NCBI GenBank assembly: GCA_004321885.1
Contig: SCQK01000004.1
Span: 1-64,000 of the forward strand
Length of the DNA: 64,000 nt
Origin: Patescibacteria group bacterium
GTDB taxonomy: Bacteria; Patescibacteriota; Patescibacteriia; Magasanikbacterales; GWA2-37-8
Direction of reading: 5' to 3'
Part shown: piece after piece, positions 1-64,000 of the stretch
Numbering within the stretch: the first letter of the stretch is position 1
How the letters are laid out: every line of letters begins with the position of its first letter
The notes under the pieces: generated by a model
What the model was told of the DNA's origin: nothing
The model's database searches: none
Seen by the model: the letters and a program-made list of their open reading frames with translations, nothing else
Translations under genes and position numbers: made by a program

Positions 1-7797: not shown

Positions 7798-9989
7798 ACA
7801 TACATCGTTTTCGCCGCGTTGTAGAGCTGTTTCACCTCGGCCGCCGACAGGGCGCGGTTGTACACGCGGACGTCGTCAATGGAGCCATTAAAATAAGCTA
7901 AATTAGAAGCTCTTCTTAACACGCCAATATCCATCGCTGTCGCGTCAACTATATCACCAAACCAATTTCCAGGATTTGCTACTTGATTTACAGTCATTGT
8001 TTGACTGATACCGTCAATATACGCGCTCCAAGCAGAACCATTAGAAATAAATACAACCTGGTGCCAATTTGTATCTTGATAAGAATTGCTGGGAGTAACA
8101 ACATCACCTTGTAGCGCTTGATTGACACGATTCCAAACTTCTAATCTTTTATTTGTTTTATCAAAATAAAAAACTAATTCATCATCATAAGAACCAGGTA
8201 CGGCAATGCTAAAAAGAGCTAAATCCGCAGACAAGCTGGCCATTTTTGTCCAGAATGCTACTGTTCCTTGTTGATTTGTTAAAAATGAGGGAGAAGTTTT
8301 TTCTATATAATCACTCGTCCCATTAAAACTCATCGCCCCGCTGATTTTCCCCGCCACTTTCGTGGGCGTGTTGGCCGAAGTGCCATGATTTCTATTGCCG
8401 CTTTTATCCCAGACATTTAATCCGCTTATATCCCCGCTGTCCATCGTCCAATACCCCACCAGCCCGCGGCGGGGGGCCGAGTTTGAGTACTTTTTTTTGA
8501 CCGCGTTGTAGAGCTGTTTCACCTCGGCCGCCGACAAGGCGCGGTTGTAGACGCGGACATCGTCAAATACAAAATCCGCTGGTTGTATGTAGCTGACCTC
8601 TTGAAAAATGCCAATCATAAAAAGATTGGCATCAGTCGCGTCATCAAACCATTGTCCAGAATTTGCGCCTGAATAAATGGTGAGCGGCAATGACATATTA
8701 TCAACATAAACGCTTATAGCAGAACCACTGGAAGTAAAAACAATATGATGCCAATTATTGTCGTTAATAGTATTATTGGGCGTCACCATATTCAACGTGA
8801 GGGCTCCATTTTGTGTTAAAATAATTTGAAAGGACTTTGAGCTGTCTCCTCTGTAATCCCAACGCAACGCATCATCAACTACTCCATTTGTCGCGATTGA
8901 GACAAATGTGCTAATAGCAGCATAAGCATTTGACCTTTTTGCCCAAAAAGAAATAGCGCCTTGCGAGTCATTTATAAAAGACGGATTGCTTTTGGTGATC
9001 CACTCCGTGCTCCCGTCAAAATTCAGCGCGTTGCCTATTTTCCCGGCCACGAGGTCGGCCGAGGTGATATTGGTGCCAGTGCCGTGGTTTTGCTGGCCGC
9101 TTTTGTCGTAGACTTTCGTGCCGTTTATATCCCCACTATCCATTGTCCACCACCCCACCAGTTGTTTGCGAACCGGGGCTTTGGTAAAGTTGCTTTTGGT
9201 GGCCTGGTATAGTTGTTTCACCTCGGCCGCCGACAGGGCGCGGTTGTACACGCGGACGTCATCAAGGGAGCCAGGGAAATATGAACCGCCATTTTCCACG
9301 CCTATTTGCAAATTTTTGCTGGAAGCAGCATTTCTGGCCGCCAACCCGCTTGCTGTGCCATCCTGCGCGCCGTTTACGTATACATAAGCATTATCGCCAT
9401 TTCTTACCGCTGCAACATGATACCATGTGTTTGCATTTAATGTAGTCGTCCCCGTGACATCAATACCACCTGAACCAACATAAAAAAGTAATTTTTGCCC
9501 CGCCCCCAAATTACGGGTATCAAATATAAACCCCATCTCACTTGCTCCGCCATTATTATATTTATCTAAAATTAAACTAATGGTGTTCCAAGTTGAGGCT
9601 TTTATCCACGCGGACAGCGTAAAATTTCCTGTCCCAAAATTAAATGACGCGCCTGGAGCTTGTAAGAACTGTGAAGAGCCGTTAAGATTCACAGCTTCCT
9701 TTATTTTCCCCGCCACAACGGTCGGACTGCCTGTTGAAGTAGCGTGATTCTTGTAACCTGATTTATCGTAATAGGTTATCCCACTCACATCCCCGCTATC
9801 CATCGTCCACCAGCCCACCAGCCCTTGGCGCGGGGCCGCGGCGTGGGCGACGTCTACCCCCCCTAGCCCCCCCTTATTAAGGGGGGGGAACGCAAAAAGC
9901 GCGCCCCAGAGAGCGACGCAAAAAACCGACAGCATTGTGGCTCCACGCACAGCATGGAGCCAGCGATTTTTGGAAGGTTTGCGAGACAT
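7791..9989 (-). CDS. secreted protein with three LamG-like lectin domains
   Basis: 732 aa. Signal peptide ending VDVAHAAAP. LSAAEVKQLY motif x3. The first 31 codons lie in a 98-bp segment duplicated at 10758..10856. A family-D palindrome (9848..9885) encodes FPPLNKGGLGGVD in frame. Confidence 0.8.
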   Translation of the reverse strand: MSRKPSKNRWLHAVRGATMLSVFCVALWGALFAFPPLNKGGLGGVDVAHAAAPRQGLVGWWTMDSGDVSGITYYDKSGYKNHATSTGSPTVVAGKIKEAVNLNGSSQFLQAPGASFNFGTGNFTLSAWIKASTWNTISLILDKYNNGGASEMGFIFDTRNLGAGQKLLFYVGSGGIDVTGTTTLNANTWYHVAAVRNGDNAYVYVNGAQDGTASGLAARNAASSKNLQIGVENGGSYFPGSLDDVRVYNRALSAAEVKQLYQATKSNFTKAPVRKQLVGWWTMDSGDINGTKVYDKSGQQNHGTGTNITSADLVAGKIGNALNFDGSTEWITKSNPSFINDSQGAISFWAKRSNAYAAISTFVSIATNGVVDDALRWDYRGDSSKSFQIILTQNGALTLNMVTPNNTINDNNWHHIVFTSSGSAISVYVDNMSLPLTIYSGANSGQWFDDATDANLFMIGIFQEVSYIQPADFVFDDVRVYNRALSAAEVKQLYNAVKKKYSNSAPRRGLVGYWTMDSGDISGLNVWDKSGNRNHGTSANTPTKVAGKISGAMSFNGTSDYIEKTSPSFLTNQQGTVAFWTKMASLSADLALFSIAVPGSYDDELVFYFDKTNKRLEVWNRVNQALQGDVVTPSNSYQDTNWHQVVFISNGSAWSAYIDGISQTMTVNQVANPGNWFGDIVDATAMDIGVLRRASNLAYFNGSIDDVRVYNRALSAAEVKQLYNAAKTMYVK

Positions 9990-10035
9990 ATCACGTAATT
10001 TGACAAAATCAGTTACTCATGTTATTCTATCTTTA

Positions 10036-10146
10036 GAAAACAACAGCTGAATACTTCCCTTCCGCAGTCATGTCTGCGGGGCGAAAGCTTGGAAGGTGTC
10101 CGCGAGGAATAGGCTGATCCCCCTTAAACGGGGGTTTTTGTTTTTT
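10036..10146 (+). ncRNA. candidate small structured RNA (sRNA-2), convergent with DUF3800 paralog 2
   Basis: TTGACA 10000-10005 N17 TATTCT 10023-10028. Hairpin ccgcag-tcatgt-ctgcgg; GGCGAAAG; tcc-GCGA-gga hairpin; GAATAGGC. Terminator ccccc-ttaaac-ggggg + T-tract ending ~12 nt before the DUF3800 stop. Confidence 0.5.
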
Positions 10147-10157
10147 ACACATTTTTA

Positions 10158-10718
10158 TTAAATTTGTTTCAAAATTCCTTTCACGCAAAATTCTTTATAT
10201 AAATCCGGGAATGGTTCTTCTTCCTCCGTTTTGTCCCTCATAAAACCGGCAATGGCATCCGCCAAACGAACAAAAACATCGCTTTCATCTCTGGCGCCTC
10301 TCACTTTCCGAACTTTTATTCTTAACTTTCGCAAACCGGCCGCGAATCTTCCTCTTTCTTCTCTTTTTAATCCATCCACCAAAACCGTCGCCGTGTACTC
10401 TTTTTCCGCCCTTTGAGAAATTGCTTTAGCCGTAGATAATATCGTCAAATCCACATACGCCTTTGAATCTTCATATTTTGAAAAGAACGCGCTATTTCTC
10501 AATAATCCGCTTCCCAAAATCAGCCGTAAGTACGAAATTCTGCTTCTTCTTCTCGCTTTTGACCATTTGTGGACTCCCTTTCCGCTCTCTTTTTCAATAT
10601 TTTTTAACTTTTCTTTTATCGCGTCACGCTCTTTTTCCAAAATTATCACGGAAACCAGAAATAATTTTCCTTCGGTATCTTGCCCTGTTTCATCCACATA
10701 ACAATAATACTTTTGCAT
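10158..10718 (-). CDS. DUF3800-like protein (paralog 2)
   Basis: MQKYYCYVDETGQD ... RDESDVFVRLADAIAG. The listed ORF extends to 10814, but the extra 96 nt belong to the duplicated LamG-3 5' segment. Confidence 0.6.
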   Translation of the reverse strand: MQKYYCYVDETGQDTEGKLFLVSVIILEKERDAIKEKLKNIEKESGKGVHKWSKARRRSRISYLRLILGSGLLRNSAFFSKYEDSKAYVDLTILSTAKAISQRAEKEYTATVLVDGLKREERGRFAAGLRKLRIKVRKVRGARDESDVFVRLADAIAGFMRDKTEEEEPFPDLYKEFCVKGILKQI

Positions 10719-10757
10719 ATCAGGACTATACCACCGAATTGCGTGAATGCCAAAACA

Positions 10758-10856
10758 GCGCGCCCCAGAGAGCGACGCAAAAAACCGACAGCATTGTGGC
10801 TCCACGCACAGCATGGAGCCAGCGATTTTTGGAAGGTTTGCGAGACATGCAATCGC
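10758..10856. repeat. duplicate of the LamG-3 promoter-proximal/5' coding segment (9893..9990)
   Basis: Essentially identical ~98 bp including the ATG and first 31 codons (MSRKPSKNRWLHAVRGATMLSVFCVALWGAL). After that the frame ends after 40 codons. Confidence 0.8.
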
Positions 10857-10902
10857 AGTTACTATGTATTTAATACACTTCTTGTTTTTATTCGTTACAC
10901 CC

Positions 10903-11271
10903 CTATCTCTTTCCTCCCAATATTATTTTATCCACCAGCATATCCAATAGGTCCTTTACGTTGGCCTGGGCTTCAACTTCGCTGGTGCTGTCCACGAATT
11001 TTTTCCACTGGGCCAAAATTACCGCGTCGTTCAGCTCGCGCACCGCGTTTTCCAGCTTCAGCCGCGTGTCAAAACTCACTTCGGTTTTGGATTTTATCAC
11101 CTGCTTGATGAACATCTGCAAAAACAGCAGTGATTTGTCGTCGCGCTTCTTGGCTTCCAGCAAACTTTGGGCGCCAGCCAGGTCTTGGCGGAGCTGTAAG
11201 TAGCCGACGCCCAACATGACGACAGCCCCCCCCAAGAGTATGACGACCAGCGTGTATAGGACTTTTTTCAT
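10903..11271 (-). CDS. hypothetical small membrane-anchored protein
   Basis: 122 aa; N-terminal TM helix; no recognisable domain. Confidence 0.35.
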   Translation of the reverse strand: MKKVLYTLVVILLGGAVVMLGVGYLQLRQDLAGAQSLLEAKKRDDKSLLFLQMFIKQVIKSKTEVSFDTRLKLENAVRELNDAVILAQWKKFVDSTSEVEAQANVKDLLDMLVDKIILGGKR

Positions 11272-11345
11272 AATTGATAAATTATTATTAAGTTTGGGAT
11301 TGCTTTACCCCTCCCCGCCTCCCCTTATAAATGGGAAGGGGGATG

Positions 11346-13325
11346 TTATTTTTTTAATCCGCTGCCTTCCCACCTCGCCCGCTTGCGGTCTTTGTAAAAA
11401 TTGAACAGCAAAAGCAGAGCCACCAGTATCAGCCCGATAGTGCGCCAGTCAAAAAGCTTGAGCCACCAGTTCTTGGCGAGCAACTCTATGTTGAAATGCA
11501 CGCCCCCGCCCTCGGCCACCTCAAACGGCCGGCTCTCGTAGACAATGTAGCCGGGCGCGATTACCTTTATGCTGTACATACCCGTGGGCACCAAAAACGA
11601 ATAACTGCCGCGGGCGTCCGTAACCTGATTGTTTTCCTGCTGGAAATCTTCGGCCGGCCACAGCTCGTATTGCCTGGTGTCGGGGTTGAGCCAATAAAGC
11701 GAAATCACGGCGCCCGGAATGCGCAGTTCTTTGTCGCCAATTTTTTCATATACATACCCTTCCGGGTCAACCACGGTGATCAGGCGGATTTCTTTTTTCC
11801 CCAGTTCAGGGTCATCATAGTCAATCACGTTTATAATCTCGTATTCGCCGGCCGGGATGGGCGACTTGACTTCGGCCGTGTACACGCCATCACCGTCCGG
11901 GTCAGTGTATTCAAACTCGGCCAGCACCAATTTTTCTTCCACTGACACCGGCTGGACCTGTTCGCGGGCCAGGGCCGGCATGGCAAAGGTAATTGAGTTT
12001 AACAAATCAGCCAGGGGCAGACTGTAGGCGCTGGCGCTTGGTTTTTTGGAACGGAAAATGACATAGCCCCTGATGCTTTTAACTTTTTTGTCCGGCCGGA
12101 TGGAGAGCTGAAGTATTTTTCCGGAAATAGTAATAATTTTTTGCTCGGCACGGCCCTTGTCGGTGAGGGTAAGAAAACTGCTGTAATCCACCATTTCGCC
12201 CAGACCGCGCGCGAACACGATGTCGGACGGGATTTTGTCTTTAAGATTTTTCGGCAAATAGCTGACGGGCACGGATTGGCCTTTGGCGCTTAAAGGCGCC
12301 AATCCGAGGGACTTGGACAGGCCGGGCAGGGCCAGTTTGGTATCGCCAATTTTCTGTAAATCGCTCATGCGGCTCACGCCAACCTTGCCGAACAAATTTT
12401 TAACCTCGGGAAATTTTTGCGCCAGAGCGGTGAATTCTTTAGGCAAAGGCGCGAAGACAAATTTCTTAATTTGACGCGGGTCAATATACTCCCACCCGCT
12501 ACGCATTGAGAGCGGGGTTTTCTTGGCCACCAATTCGCGCAAAGGAATTGTGACCTGCGGGGGTTTGAAAAAATCTTTGATATGCGCGAAGAATTTGGCT
12601 ATGGGAATTTTGGGGATGACGATTTTTTTCGGGATGAGCTTGGCTAAAAGCGATTTGACAATGCCCAGGCCGCGCGCGAGGGCGGAGGGCTGGGGTGGGG
12701 TAATGGCGGCTCCCTCCCCTATTAGGGGAGGGACAGAGGGCGGGGTTTGGGGTGGAGGAATGGACTCTCCCTCCCCTATTAGAGGAGGGACAGAGGGTGG
12801 AATTACTGGCGTCGACGCTCCACCGCCGCCCCCAGACGGCGGCTGTGAAGAAGGCGGGACTCCGCCGCGCGCGCTGGCCGGACGCCAGTCGGTTTTCACC
12901 GAGCAGTTGGCGCAGACGAAATTGATGATGCCCGCATTGTCGCCGCTGGCTTGCCCCAAAAATTCTCCGCGCGAATTGATTGTTACTCCGCTGAAATTTA
13001 TCCAGCCCAAATTTTGTCCCCAGGCATAGCCCGACAGACTGCCTTCGCCGTTGTTTTTCACCCCGCTCGTGGACGGGCTAAGATTTATCCATCCATAATG
13101 GTCGCTCCAGGCATAGCCGGTGAGCGCGGTATCGGTAATATGGATATTGCCCGTATTGCCATTGTCGGACCGAAAACTTATCCAGCCGATTTTTGAACTC
13201 CAGGCATATCTGTTGTACAGGTCAATGGCGCCGTCGGTGGATGAAGCAAAAGTGGGTAACACCAAAAAGACAGTTGCCATGACTGACAGTGAAATGGCCG
13301 CGAATAAAATTTTTCTTCGTGGCAT
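11346..13325 (-). CDS. hypothetical secreted/anchored protein (W-rich repeats, Pro-rich linker, prealbumin/CarboxypepD_reg-like domain, C-terminal TM)
   Basis: 659 aa. Signal peptide. Repeats GYAWS..GWINF. Tandem PPSVPPLIGEG units coincide with tandem family-D palindromes at 12690..12800. Confidence 0.45.
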   Translation of the reverse strand: MPRRKILFAAISLSVMATVFLVLPTFASSTDGAIDLYNRYAWSSKIGWISFRSDNGNTGNIHITDTALTGYAWSDHYGWINLSPSTSGVKNNGEGSLSGYAWGQNLGWINFSGVTINSRGEFLGQASGDNAGIINFVCANCSVKTDWRPASARGGVPPSSQPPSGGGGGASTPVIPPSVPPLIGEGESIPPPQTPPSVPPLIGEGAAITPPQPSALARGLGIVKSLLAKLIPKKIVIPKIPIAKFFAHIKDFFKPPQVTIPLRELVAKKTPLSMRSGWEYIDPRQIKKFVFAPLPKEFTALAQKFPEVKNLFGKVGVSRMSDLQKIGDTKLALPGLSKSLGLAPLSAKGQSVPVSYLPKNLKDKIPSDIVFARGLGEMVDYSSFLTLTDKGRAEQKIITISGKILQLSIRPDKKVKSIRGYVIFRSKKPSASAYSLPLADLLNSITFAMPALAREQVQPVSVEEKLVLAEFEYTDPDGDGVYTAEVKSPIPAGEYEIINVIDYDDPELGKKEIRLITVVDPEGYVYEKIGDKELRIPGAVISLYWLNPDTRQYELWPAEDFQQENNQVTDARGSYSFLVPTGMYSIKVIAPGYIVYESRPFEVAEGGGVHFNIELLAKNWWLKLFDWRTIGLILVALLLLFNFYKDRKRARWEGSGLKK

Positions 13326-13439
13326 ATTTGTTTACATTAGTATAGCACAAAAAGATTTTCTTGACCCGCGTTGTCTGTGGATAAGTCGGCCTGCCCGCCT
13401 CTGGCTGGCCGCTCTTGCCTTGCGGCGAAAAAAATGGTA

Positions 13440-13586
13440 AAATAGTACCACTGAAATTACTAAATCTCAATGTCAAATTTCCAATCAATTTCAAATGACT
13501 AATGTTCAATGTCAAATTTTACATTTGAATTTTGACATTGGACATTGATTTGACATTAGTAATTTGGGTTTTGAAATTTCAACATT
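13440..13586. repeat. family-C long imperfect palindrome (CCAAT/ATTGG-rich)
   Basis: Left arm caatgtcaaatttccaatcaattt...; right arm ...atttgacattggacattgatttgacattag. About 130 bp, self-complementary, in a divergent intergenic region. Relatives at 22030..22140, 31140..31250, 31975..32100. Confidence 0.55.
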
Positions 13587-16500
13587 ATGCCCATCAAACG
13601 AGTTCAAAAAGGACGACTAAAACCACCTGTCATTGCGAGACCTGAAAGAGGCCGCCTGCCCGCCTCTGGCGGGAAGCAATCCCCCGCGATTAAGAGAGGG
13701 ATCGCCGCGTCGCCCCGACGTAACGTCAGGGCTCCTCGCAATGACAAAGTGAAACCCGACACGAGCGGCGGTTACAGCGCCAAAAACATCACGGTGCTGG
13801 AAGGCTTGGAGGCCGTGCGCCGGCGGCCCGGCATGTATATCGGTTCCACGGGCACGACGGGCCTGCATCATCTGGTTTGGGAAGTGGTGGACAACTCCAT
13901 TGACGAAGCCATGGCCGGACATTGCGACCAAATTGACATCGCCTTGCTCCCCGGCCACCTGGTGGAAGTGCGCGACAACGGCCGCGGCATTCCGGTTGAC
14001 ATTCACCCCCAGCAAAAAGTCAGCGCCCTGGAAGTGGTACTCACCAAACTGCACGCCGGCGGTAAATTCGGCGACGGCGGCTATAAGGTCTCGGGCGGCC
14101 TCCACGGCGTGGGCGTGTCTGTGGTCAATGCTTTGTCGTCGTACGTAAAAGCCGAAGTGCATCGCGACGGAAAAATTTGGCTGCAAGAATACAAAAACGG
14201 CGGCCAGCCGGTAAAAAAAGTGCGGGCCATTGGCCCGGCCAAAGACACAGGCACGACCATTACTTTTTTACCCGACGCGAGCGTTTTTGAAACATTGGAT
14301 TTTGACTGGAAGACAATCGTGGACCATATCCGCCAACAGGCCTATCTAAACAAGGGCGTGCTTATTTCCGTTTCCGACCGGCGCCAGGGCGAGGAAAAAA
14401 CCAAAGACGGAACGGCTCTCCCTTATCCCAATCCCTCATATCAATTTTATTTTGAAGGCGGCATTGCTTCTTATGTGCGCCACCTGAATCAAAACAAAGA
14501 ACTGAAAAACGAAACTATTTTTTACGTTGATAAAGAGACCGATGGCGTGCGCGTGGAAACCGCTTTGCAATACACCGACGAATACACCGAATCGCTGTTC
14601 GCCTTTACCAACAACATCCACAATCCCGAAGGCGGCACGCATGTGGCTGGTTTTCGCGCGGCTCTCACACGCGGCCTGAACACCTACGCGCGCAACAAAA
14701 ATATCCTGAAAGAAAAAGACGCGAACCTGACCGGCGAGGACGCGCGCGAGGGCTTGAACTGCGTGATTTCGGTAAAGGTGCGCGAGCCCCAGTTTGAAGG
14801 TCAGACTAAAGCCAAACTGGGAAACACCGAGGTCAAGACCGCGGTGGAATCGGTGTTTGGCGACGCGTTTTTAATTTATTTGGAAGAGCACCCGCGGGAC
14901 GCCGAGGCCATCGTGGGCAAGTGTATCTTGGCGTCCAAAGCGCGCAACGCGGCCAAAATTGCGCGCGACGCCATCCTGCGCAAGGGCGCGCTGGAAGGCT
15001 TTACTTTGCCGGGCAAGCTGGCAGATTGCTCCAGCCGTCACGCCGAAGAGAGCGAATTGTTTTTGGTGGAAGGCGACAGTGCCGGTGGCTGTTTTTTTGG
15101 CTCAACTAAGCTAAAATTAGCCGACGGTCGCAGTTTATCTTTCAAAGAATTGGTGGAGGAAAACAAACAAGAAAAGAAAAACTATTGCTATACAATAAAA
15201 GAGGACGGCGATATTGGCATTGAACTGATAAAAAATCCACGAATGACGAAAACAGGCGCGGAAGTGATAAAAGTTATATTAGATAATGACGAGGAAATTA
15301 TTTGTACTCCGGACCACAAGTTTATGTTAAGGAACGGAGAATACAAGGTGGCACAAAATCTGACTCCCTGCGATTCATTAATGCCTCTATATAGGAAAAT
15401 ATCTGAAAAGAGTGGCAGAATCACAATTGAAGGATATGAAATGACCTTTAACCCGAAAGATGCAAGATGGATTTTCACTCATCTACTGGCAGATGATTAT
15501 AATTTACGAAACGGGGTGTACCCCGATGATAGAGGCACCAACAAGCATCATGTTGATTTTAATAAGTTAAATAATAACCCAGATAATATAGTAAGGATGA
15601 CTCACGAAGATCATATGGCTTATCATGCCATGATGCTTCAATTTGGTTTGCACAGAGCGGATGTAAAAGAAAAATCCAAAAAAGCTCACCAATCCGAGGG
15701 GTTTAAAGAAAAAATGAGCAGAATCATGAGTACTCCGGAAATGAAACAAATGTTAAGCCGCAGAGCGAAAAAGCAATGGGAGAACGAGGAATATAAAAAG
15801 TTCATGACGCAAAAATTCTTGGAATTTTACAATTCTAATGAGGAATACAAAAAAAAGAATAATGATTTTCTTAATAAGGCGCAGGAAGAATATTGGGCTG
15901 ACAAAGCCAACAGGAAAAAACAAGCCGAAAGAGTCACTGCGCATTTCAAGGAACATCCCGAAAGAAAAAAATGGCTTAGGGATTTCGCGAAACGGGAATG
16001 GACAGACAAAAATCTGCTTAAATGGCGAGCCGGGAAAACCAAGGAGCAATGGACTGACGAGTTTAGAAGGAAACGAAAAGAAGCATATGACAAGGTCTAC
16101 TTGACCAGCAGTCTGGCTTTCGCCAAAAAGCTTCTTGAATCCAAAGAAGATATGCTGAAAAAATATGACACTGCGCGAATTAATCTTCCGAAAAAAAATA
16201 CCAACCTGTTGAGCTTGAGGACTTTAATTGACAGATTTTTCAACGGCCAAAAACAAAACTTCCTTGAGGCGGTGGCGAATTATAACCATAAAATAATAAG
16301 AATTGAAAAAGTTGCCGAAAAAATGGACGTATATGATATTGAAGTGCCGCACACGCACAACTTTGCATTGGCCAGCGGCGTGTTCGTGCACAATAGCGCA
16401 AAATCCGGACGCGATCGCGAACACCAGGCCATACTCCCCTTGCGCGGCAAGGTGCTGAACGTGGAGCGCGCGCGCTTGGACAAAATCATCGGCAACAACG

Positions 16501-24577: not shown

Positions 24578-25339
24578 ATGCCCAAGCAACCTTATAAAAT
24601 CATTGCTGAAACTGCGGATTATCTGGTGGTGGAAAAACCGGCCGGCCTGTTGACGCATTCCACCGCCAAACGCGAGCCAGACTCACTGGCTGAGTTGTTG
24701 GCAAAAAAATACCCGGAAATGCGCGAGGTGGGCGACTCCCCGGCCGAACGCCCGGGCATTGCGCACCGGCTGGACAAAGAAGCCTCGGGCTTGCTGGCGG
24801 CGGCGCGCACCCAAAAGATGTTTGAACATTTGAAAAAACAGTTCCAGGAACGAACCGTGGAAAAAGAATACATCGCCCTGGTACACGGCAAGGTGGCAAA
24901 AGATGTCGGCGAAATAAACTTCCCCATCGGCCGAGCGACGAACAAGGAGAGGATGGCGGCCAGGCCGTTTACCCCTCCCTCGCCACCACACCAAAAATTT
25001 TGGTGTGGTGGCGAGCCCTCCCCTTCTAAGGGGGAGGGGAAAATGGCCAGCACTGAATTTGAGGTGGAAAAGCGATTCATCAATTTCACCCTATTGCGCG
25101 TCAAAATCCACACCGGCCGCATGCACCAGATTCGCGTTCATTTGCTCGCCTACGGCAACCCGCTCGTCGGCGACCCGCTCTACATCAAAAGAAAACAAAA
25201 GCGCAAATGGGACCAGGCGCTGGGACGACTTTTCTTGCACTGCGTAAAATTAGTGTTCAAAGATTTGAATGGGGCGCCGCGAACATTTACTTCCCCGTTG
25301 CCGCTTGAATTGGAAAATTTTCTTAAAAAAATAAAGTAG
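24578..25339 (+). CDS. RluA-family pseudouridine synthase
   Basis: ADYLVVEKPAGLLTHS ... GIAHRLDKEASGLLAAA ... HQIRVHL. In-frame family-D-like palindrome 24968..25045 encodes PFTPPSPPHQKFWCGGEPSPSKGEGK. Confidence 0.8.
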   Translation: MPKQPYKIIAETADYLVVEKPAGLLTHSTAKREPDSLAELLAKKYPEMREVGDSPAERPGIAHRLDKEASGLLAAARTQKMFEHLKKQFQERTVEKEYIALVHGKVAKDVGEINFPIGRATNKERMAARPFTPPSPPHQKFWCGGEPSPSKGEGKMASTEFEVEKRFINFTLLRVKIHTGRMHQIRVHLLAYGNPLVGDPLYIKRKQKRKWDQALGRLFLHCVKLVFKDLNGAPRTFTSPLPLELENFLKKIK

Positions 25340-25340
25340 T

Positions 25341-25925
25341 ATGGGACTTCTCGTCATCATCTCATCTCCCTCGGGCGGCGGCAAAGACTCGGTTATCAAC
25401 GGGTTGCTTAAGATAATTCCCAATTCCGGACGCCTGGTAACCGTTACCTCTCGCCCGCCCCGCCCGGGCAATATGGAGGGAATTGACTACCACTTCATCA
25501 GCCAAAAAGAATTTAAAAAACGGCTAAGCGAAAAATGTTTCTTTGAATATAATATGTATTCAAACCATTATTACGGCACGGACAAACATCTGCTCAACGA
25601 GGCGCTGGCCAAATATGACGTTATATTTTCCCAAATTGAAATAAACGGCAAGCACAATCTGGACAAGGCCGGGGTGAAAAATTTGTCCATATTCTTGATG
25701 CCGGAAAATCTAAACGATTTGCGCCAAAGAATCGCGCGGCGGGGCGGTTTGACGCCGCAACAGATTGAAGAAAGGATGAAAATCGCGGAGAAAGAGATGA
25801 AAGAATCGGCGGATTATGATTTTAGGGTGGTAAATAAAGAAGGAAAGCTGGATAAAACCATAGAGCGGGTAAAAAAGATAATCTTGACAAAAATGAGAAA
25901 AAAAGATAGAATGCCTGGTACTTAA
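25341..25925 (+). CDS. gmk: guanylate kinase
   Basis: LVIISSPSGGGKDS P-loop variant; VTVTSRPPRPGNMEGIDYHFIS. Confidence 0.8.
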   Translation: MGLLVIISSPSGGGKDSVINGLLKIIPNSGRLVTVTSRPPRPGNMEGIDYHFISQKEFKKRLSEKCFFEYNMYSNHYYGTDKHLLNEALAKYDVIFSQIEINGKHNLDKAGVKNLSIFLMPENLNDLRQRIARRGGLTPQQIEERMKIAEKEMKESADYDFRVVNKEGKLDKTIERVKKIILTKMRKKDRMPGT

Positions 25926-25957
25926 AACAACTGGATTCCCCCGACTAAGTCGGGGGA

Positions 25958-26302
25958 ATGACAATTATGACCGAAACAACCACAAAAGCGGCAGTCTACA
26001 AGCCCGGCATGACCGTGAAGGTGCACCAAAAAATCAGGGAATTAAACGTTAAAGGCGAGGAAAAAGAACGCATTCAGATTTTTGAAGGCATGATTATCGC
26101 GGCCAAGCACGGCAATGAGCCGGGCGCCACCATTACGGTGCGCAAGGTTTCAGGCGGCGTGGGCGTGGAAAAAATTTTCCCGATTCATTCGCCCATCATA
26201 GAGAAAATAGAGGTGGAGCGCGAATACGCGGTGCGGCGCGCCAAACTCCACTATCTGCGCGACCCGAAATTTAAGAGGCGGCTGAAAGAGAAAACGAAGT
26301 AA
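25958..26302 (+). CDS. rplS: 50S ribosomal protein L19
   Basis: [13 protein letters not shown] ... [11 protein letters not shown] ... [31 protein letters not shown]. Confidence 0.85.
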
Positions 26303-26304
26303 AT

Positions 26305-26400
26305 AAAAAAACTGGCTCCATACTCTGTGTGGAGCCAGTTTGCAATACGGCTCCACAGCCCCGACTAAGTCGGGGACTATGGAGCCAGCTACTGACCAGC
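26305..26400. repeat. family-A palindromic element copy
   Basis: ctggctccatactctgtgtggagccagtttgcaatacggctccacagccccgactaagtcggggactatggagccagc. Confidence 0.7.
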
Positions 26401-26416
26401 GATTGGGAGCGGGATT

Positions 26417-29341
26417 TTATCCTTTTAAGTACTTCCCGGTCCAGCTTTTTTTGCTCTTCATAATATCACGCGGAGCGCCCGCGGCCACAATCTCTCCGCC
26501 CTTGTCCCCGCCCTCTGGCCCCATGTCTATCACCCAATCGGCTGAACGTATCACGTCCAGATTGTGCTCTATCACCAGCACGGTGTTGCCTTTGGCCACC
26601 AATCTGTTCAACACTTCCAACAAATGTTTTATATCTTCAAAATGCAAGCCAGTGGTGGGTTCGTCCAAAATATATAATGAATGTCCGGACGCGCTGCGCG
26701 ACAGCTCGGCGGACAGCTTTATTCTCTGGGCTTCGCCGCCCGAAACCGTGGTGGCCGGCTGGCCCAGCTGAACATAGCCCAAACCGATTTCGCGCAACAC
26801 GCCCAACTTGCCGGCGATGGGCGGAACGTCGTTAAAAAAAGCAAAGGCCTCGTCTACGGTCATACGCAAGACATCGGCGATATTCTTGTTGCGGTAATGT
26901 ATCTCCAGGGCCTCGCGATTATAGCGGTCTCCGCCGCACTCATTGCACTGCATGTACACGTCGGCCAAAAATTGCATGGGGATGCGCACATAGCCCTCAC
27001 CGGCGCAGGCCTCGCAACGGCCCCCGCCCTTCACGTTAAAACTGAACTTGCCGGCGTCGTAGCCGTTCATTTTGGCTTCGGGCAAACCGGCGAACAAATC
27101 GCGAATCAAAGTAAACAGCCCCGTGTACGTAGCCGGATTACTGCGCGGGGTGCGGCCGATGGGCGACTGGTCCACGGTAATTACTTTGTCAATATTTTCA
27201 ATGCCTTTAATTTTTTTGTGCTCGCCCGGCAAATCTTTGGCCCGATAAAAATGGCGGGCCAGCTGTCTGCCCAAAATATCCACGATGAGCGAAGACTTGC
27301 CCGAACCAGACACGCCGGTCACGCACACGAATTTGCCCAAGGGGATGTCGGCGTCCACATTTTTCAAATTAAAGGCCCTGGCGCCGAGGATAGAAATTTT
27401 TTTGTTGGATTTTTGCAGACGCGCCCCCATTTTTATGGGCAGGACGCCCCGGCCGACTAGATACTTTCCCGTAACCGATTTTTTATTTTTTTTTATCTGT
27501 TGTAAACTGCCGGCCGCCACGATTTCGCCGCCGGAGAGGCCGGCGCCCGGCCCCATATCAATTAAATAATCCGCGCCGGCCATCATAGCGCTGTCGTGCT
27601 CCACCACTATTACAGTGTTGCCCAAATCGCGCAAAAATTTCAGGGCGCCGATGAGTTTGGCGTTGTCTTTGGGATGCAGGCCCACCGAAGGCTCGTCTAA
27701 AATATATATAATGCCGGTAAGGCCCGACGACAGCTGGCCGGCCAAACGCACGCGCGTCACCTCTCCACCCGAGAGCGTGTTCATGGCGCGCCCCAGCGAC
27801 AAGTATCCCAAGCCCACCTCCTGTAAATTTTGCAAGCGCTTGATTGTTTCTTTGATGATGGTTTCACCGTGCTGGGCAAAAACTTTGCCTCCCATCCCCC
27901 ATTTGTCCCCCCCTCTGGCAGAGGAAGAAAGCTTTTCCAAAACCGACACGGCTTGCCCGGCCGACAGCTCGGAAATATCCGCGATGCTGTACTGGCCCAG
28001 CTTCACGGCCAATGACTCCACGCGCAAACGTTTGCCATGGCACAGGGAACACACCTGCTCGCGCATGTACTGTTCTATTTCACCGCGCACATAATCAGAA
28101 TCGGTCTCCAAATGCCGCTGGGTCAGATTGGTAATCACCCCGGAAAAAACGGTTTTCTTTCCGTCTATTTCGTATGTCTCGTTGTCGCCGTACAAAATCA
28201 GCTTCATCTGCGCATCGGAAAGTTCTGCTACTGGCGCATTCAGAGAAAAATCATGTTTCTGCGCGACCGCGGCCAGAATTTTTTGGTACCACGTTTGATT
28301 GCCGGTAATGCGGGTCCAGGGCTGGATAGCGCCCTCGGCCAAAGTAAGCCGCTTGTTAGGCGCCACCAGCTCCGGGTCAACTTCCATGGTCACGCCCAAA
28401 CCAGTACAACGCGGGCAGGCGCCATAAGGGCTGTTAAAACTAAAACTGCGCATGTCAATCGCCGGCATTACTTTGCCGCATTTAGCGCACAGCCCTTCGG
28501 TGGAAAACAACACTTCCCTCCCCCTTTTTAAGGGGAAGGCGGGGTGGGGGTAAGACGCCGCAATCACACTGCCGTTGCTCAAATCCAAGGCCGTCTCCAC
28601 CATTTTGGCGATGTTGGGCTGTTTCTTGGCATTCTGGGTGGAAATATTTCCCACCACCAGTTCCACGTTGTATTTTTTATTGGGCAAAAAACCAAAACGC
28701 GCGAATTCGTTTAGTTTCATCAGCTCGCCGTTTACCCGCACCGTGTCAAAACCCGACTTTTCCACTTTGTCCAGCAATGCGGCATGACTGGGTTCCCCTC
28801 CCCCTTTTAGAGCTTGTCCCGAACTTGTTTCGGGAGGGAGGACAGAGGAGGGGGTATTTGGCGAGGATGGGGTCAATGGAGACAACACCCACACCTCGGA
28901 ACTATTCCGCGTCATCTTTCTCACTTCCTCGGTAATCTGGCCGGGCGTAAACGACATCACTGGCACGCCGCAACCGGGGCAGTATTGCGCGCCCACGCGC
29001 GCGAAGAGCAAACGCAAATAATCGTAAATCTCGGTGATAGTGCCCACGGTGGAACGCGGATTCTGCGAAGAACTTTTCTGGCCGATGGCGATGGTGGGAG
29101 AAAGCCCCTCCACGCTGTCCACGTCCGGCTTGTCGCGCACGTCCATAAACTGGCGCGCGAAAGAAGACAGCGACTCGGCGTAGCGGCGCTGGCCCTCGGC
29201 GTAAATTGTGTCAAAGGCGAGCGAGGATTTTCCCGAACCGGACAAGCCGGTAATCACTACCAGCTTGTTCTTGGGAATTTCCACGTTTATATTCTTCAAG
29301 TTGTGTACTCTCGCCCCTTTGATGATTATTTTATCAGCCAT
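26417..29341 (-). CDS. uvrA: excinuclease ABC subunit A
   Basis: Two ABC modules ([23 protein letters not shown]; [10 protein letters not shown]), zinc-finger cysteines. Contains two in-frame family-D palindromes (28513..28553, 28793..28860). Confidence 0.9.
28793..28860. repeat. family-D G/C palindromic element (cctcccc-tt..aa-ggggagg type) inside uvrA
   Basis: ggttcccctcccccttttagagcttgtcccgaacttgtttcgggagggaggacagaggagggggt. Other copies: 9848..9885, 11300..11345, 12690..12800, 17406..17448, 24968..25045, 28513..28553, 34478..34528, 48735..48850, 49514..49554, 63893..63945. Confidence 0.7.
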
Positions 29342-29625
29342 ATAATTGCTATCAAGCCATTATATGCACAAAATACGCCCGTGTCAACTTCTGCGCCGAC
29401 AGCCCCATTATATTTCCCAAACCTTAATTATCGGGTAGGAAGCAATTAAATTTTTTCCACATCAAAACACGCGATTTGTAATTCAAAAAATCCCGTCTTT
29501 TCATTATTGAGATTGAAGATATTTATCTCGCTCCATCATTTTCCTTCTTTGCGCCTCAAAACCGATTAACGCTGACAGTAAGTTATCTATGACCACGCTA
29601 CAAGTAACGATAATCTCGCCGTATT

Positions 29626-31128
29626 TCACAATGTTTTGTCTTTCCCCCATGGCAGACAGTCGGTTTTATCCGCCCACCCAAGCACTGATGACATAATCGT
29701 GCCAGCCGTTGCATTATCAATCGCCGGAAATTCGCCTCTATCTATTTTTATATCGCAAAGATAACCTCTTTTTAACTCATCCACGGTTATTAAATATTTT
29801 TTTATTAATGGAAGTACGCCATTAAGGAGTTTAAGCTCGCTATACGAATAAATATAGGAACACGAACAGCGGGCATCCTTGGCGCCTTTGCAATTGTCGT
29901 TTCCCGCGTTCACCAAGGCTTTTGATAAATTCACGCTGCACGAATGCGACCCGGGTCCGGCCTGCCCCACAGCCATCCAATCATCTATGCCCCAAGAAAA
30001 AGGCATTCCTTCCATGAATCTGCCGGTGGCGCCTGACTCGTCGTTCACTTCCACCCCCAGATAAAAACCAACCGGGTCAGCCCCATTTTTACAGATTTTT
30101 TCCACATTTTTCACGGGGAAAATATATGACCTACCTTTTTCATCAACATCTATCTTATCGCCAACCTGCAACAAATTTTTGGCCGTGCCCCCGCTCTCCG
30201 GGTCCTCACAAATAGCTATTAATATTGCGTCGTTATTATTATCCACCACCGGCGCCCCGGCGAGCCCGAGGGTCCCGGGAATCTTGCCGGCCAGCATGCC
30301 GTCAGCGCAGTAATTCGGCTGTTGCTTGTCGCTGGAGCCGACATCAAAGCACACTTTTCCCTTTGGGCAATAATTTCCCCAGCAAGTCGCGGCGCCGCCT
30401 TTTTCCATAAAATACCGGTTGCCGCAATAAAAATTCTTATCATTATCGCTTTCCAGTTTAAGATTGTAATCTGGTTTCTCAATCTTCACCGGCGAAACCT
30501 GGTCCTTGGCCAATGCCGCCACGGAAAATTTTGTGCCCTTGGGAGCCTCCAGACAGTACTGGGGCATGGTTGTCTGCTCTTTTATCATATACACCTGGGG
30601 CAGACGCAAATCCACTGTGGCCGGATTGATGGCGTGCAAAATAAAATACGACATGTAGGCGATGAACAGGCCGATGAGCGCGCCGAAGATGCGCTTTTTG
30701 GCGCTGGTGATGCGCTCGCTGTTTCCGCCCGAGGTTGTCCATTGCACGCCGGCGATGATAATGACAATCACCGCCAGTATGGCCGCTATCTGCAGGGCGT
30801 ACTTATAGAGCATGGCAATGAACTCGCCGACATTCTCAAAATCCTTCCGTCCGCCAAAAGCAATTTGCGTGGTGGTTTTGCCGGCCGGCAGACACATGCC
30901 CCAATCGCCCGCGCAAATCTGCGGATTTTTTACCCAGCCCTGGGCCGCGTCTTTTTTTTCGGCCCCGAATTTAATTCTGACCTGCTCGCATTCGTCTTTT
31001 TTCCAGCACAGCGGATTAAATTCAGGGATTTTACTAACGGCACTACCTTGAGCGAGAGCTGCCAAGGGGGCGACCAGGGATACGAAGAGGAAAATTAAAA
31101 ACAGAAACGCTGGTGTTTTTTTTAGCAT
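29626..31128 (-). CDS. secreted Cys-rich protein with a VirB2/TrbC-pilin-like two-helix hydrophobic segment (tentative)
   Basis: 500 aa; signal peptide; segment EFIAMLYKYALQIAAILAVIVIIIAGVQWTTSGGNSE...ALIGLFIAYMSYFILHAINP; more than 20 Cys in the C-terminal domain. Confidence 0.4.
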   Translation of the reverse strand: MLKKTPAFLFLIFLFVSLVAPLAALAQGSAVSKIPEFNPLCWKKDECEQVRIKFGAEKKDAAQGWVKNPQICAGDWGMCLPAGKTTTQIAFGGRKDFENVGEFIAMLYKYALQIAAILAVIVIIIAGVQWTTSGGNSERITSAKKRIFGALIGLFIAYMSYFILHAINPATVDLRLPQVYMIKEQTTMPQYCLEAPKGTKFSVAALAKDQVSPVKIEKPDYNLKLESDNDKNFYCGNRYFMEKGGAATCWGNYCPKGKVCFDVGSSDKQQPNYCADGMLAGKIPGTLGLAGAPVVDNNNDAILIAICEDPESGGTAKNLLQVGDKIDVDEKGRSYIFPVKNVEKICKNGADPVGFYLGVEVNDESGATGRFMEGMPFSWGIDDWMAVGQAGPGSHSCSVNLSKALVNAGNDNCKGAKDARCSCSYIYSYSELKLLNGVLPLIKKYLITVDELKRGYLCDIKIDRGEFPAIDNATAGTIMSSVLGWADKTDCLPWGKDKTL

Positions 31129-31139
31129 AAGACTTTATA

Positions 31140-31250
31140 AAGAATGCTTTAAATTTCCAATTTCCAATCAATGTCCAATGACCAATTACCAATATCCAAT
31201 TTGGACATTTGGATTTTGGCATTGATTTGACATTGGAAATTTGTCATTTG
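31140..31250. repeat. family-C CCAAT/ATTGG-rich palindrome
   Basis: aatttccaatttccaatcaatgtccaatgaccaattaccaatatccaat | ttggacatttggattttggcattgatttgacattggaaattt. Confidence 0.55.
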
Positions 31251-32021
31251 TCATTTCGCCAACACCTTCTCCCACTCGCTCATAGGCACTACGCCTTCCA
31301 CTTTCTCGCTGTTGATAAAAAACGTGGGCGTGCCCTGCACCCCAAATCTAAATCCGTCAGCGTAATCGCGATTCACTTTCACTCCGGTCCGGCCCGAGTC
31401 CACGCATTCTTTTAATTTTTGCGCGTCCAGGTAGGCGGTATCGGCCAAAAACTTGTAATCCTCGCCGGCCAGCTCTTTACTAAACGCGTCTTGATTGGAA
31501 AACAAGGCGTCGTGCGCCTCCCAAAAACGGCCCTGCTCGGCGGCGCAGGCCGCCACTATGGCAAACTTGTTCGCGCCCGGGTGAATTGACTCGGAGGGAA
31601 AAAGCCGGACCGTTAATTTCACTTTGTATCCATATTGGGCCATCATCTGGCGCATTATGGGCGCGGCCATTTTGGAATTTGGGCACTTGAAATCCACAAA
31701 CTCCACAATGGAAATTTTGGCATTGGGATTGCCCAAAAACAGCCCGCCCCCTTCTAACTCGGCTCGGCCCGGCTTGGCCGCGGCGAGCGGCGTTTTTATG
31801 GACCGGTCAAAATTTCCGTAAAATGTCTGCCGCAGTTTCAGCCCCTCGCCATTTTTTATCTGCCGCCAGTACCCAATGGTATAAAAAACAAAAAGCGCCA
31901 AAAACAGCGCCAGCAAAGCGCCCAGCCCCAAAATCACGATAGCCCACCAGTGGTGATACCAACGCATATGTTGAAATGACCAATTACCAATAACCAATTT
32001 CCAATCAAATCCAAATGCCAA
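31251..32021 (-). CDS. DsbA-family thioredoxin-fold protein with CPNS (CxxS) active-site variant
   Basis: N-terminal TM; VEFVDFKCPNSKMAAP; thioredoxin-like DsbA region ...GVQGTPTFFIN. Confidence 0.65.
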   Translation of the reverse strand: MAFGFDWKLVIGNWSFQHMRWYHHWWAIVILGLGALLALFLALFVFYTIGYWRQIKNGEGLKLRQTFYGNFDRSIKTPLAAAKPGRAELEGGGLFLGNPNAKISIVEFVDFKCPNSKMAAPIMRQMMAQYGYKVKLTVRLFPSESIHPGANKFAIVAACAAEQGRFWEAHDALFSNQDAFSKELAGEDYKFLADTAYLDAQKLKECVDSGRTGVKVNRDYADGFRFGVQGTPTFFINSEKVEGVVPMSEWEKVLAK

Positions 32022-32100
32022 ATAACAAACTTGGACATTTTAACTTTGACATTAGGAATTGATTTGATATTAGAAATTTGGATTTTGGCATTTACCGGAT
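31975..32100. repeat. family-C CCAAT/ATTGG-rich palindrome
   Basis: tgaccaattaccaataaccaatttccaatcaaatccaaatgccaaat ... ttggacattttaactttgacattaggaattgatttgatattagaaatttggattttggcattt. Confidence 0.55.
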
Positions 32101-32169
32101 TGTTATATTCTATCATAAATAGTTGACATTTGCCATAAGATATGGTAAAGTATCTCTACCCTAAAAAGT

Positions 32170-32388
32170 ATGTCTTCCCCTGTCTTCAATATCATCCAAG
32201 TGATTTTGGCCGCTTTGCTGGTGGCGGTTATTCTTTTACAACAAAAAGGTTCCGGCCTGTCGGGTGTGTTCGGCGGCTCTTCCAATATCTACAGCACCAA
32301 AAGGGGCGTGGACAAGATTCTGCATTATTCCACCATCGTCATCTCTTCACTTTTTTTCCTGGTCTCGCTGGCGAGACTCACCTTCTAA
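32170..32388 (+). CDS. secG: preprotein translocase subunit SecG
   Basis: 72 aa; VILAALLVAVILLQQKGSGLSGVFGG. Confidence 0.7.
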   Translation: MSSPVFNIIQVILAALLVAVILLQQKGSGLSGVFGGSSNIYSTKRGVDKILHYSTIVISSLFFLVSLARLTF

Positions 32389-32401
32389 ATACCTTTCTAA
32401 A

Positions 32402-34315
32402 ATGAGTTGGAAATCTACCAAAGATTTTGATAAAAAATTGGTCAACAAAATCAATGCCGCTTTTTGGCCGAGCCGCGCCCAATTCAAATACATTGGCCGG
32501 TTCTTAAATCCGGCCGAGCGCAAAATTATCCGCGCCAGCATTTTTCTCATCGTCCTTTCGGTAGTCGTGCTGGGCGTGTCGTTTTTCATGGCCAACGCGG
32601 TGGCGGTGCCAGCCGAGGGCGGGGCGTACAGCGAAGCGCTCGTGGGCCAGCCCAAGCTGGTCAATCCGCTTTTCACGGCCGCGAGCGACGTGGACGCGGA
32701 CCTGGCCTACCTGATTTATTCCGGCTTGTTCAAGATAGAAGGGCAAAAACCGATTCCAGACCTCGCCAAATCCTACACGGTCAGTAAAGACGGCTTAAAA
32801 TACGACATTGCCTTGCGCGACGACGCGCAGTGGTCCGACGGCGAACCCTTCACGGCCAGCGACGTACTCTATACTTTTGAAATGATTACCGACCCCGAGG
32901 TGGACAGTCCCCTTCTGCCGTCTTTTGCCGGGGCCGGTGTGGAGCAAATTGACGACTATACTGTTCGCTTTACCCTAAAAGAACCATACGCCCCGTTTTT
33001 AAGCGCTTTGGCCGCGGGCATTCTGCCCCAGCACTACTGGTCCGACATCCAGCCGGCTAGCCTCAAGCTGGCGCGCAACAATTTACAGCCCATTGGCACG
33101 GGCCCGTGGCAGTTTTCCAAGCTGACCAAAGACGAAATCGGCAACATCCAAACCTATTCCCTGTCGCGCAACGAGAATTATTACGGCCAAAAACCCTATC
33201 TCAAAAATTTGGTTTTCAAATTTTACGCGGACCAAATTCAGGCGCTCGGCGCCCTGAAAAGCCAGGAAGCGGACGCGCTGGCCTTTATTCCAAAAAGCGC
33301 CAAAGACAAAGTGCCGGGCAAGGTCTATAATTTTTACAGTTTCAAATTGCCCCAGTACACGGCGCTGTTTTTAAACCAGGAACAGAACGGGGCTCTAACA
33401 GACAACGATTTGCGCGAGGCCCTGGACCTGGCCATAGACAAAGACGCGCTCTTGCGCGAGGCGCTTGGCGGGGCGGCTGAGCCGGCGAGCTCACCGTTTT
33501 TGCCGGGCACGACCGGGTACAACAGCGAAATAAAATATCCGGCGTGGAGCCGCGACGAGGCGAACAAAAAACTGGATAAAAAATGGAAAAGAATCCAGCC
33601 CGAACAATATTTCAAAACCCAATACGAAAAGGCCCTTAAAGACAGACAGGAGGAGATTGACCGAATTAAAAACAGCACCTCCACCCCCGATGCCACCTCC
33701 ACCATCAAATTGATAGAGGAAGAGGCGGCCAGCGCCATAAGAGAGGAGATGCAGGCAGACCAGCCATACTACCGCAAAGACAAGGACGACAATATTTTGG
33801 CTCTGGTTATTACCACGGCCGATACGCCGGAATACAAAGAGGCGGGAGAATTCGTGGCCAGAATGTGGCGGGCCGTGGGAGCGCAAACCAGCGTGCGCCT
33901 GGCCAGCAGTCTGGAACTGACCAAAGATATTTTGAAAACCCGCGACTATCAAATCCTGCTTTACGGCGAAATCGTGGGCAGCGACCCGGACCCGTATCCG
34001 TTTTGGCATTCCTCGCAGACCAGCTACCCGGGGCTGAACCTGGCGCTTTTCGCGGATAGAAACGCGGACAAAATTCTGGAAGAGGCGCGGGGCAAGGCCG
34101 AGCCGGAAAAACGGGTTGAGCTTTACAAAAAATTCCAGGAGATTCTATTCAAAGAAAAACCGGCCATATTCCTTTACGCTCCCACCTACGAGCTGGCCGC
34201 GAATAAAAATATAAGAGGAATTTCCCTAAACCAGATTTCCAATCCGCCGGAACGATTCGCGGATTTAAAAAATTGGTACGTGAAAATGAAAAGGAAGTGG
34301 AAGTTTGGAAAATAA
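32402..34315 (+). CDS. ABC transporter substrate-binding protein, family 5 (oligopeptide/nickel type)
   Basis: N-terminal TM/signal anchor then SBP_bac_5-like region (LVNPLFTAASDVDADLAYLIYSGLFK ... PFLPGTTGYN ... ). Start taken at ATG 32402; the listed ORF 32264 overlaps secG. Confidence 0.7.
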   Translation: MSWKSTKDFDKKLVNKINAAFWPSRAQFKYIGRFLNPAERKIIRASIFLIVLSVVVLGVSFFMANAVAVPAEGGAYSEALVGQPKLVNPLFTAASDVDADLAYLIYSGLFKIEGQKPIPDLAKSYTVSKDGLKYDIALRDDAQWSDGEPFTASDVLYTFEMITDPEVDSPLLPSFAGAGVEQIDDYTVRFTLKEPYAPFLSALAAGILPQHYWSDIQPASLKLARNNLQPIGTGPWQFSKLTKDEIGNIQTYSLSRNENYYGQKPYLKNLVFKFYADQIQALGALKSQEADALAFIPKSAKDKVPGKVYNFYSFKLPQYTALFLNQEQNGALTDNDLREALDLAIDKDALLREALGGAAEPASSPFLPGTTGYNSEIKYPAWSRDEANKKLDKKWKRIQPEQYFKTQYEKALKDRQEEIDRIKNSTSTPDATSTIKLIEEEAASAIREEMQADQPYYRKDKDDNILALVITTADTPEYKEAGEFVARMWRAVGAQTSVRLASSLELTKDILKTRDYQILLYGEIVGSDPDPYPFWHSSQTSYPGLNLALFADRNADKILEEARGKAEPEKRVELYKKFQEILFKEKPAIFLYAPTYELAANKNIRGISLNQISNPPERFADLKNWYVKMKRKWKFGK

Positions 34316-34320
34316 TCCAC

Positions 34321-34404
34321 GCCGGGGTGGTGAAATTGGTAGACACGCTAGCTTCAGGAGCTAGTTCTCGCAAGGGAATGGAGGTTCGAGTCCTCTCCCC
34401 GGCA
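34321..34404 (+). tRNA. tRNA-Leu (anticodon CAG), type II long variable arm
   Basis: GCCGGGG/CCCCGGC acceptor; CTAGC-TTCAGGA-GCTAG anticodon arm; long variable arm TTCTCGCAAGGGAATGGA; T-arm GGAGG-TTCGAGT-CCTCT. Confidence 0.8.
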
Positions 34405-34470
34405 CAACTTGGAGGTTCGTCCGGTCATACGACCGGACGCCCAGTCAAATGACTGGGCGAGTCCCTCCTT
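34405..34470 (+). other. three-way-junction-like structured element after tRNA-Leu
   Basis: ggagg ... gtccggtcatacgaccggac ... cccagtcaaatgactggg ... ccctcc; starts with a copy of the tRNA T-arm 5' strand (ggaggttcg). Confidence 0.3.
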
Positions 34471-34543
34471 GCCCACGTCTTTTTCCTCCCCTTGTTAAGG
34501 GGAGGATTAAGGAGGGGTATTCTTAATTATTAAAGAGAAATAT

Positions 34544-36358
34544 ATGATTAGACAACATTCACGAGGACGGCATCAGCGCGCGCGACGCGCCTATAACACG
34601 CCGCCCAAAGAAGCGCCGGCGCAAAGCGCGAACGGCAAGCCAAATATTATCCGGCCCATCTACCAAAAGCCGTCGTTTTCGCGTTTCAAAAACGATGATT
34701 TGAAACTAAAAATCGCGGTCTTGGGCGGGCTGGAAGAAGTGGGTCGCAACTGCACTTTATTTGAATACGACGGCGATATTATTTTGGTTGACATGGGCCT
34801 GCAATTCCCCGAAGAAGATATGCCCGGCATTGATTACATCATTCCCAACATCGGCTATCTGAAAGGCAAGGAAAAAAATATCCGCGGGGTGATTATCACC
34901 CACGCTCACTACGACCACATCGGCGGCATACCCCACCTGATTCCGGCTCTCGGCTATCCCCCGATTTACGGCCTGCCGCTGACGAACGCCATCATCAAAA
35001 AGCGCCAGGAGGATTACCGTGGCCTGCGGCCGCTAAACATTCATAATATAAATGTGGCTGATAAGTTGCAATTAGGAAATTTTGAACTGGAATTTTTTCA
35101 CCTGAACCACAACATCCCCGATTCCATGGGCGTGGTGATTCGCACTCCAGAAGGCGTAGTGGTGCACACCGGCGACTGGAAATTTGACTACCAACCGGCC
35201 GGCGAACAGCCCGCGGACTTGCAAAGAATAGCGTCCATCGGCAGTCAGGGCGTGCTGGCGCTTTTGTCCGACAGCACCAATGCCTCGTCCCCGGGCCACC
35301 AGATCTCCGAGTCCGAAATCCGCACCAATCTGGATGACATCATTGCCAAGGCCCCGGGCCGCATAATCATCGGCACTTTTTCTTCGCTCTTGTCGCGCAT
35401 CAAGCAGATTATTGAAATCTCCGAAAAACTGGGCAAGGTGGTGGCCCTGGACGGCTTTAGCATGAAAAGCAACGTGGCCATTGCCAAAGAACTAAACTAC
35501 ATGCGATTCAGTCCCAAGACCTTGATTGACCTAAACCGCACGCGCGATTACCCGGACAACAAGGTGGTCATCGTGTGTACTGGCGCCCAGGGAGAAAAAA
35601 ACGCTTCCCTAATGCGTATTGCCAGCGGCGAGCACCGCTTGATAGAACTGACGCCCGGGGATACGGTGGTGTTTTCTTCTTCGGTTATCCCGGGCAACGA
35701 GCGCACTGTTCAGCGCCTCAAAGACACTCTTTTTCGCAAAGGCGCCGAGGTGATTCATTACCAGATGATGGACGTGCACGCCGGCGGGCACGCCAAGGCC
35801 GATGACGTGAAGCTAATGATACGCCTGCTTTCGCCCAAGTATTTTATTCCCATTGAAGGCAACCACTTTTTATTGCACTACAACGCCAAGGTGGCTGAAA
35901 GCATGGGCTTTCCCAAAGAAAATATTTTTATCGCCGACAACGGGCAAGTAATGGAATTTTTCCGCGGCGCCGGCCAGCTCACCAGAACCAAACTGCCGGC
36001 CGATTACGTGTTCGTGGACGGCCTGGGCGTGAGCGATGAAACCAACATTGTTTTGCGCGACCGGCAAGTCCTGGCCGAAGACGGCATGATTGTGGTGATA
36101 GCCACCGTGGACAGCAAAACCGGCAAGCTGGTGCAAAACCCGGATATTATTTCGCGCGGGTTTGTGTTTTTGAAAGAAAACAAGGAGCTGATAGAAGACC
36201 TGCGCCACCGCGTAAAAAAGCTGGTTACCGACAGCGACCCGCTTTCCTGGGCCGACACCAACAACATCCGCAACAAAATCCGCGACTATGTGGGACAATT
36301 TCTGTTTTCCAAAACCGAAAAACGCCCCATGGTGCTTCCAGTGGTGATAGAGGTATAA
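34544..36358 (+). CDS. rnj: ribonuclease J (beta-CASP metallo-beta-lactamase RNase)
   Basis: ITHAHYDHIGG metallo-beta-lactamase motif, beta-CASP region, RNase J C-terminal domain. Confidence 0.85.
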   Translation: MIRQHSRGRHQRARRAYNTPPKEAPAQSANGKPNIIRPIYQKPSFSRFKNDDLKLKIAVLGGLEEVGRNCTLFEYDGDIILVDMGLQFPEEDMPGIDYIIPNIGYLKGKEKNIRGVIITHAHYDHIGGIPHLIPALGYPPIYGLPLTNAIIKKRQEDYRGLRPLNIHNINVADKLQLGNFELEFFHLNHNIPDSMGVVIRTPEGVVVHTGDWKFDYQPAGEQPADLQRIASIGSQGVLALLSDSTNASSPGHQISESEIRTNLDDIIAKAPGRIIIGTFSSLLSRIKQIIEISEKLGKVVALDGFSMKSNVAIAKELNYMRFSPKTLIDLNRTRDYPDNKVVIVCTGAQGEKNASLMRIASGEHRLIELTPGDTVVFSSSVIPGNERTVQRLKDTLFRKGAEVIHYQMMDVHAGGHAKADDVKLMIRLLSPKYFIPIEGNHFLLHYNAKVAESMGFPKENIFIADNGQVMEFFRGAGQLTRTKLPADYVFVDGLGVSDETNIVLRDRQVLAEDGMIVVIATVDSKTGKLVQNPDIISRGFVFLKENKELIEDLRHRVKKLVTDSDPLSWADTNNIRNKIRDYVGQFLFSKTEKRPMVLPVVIEV

Positions 36359-36364
36359 ATAATC

Positions 36365-36545
36365 GCTGGCTCCATAGTCCCCGACTAAGTCGGGGCTGTG
36401 GAGCCGTATTGCAAACTGGCTCCACACAGAGTATGGAGCCAGCGGGTGTAGAAAATCGCTGGCTCCATAGTCCCCGACTAAGTCGGGGCTGTGGAGCCGT
36501 ATTGCAAACTGGCTCCACACAGAGTATGGGGTCAGCGAGCAAAGG
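36365..36545. repeat. two tandem family-A palindromic elements
   Basis: cgctggctccatagtccccgactaagtcggggctgtggagccgtattgcaaactggctccacacagagtatggagccagcg repeated twice. Confidence 0.8.
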
Positions 36546-36553
36546 GAGGGGTT

Positions 36554-37474
36554 TTACAAATACTTCTTTACTGCTTCAGCGGATTTTTTGAACTTCTTTT
36601 GCTCAACCGAAGGCAATTTCAACGGCCAAATTTTCACAATCCCCTTTCGGCCCAGCACCGCCGGAACGCCCAGACAGACACCGCTGACACCGTTCCAGCC
36701 GTTCAGACGCACCGAGAGGGGTAAAATTTTATTTTGATCATAAAGCACCGCTTCTATAATATCCGCCACCGTCAAGGCGATGCCGTAAAAAGTGGCGCCT
36801 TTGCGGTTGATGATTTCATAGGCCTCATTTTTTACCTTTTCCGCGATTTTATCCAGCTCTTTGGTCTTGATGAAATTGGTCACCGGCGCGCCGCCGATCG
36901 TTACCGTTGACCAGGCCGCGAATTCGCTGTCGCCGTGCTCGCCGAGCACAAAGCCGCTCACGCTGTGCGCGTTCACTTTCAATCTGACGGCCAGCGCGTG
37001 CCGCAGGCGCGCCGTATCCAGCGCCGTGCCCGTGCCAAACACCTGGGCGCGCGGCAAACCCGAAACTTTTTGCGCGACGTGGGTCAGCACGTCCACCGGA
37101 TTGCTTATCATTATTACAATCGCGCTCGGCTTGATTTTGCCGATGGATTTGAAAATGGATTTTATCACCGCGCGATTTTTCTTCACCAAATCCAGGCGCG
37201 TTTCCCCGGGCTTTTGCGCCAGCCCGGCCGTGACTACGATGATATCGGCATCGGCCGCGTCTTTGAAATCCGCGCCCTTCACATTGCCGGTTTCCACGAA
37301 AGACAAACCGTCGGCGATGTCCATTACTTCGCCTTTTTCTTTTTTCTCGTTCAAATCAATCAAGAGCACCTCCGAGGCCAAATTTTTGACCATGTCCGTG
37401 TAGGCCACGGTGGAGCCCACGGCCCCGGCGCCGATAACCGCGATTTTTTGCGCGGGGTATTTTTTGTCAGGCAT
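36554..37474 (-). CDS. ldh: L-lactate dehydrogenase
   Basis: IAVIGAGAVGS Rossmann motif; AGLAQKPGETRLDL with Gln at the LDH/MDH discriminating position; catalytic-His region GEHGDS. Confidence 0.8.
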   Translation of the reverse strand: MPDKKYPAQKIAVIGAGAVGSTVAYTDMVKNLASEVLLIDLNEKKEKGEVMDIADGLSFVETGNVKGADFKDAADADIIVVTAGLAQKPGETRLDLVKKNRAVIKSIFKSIGKIKPSAIVIMISNPVDVLTHVAQKVSGLPRAQVFGTGTALDTARLRHALAVRLKVNAHSVSGFVLGEHGDSEFAAWSTVTIGGAPVTNFIKTKELDKIAEKVKNEAYEIINRKGATFYGIALTVADIIEAVLYDQNKILPLSVRLNGWNGVSGVCLGVPAVLGRKGIVKIWPLKLPSVEQKKFKKSAEAVKKYL

Positions 37475-37488
37475 AATAATAAATTATT

Positions 37489-37884
37489 TTATTCTTTCAA
37501 GTCCTTCATCAGCGAACTGGCCGGACTAACTTCGCCCGCAGGCATTGGCATAAGCTCAAAATAATTGTCCGCTGAACCTGCTTCGCGGACCAACAATACG
37601 TTAAAACGCGCTTTGCCTTCTTCTGTCTGCAAAACAAAATCACCGATTTCTTGAGGCACAACTGCGTGGGTTAGGATACTGCTTGTTTGCGGGCCGCTCT
37701 TTTCTTTGGTTAAATCAAAGAGCCCTTGTAAAACCTCAACGGCCTCCTCGCGAGGCAAAGTCCTGCCTTTTGTTTCAACCGCGAGCGCGTTTATGGCCAT
37801 CTTGACCTCGGCCATTAAAGCCCGGCGCCGCTTTTCCTCCTTGTCTCCTTCCCTATCCCCTTTGCCTTCATTAAACTCTGTCAT
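37489..37884 (-). CDS. hypothetical protein
   Basis: 131 aa acidic protein, no recognised domain. Confidence 0.35.
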   Translation of the reverse strand: MTEFNEGKGDREGDKEEKRRRALMAEVKMAINALAVETKGRTLPREEAVEVLQGLFDLTKEKSGPQTSSILTHAVVPQEIGDFVLQTEEGKARFNVLLVREAGSADNYFELMPMPAGEVSPASSLMKDLKE

Positions 37885-37950
37885 ACATAAATTTCAAATC
37901 TCCTTTTTAGATAGTATAGCAAACAAAAACGCCCCTGTTAAGGGGGCGTT

Positions 37951-38410
37951 TGTGGTTCATGGTTATAAGCCGAATTTTGTACCCCGACGTTACGTCGGGG
38001 CGATGTTCATTTCTCTGGTCTTGACATTGCTGTCAAAATCTTAGCGAGCGAACTTTTTATCCCGACTAAGTCGGGACTCTGCTCTTGCGCCAGACAGGGC
38101 TTGGCACTCTTCGACGTTGCCGCCGAAGGGAGTATGGTAGCTTTGGTCTCGAGAACCACAACTCCCATACACTTTTCACCTTTGACGAACCCCGACTAAG
38201 TCGGGGTGAACGTCCGCCTGTGGCGGACTCTCATGAATCGCTAGTATTGTCTCTGTGCCGCTTTCCCTACGCCGACGTTGCCGCCGACGTGGCGGGTGTT
38301 ACCCGTTGCCTTTTTCTTTACCGGCTAGTTCCGCTAAGGGCGGACAGACGGAAAGGGCGTTCGGACTTTCCTTCCCGACTAAGTCGGGACGAACATCTGC
38401 CACGAACTGA
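37951..38410 (-). ncRNA. rnpB: RNase P RNA (bacterial type A-like)
   Basis: Minus strand contains GGAAAGTCCGAACGCC (CR-I), GGGTAACACCCGCC (GGTAACGCC-like), AAAGGTGAAAAG, and ACAAAATTCGGCTTATAACC (CR-V, ACAGAACCCGGCTTA-like). P1 GTTCGTGG / CCATGAAC. Followed by terminator 37924..37950. Three cccgacttagtcggg hairpins occupy peripheral helix positions (one at P3). Confidence 0.75.
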
Positions 38411-38470
38411 TTAAATGTAGCACAAAAACGCCGACTTGTCAAGACAGCTAAAAAAGAGTAAAATGGCAGT

Positions 38471-39886
38471 ATGAAAAGACTTGACTACACCTTTACTTTT
38501 CTCCAACTTCCGGTGGATTACCTGATGCTTATTCTGGCCGGCTTTAGCGCCTATGGTTTGCGCTTCAGCAAATTCGCGGTCTCCATCCGCCCCATCATGT
38601 TTGACTTGTCCTGGAGTAAATATTGGCCCACAGCGCTTTTGGCCGCCGCGGGCTGGGTGATTATTTTCGCCCTGGCCGGGCTTTATCACTCCAACCCCAA
38701 CCGCAAATTACTGCGCGACCTGTCCCGCGTGCTCTTCGCCTGCTCCACCGGCTTCGCGGGCATCACCATTTACGTTTTTTTCACCCTGCAAAAATTTGAT
38801 TCGCGCTTTTTGGTTTTGGCCGGCTGGATTTTGGCCGCGCTCTATGTGAGCGCTGGCAGAATTATCATGCGCGGTCTAAAATTATTATTTTATAACCTGG
38901 GCCTGGGCCTGCGCCGCACGGTGATTGTCGGCTCGCAAATCATGGCCGAGCAGATTATCGGCGCCCTGGGCGGCCGCCAATATCTGGGGTACAAGGTAGT
39001 CGGTTTTTTTGACTGTTTTGATATTAGCTCGGCCAAAAAAATCGCCGCCCTTTCCCCGGATGAAATTATTTTCGCGGACCCCAAAGCCCACGGCGAGGAA
39101 GCCGTGGACGCGGTGGATTTTGCCAACGAGCACCATATCGCCTTCAAGTACTCGGCCGACCTCTTTTCCACCATCTCCACCAACATGACTGTGTCCACCA
39201 TTGCCGGCATTCCCATCATAGAGCTGGGGCGCACGCGCCTGGTGGGCTGGGGCATGATTGTCAAGAGAATTTTTGATATTCTCGGCAGTCTGATTTTGTT
39301 AATTTTCTTCTCGCCTATTTTCGCCCTGGCCGGCCTGGCTGTGCTGGCGGAAACCGGCCGTCCGGCGCTGTACCGCAACAGGCGCGTGGGGCAAAACAAC
39401 CGCGAGTTTATCGCCCTAAAATTCCGTTCCATGCGCCAAAAAGATTGCGTGGGGGAAGAATACGACAATGCCAAAAAAGCCCTGGCCAAAGAGCAAAAAC
39501 TAATAGAAACGCAGAGCGCGAAAAGCGGCCCGATTTACAAGATTAAAGACGACCCGCGCGTCACCAAAGTCGGCGCCTTTATCCGCCGCTGGAGCATAGA
39601 CGAACTGCCTCAACTGTGGAATGTGTTACGGGGGGAAATGAGTCTGGTGGGTCCGCGCCCGCACCAGCCCAGGGAAGTGAATAAATACCCATCGCGCCAC
39701 AAAATCGTCCTGGCCATCAAACCGGGCATCACCGGCCTGGCGCAAATTTCCGGCCGCAGCAGTTTAAGTTTTGAAGAGGAAATCCGGCTGGATACTTTAT
39801 ATATAGAAAAATGGAGCATCATTATGGATTTGATTATTTTGCTTAAAACCCCCTTTATTGTTTTGCGCAAAGAAGGCGCGTGGTGA
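38471..39886 (+). CDS. undecaprenyl-phosphate sugar phosphotransferase (WbaP/EpsB-type bacterial sugar transferase)
   Basis: Multi-TM N-terminus; C-terminal KFRSM ... DELPQLWNVLRGEMSLVGPRP motif. Confidence 0.85.
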   Translation: MKRLDYTFTFLQLPVDYLMLILAGFSAYGLRFSKFAVSIRPIMFDLSWSKYWPTALLAAAGWVIIFALAGLYHSNPNRKLLRDLSRVLFACSTGFAGITIYVFFTLQKFDSRFLVLAGWILAALYVSAGRIIMRGLKLLFYNLGLGLRRTVIVGSQIMAEQIIGALGGRQYLGYKVVGFFDCFDISSAKKIAALSPDEIIFADPKAHGEEAVDAVDFANEHHIAFKYSADLFSTISTNMTVSTIAGIPIIELGRTRLVGWGMIVKRIFDILGSLILLIFFSPIFALAGLAVLAETGRPALYRNRRVGQNNREFIALKFRSMRQKDCVGEEYDNAKKALAKEQKLIETQSAKSGPIYKIKDDPRVTKVGAFIRRWSIDELPQLWNVLRGEMSLVGPRPHQPREVNKYPSRHKIVLAIKPGITGLAQISGRSSLSFEEEIRLDTLYIEKWSIIMDLIILLKTPFIVLRKEGAW

Positions 39887-39893
39887 GACCCCT

Positions 39894-41015
39894 ATGAAAA
39901 TTGCCCTGGTCCATGATTATCTGGCTCAAGACGGAGGGGCCGAGCGCGTACTGAAAACGTTTCATGAAATCTGGCCGCAAGCGCCTATTTTTGTTCTTTT
40001 CCACAACAAAAAAATGATAGACAGCCTGCCCGAGGCTAAAATCAATCAGTCGTTCATCTCCCGCCTGCCTTTCGGGAAAAAATTTTTTCAATGGTATCTG
40101 CCTCTCATGCCCGTGGCCACGGAAAAGCACAACCTGCATGAATTTGACGTGGTGCTTTCTTCCACCAGTTCATTTGCCAAAGGCGTGCTCACGCGGCCCG
40201 AAACCCTGCACATCTCCTATTGCCACACTCCCCCGCGCTATTTGTGGACCGAGGCCCACGAATATCTAACCGACCTGCGCCTGAACCGCGCGGTCAAAGC
40301 CCTGCTCCCGCGCATCATTTACAAACTGCGCATGTGGGACCAGATGAGCGCGGACCGCGTGGATTTTTTCATCGCCAACTCGCGCACGGTGCAGTTGCGC
40401 ATAAACAAGTATTACCGCCGTGCGAGCGATTTGATTTACCCGCCCGTGGACTTGGAAAAATTTCGCGTCGCGCCCGCCATCAGCGACTACTTCGCGGCCG
40501 GCGGCCGGCTGGTGCCTTATAAAAAAATTGACCTGGTCGTGAAAACTTTCAACCGGCTGAAATGGCCCCTGAAAATTTTCGGCGTGGGGCCGGAGCTAAA
40601 CGCTCTGCAAAAAATGGCCAAGCCGAACATAGAATTTCTGGGAAAAATTTCCGATGAAGAGAAAGCGTCTTTGCTGGGTCAGGCGCGAGCGTTCATTCAT
40701 CCGCAATTAGAGGACTGCGGCATCACGCCGCTTGAAACCATGGCCAGCGGCCGGCCGGTGATCGCCTATGCGGCCGGCGGGGCCACGGAAACGGTTTTGC
40801 CAAACGAGACCGGCGTTTTTTTCCACAAGCAAAATTGGGAATCGCTTTATAAAATCCTGCTTAATTTTGACCCATATTCCTGGGACGGCGAGCGCGTGCG
40901 CCAGCATGCGGCCAAATTCAACTCCGCCAATTTCAAGCAAAAAATAAAGGATTACGTGGAGCATCGGTACGAAGAATTCAAAAAGGGACTAAGCCAGGAA
41001 AGATTATTTGTATAA
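39894..41015 (+). CDS. glycosyltransferase family 4
   Basis: MKIALVHDYL ... GT4 C-terminal E-x7-E-like region. Confidence 0.7.
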   Translation: MKIALVHDYLAQDGGAERVLKTFHEIWPQAPIFVLFHNKKMIDSLPEAKINQSFISRLPFGKKFFQWYLPLMPVATEKHNLHEFDVVLSSTSSFAKGVLTRPETLHISYCHTPPRYLWTEAHEYLTDLRLNRAVKALLPRIIYKLRMWDQMSADRVDFFIANSRTVQLRINKYYRRASDLIYPPVDLEKFRVAPAISDYFAAGGRLVPYKKIDLVVKTFNRLKWPLKIFGVGPELNALQKMAKPNIEFLGKISDEEKASLLGQARAFIHPQLEDCGITPLETMASGRPVIAYAAGGATETVLPNETGVFFHKQNWESLYKILLNFDPYSWDGERVRQHAAKFNSANFKQKIKDYVEHRYEEFKKGLSQERLFV

Positions 41016-41018
41016 TAT

Positions 41019-42212
41019 ATGCGCGTTGGCATTGATGTCAGGCCGCTGATGAATGACGTGCGCACCGGCATTGGCGAATACACGCATTTTTTGCTGGACA
41101 CTATTTTTGACATTGATAAAAAGAACGAATATTTTCTGTTTTACAACTCCGGCAAAGATGTCGGCGCCAATATTCCCCAGTGGACGCAAAATAATATTCA
41201 TTATGTCGCGAGCAGATGGCCCAATAAAATTTTCAACGCGTCCATAAAATTTTTCAACCGGCCGCGAATCAAAGAGGTGGACATTTTTTTTTCTCCTAAT
41301 CTCAACTTCACCGCCCTGTCGCCGAAAACAAAATTTATTCTCACGGTTCACGACTTGTCCTTTGAGCTGTTTCCGGAATTTTTTTCCGCCAAACAGCGGC
41401 TGTGGCACAAAATGATAAACCCGCGCAGACAATGCCAGCGGGCCGATATTATTATCGCGCCCTCTGAAAACACCAAGCGGGATTTGAGGGAGATATATAA
41501 TATAGAAGAGAAAAAAATAAAAGTGATTTACCCGGGAATATGTCATCCCGACCCGCCACAGGGCGGGGAGGGATCTCTGTTCACGGCTGGCTCCATAATC
41601 CCCCCCACAGGGGTGGAGCTAAACTGCAAGCTGGCTCCACAGCCCGCCTTTGGCGGGATTATGGAGCCAGCCAATTCCAATCCCTACATCCTCTTCCTCG
41701 GCACCATTGAGCCGCGCAAAAATATTATCGGCCTGATAGAGGCGTTTGAAAAAGCCTGCCCCTCGCTCCCGGCGCCTTACACCCTCGTTATCGCCGGGGC
41801 CGCGGGCTGGAACAATAAACAGATTTACGAACGCGCCAAAAATTCCCCCATTAAAGATAAAATTAAAATTTTGGGATACGTGCGGCCGGAAGAAAAGCCG
41901 GCTCTGTATGCCGGCGCGGCCTTGTTTTGCTATCCCAGCATTTACGAGGGCTTTGGTTTTCCGGTTTTGGAAGCCATGTCCGCGGGGACTCCGGTTTTAA
42001 CCTCAAACCGCTCTTCCCTGCCGGAAATAACGAGCGGCGCCGCGCACCTGGTAAATCCAAACAATGTTTCCGACATGGCCGCAGGCATAATAAACATTTT
42101 AACCAACGAAAAACTGCGCAATTTTTTGAAAGAAAAGGGCCAAGAGCAGGCCGCGAAATTTTTATGGCAAGAAGCGGCGGAAAAATTTTTAAGCGTTATT
42201 CGCTCTTTGTAA
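41019..42212 (+). CDS. glycosyltransferase family 4, with in-frame palindromic-element insertion
   Basis: GT4 motifs (ILFLGTIEPRKN, EGFGFPVLEAMSAGTPV). Segment 41585..41668 (ggctccacagcccgcctttggcgggattatggagccagcc, family-A-like) encodes ...GVELNCKLAPQPAFGGIMEPANS in frame. Confidence 0.75.
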   Translation: MRVGIDVRPLMNDVRTGIGEYTHFLLDTIFDIDKKNEYFLFYNSGKDVGANIPQWTQNNIHYVASRWPNKIFNASIKFFNRPRIKEVDIFFSPNLNFTALSPKTKFILTVHDLSFELFPEFFSAKQRLWHKMINPRRQCQRADIIIAPSENTKRDLREIYNIEEKKIKVIYPGICHPDPPQGGEGSLFTAGSIIPPTGVELNCKLAPQPAFGGIMEPANSNPYILFLGTIEPRKNIIGLIEAFEKACPSLPAPYTLVIAGAAGWNNKQIYERAKNSPIKDKIKILGYVRPEEKPALYAGAALFCYPSIYEGFGFPVLEAMSAGTPVLTSNRSSLPEITSGAAHLVNPNNVSDMAAGIINILTNEKLRNFLKEKGQEQAAKFLWQEAAEKFLSVIRSL

Positions 42213-42321
42213 AAACCGCCAAACGTAGTAAAATAATAAACAGTAATTGATTTTAGTTAAAAAAACAGAAAATGCTCAATAAGAAATAAATAAGTTAAAG
42301 ATCAACTAGAAACCGACGAGT

Positions 42322-43449
42322 ATGGCAGAAAAAAAAATCCTCATCCTGCACGACTACTTCCTGTACAAAGGCGGCGGAGAACGGCTGGTGATTTCTTTGG
42401 CCAAGGGTTTGGGGGCCGATATCGCCACGGCTTTTATCGCGGCCGGCGCCTTTGACCCGCGCGACCACGGCATCAAAACCTTTGAATTATACAAAGAGAG
42501 CCGTTTTTCGCGAATCCCCGGCTTCAGATATTTGCAAACGCAATTCGCTTTTTTGCTCAAAACCGGCTTTGCCAAAAACTACGATGTCGTTATTTACAGC
42601 GGCGACTGCCTCACAGCGCGATTGCGCCTAACCAAACCAAAAAGCATCGCCTACATGCATACTCCTCCGCGTCATTTGTACGACGCCTATAGCGAACGCC
42701 TGCGCGAATATCCGTTGTGGAAAAAAATAATTTTTGTTCCCTTTGTTTGGTTCAACCGTTTGCGCTTTTCTTATTTAACAAAAAAAATGAACGTGATCGT
42801 CACAAATTCTCAAAACACGCGCGCGCGCATCAAAGAGTATTTGGGATTGGATTCCATTGTCGTTTATCCGCCCTGCGATGTCGTGCCCTTGTCCAATCTG
42901 GGCTACGGCGATTATTTTTTTTCCTGGGCCCGGCTCTATCCGATTAAACGCGTGGATAAGATCGTGGAGGCCTTTGCCGCCATGCCGGATAAAAAACTGG
43001 TGGTGGCCTCGGGCGGGCCGGATCTGGAAAAAATCCAAAAACTGGCGGCCGGCTGCCAGAACATCAAAGTGCTGGGCTGGATCAGCGACCAAGAATTGGA
43101 ACAACACCTGGGCAAATGTTTGGCCACCATTTACGTTCCGGTGCGCGAGGACTTTGGCATGAGCGCGGTTGAATCCATGAATGCAGGCAAACCGGTAATC
43201 GGCGCGGCCGAAGGCGGGCTCTTGGAAATAATTGAACACGAAAAAAACGGCTTTCTGCTAAAACCCGATTTTAGCGCCGAAGATTTACGCGCGGCCGTAC
43301 GCGCCATGACCGCGGACAAAGCCGCGGCTATGGCCAATGCCTGCCTGGCCACGAGCAAAAAATTCAGCGAGCAAAACTTCATTGAGGGAATGAAAAAAAT
43401 AGTGTATAATGTCATTGCGAGGCCGAAGCAAACCCATGCCCAACGATAG
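42322..43449 (+). CDS. glycosyltransferase family 4
   Basis: MAEKKILILHDYF ... REDFGMSAVESMNAGKPVI. The last ~14 codons are encoded by the family-B element 43405..43482. Confidence 0.7.
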   Translation: MAEKKILILHDYFLYKGGGERLVISLAKGLGADIATAFIAAGAFDPRDHGIKTFELYKESRFSRIPGFRYLQTQFAFLLKTGFAKNYDVVIYSGDCLTARLRLTKPKSIAYMHTPPRHLYDAYSERLREYPLWKKIIFVPFVWFNRLRFSYLTKKMNVIVTNSQNTRARIKEYLGLDSIVVYPPCDVVPLSNLGYGDYFFSWARLYPIKRVDKIVEAFAAMPDKKLVVASGGPDLEKIQKLAAGCQNIKVLGWISDQELEQHLGKCLATIYVPVREDFGMSAVESMNAGKPVIGAAEGGLLEIIEHEKNGFLLKPDFSAEDLRAAVRAMTADKAAAMANACLATSKKFSEQNFIEGMKKIVYNVIARPKQTHAQR

Positions 43450-43491
43450 GGATTGCTTCGCCACTTCATGGCTCGCAATGACAGCGACACA

Positions 43492-45897
43492 ATGGCTAAG
43501 ATACAACTGCGCCGGTGCGCTCTTTGCCAAGAGCCCGGCCACAACAAATCCACCTGCCCCCAGCGGCACGATTTTGAAGTAGCCAAGCCCTCCGCGGCCC
43601 TGCATTTTTTTGTGCACCACACGAACCGCGACTCTTCCCCTTCTCCGCACGTAGTAAACCTCAAAGAAAAAGAGGAGCTCTGGCGCGACATAGAATCTTG
43701 CGAGCCAGAACACGGCCCGAAAAATGACGACTATTATTTTTATCACATCAAACACGCTGGCCACGACGACCCGCGCCAAACCCCGGTCGTCAATATCCTG
43801 CCGCAGGACCTGGACGCGCCCACGCCGCGGCCCTTGCCCAAAAAAAGCCAGCCCAAAAACGACAAAAAATTTTTCTCTGGAGCCGTGAGAAGCTTTAGGA
43901 AAACGTTTACTCCGGCGCGGGCCGCAGTCATTGTCTCTATTCTCACGCTGGTCGCGTTCGCCCCGTCCAGCGCGCAAAATTACTATCTAAGCGTGAAGTC
44001 AACCGCGGCCACGGCGGCCGAAAGCGGCGCCGCCGCTTTTTCGGCCCTGCGCGATTCCACCGCCGCCATTATGAGCGGCCAGCTGGACCTGGCGAGGAGC
44101 GCGCTGGAAAACGCCCTGCGCAATTTCAATCTGGCAGTGGAAACATTAAACAGCAACCATCGTTTTTTACAAACCGCCGCCGCCAGCCTGCCTATTGTGG
44201 GCCGCGACGTTTCGGGTAAGCAAAAACTGCTGCTGGCCGGCCAAGCCATTGCCCGCGGCAATGCCGAGCTTTTGCAAGGCGCGACGGAAATGGAGCGCGC
44301 AGACGCTGACCTGGCAAAAAAACTTAACGGCCTGGTGTCTTATATACAGCTATCCGTGCCGGAATTTCAAAAGGCCCTGGCCAGCCTGAAGGACGTAAGT
44401 GACGACAGCCTGCCGGAAAATTTTCAGCCGGCCCTGCAAACCGTTAAATCGGTTTTTCCCGCGCTGGTAAATGATTTAAGCGACATCGCGCGCCTGGCCC
44501 AATCCATTTCCGAAATTTCGGGCGCCCGGGGTTTGCGCCGCTATCTTTTAATTTTCCAAAATCCAAACGAAATCCGGGCTACCGGCGGATTTATGGGCAG
44601 TTTCGCCCTGCTGGAAATAGAAGACGGCAAAATGCGCAATCTGACGGTGCCGCCCGGGGGTTCATACGACCTGCAGGGTCAGCTGGACACCTACCTGGAG
44701 CCGCCGGCGCCCCTGCTTCTTTCCAACAAGCGCTGGGAATTTCAAGACGCAAACTGGTTTCCGGATTTTCCGGCCAGCGCCCAAAAAATTCTTTGGTTCT
44801 ATCGCCACAGCCGCGGCATTACGGCCGACGGGGTCATTGCCATAAACGCCACTGCGCTAAACCGCGCGCTTGAGCTCACCGGGCCCGTGGCGGACAAAAA
44901 ACGGGGGCTGATTTTGGCCAAAGACAACGCCCTGGACGTCATTTCCAAGGTGGTGGAATTTGGTCCGGAAAAGAAGGACAAAAAACCAAAGCAGATTTTA
45001 TCCGACCTGGCGCCAATTTTCGCGGACTATTTTCAAAATCTTAAAGCCGGCGAAACCCTGCCCGCCCTGTCCTCCCTGCTTGACGCCTTGCAAAAAAAAG
45101 AAATTCAGGTATATTTCAACGACAAGGCAACGCAGAACATTATGGAAGAATTCGGCTGGGCCGGCAAAATGGCGAATACCTACCCGGACCAGGATTATTT
45201 AATGGTGGTTAATTCCAATCTGCAGGGTCAAAAAAGCGACGCGGCCATTTCCCAGCTGGTCAGTCACCAGGCGGTAGCGCAAGCCGACGGCAGTATCATA
45301 GACAGCGTGGTGATAGAACGAAAACACAACGGCGTCCCCGGCGAACCACTCTACGGCCAGACCAACATAGATTATATCCGCGTCTATGTGCCGGCCGGCA
45401 GCGAACTCAAGAGCGCCAGCGGTTTTGTCTGGCCCGATGAAAAAAAATTCAAAGCCCCGGCCGCCTTTTATCAAAAAGACGCTTTCCTGGCCGGCCTGGA
45501 AAAAGAAATAGCCATAGACGACAGGTCTGGCACGCGCGTAACCGATGAATTCGGCAAAAGGGCTTTCGGCAACTGGCTCATCACCGAACCGGGCCAGACC
45601 AGCCGCGTGGAATTCGTATATCAGTTGCCTTGGCTGGCTTTTGCCGCCGATAAAGCAAACTCGCTAAAATGGGCGGAAAAAATTTTTGGCGGAGCAATTT
45701 CGGCCCGCTATCAGTTGGTGGCTCAAAAACAATCCGGGGTGGAGTCCGCGTTTGAAAGCCAATTTATTTTCCCGGCCGGTTGGACGCCGGTTTGGCGCCA
45801 GGGCGAAAATATGACGTTGGCCGGAAACGGCGCCGATGTTTCCCAAACTATGTTGGACACGGACAAGATTTGGAGTTTGGTTTTAGAAAAAGAATAA
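43492..45897 (+). CDS. DUF4012 domain protein (EPS-cluster associated) with N-terminal zinc-knuckle-like CCALCQEPGHNKSTC
   Basis: LIFQNPNEIRATGGFMGSFALLEIEDGK motif typical of DUF4012. The listed ORF start 43453 lies inside the family-B palindrome, so the start is taken at ATG 43492. Confidence 0.65.
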   Translation: MAKIQLRRCALCQEPGHNKSTCPQRHDFEVAKPSAALHFFVHHTNRDSSPSPHVVNLKEKEELWRDIESCEPEHGPKNDDYYFYHIKHAGHDDPRQTPVVNILPQDLDAPTPRPLPKKSQPKNDKKFFSGAVRSFRKTFTPARAAVIVSILTLVAFAPSSAQNYYLSVKSTAATAAESGAAAFSALRDSTAAIMSGQLDLARSALENALRNFNLAVETLNSNHRFLQTAAASLPIVGRDVSGKQKLLLAGQAIARGNAELLQGATEMERADADLAKKLNGLVSYIQLSVPEFQKALASLKDVSDDSLPENFQPALQTVKSVFPALVNDLSDIARLAQSISEISGARGLRRYLLIFQNPNEIRATGGFMGSFALLEIEDGKMRNLTVPPGGSYDLQGQLDTYLEPPAPLLLSNKRWEFQDANWFPDFPASAQKILWFYRHSRGITADGVIAINATALNRALELTGPVADKKRGLILAKDNALDVISKVVEFGPEKKDKKPKQILSDLAPIFADYFQNLKAGETLPALSSLLDALQKKEIQVYFNDKATQNIMEEFGWAGKMANTYPDQDYLMVVNSNLQGQKSDAAISQLVSHQAVAQADGSIIDSVVIERKHNGVPGEPLYGQTNIDYIRVYVPAGSELKSASGFVWPDEKKFKAPAAFYQKDAFLAGLEKEIAIDDRSGTRVTDEFGKRAFGNWLITEPGQTSRVEFVYQLPWLAFAADKANSLKWAEKIFGGAISARYQLVAQKQSGVESAFESQFIFPAGWTPVWRQGENMTLAGNGADVSQTMLDTDKIWSLVLEKE

Positions 45898-45907
45898 CTA
45901 TAATTTT

Positions 45908-47803
45908 ATGGAAAAAGACCCCCGATTTGTCTCTAAATCTTTGGACAATCCGGAGGAGCCGGCCAAAGTCATAAAACCGCGCCGAAAAGTGACACGCAAA
46001 AAAATCGCGCCGGTCAAAAGGGTGAGCAAAAAAGAAAGGCAAATCAATTCCCAGCTCACTTCCATATACAGCGACGCCAACGGCCGCATCCCCAGCATGG
46101 ACCGCATTATCATCAAACGAAATCATCCGCTGGTGAAGATTTTTTTCTTTCTGCTCGTCGTGGGCGGGGCCCTGGCCGCGGCGGCCTGGTCTGGCCTTTT
46201 GGTTTTGCCGGAAAAAAAATTCGCCGAAGAAAAAGTGTCGCTAGTCGTGCGCGGGCCAATGGCCGCCGCCCTGGGCGCCACCACCACCTATACTATTGCC
46301 TACAAAAATGACCAAAACGCCACTCTGAATAACGCGGTGCTCTCGACGCAATTTCCCAAAGACTTTGTTTATCTCTCCAGCGAACCAACGGCCCGCAACT
46401 CGGGCAACAGCGAATGGCAGCTGGGCTCGGTGGGCCCGGGCGAGGGCAGACAAATCACGATTACCGGCCTGCTCTACGGCCGGCCCGGGGGCGAGCAGTC
46501 GTGGCGCGTCTTTCTCACCTACCGGCCGCAAAACATGAACTCTGACTTGCAAAAAATCGCCATCTACAACGTGGCCGTGGAAGAGGCCGGCGTGTCGCTC
46601 GCTATTGCCGGACCGGCCAAGGCTGTCTTGGGAAACAAAGCAGAATATACTTTCCGCGCCACCGCCGCCGACAAATGGCCGGCCGGCAAATTGGAGCTCC
46701 AGCCAATCCTGCCGGATAATTTTTACCTTGTTTCTTCCTCGCCGGCTTTGGATAAAAACAAAATTTGGACCATTAAAAATACGCCCGCGACCAGCACTAT
46801 TGTTTATAAAATCGCGGGCAAGTTCAGTACTTCCTCGGAAAACGCGGCGGTCATAAAAGGAACCCTGTCGCTGGCGGCCAAAGAAACCGGCCGGCTGTTT
46901 GAGCTGGCCAGCGCCGGCGCCGACACCCAGTTGGAAGACAACGACATCAGTCTTAATCTGGCAGTCAACGGCTCCACCGGCAATATGAACGCGAGCCCGG
47001 GAGAACTGCTCAATATGTCGCTGTTTTTGAAAAATATGACGCGGCTGGAAATGAAAAACGCGGCCATCAAGTTGGCGATAGACGCGCCTTCGTACAAAAA
47101 ACAAAGCGTGCTCAACTGGACGGAAATCACCGACGAACTGGACGGCGTCATCAGCGGAGCCCAGCTTGGAGATAATGTGCGGCGGGGAGAAATCACCTGG
47201 GACAAAGCCAAATTGCCCGCGCTGGCCAAACTAAAGCCCAATGACTCGGCGAGCATAGACGTGCGCCTGCCCATCAAAGACAGCCAGGCATTCGCCTTGG
47301 CCGAACTGAAAACCTTTGAAATAAAAATCGCGGCCGAGCTGACTTACACCGACAACAACAACAAAACGCAAGTCCTGGCTACCGCTCCCATCGTCATCAG
47401 ATTAAATTCCGACCTTAAGTTAGAAGTGCGCGATACCATCACGAGTGGCGACGCGGCCAAAGAAGAGCATAAAGCCGTGTGGGTGCTGACCAATAATTTT
47501 CATCCGGTGAAAAACATAAATATATCCGCGGATATCTACGGCCTGATTGACTGGTTTGGCGGCAATACCTCCACGGTGCCGGCCGGCCAGCTGACCTACG
47601 ACCCCAAGGCGCAAAAAATCACGTGGACCGTAAACGAGATGCCGCTTTCCGTGGATACCCTGGCCCTGCCGTTTACTTTCACTTTGAAGCAAAAAAATAC
47701 CACGCAAAAAGTGCTGGTATCAAAGGCGCATGTGCAGGCCGTGGATGCGACCACCGGCGAAGCGCTTGATTTTATGGGCGATGCCATCGGCCTCAATCCT
47801 TAG
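45908..47803 (+). CDS. hypothetical membrane-anchored protein with repeated beta-rich domains
   Basis: 631 aa; basic N-terminus, one TM, repeated Ig-like-looking segments; no confident family. Confidence 0.4.
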   Translation: MEKDPRFVSKSLDNPEEPAKVIKPRRKVTRKKIAPVKRVSKKERQINSQLTSIYSDANGRIPSMDRIIIKRNHPLVKIFFFLLVVGGALAAAAWSGLLVLPEKKFAEEKVSLVVRGPMAAALGATTTYTIAYKNDQNATLNNAVLSTQFPKDFVYLSSEPTARNSGNSEWQLGSVGPGEGRQITITGLLYGRPGGEQSWRVFLTYRPQNMNSDLQKIAIYNVAVEEAGVSLAIAGPAKAVLGNKAEYTFRATAADKWPAGKLELQPILPDNFYLVSSSPALDKNKIWTIKNTPATSTIVYKIAGKFSTSSENAAVIKGTLSLAAKETGRLFELASAGADTQLEDNDISLNLAVNGSTGNMNASPGELLNMSLFLKNMTRLEMKNAAIKLAIDAPSYKKQSVLNWTEITDELDGVISGAQLGDNVRRGEITWDKAKLPALAKLKPNDSASIDVRLPIKDSQAFALAELKTFEIKIAAELTYTDNNNKTQVLATAPIVIRLNSDLKLEVRDTITSGDAAKEEHKAVWVLTNNFHPVKNINISADIYGLIDWFGGNTSTVPAGQLTYDPKAQKITWTVNEMPLSVDTLALPFTFTLKQKNTTQKVLVSKAHVQAVDATTGEALDFMGDAIGLNP

Positions 47804-48731
47804 CATCCAAAAATTTTTCAACCAACTCTTCGGCCTTTTTTGGGTCGCTTCCCTCAATCCATTTTATCCTCTGGTCGCGCTTAAACCATGTAATCTGGCG
47901 CTTGGCGTAATTTTTTGTGTCTTTTTTGAGCGTCGCCAAGGCCTGCTCCAAACTCATCTCGCCGCGCAGATAATAGCCGATTTGCCGGTAGCCGAGCGTG
48001 CTCATGCTGGGCAAATCCCATCCGTATTTTTGCTTGGTTAAGCCAGACACTTCTTCAAGCAGGCCGCGCTTAATGTATGAATCGCATCTTTCCTCTATGC
48101 GCTTTAACAAAATTTCTTTGGGCCAGTGAAGGCCGATTTGCAAAACGTCAAACAAGGGCGCGCCCTTTTTTCTTTGCGATGAAAATGACGCGCCCGTGAT
48201 TATTTGCACTTCCAGGGCGCGAATCACGCGGCGCGGATTTTTGAGGTCAATTTTACGGGCGCCGGCCGGGTCAAGTTGCCGCAACAACCTGGCCAACTCG
48301 TCCAAACCCTTGCTTTCCAGACTGCGGCGCAAATTTTTGTTTGGCGCGATGGCCGGGATGTCAAGATTGTCAATTAAAGACCAGAGGTAAAGGCCGGTGC
48401 CGCCCACGACAATCGGCAATTTCCCGCGCGCGCTGATATCGCGGCAAATTCTGATTGCCGCGGACTTAAAATCAGCCACCGTGTAATTTTTGCCCGGGTC
48501 TATGATGTCCATCAGATAGTGCGGCACGGCTTCCACGAAATACGCTTTGTGCCGGCCGTGGCGGCGCCACTCGCCCACGGGCTTGTCCGTGGCAATGTTC
48601 ATTTTTTGATAAATCTGCCGCGAATCAGCCGAAACAATCTCGCCGTTAAATTTTTTGGCCAGCGCGATGCCCAGCTCGGTTTTGCCCGAAGCCGTGGGCC
48701 CGACAATGGCGATGATTTTAGGAAGAGACAT
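47793..48731 (-). CDS. miaA: tRNA dimethylallyltransferase
   Basis: IIAIVGPTASGKTELGIALAKKFNGEIVSADSRQIYQKMNIATDKP. The listed ORF starts at 48812, but those 27 codons lie in the family-D palindrome 48735..48850. Confidence 0.85.
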   Translation of the reverse strand: MSLPKIIAIVGPTASGKTELGIALAKKFNGEIVSADSRQIYQKMNIATDKPVGEWRRHGRHKAYFVEAVPHYLMDIIDPGKNYTVADFKSAAIRICRDISARGKLPIVVGGTGLYLWSLIDNLDIPAIAPNKNLRRSLESKGLDELARLLRQLDPAGARKIDLKNPRRVIRALEVQIITGASFSSQRKKGAPLFDVLQIGLHWPKEILLKRIEERCDSYIKRGLLEEVSGLTKQKYGWDLPSMSTLGYRQIGYYLRGEMSLEQALATLKKDTKNYAKRQITWFKRDQRIKWIEGSDPKKAEELVEKFLDAKD

Positions 48732-48804
48732 AGGTCGTTCCCCTCCCCTTGATATCTGCGGATATTTACTCATTCGTTCGGAAGTAAAAGTATAAACTTT
48801 TACT

Positions 48805-50139
48805 TCACTCACTCATTTCGTAAATAAGGGGAGGGTTAGGGAGGGGTAAAATAATTTCACCCTTTAAGACCCAAACATCAGCGGAAGTAATCTTAACATC
48901 CAAAATTTTTCCAATCAAATTTTTTGCGCCGGCAAACTGCGCGAGCTTCATTTCCGAAGAGTTGCCCGAGCAAATCCCTGCCTCGCATTTGTCCGCCAAT
49001 ACCGAAACTGTTTTGCCGATGTATTTTTGATTTTTGCGATAAGTTGTTTCTTCCATCAATTCTTGTAAAATCTGCCAGCGGCGCTTTTTTTCTAGGCGCG
49101 GCACATCATCTTTGAAGGCCCTGGCCGCGGCCGTCCCACTGCGCTGACTATACATGGCCGTGTAGGAAATGTCAAAATCACACTCTTTGTACAGAGCCAC
49201 CGTGTTTTGAAACTGTTTCTCGGTCTCGCCGCAAAAACCCGCGATAATATCCGTGCCAATGGCGATACTTGGTTTGGCCTGGCGGATTTTTTTTATCAAA
49301 TCAATATATTGCTCCCGCGTGTACTGGCGATTCATCTTGCGCAAAATTTCATTATCCCCGCTTTGAACCGGCAGGTGCAGATAATTCACCTGCTTGGGCA
49401 GTTTCAGCGCCTCTATTTGCGCGTCGGAAAAATAACGCGGGTCCGCGGCGGTAAAATGCAAGCGCTCCAACCCAGCCAACTTATTCAGCTCTTTCAGTAA
49501 ATCGACGAAACTGTCCCCCTCCCCCTTTTTAAGGGGGAGGTTGGGTAGGGGTAAATCCGGATCGCGGTAATTATTCACCACCTGCCCGAGCAGAATAATT
49601 TCTTTCGCGCCATTTTCAATCGCTATTTTTACCTCGTTAATAATTTCTTTGGCCGGCCGGTTTTTCTCGCGGCCGCGCGCCTGCGGCACCACGCAATAGG
49701 TGCAATAATTATCACAGCCGGTCTGAATAGTGATAAACGTTTGAAATCTACTCGTTCGCGCCGGCGCCAACTCTAAATAATCTCCAAGGTCAGCGCCTCC
49801 CAGCCATCTTGACAGCACCCCCATTTCGTGTATCGGAAAATACAAGTCAACCCCTTTTAGCCTGCTTTTTAACTTCCCGTCTTTGTCGCGGCCCGGCATA
49901 CAGCCGGTAACAGCGATTGTCAAATCCGGCTTTTTTGCCTTAAGTTGGCTCCAATTTCGCACTAGCCCGTGAACGCGGTCTTCGGCGCTTTGGCGCACCG
50001 AGCAGGTATTGACAATTAGTAAATCCGAGTTTTCGGCTTTGGCGCTTCTGGTCATCCCCAAGAAATTCAAAAAACCGGCGATTCTCTCTGAATCGTTTTT
50101 GTTCATCTGACAGCCGAAGGTAACGAGAAAATACTTCAT
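48805..50139 (-). CDS. miaB: tRNA-i6A37 methylthiotransferase (radical-SAM MTTase)
   Basis: FLVTFGCQMNKNDSE ... IQTGCDNYCTYCVVP (CxxxCxxC) ... TRAM-like C-terminus. In-frame family-D palindrome 49514..49554 encodes [16 protein letters not shown]. Confidence 0.85.
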   Translation of the reverse strand: MKYFLVTFGCQMNKNDSERIAGFLNFLGMTRSAKAENSDLLIVNTCSVRQSAEDRVHGLVRNWSQLKAKKPDLTIAVTGCMPGRDKDGKLKSRLKGVDLYFPIHEMGVLSRWLGGADLGDYLELAPARTSRFQTFITIQTGCDNYCTYCVVPQARGREKNRPAKEIINEVKIAIENGAKEIILLGQVVNNYRDPDLPLPNLPLKKGEGDSFVDLLKELNKLAGLERLHFTAADPRYFSDAQIEALKLPKQVNYLHLPVQSGDNEILRKMNRQYTREQYIDLIKKIRQAKPSIAIGTDIIAGFCGETEKQFQNTVALYKECDFDISYTAMYSQRSGTAAARAFKDDVPRLEKKRRWQILQELMEETTYRKNQKYIGKTVSVLADKCEAGICSGNSSEMKLAQFAGAKNLIGKILDVKITSADVWVLKGEIILPLPNPPLIYEMSE

Positions 50140-50537
50140 TAGTTAGACAGCTTCTTTTTTGGCCGGCTTCCCAACTGAATCCTGGATACCATCGCGTGAA
50201 TCCTATCAACAATCTGCCCAGCCTCATGTTCAATCGCGATTTCTTGCTGATTAATTCTTTGAGCCAACGACGTTCCTTTTTCCACAGCCTTTTTTTGCCG
50301 CTTGAGGTGAGTTTGATTTTGTCTCGCCTGCGCCTCGGTCCATTCTGCGGCCGCCAGCGCCAAAGCGCCCGCTTCAATTTCTTCCTCGGTCCATTTTGCC
50401 AGTTCAAACAAAGTTATCGGCCCATTTTTCTGGTCTATCTTTAACAGAATCTGTTTATCAACATTGTCCAGGGTCTCGTTTCTATTTATTTCGTCCAAAA
50501 TACCCGCGTGAAAAATATCGCCTGATTCTCCATTCAT
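50139..50537 (-). CDS. hypothetical protein
   Basis: 132 aa, no recognised domain; upstream of miaB in the same orientation. Confidence 0.35.
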   Translation of the reverse strand: MNGESGDIFHAGILDEINRNETLDNVDKQILLKIDQKNGPITLFELAKWTEEEIEAGALALAAAEWTEAQARQNQTHLKRQKKAVEKGTSLAQRINQQEIAIEHEAGQIVDRIHAMVSRIQLGSRPKKKLSN

Positions 50538-50548
50538 ATTGTTCTACA

Positions 50549-52369
50549 TTATTTCCTCCCGCTGATTTCGGTTTTCAAGCGAGAGATAAAATTTTGTTTA
50601 GACATTTTTATCTGGTCCTTTTGCCCGCGCGCGCGAATCATCCACGGCTCGCCGCCGATTTCCTTGTCGCCCACCACCACCACGTACGGAATTTTGCGCT
50701 CGGCCGCTTTGCGGATTTTATTGCCCAAGGTTTCGTTGGCCTCGTCTGTTTCCACTCGTATGCCCGCGTCTTTCATTTCACCCTCAATGGCGCGAGCGCC
50801 ACCGACGTGCTTTTCCGAAACCGAAGCCAACAAAACCTGGACCGGCGACAGCCAGAGCGGCCATACTCCCCCGTAATGTTCTATCAAAAACGCCGTGAAC
50901 CGCTCGTGCGTGGACAGCGGGGCGCGATGAATGACAAACACCTCGTTATTTTCTTTGCCGCTTTCGTCCGTGTAACTCAACTCAAATCTTTTCTTGGCCG
51001 CGAAATCAAGTTGAATCGTTGACATCGTCTCTTCGCGCCCGACGATTGATTTGAATTGCACGTCAACTTTGGGTCCGTAAAACGCCGCTTCGTCGTCAAC
51101 TTCAACAAAATCCACAAATGCTTCTTGGAGAACTTCACGAATAACGCTTTCGCAAAATTCCCAATTTTTTGGCTCATTGATATATTTGTCCAGACGCTCC
51201 GGGCTCCACTTGGACAAACGAAACCAATAATTTTTTAAGCCGAAAATTTCAAAATATTTTATATTTAATTGCAATACATCCATGAATTCTGCCTTGATTT
51301 GATCTTTGCGGCAATAAATATGCGCGTCATTCATGGCCAAACAGCGCACGCGCAACAATCCGGCCAGGGTACCGGATAACTCATTGCGGTAAACCGTGCC
51401 GTATTCAGCCATGCGCAAAGGCAATTCGCGATAACTGCGTTGGTTATGTTTGTAAATCAAATGGTGGTGCGGGCAATTCATGGCTTTCAGATAATACGTG
51501 CCATCATCCATTTTCATGGCCGGATACATACTGTCTTTGTAGTACGGCAAATGCCCGGATTTAATGTACAGCTCTTCCTTGGCCAAATGCGGAGTTACGA
51601 CGCGCGTGTAGCCGTGTATGTTTTCCATCTCAATGGCTAACTTTTCTATCTCATTTCTTATCACAGTTCCGTTTGGCAACCACATGGCCAATCCTTTACC
51701 CACCATGTCATCAATAAAGAACAGGCCTTGCTCCTGCCCAATTTTGCGGTGGTCGCGCTTTTCGGCTTCGGCCAGCATGGCCAAATATTCGTCCAATTCT
51801 TTTTGCGAAGCAAAACAAGCGCCGTAAATTCTTTGCAGCATTTTATTTTTTTCGCTTCCGCGCCAGTAGGCCCCGGCCAATTTTGTCAGCTTGAACGCGC
51901 CGATTTCTTTAGCTGATTGCACGTGCGGCCCGCGACACAAATCCACAAATTTACCCGTTTTGTACAAAGATACAATTCCTTTTTTCGGCTTTTCGCCAAT
52001 CACATCGGCTTCGTCTTTCGTCACTCTTGTTGTTCCCTTTTTCTTCAAATCCTTTAACAATTCAACCTTGTAATCCTGCTTTTCTTTTTTGAAAAACTTT
52101 ACGGCGTCGTCAATATCCAATTCATTTTTTTCAAACAACAAATCTTTTTCAATCAGCTGGCGCGCCTTGATTTCTATCTTTTCCAAATCCGCTTCGCCAA
52201 TGGGCTCTGAAAAATCTATGTCATAATAAAAGCCATTCTCCACCACCGGTCCCACGCCAAACTTGGCCTTGGGATAAAGCTCTTGTACCGCGGCCGCTAC
52301 CACATGCGCGCACGAGTGGCGCATTGTCTCCAATTTTTTGTTTTTCTCGTACATATTTAATACAAACAA
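50549..52369 (-). CDS. thrS: threonyl-tRNA synthetase (apparently without an N-terminal TGS domain)
   Basis: MRHSCAHVVAAAVQELYP ... class II motifs (YRELPLRMAEYGTVYRNE, FRLSKWSPE), anticodon-binding C-terminus. Confidence 0.9.
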   Translation of the reverse strand: MFVLNMYEKNKKLETMRHSCAHVVAAAVQELYPKAKFGVGPVVENGFYYDIDFSEPIGEADLEKIEIKARQLIEKDLLFEKNELDIDDAVKFFKKEKQDYKVELLKDLKKKGTTRVTKDEADVIGEKPKKGIVSLYKTGKFVDLCRGPHVQSAKEIGAFKLTKLAGAYWRGSEKNKMLQRIYGACFASQKELDEYLAMLAEAEKRDHRKIGQEQGLFFIDDMVGKGLAMWLPNGTVIRNEIEKLAIEMENIHGYTRVVTPHLAKEELYIKSGHLPYYKDSMYPAMKMDDGTYYLKAMNCPHHHLIYKHNQRSYRELPLRMAEYGTVYRNELSGTLAGLLRVRCLAMNDAHIYCRKDQIKAEFMDVLQLNIKYFEIFGLKNYWFRLSKWSPERLDKYINEPKNWEFCESVIREVLQEAFVDFVEVDDEAAFYGPKVDVQFKSIVGREETMSTIQLDFAAKKRFELSYTDESGKENNEVFVIHRAPLSTHERFTAFLIEHYGGVWPLWLSPVQVLLASVSEKHVGGARAIEGEMKDAGIRVETDEANETLGNKIRKAAERKIPYVVVVGDKEIGGEPWMIRARGQKDQIKMSKQNFISRLKTEISGRK

Positions 52370-52375
52370 TTAAAA

Positions 52376-52556
52376 TTTAACAAAAACCCCAATACTACTT
52401 AAAGTATCGGGGTCCTTCATTTTTGAAAGACGGTTCCACCCGAAGTTTAACTTTTACCCTGTTAAATCGCCCCATAGGGACGTCGGCCTTTGGCCGAATT
52501 TAACAGGGTTGAATTTGTAGATACTCCGAGAGTGGTTAGTTCTCGTGCAAACGTAT
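52376..52556 (-). promoter_or_regulatory. T-box riboswitch leader (Thr specifier) upstream of thrS
   Basis: Minus strand: specifier-loop-like GAGAACTAACCACTCTC (A-ACC-A); T-box sequence AAACTTCGGGTGGAACCGTC; terminator ccccgatacttt-aagt-agtattgggg + T-tract directly before the thrS start. Confidence 0.65.
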
Positions 52557-52558
52557 CG

Positions 52559-52768
52559 CTACGCACGGTTGATGCAAAGATTCCTCATCTGCCTCACCGG
52601 AACAAAATTTTCTAAATTAATATCCATTATGTCAATTCCCACAACTTCGCCTTTTTTATTATAATCCACCACCACATTTCCCGCGATATCAGAATCAACA
52701 CTTTTTTCTTTTCTAAAGCGTATGGATAGAATGCGATCTTTTTTTATGAAATTGATTTTAGGCGCCAT
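52559..52768 (-). CDS. DUF2283-like small protein (antitoxin-like partner)
   Basis: MAPKINFIKKDRILSIRFRKEKSVDSDIAGNVVVDYNKKGEVVGIDIMD; overlaps the upstream small ORF by 24 nt. Confidence 0.45.
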   Translation of the reverse strand: MAPKINFIKKDRILSIRFRKEKSVDSDIAGNVVVDYNKKGEVVGIDIMDINLENFVPVRQMRNLCINRA

Positions 52769-52921
52769 ACTAGTGGAAAAATCTTTTTGGCAACGAATCT
52801 GTTGAAGCTTGTGCGATCACGGGCAATTTCGTCTGGACTGTTAATCGCGCCGATTACCTCTGTCCGCGATATACCCCGCTCGCGCATTCTTTTTATCGCG
52901 TGGGTAGTAAAACTGACCCGC
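52745..52921 (-). CDS. DUF4258-like small protein (toxin-like partner)
   Basis: Not in the >=60 aa track. Minus-strand ATG at 52921: MRVSFTTHAIKRMRERGISRTEVIGAINSPDEIARDRTSFNRFVAKKIF... (58 aa). Confidence 0.4.
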
Positions 52922-53057
52922 ATAGGGATAAACTATCAATAAATAGCTAAATAGTCAACAGCTCTACTTCTTCCCTTTTTTTGCTTTCTTGGGCGCTTTT
53001 TTGGCCTTCTTCATCGGGCCGCAAGCGCATTTGCAGCATCCCATAGAATAAAGTTAA

Positions 53058-64000: not shown

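What the first reader, a model, noticed from the sequence alone, without database searches (positions are those of the whole stretch)
10000..10718. Second DUF3800/sRNA module sits between the LamG-3 start and a duplicated LamG-3 5' segment
The sRNA-2 promoter -35 is only ~11 bp from the LamG-3 ATG (divergent). The DUF3800 start is preceded by a 98-bp exact duplicate of the LamG-3 promoter-proximal region plus its first 31 codons (10758..10856). This suggests the module inserted into, or recombined with, the 5' end of a LamG gene.
Basis: seen in the sequence. Interest (0 to 1): 0.55.

Follow-up and report, generated by a model that had tools for sequence, protein, structure and literature searches.

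The report
Mobile DUF3800–sRNA cassette splitting a LamG gene start
A 763-bp two-gene cassette (an RNase H-like DUF3800 protein plus a small structured RNA) has landed in the first 32 codons of a secreted LamG-domain gene of a Patescibacteria genome, duplicating those codons. The same "cassette between duplicated host DNA" signature recurs in unrelated bacteria, so these poorly understood cassettes look mobile.

Summary
The duplication is real, but its details need correcting. It is 96 nt with one mismatch (92 nt exact), at 9894-9989 and 10753-10848. It starts exactly at the LamG-3 ATG and contains no promoter.

Between the copies lies a self-contained 763-bp cassette:
- A convergent ~110-nt sRNA with its own promoter and terminator.

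The upstream copy is an orphan 40-codon fragment. The downstream copy heads the intact LamG-3.

In 80 homologous loci from other phyla, nearly all carry a homologous three-way-junction sRNA in the same position. No Rfam 15 family matches it.

Eleven to 13 of 79 cassettes are bracketed by high-identity direct repeats of host sequence (25-144 nt). Shifted control windows gave none of comparable identity in 131 tests.

In one Saccharibacteria genome, two different DUF3800 cassettes are stacked in atpG. Each is preceded by atpG codons 1-35, and the three copies differ only synonymously.

I conclude that a mobile or recombining DUF3800-sRNA cassette inserted into the LamG-3 5' end. The insertion mechanism is unresolved; homology-mediated (Campbell-type) integration is favoured over a staggered-cut target duplication. 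The gene-RNA pairing is known; the flanking-duplication signature and this RNA motif appear new.

The parts
7791..9989 (-). LamG-3: 732-aa secreted protein with three Laminin_G_3 domains. It is intact, and its first 32 codons are repeat copy A.
   Evidence: ORF list. Pfam Laminin_G_3 E 6.4e-69 with 3 stretches. The N-terminus has a basic region, a hydrophobic core and an AHA|AAP site.
9894..9989 (-). Direct repeat copy A: ATG plus codons 2-32 of LamG-3, continuous with the gene.
   Evidence: the repeat finder family D13, alignment, blastn 179 bits.
9939..9961 (.). REP-like palindrome GGCTCCA-N9-TGGAGCC inside copy A. The same element lies at 10798-10820 in copy B.
   Evidence: 14 such palindromes in the window against 0 in shuffles. 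The 39-nt core is 90% identical to 4228-4266. Inverted repeats I8 and I9.
10000..10028 (+). Promoter of sRNA-2: TTGACA, 17 nt, TGnTATTCT. It is divergent from LamG-3, 10 nt from its ATG.
   Evidence: Consensus scan, 10/12 matches with an extended -10. Equivalent promoters occur in most homologous loci.
10035..10146 (+). sRNA-2 (~110 nt), a three-way-junction RNA. P1 pairs 10044-10048 with 10112-10116. P2 is extended by two extra hairpins. P3 is UCC-GCGA-GGA. The intrinsic terminator is at 10119-10146. The RNA is convergent with DUF3800-2.
   Evidence: Fold. Homologues in the same position in most of 80 loci. P1 is paired in 51/51 sequences, with compensatory changes in 4 of 5 pairs. Covariance model hit of 48.3 bits at 10040-10119 (this sequence was one of the 51 seeds). 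Terminator. No Rfam family matches.
10158..10718 (-). DUF3800-2: 186-aa protein with an RNase HII-like fold and conserved D9, E10, D115 and D154.
10725..10753 (-). Promoter-like site for DUF3800-2: TTGGCA, 17 nt, TGnTATAGT. It ends 6 nt before the ATG, so the mRNA may be leaderless. It lies in the 34-38-nt left arm of the cassette.
   Evidence: Consensus scan, 10/12 with an extended -10. It is a consensus match only. A similar arrangement was read in L002.
10753..10848 (-). Direct repeat copy B: the orphan 5' fragment of LamG-3. It opens a 40-codon ORF (10848..10726) that stops 7 nt before the DUF3800-2 ATG.
   Evidence: translation.
10849..10902 (-). Original upstream region of LamG-3: the 54 nt between the stop of the conserved 122-aa gene and the ATG of copy B.
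   Evidence: The 659-aa/122-aa gene pair is conserved in relatives. The independent Logan contig is identical through this region.

Best explanation
A 763-bp autonomous cassette (window 9990-10752) has been inserted after codon 32 of the LamG-3 gene. The cassette consists of:
- a promoter-like site followed by the DUF3800-2 ORF, which encodes an RNase HII-like protein;
- a shared hairpin terminator;
- a convergent ~110-nt three-way-junction sRNA with its own promoter.

The insertion left the first 92-96 nt of the ORF on both sides. The upstream copy is a dead 40-codon stub next to the old LamG-3 upstream region. The downstream copy keeps LamG-3 intact, so LamG-3 must now be transcribed by read-through across the cassette (inferred).

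The cassette belongs to a family that moves between genomes and phyla. Members are repeatedly found bracketed by 25-144-nt duplications of host sequence: gene 5' ends, gene 3' ends or intergenic DNA.

Most likely route (inferred, not shown): the cassette travels together with a piece of its target and integrates by a single crossover in that homology (Campbell-type). Once flanked by repeats it can loop out, be stacked with other cassettes, and be passed between related strains by homologous recombination.

Probable function (inferred from family knowledge and anatomy): a two-component protein-RNA module of the toxin-antitoxin or defence kind. In it, the structured sRNA would bind or be processed by the RNase H-like protein.
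For: Shown in the window:
- The repeat and its exact boundaries.
- An intact LamG-3 and an orphan stub.
- Cassette contents and signals.
- No second copy of the repeat flanks elsewhere in the window.
- An independent assembly breaks exactly k-1 nt into the repeat.

The cassette is a unit:
- In 80 loci from CPR (candidate phyla radiation), Acidobacteriota, Chloroflexota, Gammaproteobacteria and other groups, the homologous sRNA sits convergently just after the stop codon in nearly all of them.
- Nucleotide homology between cassettes in different contexts runs from about the ATG to about 80-140 nt past the stop, that is to the sRNA 5' end or promoter, and then stops.

The flanking repeats recur:
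- blastn: 7/62 real flank pairs score at least 30 bits, against 2/128 shifted controls. Inverted-orientation matches never exceeded 30 bits, on the roughly 75 loci with adequate flanks.
- tblastx: 13/79 real pairs score at least 30 bits, 11 of them at 75% or higher identity. Controls gave 6/131, all at 69% or lower and explained by paralogous domains.

The parallel case, L024:
- The order is atpA, then atpG(1-35), DUF3800-X, atpG(1-35), DUF3800-Y with its sRNA, then full atpG.
- The three atpG fragments differ at 8, 14 and 17 nt with no amino-acid change. This points to copies that came from functional atpG genes of different lineages, and so to recombination rather than in-situ neutral decay.

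In the window itself, a perfectly identical 92-nt block abuts a diverged, indel-bearing patch of similarity upstream of the ATG. That also fits homology-mediated exchange better than a fresh staggered cut.

Against: - No empty site or presence/absence polymorphism could be found for this locus.
- About 85% of homologous cassettes show no flanking repeat. Either the repeat decays or many insertions never had one.
- Some repeat cases are weaker evidence. L001 and L047 lie in a repeated family linked to 23S-rRNA-IVP genes. In L064 and L032 the repeats may be ends of paralogous genes, because substitutions are mostly at third codon positions.
- The Campbell model does not explain how a cassette first acquires a piece of a new target.
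- No recombinase other than the RNase H-like protein is in the cassette.
- Nothing shows that the cassette is active, toxic or expressed.
- The repeat contains a REP-like palindrome, so a host repeat-directed process cannot be excluded.
Confidence: 0.72

Rival explanations
1. Transposition-like insertion with a long, variable target-site duplication. Two nicks 25-140 nt apart are made in the target, the cassette is ligated in, and gap repair duplicates the stretch between the nicks. The RNase H-fold DUF3800 protein, possibly with its sRNA, would be the enzyme.
For: - Near-identical repeats directly abut compact cassettes in several genomes: W2 92/92, L081 25/25, L043 47/47, L026 37/37, L060 96%.
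- The duplicated DNA is arbitrary host sequence, either coding or non-coding.
- The RNase H fold is shared with integrases and transposases.
- Selection would keep only insertions whose duplication restores the hit gene, which explains why gene ends are seen.
Against: - There are no terminal inverted repeats or conserved cassette ends.
- The atpG copies in L024 differ only synonymously, which in-situ duplication followed by decay does not predict.
- In L024 the repeat includes the sRNA promoter itself.
- The sRNA shows no complementarity to the duplicated target beyond cross-locus controls.
- I know of no prokaryotic transposon with duplications this long and variable (own knowledge).
Confidence: 0.15
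2. The repeat is a relic of a tandem LamG gene duplication. A fourth LamG gene with the same 5' end once lay upstream, and its body was later replaced by the cassette. On this view the repeat was not produced by the insertion.
For: - The region is full of segmental duplications: three LamG paralogues, a duplicated tRNA with its flank (4058-4243 and 7514-7699, 91%), and duplicated 110-nt gene tails (98%).
- A short patch of similarity also exists upstream of the two ATGs.
Against: - The 5' end of LamG-3 is unrelated to those of LamG-1 and LamG-2. The window therefore gives no evidence that this 5' end was ever part of a duplicated gene.
- The 92-nt block is perfect, whereas the other duplications in the region are 60-98% identical.
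- The same architecture occurs at atpG, a single-copy gene in a conserved operon, and at unrelated sites in other phyla.
Confidence: 0.08
3. Assembly artefact. The assembler walked once through a loop in the graph, or joined population variants, so the two copies are a single genomic sequence.
For: - The source is a metagenome-assembled genome.
- A 92-nt exact repeat is shorter than the largest k-mers commonly used.
- The Logan graph does branch at the repeat.
Against: - The branch in an independent assembly shows that two different left neighbours of the repeat really exist in the reads.
- The copies differ just outside the exact block, and each has its own unique flank.
- Equivalent structures with diverged copies (86-96%) occur in many assemblies made by different groups. 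They cannot all be graph loops.
- Even in the loop scenario, the cassette would have to carry a copy of the LamG-3 5' end.
Confidence: 0.05

Closest known systems
DUF3800-associated RNA motifs (DUF3800-I to -XI, Weinberg et al. 2017, PMC5737381; Rfam RF02961, RF02968, RF02969 and others)
   Same: - A small structured RNA is encoded next to a DUF3800 gene, often followed by an intrinsic terminator. It can lie on either strand or side, and its function is unknown.
- The window itself holds a bona fide DUF3800-II RNA at 61251-61314 next to a third DUF3800 gene.
- sRNA-2 has the same topology as DUF3800-II: a closing stem, two hairpins, and A/CUA before the closing strand.
   Different: - Neither sRNA-2 nor its homologues in 20 other loci reach any Rfam 15 family. 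One homologue (L063) and sRNA-2 itself gave no DUF3800 family even at E up to 10 in short-stretch searches.
- The conserved junction sequences differ: GAAUAC, GUG and AUAG here, against GACAAA, AAA and CUA in DUF3800-II.
- The paper reports no mobility or flanking duplications.
- I could not check whether all eleven published motifs are in Rfam.
Integrative elements that carry a copy of the end of their target gene (for example islands in tRNA gene 3' ends) and Campbell-type integration
   Same: - Direct repeats made of a gene end flank the insert.
- The gene stays intact on one side and an orphan fragment is left on the other.
- Elements can stack in tandem at one site, as at atpG in L024.
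   Different: - The insert is only 0.76 kb and has no tyrosine or serine integrase.
- Targets are 5' or 3' ends of arbitrary protein genes or intergenic DNA, not a fixed att site.
- Repeat length varies from 25 to 144 nt.
Small protein-plus-RNA toxin-antitoxin cassettes (type III ToxIN; type I systems with convergent 3'-overlapping antitoxin RNA such as txpA/RatA; E. coli LDR and QUAD repeats)
   Same: - A compact two-component cassette in which each part has its own promoter.
- The sRNA is convergent and shares a terminator with the protein gene.
- Several copies occur per genome and cluster in variable regions (own knowledge for the named systems).
   Different: - The protein has an RNase HII-like fold and is neither a ToxN/AbiE-type nuclease nor a small membrane peptide.
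- The sRNA lies outside the coding region and is a conserved three-way junction, not a repeat array or a simple antisense RNA.
- Toxicity has not been shown.
Other DUF3800 contexts: retron type VII (RT plus DUF3800; PMC7736814) and Cas12a2-linked TPR-DUF3800 (PMC10910872)
   Same: - The same domain, with an RNase H(2)-like fold and a DE motif.
- It always accompanies a non-coding nucleic acid.
- There are weak PADLOC hits to DUF3800_VII.
   Different: - The cassette contains no reverse transcriptase, CRISPR array or Cas gene.
- The PADLOC scores are weak (15-21 bits).
IS110/IS1111 bridge-RNA recombinases
   Same: An RNase H-like (DEDD) protein is encoded together with a structured non-coding RNA in a small mobile unit.
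   Different: - The protein is a single 186-aa domain without the serine Tnp domain.
- The sRNA has no loops complementary to the target.
- The flanking duplications are long, whereas IS110 elements leave none or only 2 nt (own knowledge).

Membership tests
Pfam DUF3800 (PF12686) | Profile score above the curated gathering cut-off | tested here: met
   27.0 bits against a cut-off of 21, E 8.5e-6, covering profile positions 1-147 of 149.
Pfam DUF3800 (PF12686) | N-terminal DE motif and conserved acidic residues on an RNase H-like fold | tested here: met
Rfam DUF3800-II RNA (RF02961) or any other Rfam DUF3800 RNA family | Covariance-model score at or above the family's gathering score | tested here: not met
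   There is no hit on 10035-10146 at the gathering threshold or at E up to 10. Homologues in 20 other loci gave none either. The true DUF3800-II RNA at 61251-61314 scores 67 bits.
DUF3800-associated structured RNA (class in the sense of Weinberg et al. 2017) | Conserved RNA next to DUF3800 genes across lineages, with a structure supported by covariation | tested here: met
   It is present in the same place in most of 80 loci. P1 is paired in 51/51 sequences, and 4 of its 5 pairs show double changes. P2 and P3 hairpins are predicted in nearly all sequences despite different sequences.
Classical insertion sequence / DDE transposon | Terminal inverted repeats and a short target duplication of fixed length | tested here: not met
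   There are no inverted repeats at 9990 and 10752. Cassette ends are not conserved between loci. Repeat lengths range from 25 to 144 nt.
Integron gene cassette | Cassettes separated by attC recombination sites, with an IntI integrase nearby | tested here: not met
   The flanking repeats are fragments of host genes (LamG-3 codons 1-32; atpG codons 1-35), not a shared attC-type element. No integrase lies among the ORFs examined at 1-13.3 kb. The rest of the genome was not searched.
Site-specific integrative element | Element-encoded tyrosine or serine recombinase | tested here: not met
   The 763-bp insert holds a single ORF, DUF3800.
Site-specific integrative element | Direct repeats made of the end of the target gene, leaving the gene intact | tested here: met
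   Window and L024.
Toxin-antitoxin module (type I or III) | The protein is growth-inhibiting and is neutralised by the cognate RNA | not testable with these tools
   Only the architecture is available: own promoters, a convergent sRNA and a shared hairpin.
Retron type VII | Adjacent reverse transcriptase and msr/msd RNA | tested here: not met
   There is no further ORF in the cassette. The PADLOC DUF3800_VII hit is only 15.6 bits.
RNA-guided (bridge-RNA-like) recombinase | RNA segments complementary to the target or donor | tested here: not met
   The longest sRNA-to-repeat complementarity is 5-9 nt in the same locus, leaving out an 11-nt value at L024 where my sRNA and repeat windows overlapped. 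Cross-locus controls average 6.3 nt with a maximum of 10.

The most novel reading that the evidence does not exclude
DUF3800-sRNA cassettes are a new class of minimal mobile element. Their RNase HII-like protein, together with the structured sRNA, would catalyse or trigger insertion of the cassette itself, for example at RNA:DNA hybrids or R-loops near gene ends. This would produce the long (25-144 nt), variable target duplications seen here. The many unrelated 'DUF3800 RNA motifs' would then be the cognate RNAs of a family of RNA-dependent self-inserting modules.
Probability: 0.1. Interest if true: 0.9.

Novelty: new variant of a known kind. Interest (0 to 1): 0.6.

Why it matters
DUF3800 genes and their dozen or so unrelated partner RNAs have been an open puzzle since 2017; Weinberg et al. 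wrote that 'no specific hypothesis ... is obvious to us'.

This work adds three concrete points:
- The gene and RNA behave as one compact, self-contained, horizontally moving cassette.
- The cassette lands in or next to host genes with a characteristic duplication of host sequence.
- Different DUF3800 cassettes can pile up at one site.

Together these point to a selfish or defence-type protein-RNA module. They also give predictions that can be tested directly: excision circles, toxicity relieved by the sRNA, and RNase H-type cleavage.

The work also defines an RNA family, with strong covariation, that Rfam 15 does not detect.

For genome annotation, orphan 5' gene stubs next to such cassettes, and the displaced promoters of the genes they hit (here a secreted LamG protein; elsewhere atpG), should be recognised for what they are.

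Tried and rejected
1. Rfam. Whole window at gathering, 9900-10900 and 540-1700 at E up to 10, 20 related loci at gathering, and one short stretch of L063 at E up to 10. Nothing matched sRNA-2 or its homologues.

2. Exact-protein look-ups for DUF3800-2, its identical database entry P0001, and LamG-3. None is on record. The 122-aa neighbour gave one Logan contig, which proved useful.

3. Empty-site search with the 659-aa neighbour in metagenome contigs. Only relatives of about 50% identity were found. The 659/122-aa pair is conserved but the downstream genes differ, so no comparison was possible.

4. Guide-RNA idea. sRNA-2 has UUGGAAGGU, complementary to LamG-3 codons 4-7. That segment is the conserved 3' strand of P2, and same-locus complementarity is no better than cross-locus controls. 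Rejected.

5. Idea that the sRNA -35 box is fused to the start codon of the next gene (TGTCAATG). It was seen in 10/62 loci, but only 2-3 of these open long ORFs. It is probably just an A/T preference upstream of the -35 box. Dropped.

6. Terminal inverted repeats: none.

7. Plasmid and phage collections searched with the protein: no match.

8. PADLOC: only weak partial hits.

9. Flanking repeats around the other two DUF3800 modules of the window: none.

10. A covariance model of the sRNA family finds only sRNA-2 in the window. The RNA next to DUF3800-1 (648-750) has the same topology but is not matched.

11. My first regex extraction of sRNAs failed and was replaced by a hand-picked set.
Full report
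**Source and setting**

DUF3800-2 is 100% identical to a protein of a Patescibacteria (candidate phyla radiation, CPR) metagenome-assembled genome whose contig is 86.7 kb. The first 11 kb of the window form a variable region on the minus strand. Reading from 1 to 11 kb, it holds:
- a truncated IS481/IS3-like transposase ORF (1-532; my reading);
- DUF3800-1 with its own sRNA;
- LamG-1, a tRNA, a Bro-N protein and LamG-2;
- a duplicated tRNA, then LamG-3;
- the feature studied here.

It is then bounded by a 122-aa and a 659-aa gene. Relatives conserve that gene pair but have different genes downstream of it. The window has three DUF3800 genes, all above the Pfam cut-off. One of them (61336-61878) lies next to a true Rfam DUF3800-II RNA.

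**1. The observation**

The repeat is real.
- Coordinates: 9894-9989 and 10753-10848, with 95/96 identity. The exact block is 92 nt and the period is 859 nt.
The repeat is not fully exact over 98 bp, and it does not include promoter-proximal DNA.
- On the coding (minus) strand both copies begin precisely at ATG and run through codon 32: MSRKPSKNRWLHAVRGATMLSVFCVALWGALF.
- Copy A continues into an intact 732-aa protein with three Laminin_G_3 domains and a plausible signal peptide.
- Copy B continues for eight more codons and stops 7 nt before the DUF3800-2 ATG.
- The centre of the repeat is one of 14 GGCTCCA-N-TGGAGCC palindromes in the window. The remaining ~57 nt of the repeat occur nowhere else in the window.
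- An independent Logan assembly of run SRR8426592 matches the window base for base and ends exactly 30 nt into copy B. This is the k-1 signature of a sequence that has two different left neighbours in the reads. The repeat is therefore not an invention of one assembler.

**2. What lies between the copies**

The 763 nt at 9990-10752 form a complete expression unit.
- On the minus strand: a promoter-like site (TTGGCA, 17 nt, TGnTATAGT) ending 6 nt before the ATG (a consensus match only), followed by DUF3800-2 (186 aa).
- On the plus strand, convergent with it: a promoter (TTGACA, 17 nt, TGnTATTCT), an RNA of about 110 nt, and a strong intrinsic terminator 11 nt from the DUF3800 stop codon.
- There are no terminal inverted repeats.

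The protein:
- It has invariant D9, E10, D115 and D154.
- It gives a confident AlphaFold2 model (pLDDT 92).
- This agrees with what two papers say about DUF3800 (PMC7736814, PMC10910872).

**3. Related loci**

The protein has more than 1000 homologues. A scan of one genome per species returned 246 loci, of which 80 were kept. They come from CPR lineages, Acidobacteriota, Chloroflexota, Gammaproteobacteria, Planctomycetota and others.

The sRNA family:
- In nearly all loci a homologous sRNA sits in the same convergent position behind the stop codon, with a near-consensus promoter and usually a terminator.
- The consensus is ..CAGCC GAAUAC UGCCC-GUAU-GGGUGG GUG [variable hairpin] AUA GGCUG.
- The closing stem P1 is paired in 51 of 51 sequences, and four of its five pairs show double compensatory changes.
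- P2 and P3 are predicted in almost every member although their sequences differ.
- In sRNA-2 and a few relatives, P2 is extended by two extra hairpins.
- No Rfam 15 family matches this RNA. Tests were at gathering in the window and in 20 loci, and at E up to 10 on two short stretches.
- Its topology resembles DUF3800-II. It is therefore a further DUF3800-associated RNA motif, either new or one of the published eleven that Rfam does not hold. I could not tell which.

Limits of the cassette: nucleotide homology between cassettes in different genomic contexts begins around the ATG and ends 80-140 nt past the stop, at the sRNA 5' end or promoter. Gene plus RNA is therefore the inherited and transferred unit.

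**4. The flanking duplication is recurrent**

For each locus I compared the 450-500 nt upstream of the DUF3800 start with the 650-700 nt beyond the sRNA.
- blastn: 7 of 62 loci had direct matches of at least 30 bits. Windows of the same geometry shifted by 1.3 kb gave 2 of 128. Inverted-orientation matches never exceeded 30 bits, on the roughly 75 loci with adequate flanks.
- tblastx, including loci with shorter flanks: 13 of 79 had matches of at least 30 bits, 11 of them at 75% or higher identity. Controls gave 6 of 131, all at 69% or lower and attributable to repeated domains such as PD40, ABC and LamG.

What is duplicated varies:

| Duplicated DNA | Cases (length, identity) |
|---|---|
| 5' end of the downstream gene | this window; L024 |
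| 3' end of a gene | L016, L032, L064, L047 |
| Internal piece of a gene | L053 (81 nt, 86%) |
| Intergenic DNA | L081 (25 nt), L043 (47 nt), L026 (37 nt), L001 (42 nt), L060 (75 nt) |

Caveats:
- L001 and L047 lie in a repeated family linked to 23S-rRNA-IVP genes.
- L064 and L032 show mostly third-position differences and may be ends of paralogous genes.
- About 85% of cassettes have no detectable repeat.

**5. The closest parallel**

L024 comes from a Saccharibacteria genome. Between atpA and atpG, which are normally adjacent in the atp operon (established knowledge), lie two DUF3800 cassettes of different subfamilies.
- Each cassette is directly preceded by atpG codons 1-35, and the third copy heads the intact atpG.
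- The three copies differ at 8, 14 and 17 nucleotides but encode the identical peptide.
- Orphan stubs should decay neutrally. Purely synonymous differences, including CGT/AGA and AGT/TCT codon pairs, mean the copies diverged inside functional atpG genes of different lineages. Recombination then brought them together.
- The 137-nt repeat between copies 2 and 3 also includes the sRNA promoter.
- Tandem cassettes also occur in L016, L026 and L043.

**6. How it most likely works**

Shown:
- An autonomous DUF3800-sRNA cassette sits inside a duplicated LamG-3 5' end.
- The cassette family is transferred as a unit.
- Flanking host duplications are enriched around it.

Inferred:
- The cassette arrived by recombination in a stretch of homology to the LamG-3 5' end that it carried with it: Campbell-type single crossover of a circularised fragment, or exchange with a donor allele that already held the insert.
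- This accounts for several observations: a perfect 92-nt block next to a diverged, indel-bearing patch upstream of the ATG; the synonymous-only differences and stacking at atpG; and the absence of inverted repeats or an integrase.
- It does not explain the first capture of a new target. A staggered-cut insertion or a replication template switch remains possible for that step, and for the short, perfect repeats that abut compact cassettes (L081, L043).

Consequences for the host (inferred):
- LamG-3 is cut off from its former upstream region and must be read through from the cassette, against convergent sRNA transcription.
- The 96-nt repeats allow precise loss of the cassette by homologous recombination.

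Function of the module (inferred from family context):
- It would be a protein-RNA pair of the toxin-antitoxin or defence type, in which the conserved three-way-junction RNA binds, or is a substrate or regulator of, the RNase HII-like protein.
- A simple antisense role is unlikely. The RNA lies outside the ORF, and its structure, not its complementarity, is what is conserved.
- An RNA-guide role has no support.

**7. Rivals**

- Staggered-cut transposition: 0.15.
- Relic of a tandem LamG duplication: 0.08. This is weakened by the unrelated 5' ends of LamG-1 and LamG-2 and by the atpG case.
- Assembly artefact: 0.05. This is weakened and by diverged repeats in many independent assemblies.

**8. 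Comparison with what is known, and novelty**

The pairing of DUF3800 genes with small structured RNAs is published, and its function is unknown (PMC5737381). DUF3800 as an RNase H-like domain in retron type VII and next to Cas12a2 is also published.

I found the following in none of the 18 library papers that mention DUF3800; I judged this from the titles and abstracts of the 15 listed and from the DUF3800 passages of four of them:
- the behaviour of gene plus RNA as a compact mobile cassette;
- the recurrent 25-144-nt flanking duplications of host sequence;
- the stacking of different DUF3800 cassettes at one gene start;
- this particular RNA motif.

I therefore rate it a new variant of a known kind, of moderate to good interest. 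The window's own event is a clean, recent example, and the cross-genome pattern gives the DUF3800 puzzle a testable handle.

Noticed in passing
window 1707-1801, 4233-4311, 7689-7783, 9939-9961, 10798-10820, 26314-26386, 36368-36498, 41633-41668: A family of REP-like palindromes, GGCTCCA-N(9-24)-TGGAGCC, often with AGCG/CGCT flanks. There are 14 copies in 64 kb against 0 in shuffles. They mostly occur as a short-plus-long pair just after gene ends. One copy lies inside the coding start of LamG-3, and therefore in both repeat copies.
   Followed up: partly
window 1428-1522 (+) and 60968-61063 (+): A second small RNA-like element is conserved between the neighbourhoods of DUF3800 modules 1 and 3. 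It has a TTGACA/TGATAATAT promoter, then AGAAAAAGGCUUU..., a long hairpin and a U-run. Fold z-scores are -3.7 and -3.8. No Rfam match was found. Nothing similar lies next to module 2.
   Followed up: partly
window 648-750 (+) next to DUF3800-1 (749-1324, -): sRNA-1 has the same topology as sRNA-2: a closing stem, a GUAU-loop hairpin, a GCGA-loop hairpin, AUAG, and a terminator (z -3.6). Neither Rfam nor my covariance model of the sRNA-2 family matches it. Together with the DUF3800-II RNA at 61251-61314, one genome therefore carries at least three different DUF3800 RNA variants.
   Followed up: partly
L024 1540-3800 (Saccharibacteria MAG contig CAZXAY010000001.1): Two DUF3800 cassettes of different subfamilies are stacked between atpA and atpG. 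Each is preceded by atpG codons 1-35, and the three copies differ only by synonymous changes (8, 14 and 17 nt). An essential operon is interrupted by about 2 kb of inserts.
   Followed up: yes
window 4058-4243 and 7514-7699; 1699-1808 and 7681-7790: Segmental duplications in the LamG cluster. A tRNA plus 115 nt is duplicated at 91% identity, and a 110-nt gene tail at 98%. The mechanical LamG-2 ORF (5309-7651) runs across the duplicated tRNA on the other strand, so its real start is probably further downstream.
   Followed up: no
window 13469-13580, 22048-22152, 31152-31257, 31989-32094; also L001 60-160 and 1055-1110, L047 2690-2830: AT-rich repeats of the type AATGACCAATTTTCAAT occur in intergenic regions. 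In other CPR genomes they flank 23S-rRNA-IVP (PF05635) genes and sometimes DUF3800 cassettes. This may be a separate repeated or mobile family, and it can mimic target duplications.
   Followed up: no
window 1-532 (-): A truncated ORF resembling an IS481/IS3-type DDE transposase (helix-turn-helix plus the start of an rve domain; my reading of the translation, not tested against profiles). It lies next to DUF3800 module 1 at the edge of the window.
   Followed up: no
L026 1075-1345; L016 2101-3800; L043 310-2700: Cassette arrays in other genomes. L026 has two different sRNA subtypes in tandem behind one DUF3800 gene. L016 has two DUF3800 cassettes in tandem, each followed by a fragment like the upstream gene's 3' end. 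In L043 three DxSG-type genes lie in a row. NYN-domain genes lie just downstream in L081 (Pfam-confirmed) and probably in L043.
   Followed up: partly
window 36352-36537: A tandem 93-nt repeat (95% identity), each unit made of a long and a short GGCTCCA palindrome, lies between two convergent genes.
   Followed up: no

What the first reader, a model, noticed from the sequence alone, without database searches (positions are those of the whole stretch)
13628..13750. Family-B palindromic element embedded in frame at gyrB 5' end, inside queA, and at a GT4/DUF4012 junction
The ~85-120-bp element tgtcattgcgag...ctcgcaatgaca, with an inner cgaagcaatc/gattgcttcg repeat, occurs at 5222..5306 (intergenic), 13628..13750, 21697..21800 and 43405..43482. 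In gyrB it encodes an extra ~40 residues after the first ATG. In queA it adds ~34 residues (LSLRMERSGMKQSLAVTNGIASSSRVLGTPHNDST) without breaking the frame. At 43405 it supplies the last codons of one gene and a spurious start of the next. This behaviour is like Rickettsia palindromic elements, which insert in frame into protein-coding genes.
Basis: partly seen in the sequence, partly recalled or inferred. Interest (0 to 1): 0.7.

Follow-up and report, generated by a model that had tools for sequence, protein, structure and literature searches.

The report
Nuclease-linked palindromic repeat translated inside genes
A 74-119-base palindromic repeat sits four times in this Patescibacteria window and is read in frame inside GyrB and QueA. 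It is the gene-less form of a roughly 360-base unit that carries a small GIY-YIG nuclease of the Ssn family described in 2025, so this is a new variant and a new host group for a known kind of selfish DNA.

Summary
Four copies, bounded by TGTCATTGCGAG...CTCGCAATGACA, lie at 5222-5303, 13628-13746, 21695-21793 and 43410-43483. The 12-mer gives 8 hits against 0.4 expected.

Alignments with 119 QueA and 120 GyrB relatives (Magasanikbacteria-like Patescibacteria) show both coding copies are lineage-specific and in frame. One sits in a variable QueA loop, modelled at low confidence. The other sits in the variable GyrB linker after the clade-conserved start MPIKRVQKGRI. The fourth copy supplies the last 12 codons and the stop of a GT4 gene.

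The same termini occur in more than twelve bacterial phyla. Loci fetched through a roughly 95-aa GIY-YIG protein always carry them (81 of 81). In 49 of 67 evaluable cases the gene lies between the two halves, in the central loop. That protein is 43% identical over 86 aligned residues to a Neisseria gonorrhoeae GIY-YIG ORF flanked by NTS repeats, which I take to be the SsnA ortholog. SsnA is a single-strand DNA nuclease that cuts beside hairpin repeats (Chenal 2025). The repeats also resemble the CGTC/TGTC-tagged REPs of Di Nocera 2013, which include two Rickettsia palindromic element families.

The Rickettsia comparison is therefore supported and may reflect shared ancestry. This family is missed by the published Ssn-related motif, shows no target duplication, and has no ssn gene in the window. 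Novelty is moderate.

The parts
5222..5303 (.). Copy 1, 82 nt. It fills the gap between the stop of a Laminin_G-domain ORF (5309-7513, minus strand) and a Bro-N ORF (4358-5227, minus strand). The ATG of the Bro-N ORF is the ATGACA of the element terminus.
   Evidence: (RNA fold -44.8 kcal/mol, z -8.0).
13628..13746 (+). Copy 2, 119 nt. It is translated as GyrB residues 15-54 (VIARPERGRLPASGGKQSPAIKRGIAASPRRNVRAPRND), in the variable linker between the clade-conserved MPIKRVQKGRI start and the ATPase domain. Its inner stem is degenerate.
   Evidence: 4 of 6 frames are open.
21695..21793 (-). Copy 3, 99 nt = 33 codons. It is translated as QueA residues 78-110 (LSLRMERSGMKQSLAVTNGIASSSRVLGTPHND) in a variable loop. 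Only 1 of its 6 frames is open, and that is the frame in use.
43410..43483 (.). Copy 4, 74 nt. It supplies the last 12 codons and the TAG stop of the GT4 glycosyltransferase gene (42322-43449). It also contains the TTG at 43453 and the ATG at 43468 of the mechanical DUF4012 ORF.
20935..20960 (-). Solo TGTC-tagged hairpin of a sister family (TGTC-ATCCTGAA-CTTGT-TTCAGGAT-C, 8-bp stem, 5-nt loop). It lies inside a second in-frame QueA insert (DCHPELVSGSPVASRQA, about 20915-20966).
   Evidence: The two nearest homologs, P0002 and P0010, carry a longer doublet at the same site.
25931..25963 (-). The only match in the window to the published Ssn-related motif (TGTCATTCCCCCGACTTAGTCGGGGGAATCCAG). It is intergenic and abuts the next ORF's ATG.
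13587..17117 (+). gyrB, host gene of copy 2. It also carries an intein.
20826..22025 (-). queA, host gene of copy 3 and of the solo hairpin. The product is 100% identical to an NCBI Patescibacteria QueA.

Best explanation
The element is the gene-less, MITE- or REPIN-like form of a compact palindromic unit. The full unit of about 350-430 bp carries a roughly 95-aa GIY-YIG nuclease of the Ssn family in its central loop.

Each half (TGTC-ATTGC...GCAAT-C) is a tagged hairpin site of the kind that Ssn nucleases bind in single-stranded DNA, cutting a few bases upstream. Two halves in inverted orientation make the palindrome.

Copies spread without target duplication, probably through single-stranded intermediates. 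They are then filtered by selection. In this small genome, the survivors are copies in spacers, at gene ends, or in frame in disordered loops and linkers of essential proteins, where they are simply translated.

What is shown: the repeat, the in-frame lineage-specific inserts, and the tight embedding of ssn genes between the same termini. What comes from the literature: the ssDNA cleavage chemistry. What is inferred: that Ssn mobilises the short copies, and how insertion happens.
For: - Repeat and fold.
- In-frame and lineage-specific.
- Partner gene: among 930 kb of element-bearing loci, the only recurrent neighbour tightly adjacent to the element was a GIY-YIG ORF, with 3 copies, all abutting element halves.
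- Independent test: 80 metagenome loci were fetched through the protein alone. 81 of 81 genes have the termini within 600 nt. 49 of 67 evaluable genes have a left terminus upstream and a right terminus downstream within 130 nt. Terminus density is 9.9 per kb near the gene against 0.43 per kb more than 1 kb away. 44 loci give clean units of 352-427 bp, often with the stop codon fused to the inner arm (TGAGATTGCTTCG).
- Protein identity: Pfam GIY-YIG E=1.6e-16; 43% identity over 86 aligned residues, E=3e-27, to a Neisseria gonorrhoeae GIY-YIG ORF flanked by NTS repeats, which I take to be the SsnA ortholog.
- Homologs in S. meliloti, A. lipoferum and Planktothrix are flanked by their own TGTC/CGTC-tagged repeats.
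- Sister families keep the skeleton while the outer tetranucleotide changes together with the inner one: TTGC/GCAA, TTCT/AGAA, TCCT/AGGA, TGCT/AGCA.
- Ssn biochemistry and the NTS-ssnA-NTS layout: PMC11893778.
Against: - No ssn gene is present in the 64-kb window, and I could not reach the rest of the genome.
- The four copies are only about 60% alike in mean column identity, so none looks recent.
- The family fails the published Ssn-related motif (0 of 145).
- Its half-hairpin has only a 5-bp stem.
- No one has shown that Ssn moves DNA. In Neisseria it was shown to limit transformation, not to transpose.
- The protein set used to fetch loci came from element-adjacent genes, so the 81 of 81 result applies to this subfamily only.
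Confidence: 0.75

Rival explanations
1. The repeat spreads by some other route, such as another transposase, recombination or gene conversion. On this view the small GIY-YIG gene is a homing-type parasite that targets the loop of a pre-existing repeat. The nuclease would then be a passenger rather than the mobilising enzyme.
For: The ORF sits exactly in the central loop, as a homing gene would. Short copies far outnumber ssn copies: only 3 ssn genes in 930 kb of element-bearing loci. The window has 4 copies and no ssn gene. Free-standing GIY-YIG homing endonucleases are established knowledge.
Against: No other transposase family recurs next to the element. There is no target duplication and no flank consensus. 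Ssn homologs in four other lineages are flanked by their own cognate repeats, which fits co-evolution of enzyme and site. SsnA cuts only ssDNA (PMC11893778), not the duplex DNA a homing enzyme would need.
Confidence: 0.15
2. The copies serve the host, for example by marking DNA for Ssn-dependent control of transformation and recombination as in Neisseria, or as transcript-stabilising or terminating hairpins. They would be kept for that role rather than as selfish DNA.
For: In N. meningitidis, NTS repeats with SsnA lower the integration of transforming DNA (PMC11893778). Copy 1 and the motif at 25931 sit in short spacers between co-oriented genes.
Against: Copies lie inside coding sequence and in either orientation relative to the genes. 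The interiors are not conserved. The variable dinucleotide of the inner arms changes independently on the two sides (70 matches against 67.7 expected), so the long stem is not under pairing selection there. No Rfam family matches at gathering thresholds. No ssn gene is seen in the window.
Confidence: 0.07
3. The segments are ancestral or functional protein modules of GyrB and QueA, and the DNA palindrome is secondary.
For: The reading frames are intact. The GyrB segment is basic, like the lysine-rich linkers of its homologs.
Against: None of 119 QueA and 120 GyrB homologs has these residues. The same DNA occurs in intergenic sites and in unrelated genes and phyla. The QueA segment is modelled as disordered.
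Confidence: 0.03

Closest known systems
Ssn-related motifs (NTS/dRS3 in Neisseria) with SsnA, a single-domain GIY-YIG ssDNA endonuclease (Chenal et al. 2025, Nat Commun, PMC11893778)
   Same: A small GIY-YIG gene of about 95 aa, 43% identical over 86 aligned residues to a Neisseria gonorrhoeae GIY-YIG ORF flanked by NTS repeats (taken to be the SsnA ortholog), is flanked on both sides by inverted tagged hairpin repeats. The repeats carry an HGTC tag upstream and a C just after the palindrome. Many orphan repeats are scattered in the genome. The repeat-gene-repeat layout resembles an insertion sequence.
   Different: None of the 145 family-B copies matches the published degenerate motif. The stem is 5 bp (ATTGC/GCAAT) with an 8-20-nt loop, rather than 8-9 bp with a 3-5-nt loop. 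The two halves form one palindrome with invariant 12-nt ends, and the gene sits exactly in its loop. The hosts include Patescibacteria, Chloroflexota, Bacteroidota and Cyanobacteria. A text search of that paper finds no mention of Patescibacteria, Cyanobacteria, or intragenic or in-frame copies.
CGTC/TGTC-tagged REP superfamily (Di Nocera et al. 2013, PMC3733652)
   Same: TGTC tag, a stem starting with AT, mostly head-to-head dimers, occasional intragenic copies, and no tyrosine transposase nearby. The solo hairpin at 20935-20960 has the described geometry exactly (8-bp stem, 5-nt loop).
   Different: Family-B halves have a shorter stem and a long loop. The tail is CTC rather than CCA. That paper found no dedicated enzyme, whereas here the partner gene is evident.
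Rickettsia palindromic elements (Ogata et al. 2000, 2002; summarised in PMC10969869)
   Same: Palindromic repeats of about 100 bp inserted in frame into unrelated housekeeping genes at positions compatible with the protein fold. RPE-4 and RPE-6 carry the CGTC tag according to Di Nocera 2013.
   Different: The host phylum differs, and this family spans many phyla rather than one genus. Sequence similarity to RPEs was not tested here. Most family-B copies are intergenic: in the 120 genome loci only about 3 of 141 copies lie inside a plausible gene (from 11 with reading frames open through them).
REPINs with RAYT transposases
   Same: An inverted doublet of short hairpin repeats forms a longer hairpin. 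The copies are non-autonomous, the associated gene is flanked by the repeats, and there is no target duplication.
   Different: The tag is TGTC rather than GTAG, and the partner is a GIY-YIG nuclease rather than a Y1 (HUH) transposase. No RAYT was found among the neighbours.

Membership tests
Ssn-associated repeats (SRM/NTS) | Repeats flank genes of the Ssn (cd10448-type, single-domain GIY-YIG) family on both sides | tested here: met
   81 of 81 genes have termini within 600 nt. 49 of 67 evaluable genes have correctly oriented termini on both sides within 130 nt. There is a 23-fold enrichment near the gene. Pfam GIY-YIG E=1.6e-16, and 43% identity over 86 aligned residues to a Neisseria gonorrhoeae GIY-YIG ORF flanked by NTS repeats.
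Ssn-associated repeats (SRM/NTS) | Match to the published search motif HGTCWYN(0-2)YYVSBRHN(0-5)WNVSBRGN(0-2)RNCYNB | tested here: not met
   0 of 145 family-B copies and 0 of the 4 window copies match. The control NTS sequence matches. The motif also misses the S. meliloti repeat, so it is a strict search tool rather than a definition.
Ssn-associated repeats (SRM/NTS) | Oriented hairpin with an HGTC tag 5' of the palindrome and a C immediately 3' of it | tested here: met
   TGTC (sometimes CGTC)-ATTGC...GCAAT-C in both halves of nearly all copies. Across sister families the outer and inner tetranucleotides change together.
Ssn-associated repeats (SRM/NTS) | Cleavage of the single-stranded repeat by the cognate Ssn | not testable with these tools
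   This needs purified protein and oligonucleotides.
Ssn-associated repeats (SRM/NTS) | An ssn gene is present in the same genome | tested here: inconclusive
   tblastn finds none in the 64-kb window. The rest of the genome could not be fetched.
CGTC-tagged REPs (Di Nocera 2013) | CGTC/TGTC tag, 8-9-bp stem starting with AT, 4-5-nt loop | tested here: not met
   The tag and the AT start are present, but the family-B stem is 5 bp with a long loop. The solo hairpin at 20935-20960 does meet all three.
Rickettsia palindromic elements | Palindromic repeat inserted in frame in protein genes at tolerated positions | tested here: met
   QueA loop and GyrB linker. Further cases are the UvrA-like ORF, the GAF/HD-GYP ORF and the membrane-protein ORF in other loci.
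Rickettsia palindromic elements | Sequence relatedness to an RPE family | not tested
   No RPE sequence was compared. The link rests on Di Nocera 2013, which assigns RPE-4 and RPE-6 to the CGTC class.
Classical MITE (DDE-transposase derived) | Terminal inverted repeats plus target-site duplication | tested here: not met
   The 12-bp terminal repeats are present, but there is no duplication of 1-9 nt above chance and no flank consensus in 143 copies.
REPIN/RAYT | GTAG-tagged REP doublets associated with a Y1 transposase | tested here: not met
   The doublet architecture is present, but the tag is TGTC and no recurrent transposase appears among 640 neighbouring ORFs.

The most novel reading that the evidence does not exclude
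The roughly 360-bp unit (two tagged hairpins plus a 95-aa GIY-YIG ssDNA nuclease in the loop) is an autonomous mobile element, and the nuclease itself acts as the transposase. It would be among the smallest autonomous elements known and would use an enzyme class not yet recognised as a prokaryotic transposase. Its gene-less derivatives would then account for the long-orphaned CGTC/TGTC REPs, including some Rickettsia palindromic elements, and would be actively remodelling loops of essential proteins in Patescibacteria.
Probability: 0.3. Interest if true: 0.8.

Novelty: new variant of a known kind. Interest (0 to 1): 0.5.

Why it matters
- It extends protein-coding palindromes, best known from Rickettsia, to the candidate phyla radiation and to two essential enzymes.
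- It shows that one QueA loop and the GyrB N-terminal linker are recurrent landing sites for several repeat families in this clade.
- It identifies a repeat family, present in many phyla, that the published Ssn-related motif misses. Surveys based on that motif therefore undercount these elements.
- It supplies a clean pair of gene-bearing and gene-less forms with identical ends. This is the kind of evidence needed to test whether Ssn nucleases mobilise their repeats.
- On the practical side, these repeats create spurious starts, stops and small ORFs (CHCE..., VIAR..., ...LAMT, ...RND peptides) that contaminate gene calls.

Tried and rejected
- **Rfam:** the gathering-threshold scan found RNase P, tRNAs and a DUF3800-II RNA but nothing on the element.
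- **Literature by sequence:** a full-text search for the terminal DNA words and the typical peptides returned only unrelated primers.
- **gyrB start:** I considered that gyrB starts at the GTG at 13749, which would put the element in the leader. The conserved MPIKRVQKGRI start in homologs rules this out.
- **Target duplication and flank consensus:** none found.
- **Recurrent neighbouring transposase:** none found. The other recurrent neighbour families were housekeeping genes; the only one tightly adjacent to the element was the GIY-YIG gene.
- **Structured RNA:** the variable inner-arm dinucleotide does not covary between the two sides, so I did not build a covariance model.
- **Novelty of the GIY-YIG link:** I briefly took this link to be new. 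Chenal 2025 already describes the family and its repeats.
- **Rest of the contig:** the exact-protein look-up failed twice.
- **Phages and viral contigs:** there are no protein hits in the phage collection. IMG/VR holds 34 stretches with the element but no ssn gene, so a viral vector is not supported.
- **Chance match:** the exact 10-mer at 5765-5774 is a chance match inside a gene.
- **Not used:** the third homolog search, on the GT4 C-terminus, because the ORF end is visible directly in the sequence.
Full report
**Observation**

The window holds four copies of an element bounded by the inverted 12-mers TGTCATTGCGAG and CTCGCAATGACA. They lie at 5222-5303, 13628-13746, 21695-21793 and 43410-43483. 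The 12-mer with at most one mismatch occurs 8 times against 0.40 expected, and no shuffle reaches 8.

Three copies have the inner arms CGAAGCAATC and GATTGCTTCG. The gyrB copy has a degenerate version. Each copy folds far better than shuffled sequence, with z from -4.6 to -8.0.

**Host organism**

The QueA protein is 100% identical to an NCBI entry from a Patescibacteria group bacterium. Its relatives, at 55-66% BLASTP identity, are mostly Candidatus Magasanikbacteria.

**Coding copies: QueA**

Alignment to the solved QueA structures leaves residues 74-119 without a counterpart. Among 119 homologs this stretch is a short variable loop, typically MLDExxxxxxKKIDSTDKILN. None of them has the 33 element-coded residues LSLRMERSGMKQSLAVTNGIASSSRVLGTPHND.

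An AlphaFold model built on 62 sequences gives most of the core pLDDT 75-97 and the insert 41-61, with no secondary structure after a short helix. That fits a protruding loop. Only one of the six frames of this copy is open, and it is the frame in use.

**Coding copies: GyrB**

Similarity to solved GyrB structures starts at ORF residue 58-62, and a GTG follows the element directly. I therefore tested whether the element is a leader rather than coding sequence.

Most of the 120 homologs begin with MPIKRVQKGRI or a close variant, followed by a lysine- and proline-rich linker. The N-terminal segment before the conserved SYSAKNITVLEGLEAVR measures 12-101 residues. The window's ORF has both conserved ends, with KPP, the element and KVKPDTSGG between them. 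The upstream ATG is therefore genuine and the element is translated.

Its length of 119 nt is not a multiple of three. Either the inserted unit had slightly different limits, or a small indel in the linker restored the frame.

**GT4 end and copy 1**

The GT4 gene (Pfam Glycos_transf_1) runs 12 codons into copy 4 and stops there. The DUF4012 ORF has two candidate starts inside the element and an in-frame ATG at 43492 just outside it. Copy 1 fills the spacer between two genes on the minus strand, and the downstream ORF's ATG is the ATGACA of the terminus.

**A clade-wide habit**

The same QueA loop carries other repeat-derived peptides in other lineages:
- SLPRRGRGGLP...PSSLPLGKGE in P0007 and P0077;
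- RLRQGYAGQAG in five homologs;
- others in P0018, P0108 and P0120.

A second QueA site carries DCHPELVSGSPVASRQA in the window protein and a longer SHPEFISGSKRKIPKQVRNDNVDG in its two nearest relatives. The DNA of that second insert is a solo hairpin, TGTC-ATCCTGAA-CTTGT-TTCAGGAT-C.

GyrB linkers of relatives also contain repeat-like peptides. In the window itself, ORF 11346-13325 translates a GGGAGGG/CCCTCCC palindrome as tandem PPSVPPLIGEG.

**Distribution**

The hits come from Bacteroidota (many Mucilaginibacter), Patescibacteria, Cyanobacteria, Chloroflexota, Planctomycetota, Nitrospirota, Verrucomicrobiota, Firmicutes, Gemmatimonadota, Omnitrophota, and Alpha-, Beta-, Gamma- and Deltaproteobacteria.

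The 145 copies collected are 71-144 nt long, with no preference for multiples of three (52, 53 and 40 in the three length classes). They show no target-site duplication and no flank consensus. They have somewhat more open frames than shuffled copies (2.46 against 1.76 of 6).

In the 120 genome loci, eleven of the 141 copies have a frame open for at least 60 codons on both sides. I printed six of those reading frames. Three are plausible genes: a UvrA-like protein, a GAF/HD-GYP protein and a membrane protein. Three look like spurious antisense ORFs in GC-rich DNA.

**Architecture**

The skeleton is, in order:
- outer arm TGTCATTGCGAG;
- a variable linker or small GC hairpin;
- inner arm (C)G-NN-GCAATC(T/C)C;
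- a variable loop;
- the mirror image of the first three parts.

The NN dinucleotide (AA, TG or CG) varies independently in the left and right inner arms, with 70 matches against 67.7 expected. The long inner stem is therefore not under pairing selection at those positions, which argues against a conserved RNA helix.

Sister families in the same loci keep the skeleton but change the outer tetranucleotide together with the inner one: TTGC with GCAA, TTCT with AGAA, TCCT with AGGA, TGCT with AGCA. This links the outer arm to the inner arm of the same half. Each half is thus a tagged hairpin unit and the whole element is an inverted doublet.

**Partner gene**

Clustering 640 ORFs within 400 nt of the copies gave mostly housekeeping families. 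The one family consistently abutting the element was a GIY-YIG ORF of about 95 aa. Only three such genes exist in the 930 kb, all directly flanked by element halves, and they are 62-73% identical to each other. They come from a Woesebacteria, a Nostoc and a Dehalococcoidales genome.

As an independent test I fetched metagenome loci through the protein alone. There were 568 confirmed relatives and the best 80 were kept. Results:
- All 81 genes have family-B termini within 600 nt.
- 49 of 67 evaluable genes have a left terminus upstream and a right terminus downstream within 130 nt.
- Terminus words are 23 times denser near the gene than more than 1 kb away.
- In 44 loci the unit is clean, at 352-427 bp: TGTCATTGCGAG, linker, GAAGCAATCTC, 0-60 nt, ATG...ORF...stop, GATTGCTTCG, linker, CTCGCAATGACA. 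The stop is often fused to the inner arm.

The gene therefore occupies the central loop, and the short element is the same unit without the gene.

**What is already known**

Di Nocera et al. 2013 defined CGTC-tagged (often TGTC-tagged) REPs. These have stems starting with AT, occur mostly as head-to-head dimers, are present in five phyla and are sometimes intragenic. They include Neisseria dRS3 and R. conorii RPE-4 and RPE-6, and the authors found no dedicated transposase.

Chenal et al. 2025 showed that the 94-aa GIY-YIG protein SsnA of N. meningitidis binds the NTS hairpin repeat only as single-stranded DNA and cuts a few nucleotides upstream. They also showed that thousands of homologs are flanked by cognate Ssn-related motifs and that the NTS-ssnA-NTS layout resembles an insertion sequence. 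Species with more than 300 motifs include Rickettsia, Wolbachia and Neisseria.

The family-B protein is 43% identical over 86 aligned residues to a Neisseria gonorrhoeae GIY-YIG ORF that is flanked by NTS repeats, which I take to be the SsnA ortholog (E=3e-27). Homologs in S. meliloti, A. lipoferum and Planktothrix are flanked by their own tagged repeats. The partner relationship I found is thus known in kind.

**What differs**

- None of 145 family-B copies matches the published motif.
- The half-hairpin has a 5-bp stem and a long loop.
- The two halves form one palindrome with invariant 12-nt ends, and the gene sits exactly in the loop.
- The hosts extend to Patescibacteria and other phyla that paper does not mention, and it says nothing about intragenic copies.
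- The window also has one canonical motif at 25931-25963.

**Mechanism**

The shown facts are the repeat, its in-frame translation context and its embedding of ssn genes. The ssDNA binding and cleavage come from the literature.

I infer that Ssn acts on the two oppositely oriented halves, one on each strand, when DNA is single-stranded. I also infer that copies insert without duplication, and that selection leaves only copies in spacers, at gene ends, and in frame in disordered regions.

Three points weaken the mobilisation step. No ssn gene is present in the window. The four copies are only about 60% alike in mean column identity. No study has shown that Ssn moves DNA.

The main rival is that the nuclease gene homes into a repeat that spreads by other means. 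A host function and an ancestral protein module are less likely, for the reasons given under the rivals.

**Spread between phyla**

The element is rare in viral contigs (34 stretches), and the ssn gene is absent from both the viral contigs and the phage collection. A phage vector is therefore not supported. Homologs do occur on large secondary replicons of rhizobia and on a Planktothrix plasmid.

**Verdict**

The element is a divergent member of the Ssn-associated, TGTC-tagged palindromic repeats. It is new in its hairpin geometry, in its gene-in-loop layout, and in being translated inside essential Patescibacteria proteins.

Noticed in passing
window 13587-17117 (about codons 500-880): GyrB is 1176 aa long because it carries an intein (Pfam Intein_splicing E=5e-10, plus a weak HNH match). 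The same gene therefore hosts two kinds of selfish insert.
   Followed up: partly
window 1704-1804, 4230-4314, 7686-7786, 26311-26389, 36365-36469, 41586-41671: A second palindromic repeat family, GCTGGCTCCATA...TATGGAGCCAGC. The 12-mer gives 16 hits against 0.24 expected.
   Followed up: no
window 12711-12790, inside ORF 11346-13325 (minus strand): A GGGAGGG/CCCTCCC palindromic repeat is translated in frame as tandem PPSVPPLIGEG. The same peptide type occupies the QueA loop of homologs P0007 and P0077.
   Followed up: partly
window 25931-25963 (minus strand): The only match in the window to the published Ssn-related motif (TGTCATTCCCCCGACTTAGTCGGGGGAATCCAG). It abuts the ATG of the next ORF.
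   Followed up: partly
window 20915-20966 (minus strand): A second in-frame QueA insert (DCHPELVSGSPVASRQA) built on a solo TGTC hairpin. The nearest homologs, P0002 and P0010, carry a longer doublet at the same site, which suggests an older, partly decayed insertion.
   Followed up: partly
window 5222-5227, 25958-25963, 43468-43480: On the opposite strand the element termini read ATGACA, so they offer ATG codons that mechanical ORF calls use as starts. This is a likely source of mis-annotated N-termini.
   Followed up: no
window 13433-13586, 22028-22157, 31151-31249, 32007-32093: AT-rich inverted repeats of the AATTTCCAATGACCAA type lie in the regions upstream of gyrB, queA and other genes.
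   Followed up: no
window 61251-61314; 7514-7587: A DUF3800-II RNA (Rfam, 67 bits). Separately, a tRNA-Arg lies inside the mechanical ORF 5309-7651, so that gene must start downstream of the tRNA.
   Followed up: no
L010 2834-2922; L100 3623-3715; L033 1968-2082: In other genomes, family-B copies are read in frame inside a UvrA-like protein, a GAF/HD-GYP protein and a membrane protein. The L010 UvrA-like ORF also carries a GGTPPHGGG-type insert.
   Followed up: partly
L204 (Planktothrix agardhii plasmid p1, 18450-19513): An ssn homolog flanked by TGTCATTCTGAG-family repeats sits between an MmeI-type restriction enzyme gene and DISARM drmA, that is, inside a defence island.
   Followed up: no

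What the first reader, a model, noticed from the sequence alone, without database searches (positions are those of the whole stretch)
15090..16394. GyrB intein with an HNH module at the GDSAGG|S site
A 435-codon insertion starts with Cys right after the conserved GDSAGG and ends with HN before a Ser. It carries an HNH-like HHVD...N...H..H motif rather than LAGLIDADG blocks. It is markedly AT-rich relative to the exteins. Minus-strand ORFs listed inside it are compositional artefacts.
Basis: partly seen in the sequence, partly recalled or inferred. Interest (0 to 1): 0.55.

Follow-up and report, generated by a model that had tools for sequence, protein, structure and literature searches.

The report
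HNH-type intein in gyrase B
The DNA gyrase B gene of this Patescibacteria genome is interrupted in frame by a 435-residue self-splicing intein with an HNH homing endonuclease; this intein type has long been known in gyrB, so the finding is correct but ordinary.

Summary
Window 15090-16394 is a 435-codon in-frame insertion in gyrB (ORF 13587-17117). It starts with Cys directly after GDSAGG and ends with His-Asn before Ser.

The central module carries HH-x-D...NNN-P-x-N...H...H. It has no LAGLIDADG match. It matches HNH families only below Pfam's cutoff for this sequence, but the match is consistent across relatives.

Hundreds of homologues sit at the same gyrB site in Patescibacteria, DPANN and other archaea, and cyanobacteria. 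One is Calothrix PCC 7103, which is listed in the published 'gyrB' intein allele. The closest intein-less relative has an uninterrupted site.

Intein GC3 is 0.43, against 0.65-0.67 in the exteins. Intein similarity to relatives is largely decoupled from extein similarity, which fits horizontal mobility.

The protein is already in NCBI (TAN34015.1). This is a known kind of element and of low interest. Splicing and homing are inferred, not shown.

The parts
13587..17117 (+). gyrB precursor ORF: 1176 aa including the intein, 741 aa after splicing
   Evidence: ORF. TIGR01059 gyrB scores 916 bits against a cutoff of 882. Identical to NCBI TAN34015.1.
13587..15089 (+). N-extein (ATPase and transducer domains, start of Toprim), ending ...LVEGDSAGG
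   Evidence: GC3 is 0.653.
15090..16394 (+). Intein, 435 aa
15090..15401 (+). N-terminal lobe of the Hint splicing domain (aa 1-104): block A Cys1 at 15090-15092 and block B TPDH at 15306-15317
   Evidence: C1, T73 and H76 are invariant in 39 homologues. Coordinates were checked.
15402..15644 (+). HNH (beta-beta-alpha-metal) nuclease module (aa 105-185); motif HHVDFNKLNNNPDNIVRMTHEDHMAYH at 15546-15626
15645..16139 (+). Lys/Glu/Trp-rich array of short helices (aa 186-350), presumed DNA-binding arm of the endonuclease; internal repeat 15735-15815 resembles 15957-16037
   Evidence: Nine helices are predicted with pLDDT 71-91. W230, W312 and W321 are near-invariant. The self-repeat has hhalign probability 87% and E 3.9e-6. 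No PDB relative was found by sequence profile or Foldseek.
16140..16274 (+). C-terminal helical part of the endonuclease region (aa 351-395), possibly helix-turn-helix-like
16275..16394 (+). C-terminal lobe of the Hint domain (aa 396-435): block F (MDVYDIEVP, 16323-16349) and block G ending His434-Asn435
   Evidence: D416, H434 and N435 are invariant. TIGR01443 matches. Coordinates were checked.
16395..17117 (+). C-extein starting with the +1 nucleophile Ser (16395-16397): rest of Toprim, C-terminal domain, stop codon
   Evidence: GC3 is 0.671.
15188..16561 (-). Span holding five non-coding internal ORFs: minus-strand 15188-15478, 15753-16049, 15827-16093 and 16280-16561, plus plus-strand off-frame 15838-16104
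   Evidence: None has a Pfam match at E<=1. The substitution pattern follows the plus frame of the intein. The sense strand is 39% A and purine-rich.

Best explanation
Window 15090-16394 encodes a bifunctional class 1 intein of the long-known Ssp GyrB type, inserted in the Toprim motif EGDSAGG|S of DNA gyrase subunit B of a Patescibacteria (Magasanikbacteria-like) bacterium.

Protein level (inferred from the established class 1 mechanism and the residues present). The 1176-aa precursor excises the intein in four steps. First, an N-S acyl shift occurs at Cys1, assisted by block B Thr73/His76. Second, the N-extein is transferred to the hydroxyl of Ser+1. Third, Asn435 cyclises, assisted by His434 and block F Asp416. 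Fourth, an O-N shift gives a 741-aa GyrB with an intact EGDSAGGSAK motif. The intein interrupts this conserved Toprim motif, so gyrase is expected to depend on splicing.

DNA level (inferred). The central HNH beta-beta-alpha-metal nuclease sits on a long Trp-rich helical DNA-binding arm. It would cut or nick an intein-less gyrB allele near GGCGACAGYGCCGGYGGC|AGCGC. Recombinational repair from the intein-bearing copy would then copy the element in. This is homing.

The low GC3 and the decoupling of intein similarity from host similarity indicate horizontal acquisition rather than long vertical descent.
For: Shown by tools:
- The boundaries are exact and the ORF is continuous.
- Curated intein HMM thresholds are passed.
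- C1, T73, H76, D416, H434 and N435 are invariant in 39 homologues, and Ser follows HN in 38 of the 39 aligned homologues (P0003 and P0017, not in the alignment, end in HNC, as does L016).
- The window's intein keeps 104 of 108 residues that are at least 90% conserved. The four deviations are outside the catalytic motifs.
- The same-site inteins number over 1000 protein hits and 76 genome loci, typically 429-436 aa long.
- L044, Calothrix sp. PCC 7103, is 52% identical at the same site. That species is listed in the published gyrB intein allele (PMC4071816).
- The N and C lobes align at about 70% and 62% identity to the Ssp GyrB mini-intein.
- The closest intein-less GyrB (80% identical, same gyrB-nusG-rplK synteny) has the uninterrupted site GDSAGG|SAK.
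- Only 7 of the 120 closest GyrBs carry an intein. Those inteins are only 53-58% identical to this one although their exteins are 80-83% identical.
- Intein identity is flat at 45-60% while extein identity ranges over 55-80%.
- GC3 is 0.425 against 0.65-0.67 in the exteins.

HNH evidence:
- The motif is present.
- HNH_3 E is 1.6e-4 and PHROG HNH E is 2.9e-5.
- 24 of 39 homologues hit HNH_3.
- Homologous modules in inteins of phage portal proteins score above the HNH_3 cutoff.
- Purifying selection in the plus frame is seen in every sub-domain.
Against: - No experiment or proteomic data show splicing or endonuclease activity.
- For this sequence HNH_3 stays below Pfam's gathering score.
- The endonuclease may have lost activity while keeping its motifs, which is a normal stage of the homing cycle.
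- Mini-inteins at the same site show that the nuclease is dispensable and is often lost.
- The window comes from a metagenome-assembled contig, so population heterogeneity (intein-plus and intein-minus alleles) cannot be assessed.
Confidence: 0.9

Rival explanations
1. It is a splicing-competent intein whose HNH endonuclease is no longer active. This would be the fixed or decaying stage of the homing cycle, with the element now inherited only vertically.
For: Endonuclease loss is common at this site. Mini-inteins of 141-228 aa occur in L068-L074, and P0201 has a 146-aa one. The helical arm is the least conserved part, with mean pairwise identity 0.46 against 0.59-0.69 for the Hint lobes. HNH_3 is below its cutoff.
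Against: All HNH motif residues are kept, as are 104 of 108 highly conserved positions. There is no frameshift or truncation. GC3 well below the host level suggests a fairly recent arrival, not an old fixed element. Close relatives still have empty sites, so targets exist.
Confidence: 0.3
2. It is an assembly chimera. The AT-rich segment would come from another organism's intein-bearing gyrB and would have been joined into this contig by the metagenome assembler.
For: Composition jumps sharply at both ends of the segment. The source is a MAG contig seen only once.
Against: Both junctions are exact to the codon at the canonical splice sites, and the frame is kept. The exteins on both sides share the same high GC3 and belong to one gene. 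The conserved flank is only about 18 nt, too short for an assembler to switch templates twice exactly there. The same composition contrast is seen in a relative: L078 has intein GC3 0.38 against 0.48-0.49 in its exteins. This is therefore typical of the element.
Confidence: 0.02
3. It is a non-splicing Hint or bacterial intein-like domain, or a permanent insertion domain of GyrB.
For: None is specific. Only the general fact that Hint domains also occur in non-splicing proteins (BIL, Vint and hedgehog hits appear).
Against: The C-terminal His-Asn plus a +1 Ser and the complete blocks A, B, F and G are the intein signature. The insertion splits a conserved Toprim motif that is contiguous in intein-less relatives. 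The best structural matches are true inteins.
Confidence: 0.02
4. It is a domesticated intein that acts as a conditional (for example redox- or stress-gated) switch on gyrase maturation, and not merely a selfish element.
For: The site is in a conserved motif of an essential enzyme, so splicing rate would control gyrase supply. There is a second conserved Cys, C72, next to block B, and C33 is near-invariant. Intein clustering in replication proteins has been argued to have functional meaning (PMC4760082).
Against: Nothing here tests conditionality. The sporadic distribution among close relatives and the foreign composition point to a mobile parasite.
Confidence: 0.05

Closest known systems
Ssp GyrB intein (Synechocystis sp. 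PCC 6803) and the 'gyrB' intein allele of cyanobacteria, Halobacteria and others (Soucy et al. 2014, PMC4071816)
   Same: It has the same host protein and the same insertion point (GDSAGG|S). From my own knowledge the Ssp GyrB intein is also 435 aa; same-site homologues here are typically 429-436 aa. It has the same class 1 residues and is homologous over its full length to allele members such as Calothrix PCC 7103 (52%; listed). Splicing of the Ssp GyrB intein and its mini and split derivatives has been shown experimentally (PMC3620165). That the Ssp GyrB intein is the HNH intein of Dalgaard et al. 1997 (NAR 25:4626) is also from my own knowledge. Only the paper's title could be confirmed here, because the paper itself is not held.
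   Different: The sequence is divergent: the best match to any same-site intein is 58-60%. The host is a Patescibacteria (CPR) bacterium. Nothing differs in architecture.
I-HmuI and related phage HNH homing endonucleases (PDB 1u3e; Pfam HNH_3)
   Different: I-HmuI is intron-encoded and free-standing, whereas this module is embedded in a Hint domain. The 165-aa Trp-rich helical array has no detectable counterpart in the PDB. Sequence identity is about 15%.
HNH-bearing inteins in other hosts (GyrA, T4-like phage portal proteins, phage dCTP deaminase)
   Same: phmmer with the central module alone finds 534 representative proteins. The seven sampled all contain Intein_splicing. Three are GyrA, three are T4-like portal proteins and one has an AAA_5 domain. 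HNH_3 scores above its cutoff in the portal proteins. A GyrA intein in L016 is about 35% identical over its full length. Phage inteins are about 25% identical over their full length.
   Different: The host proteins and insertion sites differ, so these are other intein alleles, and identity is much lower.
LAGLIDADG-type inteins (e.g. PI-SceI, PI-PfuI, Mxe/Mtu GyrA-type)
   Different: The endonuclease domain is unrelated. No LAGLIDADG family matches this intein at E<=1.

Membership tests
Intein (class 1, Hint-fold protein-splicing element) | Block A: Cys/Ser/Thr nucleophile as the first residue | tested here: met
   Cys1 at 15090-15092, invariant in 39 homologues.
Intein (class 1, Hint-fold protein-splicing element) | Block B T-x-x-H | tested here: met
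   T73-P-D-H76 at 15306-15317. T73 and H76 are invariant.
Intein (class 1, Hint-fold protein-splicing element) | Blocks F and G: conserved Asp in F, penultimate His and terminal Asn, then a Ser/Thr/Cys +1 nucleophile | tested here: met
   D416, H434 and N435 are invariant. Ser follows at 16395-16397. TIGR01443 scores 29.7 against a cutoff of 15.6.
Intein (class 1, Hint-fold protein-splicing element) | Curated profile matches above threshold | tested here: met
   PF14890 scores 77.2 bits (cutoff 35.8). TIGR01445 scores 39.7 (cutoff 24.5).
Intein (class 1, Hint-fold protein-splicing element) | Hint fold | tested here: met
Intein (class 1, Hint-fold protein-splicing element) | In-frame insertion in a conserved host motif that is contiguous in intein-less homologues | tested here: met
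   L077 (80% identical GyrB) reads GDSAGG|SAK without interruption, and synteny is kept.
Intein (class 1, Hint-fold protein-splicing element) | Actual excision and extein ligation | not testable with these tools
   This needs expression or proteomics. Splicing has been shown experimentally for the homologous Ssp GyrB intein (PMC3620165).
gyrB intein allele (Ssp GyrB type) | Same insertion point in GyrB | tested here: met
   Every homologue in which both ends were located is inserted after G[DE]SAGG, and all those found by the pattern search have HN|SAK or HN|SGK. The search pattern needed Ala/Gly after the +1 residue, and P0003 and P0017, whose end it missed, end in HN|C like L016.
gyrB intein allele (Ssp GyrB type) | Full-length sequence homology to recognised members | tested here: met
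   It is 52% identical over residues 1-435 to Calothrix PCC 7103 (L044), a species listed in the published allele.
HNH (beta-beta-alpha-metal) homing endonuclease, HNH_3 / I-HmuI-like | HNH motif: His general base at the end of strand 1, structural Asn, His/Asn metal ligand in the helix | tested here: met
   H153-H154, N161/N162/N166 and H175/H179 are conserved in at least 90% of the family. In the model they lie on strands 151-154 and 167-170 and helix 172-183.
HNH (beta-beta-alpha-metal) homing endonuclease, HNH_3 / I-HmuI-like | Profile match above the curated cutoff | tested here: inconclusive
   HNH_3 scores 16.9 bits (whole intein) and 21.7 bits (module alone), below the 24.8 cutoff, with E=1.6e-4. 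24 of 39 homologues hit it at E<0.1, best 4.5e-5. PHROG HNH families give 2.9e-5 and 9e-5. Relatives of the module in portal-protein inteins pass the cutoff.
HNH (beta-beta-alpha-metal) homing endonuclease, HNH_3 / I-HmuI-like | Structural similarity to a solved HNH homing endonuclease | tested here: inconclusive
HNH (beta-beta-alpha-metal) homing endonuclease, HNH_3 / I-HmuI-like | Site-specific cleavage or nicking of the intein-less allele | not testable with these tools
   No biochemical data are available. I found no report of activity for any GyrB-intein endonuclease in the library searches.
LAGLIDADG intein endonuclease | LAGLIDADG blocks C and E | tested here: not met
   No LAGLIDADG family matched at E<=1 or E<=10.

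The most novel reading that the evidence does not exclude
Probability: 0.3. Interest if true: 0.3.

Novelty: already known. Interest (0 to 1): 0.1.

Why it matters
It matters little beyond correct annotation. The deposited protein (TAN34015.1) is named only 'DNA topoisomerase (ATP-hydrolyzing) subunit B', so flagging the intein gives the true mature size: 741 aa, not 1176. It also prevents alignment and phylogeny artefacts when gyrB is used as a marker.

The locus is a clean example of the features expected of a mobile intein. It has foreign composition, an empty site in the nearest relative, and intein similarity decoupled from host similarity.

The GyrB-type HNH intein endonuclease has, as far as I could find, no solved structure and no published activity. 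A well-preserved copy such as this one is a reasonable candidate if someone wanted to characterise that enzyme class or derive new split inteins.

Tried and rejected
- **PDB sequence search with the intein.** Only weak intein hits. No GyrB intein structure exists.
- **PDB search with a profile of the endonuclease domain.** Nothing significant. The best hit was a chance match to a viral capsid at E 0.77.
- **Foldseek of the endonuclease domain against the PDB.** No hit below E=3.8.
- **Pfam at E<=10 on the helical array.** No NUMOD or other DNA-binding family matched. I had suspected NUMOD3-like repeats from the H-x-S-E-x-x-K-x-K-x-S pattern, and this is not supported.
- **Literature.** Dalgaard 1997 (PMC147097) and Chevalier & Stoddard 2001 (PMC55915) are not held. 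The statement that the 1997 HNH intein is Ssp GyrB therefore rests on my memory plus the confirmed title. Searches pairing 'GyrB intein' with 'HNH' found nothing useful.
- **Homologue search with the intein alone.** It returned only proteins of 762 aa or fewer and missed the window's own protein. The extein search was needed to find it and its closest relatives.
- **Rejected readings.** A group I/II intron with an HNH ORF is excluded by the continuous frame and the Hint lobes. A LAGLIDADG intein is excluded because nothing matches. Coding antisense ORFs are excluded.
Full report
**Observation**

The window holds one long ORF at 13587-17117 on the plus strand, 1176 aa. Its ends match DNA gyrase subunit B: TIGR01059 scores 916 bits against a cutoff of 882, and the Pfam families HATPase_c, DNA_gyraseB, Toprim and DNA_gyraseB_C all match.

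Translating 15090-16394 gives 435 codons without a stop. The segment starts CFFGSTKLKLADG and ends ALASGVFVHN. The six codons before it read GDSAGG, and the codons after it read SAKSGRD.

The segment has GC 0.383, against 0.561 and 0.522 in the two exteins. This is not only an effect of its Lys/Glu/Asn-rich composition. GC at third codon positions is 0.425, against 0.653 and 0.671 in the exteins. That is lower than in any of 29 other long ORFs of the window (mean 0.60, sd 0.06, minimum 0.459).

**Is it an intein?**

Yes. The evidence is as follows.
- The insertion passes curated thresholds for Pfam Intein_splicing (77.2 bits, cutoff 35.8), TIGR01445 intein N-terminal region (39.7, cutoff 24.5) and TIGR01443 intein C-terminal region (29.7, cutoff 15.6).
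- In an alignment with 38 homologues, the canonical catalytic positions are invariant: Cys1 (block A), Thr73 and His76 (block B, TPDH), Asp416 (block F), and His434-Asn435 (block G). Ser+1 follows in 38 of the 39 aligned sequences. Two homologues outside the alignment (P0003, P0017) and L016 end in HNC.
- An AlphaFold2 model built on that alignment has mean pLDDT 89.

Neither is met.

**The endonuclease module**

Residues 105-395 lie between the two Hint lobes. The motif HHVDFNKLNNNPDNIVRMTHEDHMAYH (15546-15626) has the spacing of an HNH beta-beta-alpha-metal site. In the model it lies on two strands (151-154 and 167-170) and the following helix (172-183). H153, H154, N161, N162, N166, H175 and H179 are each conserved in at least 90% of homologues.

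Pfam HNH_3 is the only nuclease family matched, but it falls below its gathering score. It scores 16.9 bits with the whole intein and 21.7 bits (E=1.6e-4) with the module alone, against a cutoff of 24.8.

Other evidence supports the HNH call:
- Two PHROG 'HNH endonuclease' families match at E 2.9e-5 and 9e-5.
- 24 of 39 homologues hit HNH_3 at E<0.1.
[quoted passage not shown] HNH Cascade subunits and the GVE2 HNH nuclease follow.
- A phmmer scan of 1.84 billion representatives with the module alone found 534 proteins at E<=0.001. All seven that I sampled contain intein splicing domains. Three are GyrA and three are T4-like phage portal proteins. In the portal proteins HNH_3 scores 36-74 bits, above the cutoff.
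- No LAGLIDADG family matches at any threshold tried.

I therefore accept 'HNH, not LAGLIDADG', with a caveat. The structural match was not reproduced with a model of the endonuclease domain alone.

**The rest of the endonuclease region**

Residues 186-350 are predicted with good confidence as about nine short helices rich in Lys, Glu and conserved Trp (W230, W312 and W321 near-invariant). A profile self-comparison shows an internal duplication: aa 216-242 (PEMKQMLSRRAKKQWENEEYKKFMTQK) resembles aa 290-316 (PERKKWLRDFAKREWTDKNLLKWRAGK), with probability 87% and E 3.9e-6.

By analogy with I-HmuI, this is most likely the DNA-binding arm. In I-HmuI a monomeric HNH domain is tethered to separate DNA-binding regions (PMC3384342). 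This is inference.

**Relatives and the known family**

A search with the intein found 1199 proteins. All that carry a name are GyrB fragments, and many are annotated 'intein-containing DNA gyrase subunit B'. They come from Patescibacteria, Nanoarchaeota/Woesearchaeota, Methanosarcinales, Thermoplasmatota, cyanobacteria, Chloroflexota and Omnitrophota.

In every hit where both ends could be located by a pattern search, the intein sits after G[DE]SAGG and ends HN|SAK or HN|SGK. The usual length is 429-436 aa. That search required Ala or Gly after the +1 residue, so variants such as the HN|C ending of P0003, P0017 and L016 were not counted.

A scan of one genome per species found 76 loci. These include several Calothrix strains, haloarchaea, and seven mini-inteins that have lost the endonuclease.

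Calothrix sp. PCC 7103 (L044, 52% identical over residues 1-435) is listed by Soucy et al. 2014 among the members of the 'gyrB' intein allele. That allele spans Halobacteria, Bacteria and other Euryarchaeota. The list also includes Bacillus subtilis BEST7613 (PMC4071816). From my own knowledge, that strain carries the Synechocystis PCC 6803 genome.

[quoted passage not shown] 1997. The title is confirmed in reference lists, but the paper is not held.

I treat that as a lead, not a test.

Splicing of the Ssp GyrB intein and of its mini and split derivatives is established experimentally (PMC3620165; PMC3443213).

**Mobility**

A search with the spliced extein sequence returned the window's own protein, NCBI TAN34015.1. 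It is annotated 'DNA topoisomerase (ATP-hydrolyzing) subunit B [Patescibacteria group bacterium]', from a contig of 86,683 nt.

The 119 next-best GyrBs are 74-83% identical, and many are from Candidatus Magasanikbacteria. Only six of them carry an intein, and one of those six is a 146-aa mini-intein. Their inteins are only 53-58% identical to this one, although their exteins are 80-83% identical.

The closest intein-less relative (P0122, locus L077, 80% identical) keeps the gyrB-nusG-rplK gene order. It reads GGTGACTCCGCCGGCGGC|AGCGCCAAA straight through the insertion point.

Over 53 full-length same-site inteins, identity to the window's intein stays between 45% and 60%. Extein identity ranges from 55% to 80% (Spearman 0.35). 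The best archaeal inteins are as close as the best bacterial ones.

Together with the low GC3, this is the signature of a horizontally moving element rather than an old vertical passenger.

Distant full-length relatives (about 25% identity) sit in phage genes, which are possible vehicles. Examples are the Aphanizomenon phage dCTP deaminase and Bacillus phage SP-15.

**Integrity and selection**

In 57 distinct full-length inteins, pairwise nucleotide differences follow the plus-frame codon pattern: 0.38, 0.27 and 0.59 for positions 1, 2 and 3. The pattern holds in each sub-domain, including the HNH module and the helical arm.

The window's copy keeps 104 of the 108 residues that are at least 90% conserved in the others. 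The exceptions (G28E, R254K, Q303E, T336V) lie outside the catalytic motifs. The copy therefore looks intact.

The same pattern disposes of the internal ORFs on the minus strand and in another plus-strand frame. They have no Pfam match. The sense strand is 39% A and purine-rich. From that I infer they are the Phe/Leu/Ser-rich mirror image of a Lys/Glu-rich coding strand in which antisense stop codons are rare.

**Mechanism**

The steps below follow from established intein chemistry and the residues present. They are not shown here.
- Cys1 thioester formation.
- Transesterification to Ser+1.
- Asn435 succinimide formation.
- An O-N shift that restores EGDSAGGSAK in a 741-aa GyrB.

The insertion interrupts a conserved Toprim motif, so active gyrase should require splicing.

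At the DNA level, the HNH enzyme would cut or nick an empty gyrB site. The element would then be copied in by recombinational repair.

I put about 0.9 on 'splicing-competent GyrB intein of the known HNH type'. I put about 0.6 on the endonuclease still being active.

**Rivals**

- A decayed endonuclease is plausible, at about 0.3.
- An assembly chimera is very unlikely. Both junctions are exact to the codon, and a relative (L078) shows the same composition contrast.
- A non-splicing Hint domain is excluded by the block G and +1 signature.
- A regulatory 'conditional' intein is untested.

**Verdict**

The element belongs to an intein allele known since the 1990s. It is widely annotated in current databases, and the protein itself is already deposited. 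Novelty is nil at the level of kind. The only mildly open point is that the GyrB-type HNH endonuclease and its Trp-rich helical arm have, as far as I could find, never been characterised structurally or biochemically.

Noticed in passing
L016 4915-7296 (Micrarchaeota MAG JAZDHB010000030.1); similar second hits in L057 5797-7005 and L067 4579-6153: The gyrA gene downstream of gyrB carries two inteins. The first, at DGQGNFG|CFTKDT...VFVHN|SVDGD, is about 35% identical over its full length to the window's GyrB intein and has the same HNH motif (RHHSDFNKLNNSPANIMRM). The second starts at AAMRY|CITGDS; from my own knowledge this is the classical GyrA active-site tyrosine position. The same HNH intein family therefore occupies sites in both gyrase subunits.
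   Followed up: partly
window 15735-15815 and 15957-16037: There is an internal duplication within the endonuclease's helical arm. Intein aa 216-242 resembles aa 290-316, with hhalign probability 87% and E 3.9e-6 on the family profile.
   Followed up: partly
window 1811-3889, 5309-7651, 7791-9989 (minus strand): Three neighbouring large paralogous proteins each have three Laminin_G_3 (concanavalin-like lectin) domains. Their GC is unusually flat across codon positions (about 0.45-0.49 at all three), unlike the other genes of the window.
   Followed up: no
window 23838-23911 (+): There is a tRNA-Ile with anticodon TAT (UAU). From my own knowledge, most bacteria instead use a lysidine-modified CAU tRNA for AUA codons.
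   Followed up: no
window 61251-61314 (+): There is a match to the Rfam DUF3800-II RNA motif (RF02961): 67 bits against a gathering score of 43.2.
   Followed up: no
window 37950-38408 (-): A bacterial class A RNase P RNA is present (131.8 bits). It spans 459 nt for a 367-position model, so it carries insertions.
   Followed up: no
window 13587-13770 (+): The annotated GyrB starts with about 60 basic, Pro/Arg-rich residues (MPIKRVQKGRLKPPVIARPERGRL...) ahead of the first residue matched by the gyrB model (residue 63). The true start codon may lie further downstream.
   Followed up: no
tool behaviour: The homologue search with the intein alone returned only proteins of 762 aa or fewer. It missed the window's own 1176-aa protein and the full-length intein-bearing GyrBs, which the extein query did find. 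Closest-relative statements based alone would have been incomplete.
   Followed up: yes
H1 MG209611.1 68717-69772; H2 KT624200.1 12642-13772: Phage genes carry full-length distant relatives of this intein, at about 25% identity over residues 1-435. Examples are the Aphanizomenon phage vB_AphaS-CL131 dCTP deaminase and a hypothetical protein of Bacillus phage SP-15. Other phage hits cover only the N lobe plus HNH region, in a DNA polymerase and a large terminase.
   Followed up: no

What the first reader, a model, noticed from the sequence alone, without database searches (positions are those of the whole stretch)
28513..28860. Family-D G/C-rich palindromes inserted in frame in uvrA, miaB, an rluA-family gene, a LamG signal peptide and a surface protein
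Elements of the form cctcccc(c)tt-NN-aaggggagg occur at >=11 sites. Several are intragenic and frame-preserving: uvrA x2 (LKRGREVLF; [31 protein letters not shown]), miaB ([16 protein letters not shown]), rluA-family (PFTPPSPPHQKFWCGGEPSPSKGEGK), LamG-3 (FPPLNKGGLGGVD), and 11346..13325 (tandem PPSVPPLIGEG). Intergenic copies function as terminator-like hairpins, for example 17406..17448. This indicates a very active palindromic element population tolerated inside essential proteins.
Basis: partly seen in the sequence, partly recalled or inferred. Interest (0 to 1): 0.65.

Follow-up and report, generated by a model that had tools for sequence, protein, structure and literature searches.

The report
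Hairpin repeats inside essential bacterial genes
A tiny-genome (Patescibacteria/CPR) bacterium carries about 13 copies per 64 kb of a 25-55 bp hairpin repeat, most of them sitting in frame inside intact genes such as uvrA, gyrB and miaB, and the same repeat in other bacteria brackets a small endonuclease gene (DUF559) of unknown function that may be what spreads it.

Summary
The window comes from a Patescibacteria (CPR) genome. It holds 13 loci of one repeat: a 9-10 bp stem CCTCCCC(C)TT/AAGGGG(G)AGG, a 3-nt A/T loop, a 1-5 nt linker and a G-rich tail GGnAGGGGTA.

Nine or ten loci lie inside intact ORFs and keep the frame:
- uvrA, twice
- miaB, internal and C-terminal
- an RluA/D-type pseudouridine synthase gene
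- a LamG protein gene
- a surface protein gene, twice

The inserts are absent from orthologues of 52-71% identity or from solved homologues. In UvrA they fall in predicted coil. The claim that intergenic copies act as terminators is not supported, because none has a T-run. Three of five intergenic copies place their GGAGG arm 7-8 nt before a start codon.

The unit is not specific to this genome. It occurs across phyla and in frame in a CCA-adding enzyme, LeuRS and LipB elsewhere. In Photobacterium it forms extragenic REPIN-like arrays. In 10 loci it brackets DUF559 (Vsr-like endonuclease) genes in inverted orientation. Reciprocal profiles confirm the link, with no hits in 669 kb of controls.

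Best reading: REP-like selfish hairpins, possibly mobilised by DUF559. In coding DNA only stop-free copies in loops survive. Mobility itself was not shown.

The parts
9853..9890 (-). Family-D unit (hairpin plus G tail) in frame in the LamG-domain protein gene 7791..9989(-). It encodes FPPLNKGGLGGVD between the hydrophobic core of the signal peptide and the AHA cleavage motif.
   Evidence: a paralogue (1811..3889) lacks about 10 aa here
11304..11344 (-). Intergenic unit between the stop of the surface-protein gene and a small membrane-protein gene (10903..11271)
12711..12800 (+). Two units 57 nt apart (12711-12745 and 12768-12800), in frame and antisense in the surface-protein gene 11346..13325(-). 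They encode PPSVPPLIGEG twice.
16805..16842 (+). Unit in frame in gyrB (13587..17117, which also carries an intein). It encodes SSPARGEDEGGAG inside a 39-residue stretch where S. aureus GyrB has 3 residues.
17413..17453 (-). Intergenic unit. Its GGAGAGG arm ends 7 nt before the nusG ATG (17459). It has no T-run.
24968..25043 (-). Composite in the RluA/D-type pseudouridine synthase gene 24578..25339(+). It consists of the C-rich tail, a nested hairpin with an 18-bp perfect stem and 1-nt loop (24979-25015, second family) and the D hairpin. It adds about 22 aa in frame and folds at -62 kcal/mol as RNA.
28516..28554 (+). Unit in frame and antisense in uvrA, site 2 ([13 protein letters not shown]; net about 9 aa). 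The site is a beta-hairpin loop.
28795..28858 (+). Unit in frame and antisense in uvrA, site 1 (22 aa insert). A nested hairpin TCCCGAACTTGTTTCGGGA (28817-28835) sits between its two stem arms.
27894..27929 (-). Possible degenerate copy in the third variable region of uvrA ([11 protein letters not shown]). The match is weak.
   Evidence: (E 0.17)
34483..34521 (+). Intergenic unit between tRNA-Leu and the RNase J gene, 26 nt from the ATG at 34544
48740..48851 (+). Unit split by 75 nt at the miaB/miaA junction. Its tail and one stem arm (48826-48851) encode MiaB's last 15 residues (ILPLPNPPLIYEMSE, with part of the spacer). The other arm (48740-48750) puts GGGGAGGGG 8 nt before the probable miaA ATG at 48731.
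49516..49556 (+). Unit in frame and antisense in miaB 48805..50139(-). It encodes [16 protein letters not shown], a net 8 aa more than B. uniformis MiaB.
63888..63942 (.). Full two-tailed palindrome (C tail, hairpin, G tail; -33 to -35 kcal/mol). On the minus strand its tail ends 8 nt before the ATG of the Nramp gene (63883).

Best explanation
Family D is a population of very small, non-coding, REP-like hairpin repeats. Each unit has a stem CCTCCCC(C)TT/AAGGGG(G)AGG, an A/T loop, a short linker and a G-rich tail ending GGGGTA. I read them as selfish dispersed DNA, not as host regulatory sites.

Shown:
- The copies are dispersed on both strands. They show little avoidance of coding DNA: 9-10 of 13 lie in ORFs, and 89% of the window is coding.
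- Every intragenic copy keeps its host ORF open.
- The inserts are lineage-specific gains.
- They sit at loop positions that other lineages fill with other palindromes.
- On either strand the hairpin reads as a C-run followed by a G-run. Translation therefore always gives a Pro-rich then a Gly-rich peptide of the PPLxKGG type. The hairpin core is stop-free in 39-61 of the 64 possible loops, depending on the frame.

Inferred:
- Insertion happens anywhere, and selection keeps only in-frame, stop-free copies in surface loops of proteins that must stay functional. This is the logic established for Rickettsia palindromic elements.

Shown about origin:
- The same unit brackets DUF559 (PF04480, Vsr/EDxHD-like PD-(D/E)XK endonuclease) genes in CPR, Gammaproteobacteria and unidentified metagenome contigs. 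One unit lies upstream and one downstream in inverted orientation, with the tails pointing at the gene.
- The C-rich tail often encodes the protein's C-terminal YLP-stop.
- In Photobacterium, Marinomonas and Doudnabacteria the unit also forms inverted doublets and tandem arrays.

Inferred about mechanism:
- The solitary copies in this window are non-autonomous derivatives of the ends of such DUF559 cassettes. They would be copied in trans by a DUF559 nuclease encoded elsewhere in the genome, by nuclease-triggered break repair or a transposition-like reaction. The relationship would be analogous to REPIN-RAYT.
- Some intergenic copies have been co-opted, or are tolerated, as the Shine-Dalgarno region of the downstream gene.
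For: Family and enrichment.

Host genes are intact and the inserts are absent from relatives:
- UvrA.
- MiaB.
- Rlu.
- GyrB.
- LamG paralogue.

Loop location: in the AF2 model of UvrA, residues 159-183 and 267-273 are coil with pLDDT below 50, between E149-155/H186-196 and E258-264/E276-280.

Independent insertions in other lineages:
- A D-like copy lies at a different uvrA site in L081. D-like tail-plus-hairpin copies lie at the same hot spot in L081 and L082.
- Units lie in frame in a CCA-adding enzyme, LeuRS and LipB/LplA in unrelated metagenome contigs.

Frames and stops.

Hairpin stability is -17 to -35 kcal/mol. Three of 8 stem pairs show compensatory changes.

Spread across phyla and REPIN-like arrays.

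DUF559 link:
- Jackhmmer found DUF559 in 3 of 80 hairpin-selected loci, each flanked by inverted units. It found none in the 82 loci fetched through UvrA or in the window.
- In Photobacterium a DUF559 gene abuts the array.
- Six of six DUF559 homologues chosen by protein similarity alone carry the units at both ends.
- A profile built only from those six finds the window's copies full length, with 0 hits in 20 Markov windows.
- The window-only profile hits beside DUF559 in 6 of 7 loci, '+' upstream and '-' downstream. It gives 0 hits in 669 kb of control loci.
- About 50 of 64 DUF559 homologues end in peptides that the unit encodes.

DUF559 belongs to the Vsr/EDxHD clade, which includes a proven homing endonuclease (PMC3424549, PMC3239194; PDB 3HRL match).
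Against: - No DUF559 gene, RAYT or any transposase is present in the 64-kb window. The rest of this genome could not be reached.
- Mobility was never observed. There are no empty sites, because the nearest UvrA is 68-71% identical. Ten Doudnabacteria contigs carrying a DUF559 cassette are identical, so there is no polymorphism.
- No target-site duplication or conserved target could be defined.
- Net insert sizes of 24-30 nt are shorter than the 36-40 nt unit, so the boundaries are not resolved.
- The bracketing hairpins could be just the ribosome-binding region and 3' stem-loop of a mobile gene cassette, not sites on which the nuclease acts.
- C-run/G-run hairpins are simple sequences, so some similarity across phyla could be convergent.
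- The AF2 model is of modest quality (mean pLDDT 62, 26-sequence alignment).
Confidence: 0.6

Rival explanations
1. The repeats are REP/MITE-like selfish hairpins, but something other than DUF559 mobilises them. Candidates are a RAYT/IS200-IS605-type single-strand transposase, another IS transposase acting on the two-tailed form as terminal inverted repeats, or recombination/gene conversion. On this view DUF559 cassettes merely share or attract these hairpins.
For: - The architecture resembles REP and REPIN: a hairpin of about 23 nt (about 36-40 nt with its tail), inverted doublets and tandem arrays.
- Hairpins attract secondary insertions. Nested hairpins occur in the Rlu, uvrA and miaB/miaA copies. 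REPs are known targets of IS elements (Tobes and Pareja 2006, cited in PMC3116915).
- The window has no DUF559 gene.
Against: - No Y1 transposase or other transposase is seen in the window or next to the arrays examined.
- The GTAG/CGTC tag of RAYT-linked REPs (PMC3733652) is not conserved at the expected end.
- The geometry around DUF559 is tight and repeated in 10 loci. The gene's stop codon lies inside the C-rich tail, which argues for one unit rather than chance co-location.
Confidence: 0.15
2. The hairpins are host-selected functional elements, such as transcription terminators or attenuators, mRNA stabilisers, stems that sequester the Shine-Dalgarno sequence, or a hairpin/G-quadruplex switch. 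The intragenic copies would then serve translation pausing or regulation.
For: - The stems are stable and show compensatory changes.
- Three of five intergenic copies place GGAGG/GGGG 7-8 nt before a start codon, paired to a CCUCC-like arm.
- The 3' stem arm plus the tail gives four G-tracts. Potential quadruplex motifs number 8 against 2.2 expected, and 5 of them lie in D copies.
Against: - No intergenic copy has a T-run. The real terminator-like sites in the window have other sequences.
- No Rfam family matches at the curated (gathering) thresholds.
- Copies occur in both orientations relative to transcription, and in unrelated genes at non-homologous positions.
- Orthologues function without them.
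- The same unit forms extragenic tandem arrays elsewhere.
Confidence: 0.1
3. The palindromes arise locally and repeatedly, by template switching, snap-back synthesis or slippage on C/G runs. They are not copied from one locus to another, and the shared sequence reflects mutational bias and convergence.
For: - Some nested hairpins are perfect and nearly unique, such as the 18-bp stem with a 1-nt loop in Rlu. That is what strand switching would produce.
- The unit is low-complexity, built of C-runs and G-runs.
- The surface-protein pair is a local 57-nt tandem duplication.
Against: - The copies share an asymmetric, non-palindromic part (linker plus GGnAGGGGTA tail) that hairpin formation cannot generate.
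- Profiles trained in other organisms find them full length, with 0 hits in controls.
- The extended pattern has 0 matches in 100 shuffles.
Confidence: 0.07
4. The inserted peptides are selected at the protein level as a reusable Pro/Gly-rich linker or interaction motif. The DNA palindrome would be a by-product.
For: All intragenic copies encode Pro-rich then Gly-rich peptides. Similar peptides recur at the same UvrA hot spots in other lineages.
Against: - The peptides differ with reading phase (LKKGEG, LKRGRE, LNKGGLGG, LIGEG), while the DNA is what is conserved.
- Four or five copies are intergenic.
- The hosts are functionally unrelated.
- The predicted structure is disordered coil.
Confidence: 0.04
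5. The pattern is an artefact: MAG mis-assembly or chimeric joins at repeats, or the host genes are pseudogenes.
For: The sequence is a metagenome-assembled genome with no close relative. Repeats do break assemblies: most contigs bearing DUF559 are shorter than 2 kb.
Against: - All host ORFs are full length with conserved catalytic motifs on both sides of every insert.
- Every insert preserves the frame.
- Equivalent in-frame copies occur in independent assemblies from other samples.
Confidence: 0.03

Closest known systems
Rickettsia palindromic elements (RPE; Ogata et al. 2000, as summarised in PMC10969869)
   Same: Both are palindromic selfish repeats found many times in frame inside unrelated housekeeping genes of a reduced-genome bacterium. 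In both cases the insertions are compatible with protein fold and function.
   Different: RPEs are about 100-150 bp, A+T-rich and restricted to Rickettsia (as summarised in PMC10969869). Family D is 23-55 bp and built of C/G runs, encodes Pro/Gly coil, occurs across phyla and is linked to a DUF559 gene. No sequence relationship was tested or is expected.
REP / REPIN / BIME elements with their RAYT transposases (PMC3116915, PMC3337134, PMC3733652, PMC3479197)
   Same: Both are short G+C-rich imperfect palindromes in high copy number. Relatives of family D form inverted doublets with a spacer and tandem arrays. In both systems a single small nuclease-type gene is flanked by the repeats in inverted orientation.
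   Different: REPs are extragenic by definition, whereas 9-10 of 13 copies here are intragenic. The flanked gene is a PD-(D/E)XK Vsr-like DUF559, not an IS200-like Y1 transposase. There is no conserved GTAG/CGTC tag. The conserved end is a G-rich tail GGnAGGGGTA on the 3' side of the hairpin.
Small dispersed repeats (SDR) and MITEs of cyanobacteria (Elhai et al. 2008, Genome Res 18:1484; known to me only from memory and from its citation in PMC3116915)
   Same: Both are very small hairpin-forming repeats (tens of nt) that nest within one another and within mini-transposons. D-type hairpins occur nested in a cyanobacterial composite bounded by the inverted repeat CTACGGTGTACACACAAGTC.
   Different: Identity with any named SDR family could not be checked, because the paper is not held. 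Frequent in-frame residence in essential genes is, to my knowledge, not a feature of SDRs.
EDxHD / Vsr-like homing endonucleases (I-Bth0305I, PMC3239194) and the DUF559 family (PF04480; PDB 3HRL)
   Same: The gene bracketed by D units is a DUF559 protein. Its clade contains a proven homing endonuclease and free-standing selfish genes.
   Different: I-Bth0305I is encoded in an intron and has extra NUMOD DNA-binding domains. The cassettes here carry a bare nuclease domain of 115-130 aa bounded by hairpins. No activity on hairpins is known for any member.
Intragenic ERIC, Correia, BOX and other MITE in-frame fusions (PMC10969869, PMC3184786)
   Same: These are also non-autonomous repeats that occasionally sit within ORFs and extend or fuse reading frames.
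   Different: Those elements are 100-300 bp, mostly intergenic and confined to a genus or family. Here intragenic copies are the majority and the unit is far smaller.

Membership tests
Rickettsia palindromic elements (RPE) | Palindromic repeat inserted in frame in protein-coding genes without disrupting them | tested here: met
Rickettsia palindromic elements (RPE) | Length about 100-150 bp and membership of the Rickettsia RPE sequence families | tested here: not met
   The units are 23-55 bp and the host is a Patescibacteria genome. Sequence comparison with RPE consensus sequences was not run.
REP / REPIN (RAYT-associated) | Imperfect G+C-rich palindrome of 20-40 nt present in many copies | tested here: met
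   13 loci in 64 kb; stems of 9-10 bp
REP / REPIN (RAYT-associated) | Extragenic location | tested here: not met
   9-10 of 13 loci lie inside ORFs. Relatives in Photobacterium are extragenic.
REP / REPIN (RAYT-associated) | Conserved GTAG or CGTC tetranucleotide at the 5' end of the palindrome (PMC3733652) | tested here: not met
   The conserved end is GGGGTA followed by A, T or G, and it lies 3' of the hairpin on the G-rich strand. GTAG is present in only some copies.
REP / REPIN (RAYT-associated) | Inverted doublets (REPIN) able to form a long hairpin | tested here: inconclusive
   Doublets of the form tail'-H1-spacer-H2-tail occur in Photobacterium, Marinomonas, Doudnabacteria and L101. 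The window has only one two-tailed single hairpin (63888-63942) and split copies.
REP / REPIN (RAYT-associated) | The repeats flank a RAYT (IS200-like Y1 transposase) gene | tested here: not met
   Pfam scans of about 50 ORFs in the window found no such gene. In relatives the flanked gene is DUF559. The rest of this genome is not available.
MITE | Terminal inverted repeats plus a target-site duplication | tested here: inconclusive
   Only the two-tailed copy has symmetric ends. No consistent flanking direct repeat was seen. Boundaries cannot be set without empty sites.
MITE | A parent IS with matching ends and a transposase | tested here: not met
   There is no transposase in the window. The only gene found between matching ends elsewhere is DUF559, which is not a known transposase.
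Hairpin units bracketing DUF559 cassettes (a grouping defined here, not a published family) | Architecture of hairpin, short linker and G-rich tail ending GGGGTA/GGGGTT | tested here: met
Hairpin units bracketing DUF559 cassettes (a grouping defined here, not a published family) | Reciprocal profile match between the window's copies and units next to DUF559 genes chosen by protein similarity | tested here: met
   9 window loci at E below 0.01 and 0 hits in 20 Markov controls; 6 of 7 DUF559 loci hit, and 0 hits in 669 kb of control loci.
Hairpin units bracketing DUF559 cassettes (a grouping defined here, not a published family) | A DUF559 gene in the same genome | not testable with these tools
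   There is none in the 64-kb window. The source contig and genome could not be retrieved. DUF559 does occur in other Patescibacteria.
Intrinsic (Rho-independent) terminator | G+C-rich hairpin immediately followed by a T-run | tested here: not met
   No intergenic D copy passes the scan. The only D copy that passes is 28516-28539(-), inside uvrA.
Any curated RNA family (Rfam 15) | A match at the family's gathering score | tested here: not met
   the only hits are RNase P, four tRNAs and the DUF3800-II RNA

The most novel reading that the evidence does not exclude
DUF559 proteins are a very widespread endonuclease family with a solved structure but no known role. They may be the trans-acting partner of a cross-phylum family of REP-like hairpin repeats. 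That would make a second system of repeats plus nuclease, parallel to REPIN-RAYT. In Patescibacteria these hairpins have gone on to colonise the coding sequences of essential genes, where they persist as Pro/Gly loop insertions.
Probability: 0.4. Interest if true: 0.8.

Novelty: new variant of a known kind. Interest (0 to 1): 0.66.

Why it matters
1. CPR/Patescibacteria genomes are about 1 Mb and are thought of as streamlined. Here at least seven housekeeping genes in 64 kb carry selfish palindromes in frame: uvrA, gyrB, miaB and an Rlu gene from family D, and queA and recO from other families. This parallels Rickettsia. It suggests that weak selection in small-population symbionts lets tiny repeats remodel protein loops.

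2. It warns annotators and people who model structures or build trees. Lineage-specific 'insertions' in CPR proteins may be repeat DNA, not adaptive domains.

3. The unit's tight association with DUF559 genes gives a concrete, testable hypothesis for a large domain of unknown function. It would also explain how REP-like repeats spread in genomes that lack RAYTs.

4. The design of the sequence, with a C-run then a G-run on both strands, explains why such a palindrome is unusually tolerable in coding DNA.

Tried and rejected
- The literal motif with a 0-8 nt gap gave one exact hit. I replaced it with fuzzy and profile searches.
- I looked for close relatives to obtain empty sites. The nearest UvrA among 5.8 billion proteins is 68-71% identical, and GTDB species genomes reach 63-67%. 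No empty sites are available.
- I tried to recover the source contig. UvrA and the Nramp protein are not on record, and the DUF3800 protein is found only on a 1.1-kb Logan contig.
- The terminator hypothesis was rejected.
- Rfam has no matching family.
- Pfam on about 50 ORFs found no transposase or RAYT in the window. The ORF 10903..11271 sits just downstream of a D unit in 'cassette' geometry, but it is a small membrane protein, not DUF559.
- I looked for polymorphism among ten contigs carrying the Doudnabacteria DUF559 cassette. All are identical.
- G-quadruplex idea: enrichment is only mild (8 against 2.2). I keep it as a minor rival.
- Flanks showed no convincing target-site duplication or target motif.
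- In the metagenome hits, apparent long ORFs around high-GC copies mostly had no Pfam support (L152, L160, L146), so I did not count them as in-frame cases.
- The paper by Elhai et al. 2008 on small dispersed repeats could not be read.
- Literature searches found nothing on in-frame palindromes in CPR, and nothing linking DUF559/Vsr-like genes with REP or REPIN.


Full report
**What the window is.** UvrA, the gene under the finding, is intact: 974 aa, aligned end to end with Geobacillus UvrA 2R6F. Its exact sequence exists once in the protein collection, as 'Patescibacteria group bacterium' on an 86,683-bp contig. The next relatives are 68-71% identical, and those that carry names are Magasanikbacteria-like or other Patescibacteria MAGs. 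The other genes are ordinary housekeeping and cell-envelope genes. About 89% of the window is coding.

**The observation.** The interval 28513..28860 holds two copies of the motif inside uvrA, at 28516-28554 and 28795-28858.
- The literal consensus matches exactly once.
- Allowing C4/C5 runs and one mismatch gives 8 sites.
- Listing all C-run/G-run sites and orienting them shows that the hairpin is followed on one side by a 1-5 nt linker and a G-rich tail GGnAGGGGTA. The unit is therefore asymmetric. Only the copy at 63888-63942 has a tail on both sides.
- A profile of the copies finds 13 loci and one weak candidate.
- The extended pattern matches 4 times, against 0 in 100 shuffles.
- Perfect hairpins with stems of at least 9 bp number 21, against about 3.7 in simulations.
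- As RNA the units fold at -17 to -35 kcal/mol.
- Over 19 units from several organisms, 3 of 8 stem pairs show compensatory changes.

**In-frame residence.**
- UvrA has a 22-aa insert and an insert of about 9 aa. Both are absent from 7 orthologues of 52-67% identity and from 25 orthologues of 67-71% identity. In an AlphaFold model of modest quality (mean pLDDT 62), residues 159-183 and 267-273 are coil with pLDDT below 50, lying between regular elements.
- MiaB has 8 extra residues relative to B. uniformis MiaB. Its last 15 residues are encoded by a second, split copy at the miaB/miaA junction.
- The RluA/D-type synthase has about 22 extra residues between two strands that are conserved in RluD.
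- GyrB also carries an intein. It has a copy inside a 39-residue stretch where S. aureus GyrB has three residues.
- A LamG protein has about 10 extra residues between the hydrophobic core of its signal peptide and the AHA cleavage motif, judged against a paralogue in the same window.
- The surface protein has two copies 57 nt apart.
- In all, 9-10 of 13 loci are intragenic, close to the 89% coding fraction. Every host ORF stays open.

**Why coding DNA tolerates it.** The hairpin reads as a C-run followed by a G-run on both strands. Translation in either orientation therefore gives a Pro-rich and then a Gly-rich peptide. The hairpin core is free of stop codons in 39, 61 and 56 of the 64 possible loops in the three frames. 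The copies use all three phases. The peptide varies with phase while the DNA is conserved. This argues against selection on the peptide.

**The terminator claim.** No intergenic copy passes a scan for a hairpin plus a T-run. The only D copy that passes lies inside uvrA. Three of five intergenic or junction copies instead place their GGAGG/GGGG arm 7-8 nt upstream of a start codon: nusG at 17459, the Nramp gene at 63883, and the probable miaA ATG at 48731. Rfam has no family at these sites at its curated (gathering) thresholds.

**A wider phenomenon in this clade and this window.** UvrA orthologues show five insertion hot spots that different lineages fill with different palindrome-derived peptides.
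- At the DNA level, L081 carries a D-like copy at a different uvrA site. L081 and L082 carry tail-plus-hairpin copies at the window's site 2.
- Within the window, the copies in the Rlu gene and at uvrA site 1 contain nested hairpins of two other families. Second members of those families lie in frame in recO and queA. QueA has two inserts relative to T. maritima QueA.

**Distribution outside the genome.** The 80 loci that were fetched have G+C contents from 0.34 to 0.73. Their units share features the pattern did not require: a stem one pair longer, a TTA/TTG/CTA linker, and a GG(G)nGGGGTA tail.
- In three of these contigs the unit lies in frame in a CCA-adding enzyme, in the editing domain of LeuRS, and in LipB/LplA.
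- In cyanobacterial plasmids (Pseudanabaena, Nostoc, Dolichospermum) it is part of a larger composite with its own inverted ends.
- In Photobacterium sp. GJ3 it forms extragenic tandem arrays of a unit of about 145 nt: C-tail, hairpin, 33-nt spacer, hairpin, G-tail. That is an inverted doublet, as in REPINs and BIMEs.

**The DUF559 link.** The ORF that abuts the Photobacterium array is a DUF559 protein.
- A jackhmmer search of all ORFs in the loci held found DUF559 in three of the 80 hairpin-selected contigs. It found none in the 82 loci fetched through UvrA or in the window. In each of the three cases the gene is flanked by two units in inverted orientation with the tails pointing inward.
- I then took six DUF559 homologues chosen only by protein similarity and contig length. 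They come from Candidatus Doudnabacteria, a Patescibacteria MAG, Marinomonas agarivorans and three unnamed metagenome contigs, one of which has the gene inside a diversity-generating retroelement. All six have the unit 5-55 nt upstream of the start codon. All six have a C-tail plus hairpin at or over the stop codon.
- A profile built only from those six upstream units recovers nine of the window's loci full length at E below 0.01. It gives no hit in 20 simulated windows.
- The window-only profile hits beside DUF559 in six of seven loci, '+' upstream and '-' downstream. It gives no hit in 669 kb of control loci.
- Of 64 homologues, about 24 end in PPLTPP..GGE-type tails. Another 26 end in YLP-stop, which in L132 is the C-rich tail itself (TAC CTC CCC TAA).
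- DUF559 matches PDB 3HRL, an 'endonuclease-like protein'. It is grouped with Vsr and with the EDxHD homing endonuclease I-Bth0305I (PMC3424549, PMC3239194).
- I found no paper that links it with REP-like repeats.

**Interpretation.**
- Shown: a real, enriched, structured repeat family; lineage-specific in-frame insertions in loops of intact essential genes; occurrence across phyla; REPIN-like doublets in relatives; and a specific, reciprocal association with DUF559 cassettes.
- Inferred: the window's copies are non-autonomous derivatives of the cassette ends; a DUF559 nuclease encoded elsewhere in the genome spreads them; and selection filters coding insertions to stop-free, in-frame, loop positions.
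- Not shown: any mobility event, any target site, or a DUF559 gene in this genome. No closer relative, source contig or polymorphism could be obtained.

**Comparison with known systems.**
- The in-frame behaviour works like Rickettsia palindromic elements (PMC10969869). The element fails the RPE size and lineage criteria.
- The sequence architecture and the gene-flanking geometry work like REP/REPIN-RAYT (PMC3116915, PMC3337134). It fails three defining features: extragenic location, the GTAG/CGTC tag, and a Y1 transposase partner.
- I therefore file it as a new variant of a known kind. It is a REP-like hairpin family with a different candidate partner enzyme, and in a CPR genome it lives mostly inside genes.

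Noticed in passing
window 20826-22070 (queA, minus strand); hairpin at 20937-20955: QueA is 414 aa. Relative to T. maritima QueA it has two in-frame inserts. One is about 47 aa at residues 88-134 (LRMERSGMKQSLAVTNGIASSSRVLGTPHND...). The other is 17 aa (DCHPELVSGSPVASRQA), encoded by the palindrome TCCTGAAACAAGTTCAGGA. That palindrome family is also nested in the uvrA site-1 copy and appears in the UvrA of another lineage (P0010).
   Followed up: partly
window 60760-60787 (recO, 60221..60973, minus strand): A hairpin CCACCACACCAAAA/TTTTGGTATGGTG lies in frame in recO (ACHHTKNFGVVVG). It belongs to the same family as the perfect hairpin with an 18-bp stem and 1-nt loop that is nested in the Rlu copy (24979-25015).
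   Followed up: partly
window 13587-17117 (gyrB): GyrB is 1176 aa and contains an intein (Pfam Intein_splicing over residues 511-936), in addition to the family-D copy.
   Followed up: no
window 37950-38408 (minus strand): The RNase P RNA match spans 459 nt against a 367-position model. It contains copies of a third hairpin family, (A)CCCCGAC-T(T/A)A-GTCGGGG(T), at 37982-38000 and 38189-38207. The same family occurs at 20775-20793 and 25935-25959. Palindromes may also be inserted into a structured RNA gene.
   Followed up: no
window 1705-1795, 4231-4305, 7687-7777, 9937-9955, 10796-10814, 26312-26341, 36366-36520, 41585-41672: A separate, abundant hairpin family CTGGCTCCA...TGGAGCCAG lies mostly intergenic and often near the three DUF3800 genes (749..1324, 10158..10814, 61336..61878). 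A DUF3800-II RNA (Rfam RF02961) lies at 61251-61314.
   Followed up: no
window 7514-7587 (+), inside ORF 5309..7651 (-): The longest ORF of the second LamG paralogue runs across a tRNA-Arg(CCG) gene on the other strand, so its N-terminal extension is probably spurious. Even so, the extension begins with MTKKF, as does the paralogue 1811..3889.
   Followed up: no
UvrA orthologues P0002-P0094 (alignment A2); L081 1361-1426, 1997-2092 and 2543-2662; L082 1213-1359, 1930-2061 and 2515-2655: Five positions in UvrA (consensus positions about 145, 162, 239, 445 and 613) are recurrent insertion hot spots. Different Magasanikbacteria-like lineages carry different palindrome-derived peptides there, such as CHPELVSGS.., CHPERSEGS.., VIARSEATKQS.. 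and PPLPRPSGELSKG. One UvrA reaches 1055 aa.
   Followed up: partly
L216 (and L215-L224) 596-2348: A DUF559 cassette with D-type hairpins at both ends sits inside a diversity-generating retroelement, between the bAvd accessory gene and the reverse transcriptase. It lies downstream of a target gene with LamG and FGE-sulfatase domains.
   Followed up: no
L085, L091, L115, L124, L136; plasmids of Pseudanabaena, Nostoc and Dolichospermum (hits H1-H9): This is a cyanobacterial composite element of about 170 nt. It is bounded by the inverted repeats CTACGGTGTACACACAAGTC / GACTTGTGTGTACACCGTAG and contains two D-type hairpins in tandem. In two Nostoc plasmids it overlaps annotated genes (a polyketide synthase and a TIGR03032 family protein).
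   Followed up: partly
one search hit table (P0121-P0240): Most contigs that carry this DUF559 subfamily are shorter than 2 kb. That is expected if the gene is flanked by repeats that break short-read assemblies.
   Followed up: no
window 23838-23911 (+): A tRNA-Ile with anticodon TAT is predicted. Most bacteria read AUA with a modified CAT anticodon.
   Followed up: no
window 9500-64000: Sigma-70-like promoter consensus matches are about twice the shuffled expectation in all three segments scanned: 46 against 18.9, 43 against 17.3, and 30 against 17.6.
   Followed up: no

What the first reader, a model, noticed from the sequence alone, without database searches (positions are those of the whole stretch)
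41585..41668. Family-A-like element inserted in frame in a GT4 glycosyltransferase
ggctccacagcccgcctttggcgggattatggagccagcc carries the family-A ggctccaca...tatggagccagc ends and a gcc-tttggc-ggg hairpin. It adds GVELNCKLAPQPAFGGIMEPANS just before the conserved ILFLGTIEPRKN region. The same family elsewhere encodes the MEPA/WSHSAV pseudo-ORFs seen in the six-frame track.
Basis: seen in the sequence. Interest (0 to 1): 0.5.

Follow-up and report, generated by a model that had tools for sequence, protein, structure and literature searches.

The report
Palindromic repeat inside a glycosyltransferase gene

Summary
Window 41586-41671 is a full-length copy of a dispersed repeat ('family A'): two hairpin units in inverted orientation around a short spacer. 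A covariance model built without this copy finds it at 55 bits (E 3e-11). The window holds 7 full and 2 half copies. The other six full copies lie 4-43 nt downstream of stop codons.

The copy lies in frame in a 397-aa GT4 glycosyltransferase, in the linker between the two Rossmann domains. AlphaFold2 gives pLDDT above 90 everywhere except this linker, where it drops to about 40. Of 120 orthologues, only the nearest (65% identity) carries the element, at the same site, frame and length, so the insertion is old and retained.

About 30% of the orthologues carry other, unrelated palindrome-like inserts in the same linker. Family A also sits in frame in UvrA, RsmA, a MiaB-like protein, an Elp3-like radical-SAM protein and a Mur ligase of other Patescibacteria. 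It also occurs outside genes in Nitrospinota and Gammaproteobacteria.

There are no target-site duplications, no GTAG tag and no transposase in the window, so the mobilising enzyme is unknown. I file it as a new family of a known kind (REPIN/RPE-like). Interest is moderate.

The parts
41019..42212 (+). Host gene: a GT4 (GT-B fold) glycosyltransferase of 397 aa, the second of three GT4 genes in a polysaccharide cluster.
   Evidence: ORF. Pfam Glyco_transf_4 and Glycos_transf_1. AlphaFold2 mean pLDDT 90.9. Foldseek matches MshA, BshA, PimA and WaaG. Conserved synteny.
41537..41687 (+). Variable inter-domain linker, between VIYPG and ILFLGTIEPRKN. It is 50 aa here against 20-30 aa in most orthologues.
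   Evidence: blastn homology to orthologous loci stops at about 41536-41540 and resumes at 41688. Linker length census. GC is 0.60 against 0.37 and 0.49 in two control stretches of the same gene, and fold z is -6.9 against -0.9 and -0.7 in those controls. pLDDT is 38-64 for residues about 175-220.
41545..41574 (+). Separate short hairpin insert (ATCCCGACCCGCC/GGCGGGGAGGGAT) encoding HPDPPQGGEG. It is not family A.
   Evidence: Inverted repeat I3. DNA fold -12.1 kcal/mol, z -4.3. Absent from L001, which reads VIYPG-LS-AGS. No other copy in the window.
41586..41671 (+). The family-A element, 86 nt, in frame. With one flanking base it makes 29 codons: AGSIIPPTGVELNCKLAPQPAFGGIMEPA.
   Evidence: Covariance-model hit 55.2 bits, E 2.7e-11, full length.
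41589..41620 (+). Left hairpin unit (GGCTCCATA-ATCCCCCCCACAGGGG-TGGAGCT). It is partly decayed: the 3' arm reads TGGAGCT, not TGGAGCC.
41621..41632 (+). Spacer AAACTGCAAGCT, containing the family's conserved TGC..GCA-type core.
41633..41668 (+). Right hairpin unit (GGCTCCACAG-CCCGCCTTTGGCGGG-ATTATGGAGCC).
1704..1804 (.). Family-A copy, intergenic, 6 nt downstream of the stop of a Laminin_G_3 gene.
   Evidence: 83.5 bits.
4230..4314 (.). Family-A copy between tRNA-Arg and the stop of a Bro-N gene.
   Evidence: 78 bits.
7686..7786 (.). Family-A copy, 4 nt downstream of the stop of a Laminin_G_3 gene.
   Evidence: 82.9 bits.
26311..26389 (.). Family-A copy, 27 nt downstream of the uvrA stop.
   Evidence: 63.4 bits.
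36365..36536 (.). Two tandem family-A copies (36365-36443 and 36458-36536) between the convergent RNase J and malate/lactate dehydrogenase genes.
   Evidence: 67.1 and 61 bits.
9939..9964 (.). Half copy (a single unit without inner hairpin) inside a roughly 90-nt repeat. Its twin is at 10798-10823.
   Evidence: 28.1 bits each.
10798..10823 (.). Second half copy.

Best explanation
Family A is a small, non-autonomous palindromic repeat with a REPIN-like build. It has two roughly 23-40-nt hairpin units (GGCTCCA-TA-[variable inner hairpin]-TG-TGGAGCC) in inverted orientation around a 12-20-nt spacer, so the whole element can fold into one long hairpin or cruciform.

One copy entered the DNA that encodes the hinge between the two Rossmann domains of this GT4 glycosyltransferase. 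This happened in an ancestor of the window organism and of the organism of contig L001. The event replaced most of the native linker.

The copy survived for two reasons. It is stop-free in the frame used, and the encoded 29 residues sit in a solvent-exposed, disordered loop that does not disturb the GT-B fold. The gene is therefore still a working gene, and the element is translated as a passenger loop.

Shown: family membership; in-frame status; absence from 118 of 120 orthologues; sharing with the nearest one; location in a low-confidence linker of an otherwise confident model; recurrence of in-frame copies in other conserved genes.

Inferred: that the protein is made and active; that the element moved by transposition; that the mobilising enzyme acts in trans and is of the HUH/Y1 (RAYT- or IS200-like) type. 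This last point is the weakest, at roughly one chance in three.
For: Family membership. A held-out covariance model gives 55.2 bits, E 2.7e-11. The 10-mer is enriched 15 against 0.11 expected.

Architecture. The alignment of 28 copies shows conserved arms and variable inner hairpins that keep pairing. DNA fold z-scores range from -6 to -9.4.

Insertion, not an ancestral segment. Only P0001 and P0002 of 120 orthologues have it. DNA homology to three orthologous loci breaks exactly around the linker. The linker GC of 0.60 is foreign to the gene.

Old and retained. L001 has a canonical 86-nt copy (78.7 bits) at the same junction, frame and orientation. The flanking gene is only about 70% identical in DNA.

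Tolerated. AlphaFold2 pLDDT is above 90 except for residues about 175-220. All residues invariant across the 120 aligned orthologues, including the E310..E318 pair, are kept.

Extra constraint or homogenisation on the element. Third-codon-position identity with L001 is 76% inside the element against 54% outside, and no outside 27-codon window reaches that value. There is one compensatory C-G / T-A exchange in the right inner stem.

General behaviour of the family. In-frame copies occur in UvrA (L024), RsmA/KsgA (L013), a MiaB-like protein (L025), an Elp3-like radical-SAM protein (L048) and a Mur ligase (L061). Copies are open in 3-4 of 6 frames.

Mobile-element style of distribution. The six other full copies in the window (five intergenic sites) lie 4-43 nt downstream of stop codons. 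The family is scattered through several phyla.
Against: No transposase was found among about 45 window genes, and no gene recurs next to copies elsewhere.

There are no target-site duplications and no empty-site or filled-site pair close enough to define the junction. The nearest element-free orthologue is only 57% identical.

The element is 86 nt, which is not a multiple of three. Frame preservation therefore needed an accompanying change in the host sequence that cannot be reconstructed.

The loss of the conserved KYNLP helix segment might impair the enzyme; activity is untested. Translation of the loop is also untested.

The high third-position identity could instead mean gene conversion from other copies, or two separate insertions at a hot spot.
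Confidence: 0.85

Rival explanations
1. Two independent insertions, or repeated gene conversion, at a hot spot. On this view the window lineage and the L001 lineage each acquired or refreshed a family-A copy in a linker that attracts palindromes, and there was no single ancestral event.
For: The same linker carries unrelated palindrome-like inserts in about 30% of 120 orthologues. DNA hairpins were confirmed in three of them. The L001 copy is more canonical than the window copy, at 78.7 against 55.2 bits. Its right unit differs by one base (35/36, by eye) from the window's intergenic unit at 4276-4311. Third-position identity inside the element exceeds every other part of the gene.
Against: The two copies share length (86 nt), orientation (the CCGCC-TTT-GGCGG hairpin is in the right unit in both), reading frame and 3' junction (...CCAGC-N-AAT). 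Both lack the native KYNLP segment. These details are unlikely to arise twice.
Confidence: 0.15
2. The element has been co-opted. The hairpin in the mRNA or DNA, or the encoded loop, now serves a function. Examples are a translational pause between the two domains, an RNase III/RNase J processing site that tunes the operon, or a protein-protein contact loop.
For: The hairpins are preserved over about 30% flanking divergence, with one compensatory pair and unusually conserved synonymous positions. The sense-strand fold has z -6. The position is exactly at the domain boundary.
Against: The same family sits at unrelated positions in unrelated proteins and mostly in intergenic DNA. Other lineages fill the same linker with unrelated sequences, or with nothing. 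The left unit of the window copy is decaying. The loop is predicted to be disordered.
Confidence: 0.1
3. The gene is a decaying pseudogene, or the join is an assembly artefact at a repeat, and the open frame is a coincidence.
For: Repeats are classic assembly breakpoints. An 86-nt insert that is open in 3-4 of 6 frames can stay stop-free by chance. The conserved linker helix is missing.
Against: The identical structure appears in an independent Logan assembly of another run (L002). The homologous structure appears in a different organism and sample (L001). Both ORFs are full length. All invariant GT4 residues are kept. The fold is predicted with pLDDT above 90 on both sides of the linker.
Confidence: 0.03

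Closest known systems
Rickettsia palindromic elements (RPEs; Ogata et al. 2000 and 2002, as summarised in PMC10969869 and PMC3733652)
   Same: Both are short palindromic repeats, dispersed in a reduced genome, that are often found in frame inside unrelated conserved genes. Both encode an extra peptide judged compatible with the host protein's fold. Here the hosts are GT4, UvrA, RsmA, a MiaB-like protein, an Elp3-like protein and a Mur ligase.
   Different: There is no sequence relation. RPEs are about 100-150 bp, and Di Nocera et al. describe them as ending in a CGTC tag; I saw no such tag on the family-A ends, though I did not formally scan for it. The hosts here are Patescibacteria plus Nitrospinota and Gammaproteobacteria, not Rickettsia. 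Family A is built of two inverted hairpin units with swappable inner hairpins. The fraction of copies inside genes is lower: about 8 of about 55 copies seen, in a sample biased by an exact-match search.
REPINs / REP doublets and BIMEs (Bertels & Rainey 2011, PMC3116915; Di Nocera et al. 2013, PMC3733652)
   Same: Both have two hairpin units in inverted ('head-to-head') orientation with a short spacer, able to fold into one long hairpin. Both occur as singlets (the half copies) and doublets. Both lie mostly just downstream of genes and between convergent genes. Both have G·T pairs in the stems, occasional intragenic copies including DNA-repair genes, and no target-site duplication.
   Different: The defining unpaired GTAG tag (or its listed variants) is absent; the corresponding position reads ATAG and is paired. 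No RAYT gene flanked by the units was found in the DNA available. The same unit sequences recur across phyla, whereas REP families are usually lineage-specific.
Bacterial MITEs with terminal inverted repeats (for example Correia/NEMIS, ERIC, QMITE of Coxiella; review PMC10969869)
   Same: Both are small, non-coding by origin, with terminal inverted repeats, present in many copies, and sometimes fused in frame to host ORFs.
   Different: No target-site duplication, such as the TA of Correia elements, was seen in 35 copies. No related full-length IS with the same ends was found.
IS200/IS605-family elements and their miniature derivatives (PATEs)
   Same: Both have hairpin ends with conserved imperfections and no target-site duplication. 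One family-A copy lies 70 nt from an IS200-like Y1 transposase gene (L074; PF01797, 124.8 bits).
   Different: That IS has its own, different end hairpins (CCCCGCCGCTTGCGGCG...). IS200/IS605 ends are in direct rather than inverted orientation. The association was seen only once in about 585 kb of DNA.

Membership tests
Family A (the dispersed repeat of this window) | Conserved blocks GCTGGCTCCATA ... TGTGGAGCC - spacer - GGCTCCACA ... TATGGAGCCAGC, scored by a model that does not contain the candidate. | tested here: met
   Covariance model R1, built from 28 other copies, gives 55.2 bits, E 2.7e-11, over model positions 1-92 of 92 at 41584-41673.
GT4 glycosyltransferase (GT-B fold) | Two Rossmann-like domains, Pfam Glyco_transf_4 plus Glycos_transf_1, and the conserved E..E pair in the C-terminal domain. 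| tested here: met
   Pfam families on record. AlphaFold2 model with pTM 0.88. Foldseek top hits are MshA, BshA, PimA and WaaG at E 1e-15 to 1e-21. E310 and E318 are invariant.
RPE-like 'protein-coding palindrome' | A dispersed palindromic repeat found in frame, stop-free, inside conserved genes and absent from orthologues. | tested here: met
   GT4: present in 2 of 120 orthologues. Also found in UvrA, RrnaAD, UPF0004/Radical_SAM, Radical_SAM(+C) and Mur ligase hosts.
RPE-like 'protein-coding palindrome' | Sequence homology to Rickettsia RPE families, or their CGTC end tag. | tested here: not met
   I saw no CGTC on the family-A ends (TCGCTGGCTCCA...), by inspection rather than a dedicated scan. 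No Rfam or other match. RPE sequences themselves were not available for alignment.
REP / REPIN | Two REP hairpins in inverted orientation separated by a short spacer. | tested here: met
   The units read GGCTCCA-TA..TG-TGGAGCC and GGCTCCA-CA..TA-TGGAGCC, which are reverse complements of each other in their conserved parts. The spacer is 12-20 nt in the window copies.
REP / REPIN | Unpaired GTAG (or GYAG/GYRG/GTRG/GTMG) tetranucleotide at one end of each unit. | tested here: not met
   The consensus reads CCATAGT... and the ATAG is part of the stem. No GTAG flanks the units (the definition is from PMC3733652).
REP / REPIN | A cognate RAYT (Y1 transposase) gene flanked by the repeats, in the same genome. 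| tested here: inconclusive
   None in the 64-kb window and none flanked by units in about 585 kb of fetched loci. The single Y1_Tnp found (L074) has different end hairpins. The rest of the genome was not available.
DDE-type MITE | Target-site duplication flanking terminal inverted repeats. | tested here: not met
   The flanks of 35 copies show no direct repeat.
Described structured RNA family | Match to an Rfam covariance model. | tested here: not met
   No hit at gathering thresholds in the window. Only noise at E above 1 on the tandem copies.

The most novel reading that the evidence does not exclude
Family A is an undescribed REPIN-like mobile hairpin family with three unusual properties.
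1. It is shared, with near-identical units, by at least three phyla: Patescibacteria, Nitrospinota and Gammaproteobacteria. This implies horizontal spread together with an unidentified mobilising enzyme.
2. In Patescibacteria it behaves like Rickettsia's RPEs and is repeatedly fixed in frame inside core genes.
3. It lands preferentially where another palindrome already sits. This would explain why one GT4 hinge collects unrelated hairpin inserts in about 30% of lineages, and why mini-hairpins such as CCCCGACTnAGTCGGGG are nested inside family-A units.

If true, palindrome insertion would be a general route of loop gain in the proteins of ultrasmall bacteria.
Probability: 0.35. Interest if true: 0.6.

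Novelty: new member of a known kind. Interest (0 to 1): 0.42.

Why it matters
Palindromic 'selfish DNA' that ends up translated inside essential proteins is textbook for Rickettsia and has been noted for REPs in a few other groups. I found no description of it for Patescibacteria/CPR in the searchable literature.

If general, it matters in three ways:
- Annotation. Inflated 'hypothetical' loops, broken domain hits and fragmented assemblies in these genomes may trace to such elements.
- Protein evolution. Loop gain at domain hinges in very small genomes would have a defined source.
- Mobile-element biology. This is a hairpin family with conserved units across phyla and no known transposase.

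For this single locus the consequence is modest. The enzyme most likely works with an extra disordered loop.

Tried and rejected
- Rfam found nothing. No match at gathering thresholds over the whole window, and only noise at relaxed E-values over the tandem copies.
- An exact-sequence literature search returned only unrelated primer or gene hits.
- No recurrent neighbour gene was found around 24 loci carrying the element.
- No transposase was found among about 45 window genes.
- No target-site duplications were found in 35 copies.
- The viral-contig scan gave one stretch, which the covariance model does not support, so it is a chance match.
- The weak covariance-model hit at 51320-51370 lies in a conserved ThrRS segment and is chance.
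- The genome-contig scan did not return the window's own genome. About 12 of its 40 stretches are chance matches in GC-rich genes, for example in Streptomyces.
- L011, which shares a flank motif, is only 70-85% identical. No empty-site/filled-site comparison was possible.
- The IS200-like transposase next to a copy in L074 has its own, different terminal hairpins. It is not good evidence for a cognate enzyme.
- The upstream hairpin 41545-41574 has no second copy in the window, so I could not assign it to a repeat family.
- A DGR reading (copies lie downstream of Laminin_G genes) was dropped, because copies also follow uvrA, RNase J and a tRNA.
- An intrinsic-terminator reading of the GT4 copy was dropped, because no T-run follows it.

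Full report
**The observation**

The window encodes a 397-aa protein at 41019-42212 (+). It is only the right half of a larger element.

The element spans 41586-41671 (86 nt):

GCTGGCTCCA-TAATCCCCCCCACAGGGG-TGGAGCT / AAACTGCAAGCT / GGCTCCA-CAGCCCGCCTTTGGCGGGATTA-TGGAGCCAGC

Its terminal inverted repeat extends to 21-nt arms that are 95% complementary. The end motif GCTGGCTCCA occurs 15 times in the window against 0.11 expected from shuffles.

**The family**

Reading all sites shows a common plan. There are two units, GGCTCCA-TA-[inner hairpin or nothing]-TG-TGGAGCC and its inverted form GGCTCCA-CA-[...]-TA-TGGAGCC. A 12-20-nt spacer with a small TGC..GCA palindrome separates them, and GCT/AGC (often TCGCT/AGCGA) closes the ends.

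I aligned 28 copies from the window and from other organisms, leaving out the glycosyltransferase copies. I built a covariance model from that alignment and searched the window with filters off.
- The glycosyltransferase copy scores 55.2 bits, E 2.7e-11, over the full model.
- The window holds seven full copies: 1704, 4230, 7686, 26311, 36365, 36458 and 41586.
- It also holds two half copies, at 9939 and 10798.
- Nothing else credible appears. A 14-bit hit in ThrRS is chance.

Single-stranded folds are far more stable than shuffles, with z -6.0 for the gene copy and -8.6 and -9.4 for two intergenic copies. Rfam has no matching family.

**Where the other window copies lie**

All five other sites are intergenic and lie 4-43 nt downstream of a stop codon:
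- after two Laminin_G_3 genes;
- after a Bro-N gene, opposite a tRNA-Arg;
- after uvrA;
- as a tandem pair between the convergent RNase J and malate/lactate dehydrogenase genes.

This is the placement described for REP-type repeats (PMC3733652).

**The host gene and the site**

The protein is a GT4/GT-B glycosyltransferase.
- Pfam families are Glyco_transf_4 and Glycos_transf_1.
- An AlphaFold2 model built from 120 orthologues has mean pLDDT 90.9 and pTM 0.88.
- Its best structural matches are MshA, BshA, PimA and WaaG.

The gene sits in a conserved Bac_transf-GT4-GT4-GT4-DUF4012-CLIPPER-IPPT cluster. The same cluster appears in three other Patescibacteria, so the compared proteins are positional orthologues.

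The element lies between VIYPG, the end of the N-terminal domain, and ILFLGTIEPRKN, the first strand of the C-terminal domain. In the model, everything is above pLDDT 90 except residues about 175-220, which fall to 38-64.

DNA homology to the orthologous loci stops at about 41536-41540 and resumes at 41688. The 151-nt linker has 60% GC, against 37% and 49% in two control stretches of the same gene. It folds with z -6.9, against -0.9 and -0.7 for the same controls.

**Comparison with orthologues**

A protein search found the window protein itself (NCBI, 'Patescibacteria group bacterium') and thousands of homologues. Across the best 120:
- The linker is 20-30 residues in most, and ends in a conserved ..KxKYNLPxxF segment.
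- Only the window protein and its nearest relative P0002 (65% identity) carry the family-A peptide.

The DNA of P0002 (L001, a different sequencing run) holds a canonical 86-nt copy scoring 78.7 bits. It has the same 3' junction, the same frame and the same orientation as the window copy. Both proteins lack the KYNLP part of the native linker. The event was therefore a replacement of about 17 residues by 29, not a pure insertion.

The window protein has an additional 14 codons upstream (CHPDPPQGGEGSLFT against S in L001). These hold an unrelated 30-nt hairpin at 41545-41574. It has no second copy in the window.

**Conservation inside the element**

Comparing the window with L001, nucleotide identity is 80% inside the element and 70% outside. 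Third-codon-position identity is 76% inside against 54% outside. No 27-codon window elsewhere in the gene reaches that value.

One stem pair of the right inner hairpin changed on both sides, C-G in the window and T-A in L001.

This points to one of three things: a constraint on the hairpin itself, homogenisation by other copies, or refreshment of the copy. I cannot tell these apart.

**Why the frame is open**

Window copies are stop-free in 3-4 of six frames. The one frame regularly closed is the one that reads CCA-TAG.

The frame used in the glycosyltransferase starts AGSI and ends MEPA, which follows from the inverted ends and the 86-nt length. Because 86 is not a multiple of three, the host sequence must have changed by one or two bases at the event. 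That detail is lost.

**The phenomenon is general**

A pattern scan of one genome per species found about 28 true family members. A metagenome scan found 28 more stretches. The window's own genome is not in the species set.

Testing every copy for a spanning open frame and then checking the hosts gave canonical copies in frame in five further proteins, all in Patescibacteria or unlabelled metagenome contigs:

| Locus | Host protein | Model score (bits) |
|---|---|---|
| L013 | RsmA/KsgA | 85 |
| L025 | MiaB-like methylthiotransferase | 71 |
| L048 | Elp3-like radical-SAM protein | 81 |
| L061 | Mur ligase (a second, weaker copy lies in the same gene) | 89 |
| L024 | UvrA | 30 |

That is about 8 of about 55 copies, in a sample biased by the exact-match search.

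Separately, about 30% of the 120 GT4 orthologues carry other palindrome-style peptides in the same linker. Examples are CHSEQSEESLS, CHPELVSGS..KQVQHD, VIPAKAGIQ and PSPYRGGS..PSPIRGE. For the three I fetched, the linker DNA is strongly hairpin-forming, with z -8.2, -2.9 and -4.9. A second loop, after PKLDK, shows the same behaviour.

The hinge is thus either a very tolerant site or a preferred target.

**Spread beyond Patescibacteria**

Near-identical units, for example GGCTCCACAGGGCTnCGCCACTATGGAGCC, occur in MAGs labelled Nitrospinia, Nitrospinota and Gammaproteobacteria. Those loci carry MetH, chemotaxis receptors, Kdo transferase and NuoCD. By my own knowledge these are gene types that Patescibacteria typically lack, so they are not mis-binned Patescibacteria contigs.

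**Mechanism of spread: unresolved**

- No target-site duplication was found in 35 copies.
- No GTAG tag is present.
- No transposase is present in the window.
- No neighbour gene recurs.
- A phmmer search, seeded with an IS200 TnpA sequence written from memory, found one Y1 transposase in about 585 kb of fetched loci. It is L074 3016..3462, confirmed by Pfam PF01797 at 124.8 bits, and lies 70 nt from a family-A copy. It has its own, different terminal hairpins, so the link may be coincidental or may reflect insertion next to a hairpin.

The inverted-doublet build, the absence of duplications and the conserved T·G / C·A imperfection in each stem fit single-strand HUH/Y1-type mobilisation best. 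This is inference only.

**Comparison with known systems**

In behaviour the element is closest to Rickettsia palindromic elements: in-frame, fold-compatible inserts in unrelated genes (PMC10969869). In architecture and placement it is closest to REP doublets/REPINs (PMC3116915; PMC3733652).

It fails the sequence-level membership tests of both, having no GTAG or CGTC tag and no cognate RAYT found. It also lacks the duplications expected of DDE-type MITEs.

I found nothing on such elements in Patescibacteria in the searchable literature. That library omits most subscription journals.

**Verdict**

The insertion is ancestral to two lineages, it replaced the native linker, and a second hairpin lies next to it.

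The kind of thing is known. The family and the host group appear to be new. Interest is moderate.

Noticed in passing
window 24979-25015 (in gene 24578..25339, PseudoU_synth_2): A perfect 37-nt palindrome (CTCGCCACCACACCAAAA-A-TTTTGGTGTGGTGGCGAG) lies in frame in a pseudouridine synthase gene. It is followed by a PSPSKGEG-type hairpin and reads PSPPHQKFWCGGEPSPSKGEG. It looks like another in-frame palindromic insert of a different family.
   Followed up: partly
window 20776, 25939, 38190 (stand-alone) and 1774, 7756, 26359, 36379, 36472 (inside family A): The mini-hairpin CCCCGACTnAGTCGGGG occurs 8 times against 0 expected. Five copies are nested as the 'inner hairpin' of family-A units and three stand alone, one of them inside the RNase P RNA region. 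This suggests that inner hairpins are separate modules that move into, or are captured by, family-A units.
   Followed up: partly
window 37950-38408 (-): The RNase P RNA (class A) match spans 459 nt for a 367-position model, so it carries about 90 nt of extra sequence. This includes the mini-hairpin at 38190-38206.
   Followed up: no
window 13587-17117 (+): The GyrB gene is interrupted by an intein (Pfam Intein_splicing, residues 511-936 of 1176).
   Followed up: no
window 61251-61314 (+) and genes 749..1324, 10158..10814, 61336..61878: A DUF3800-II RNA motif (67 bits) lies beside one of three DUF3800 genes in the window. The two half copies of family A sit in a roughly 90-nt repeat at the starts of a Laminin_G gene and a DUF3800 gene.
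   Followed up: no
window 4058-4314 and 7514-7786: A segmental duplication: tRNA-Arg (GCG or CCG anticodon), then about 100 nt of shared sequence, then a family-A copy. The three Laminin_G_3 paralogues (692, 780 and 732 aa) are interleaved with these.
   Followed up: no
window 26417..29341 (uvrA), residues about 159-190: Relative to the UvrA of L024, the window UvrA has an extra [31 protein letters not shown] segment whose DNA is hairpin-forming. Conversely, the L024 UvrA carries a family-A-type insert that the window lacks.
   Followed up: partly
window 23838-23911 (+): A tRNA-Ile with anticodon TAT (UAU). By my own knowledge this is an uncommon way for bacteria to read AUA.
   Followed up: no
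L074 3016-3643: An IS200-like Y1 transposase gene (148 aa) is flanked by its own CCCCGCCGCTTGCGGCG-type hairpins and lies 70 nt from a canonical family-A copy. This is the only transposase seen near any copy.
   Followed up: yes
alignment A1 columns about 110-160 (after PKLDK; window protein residues about 83-88): A second loop of the GT4 orthologues also carries palindrome-style inserts in several lineages, for example CHCEEQSPDSHQDEATWQSHG...SLAMTE in P0008 and FPRRRESSTEHLDPHFHGDD in P0046. The window protein has none there.
   Followed up: no
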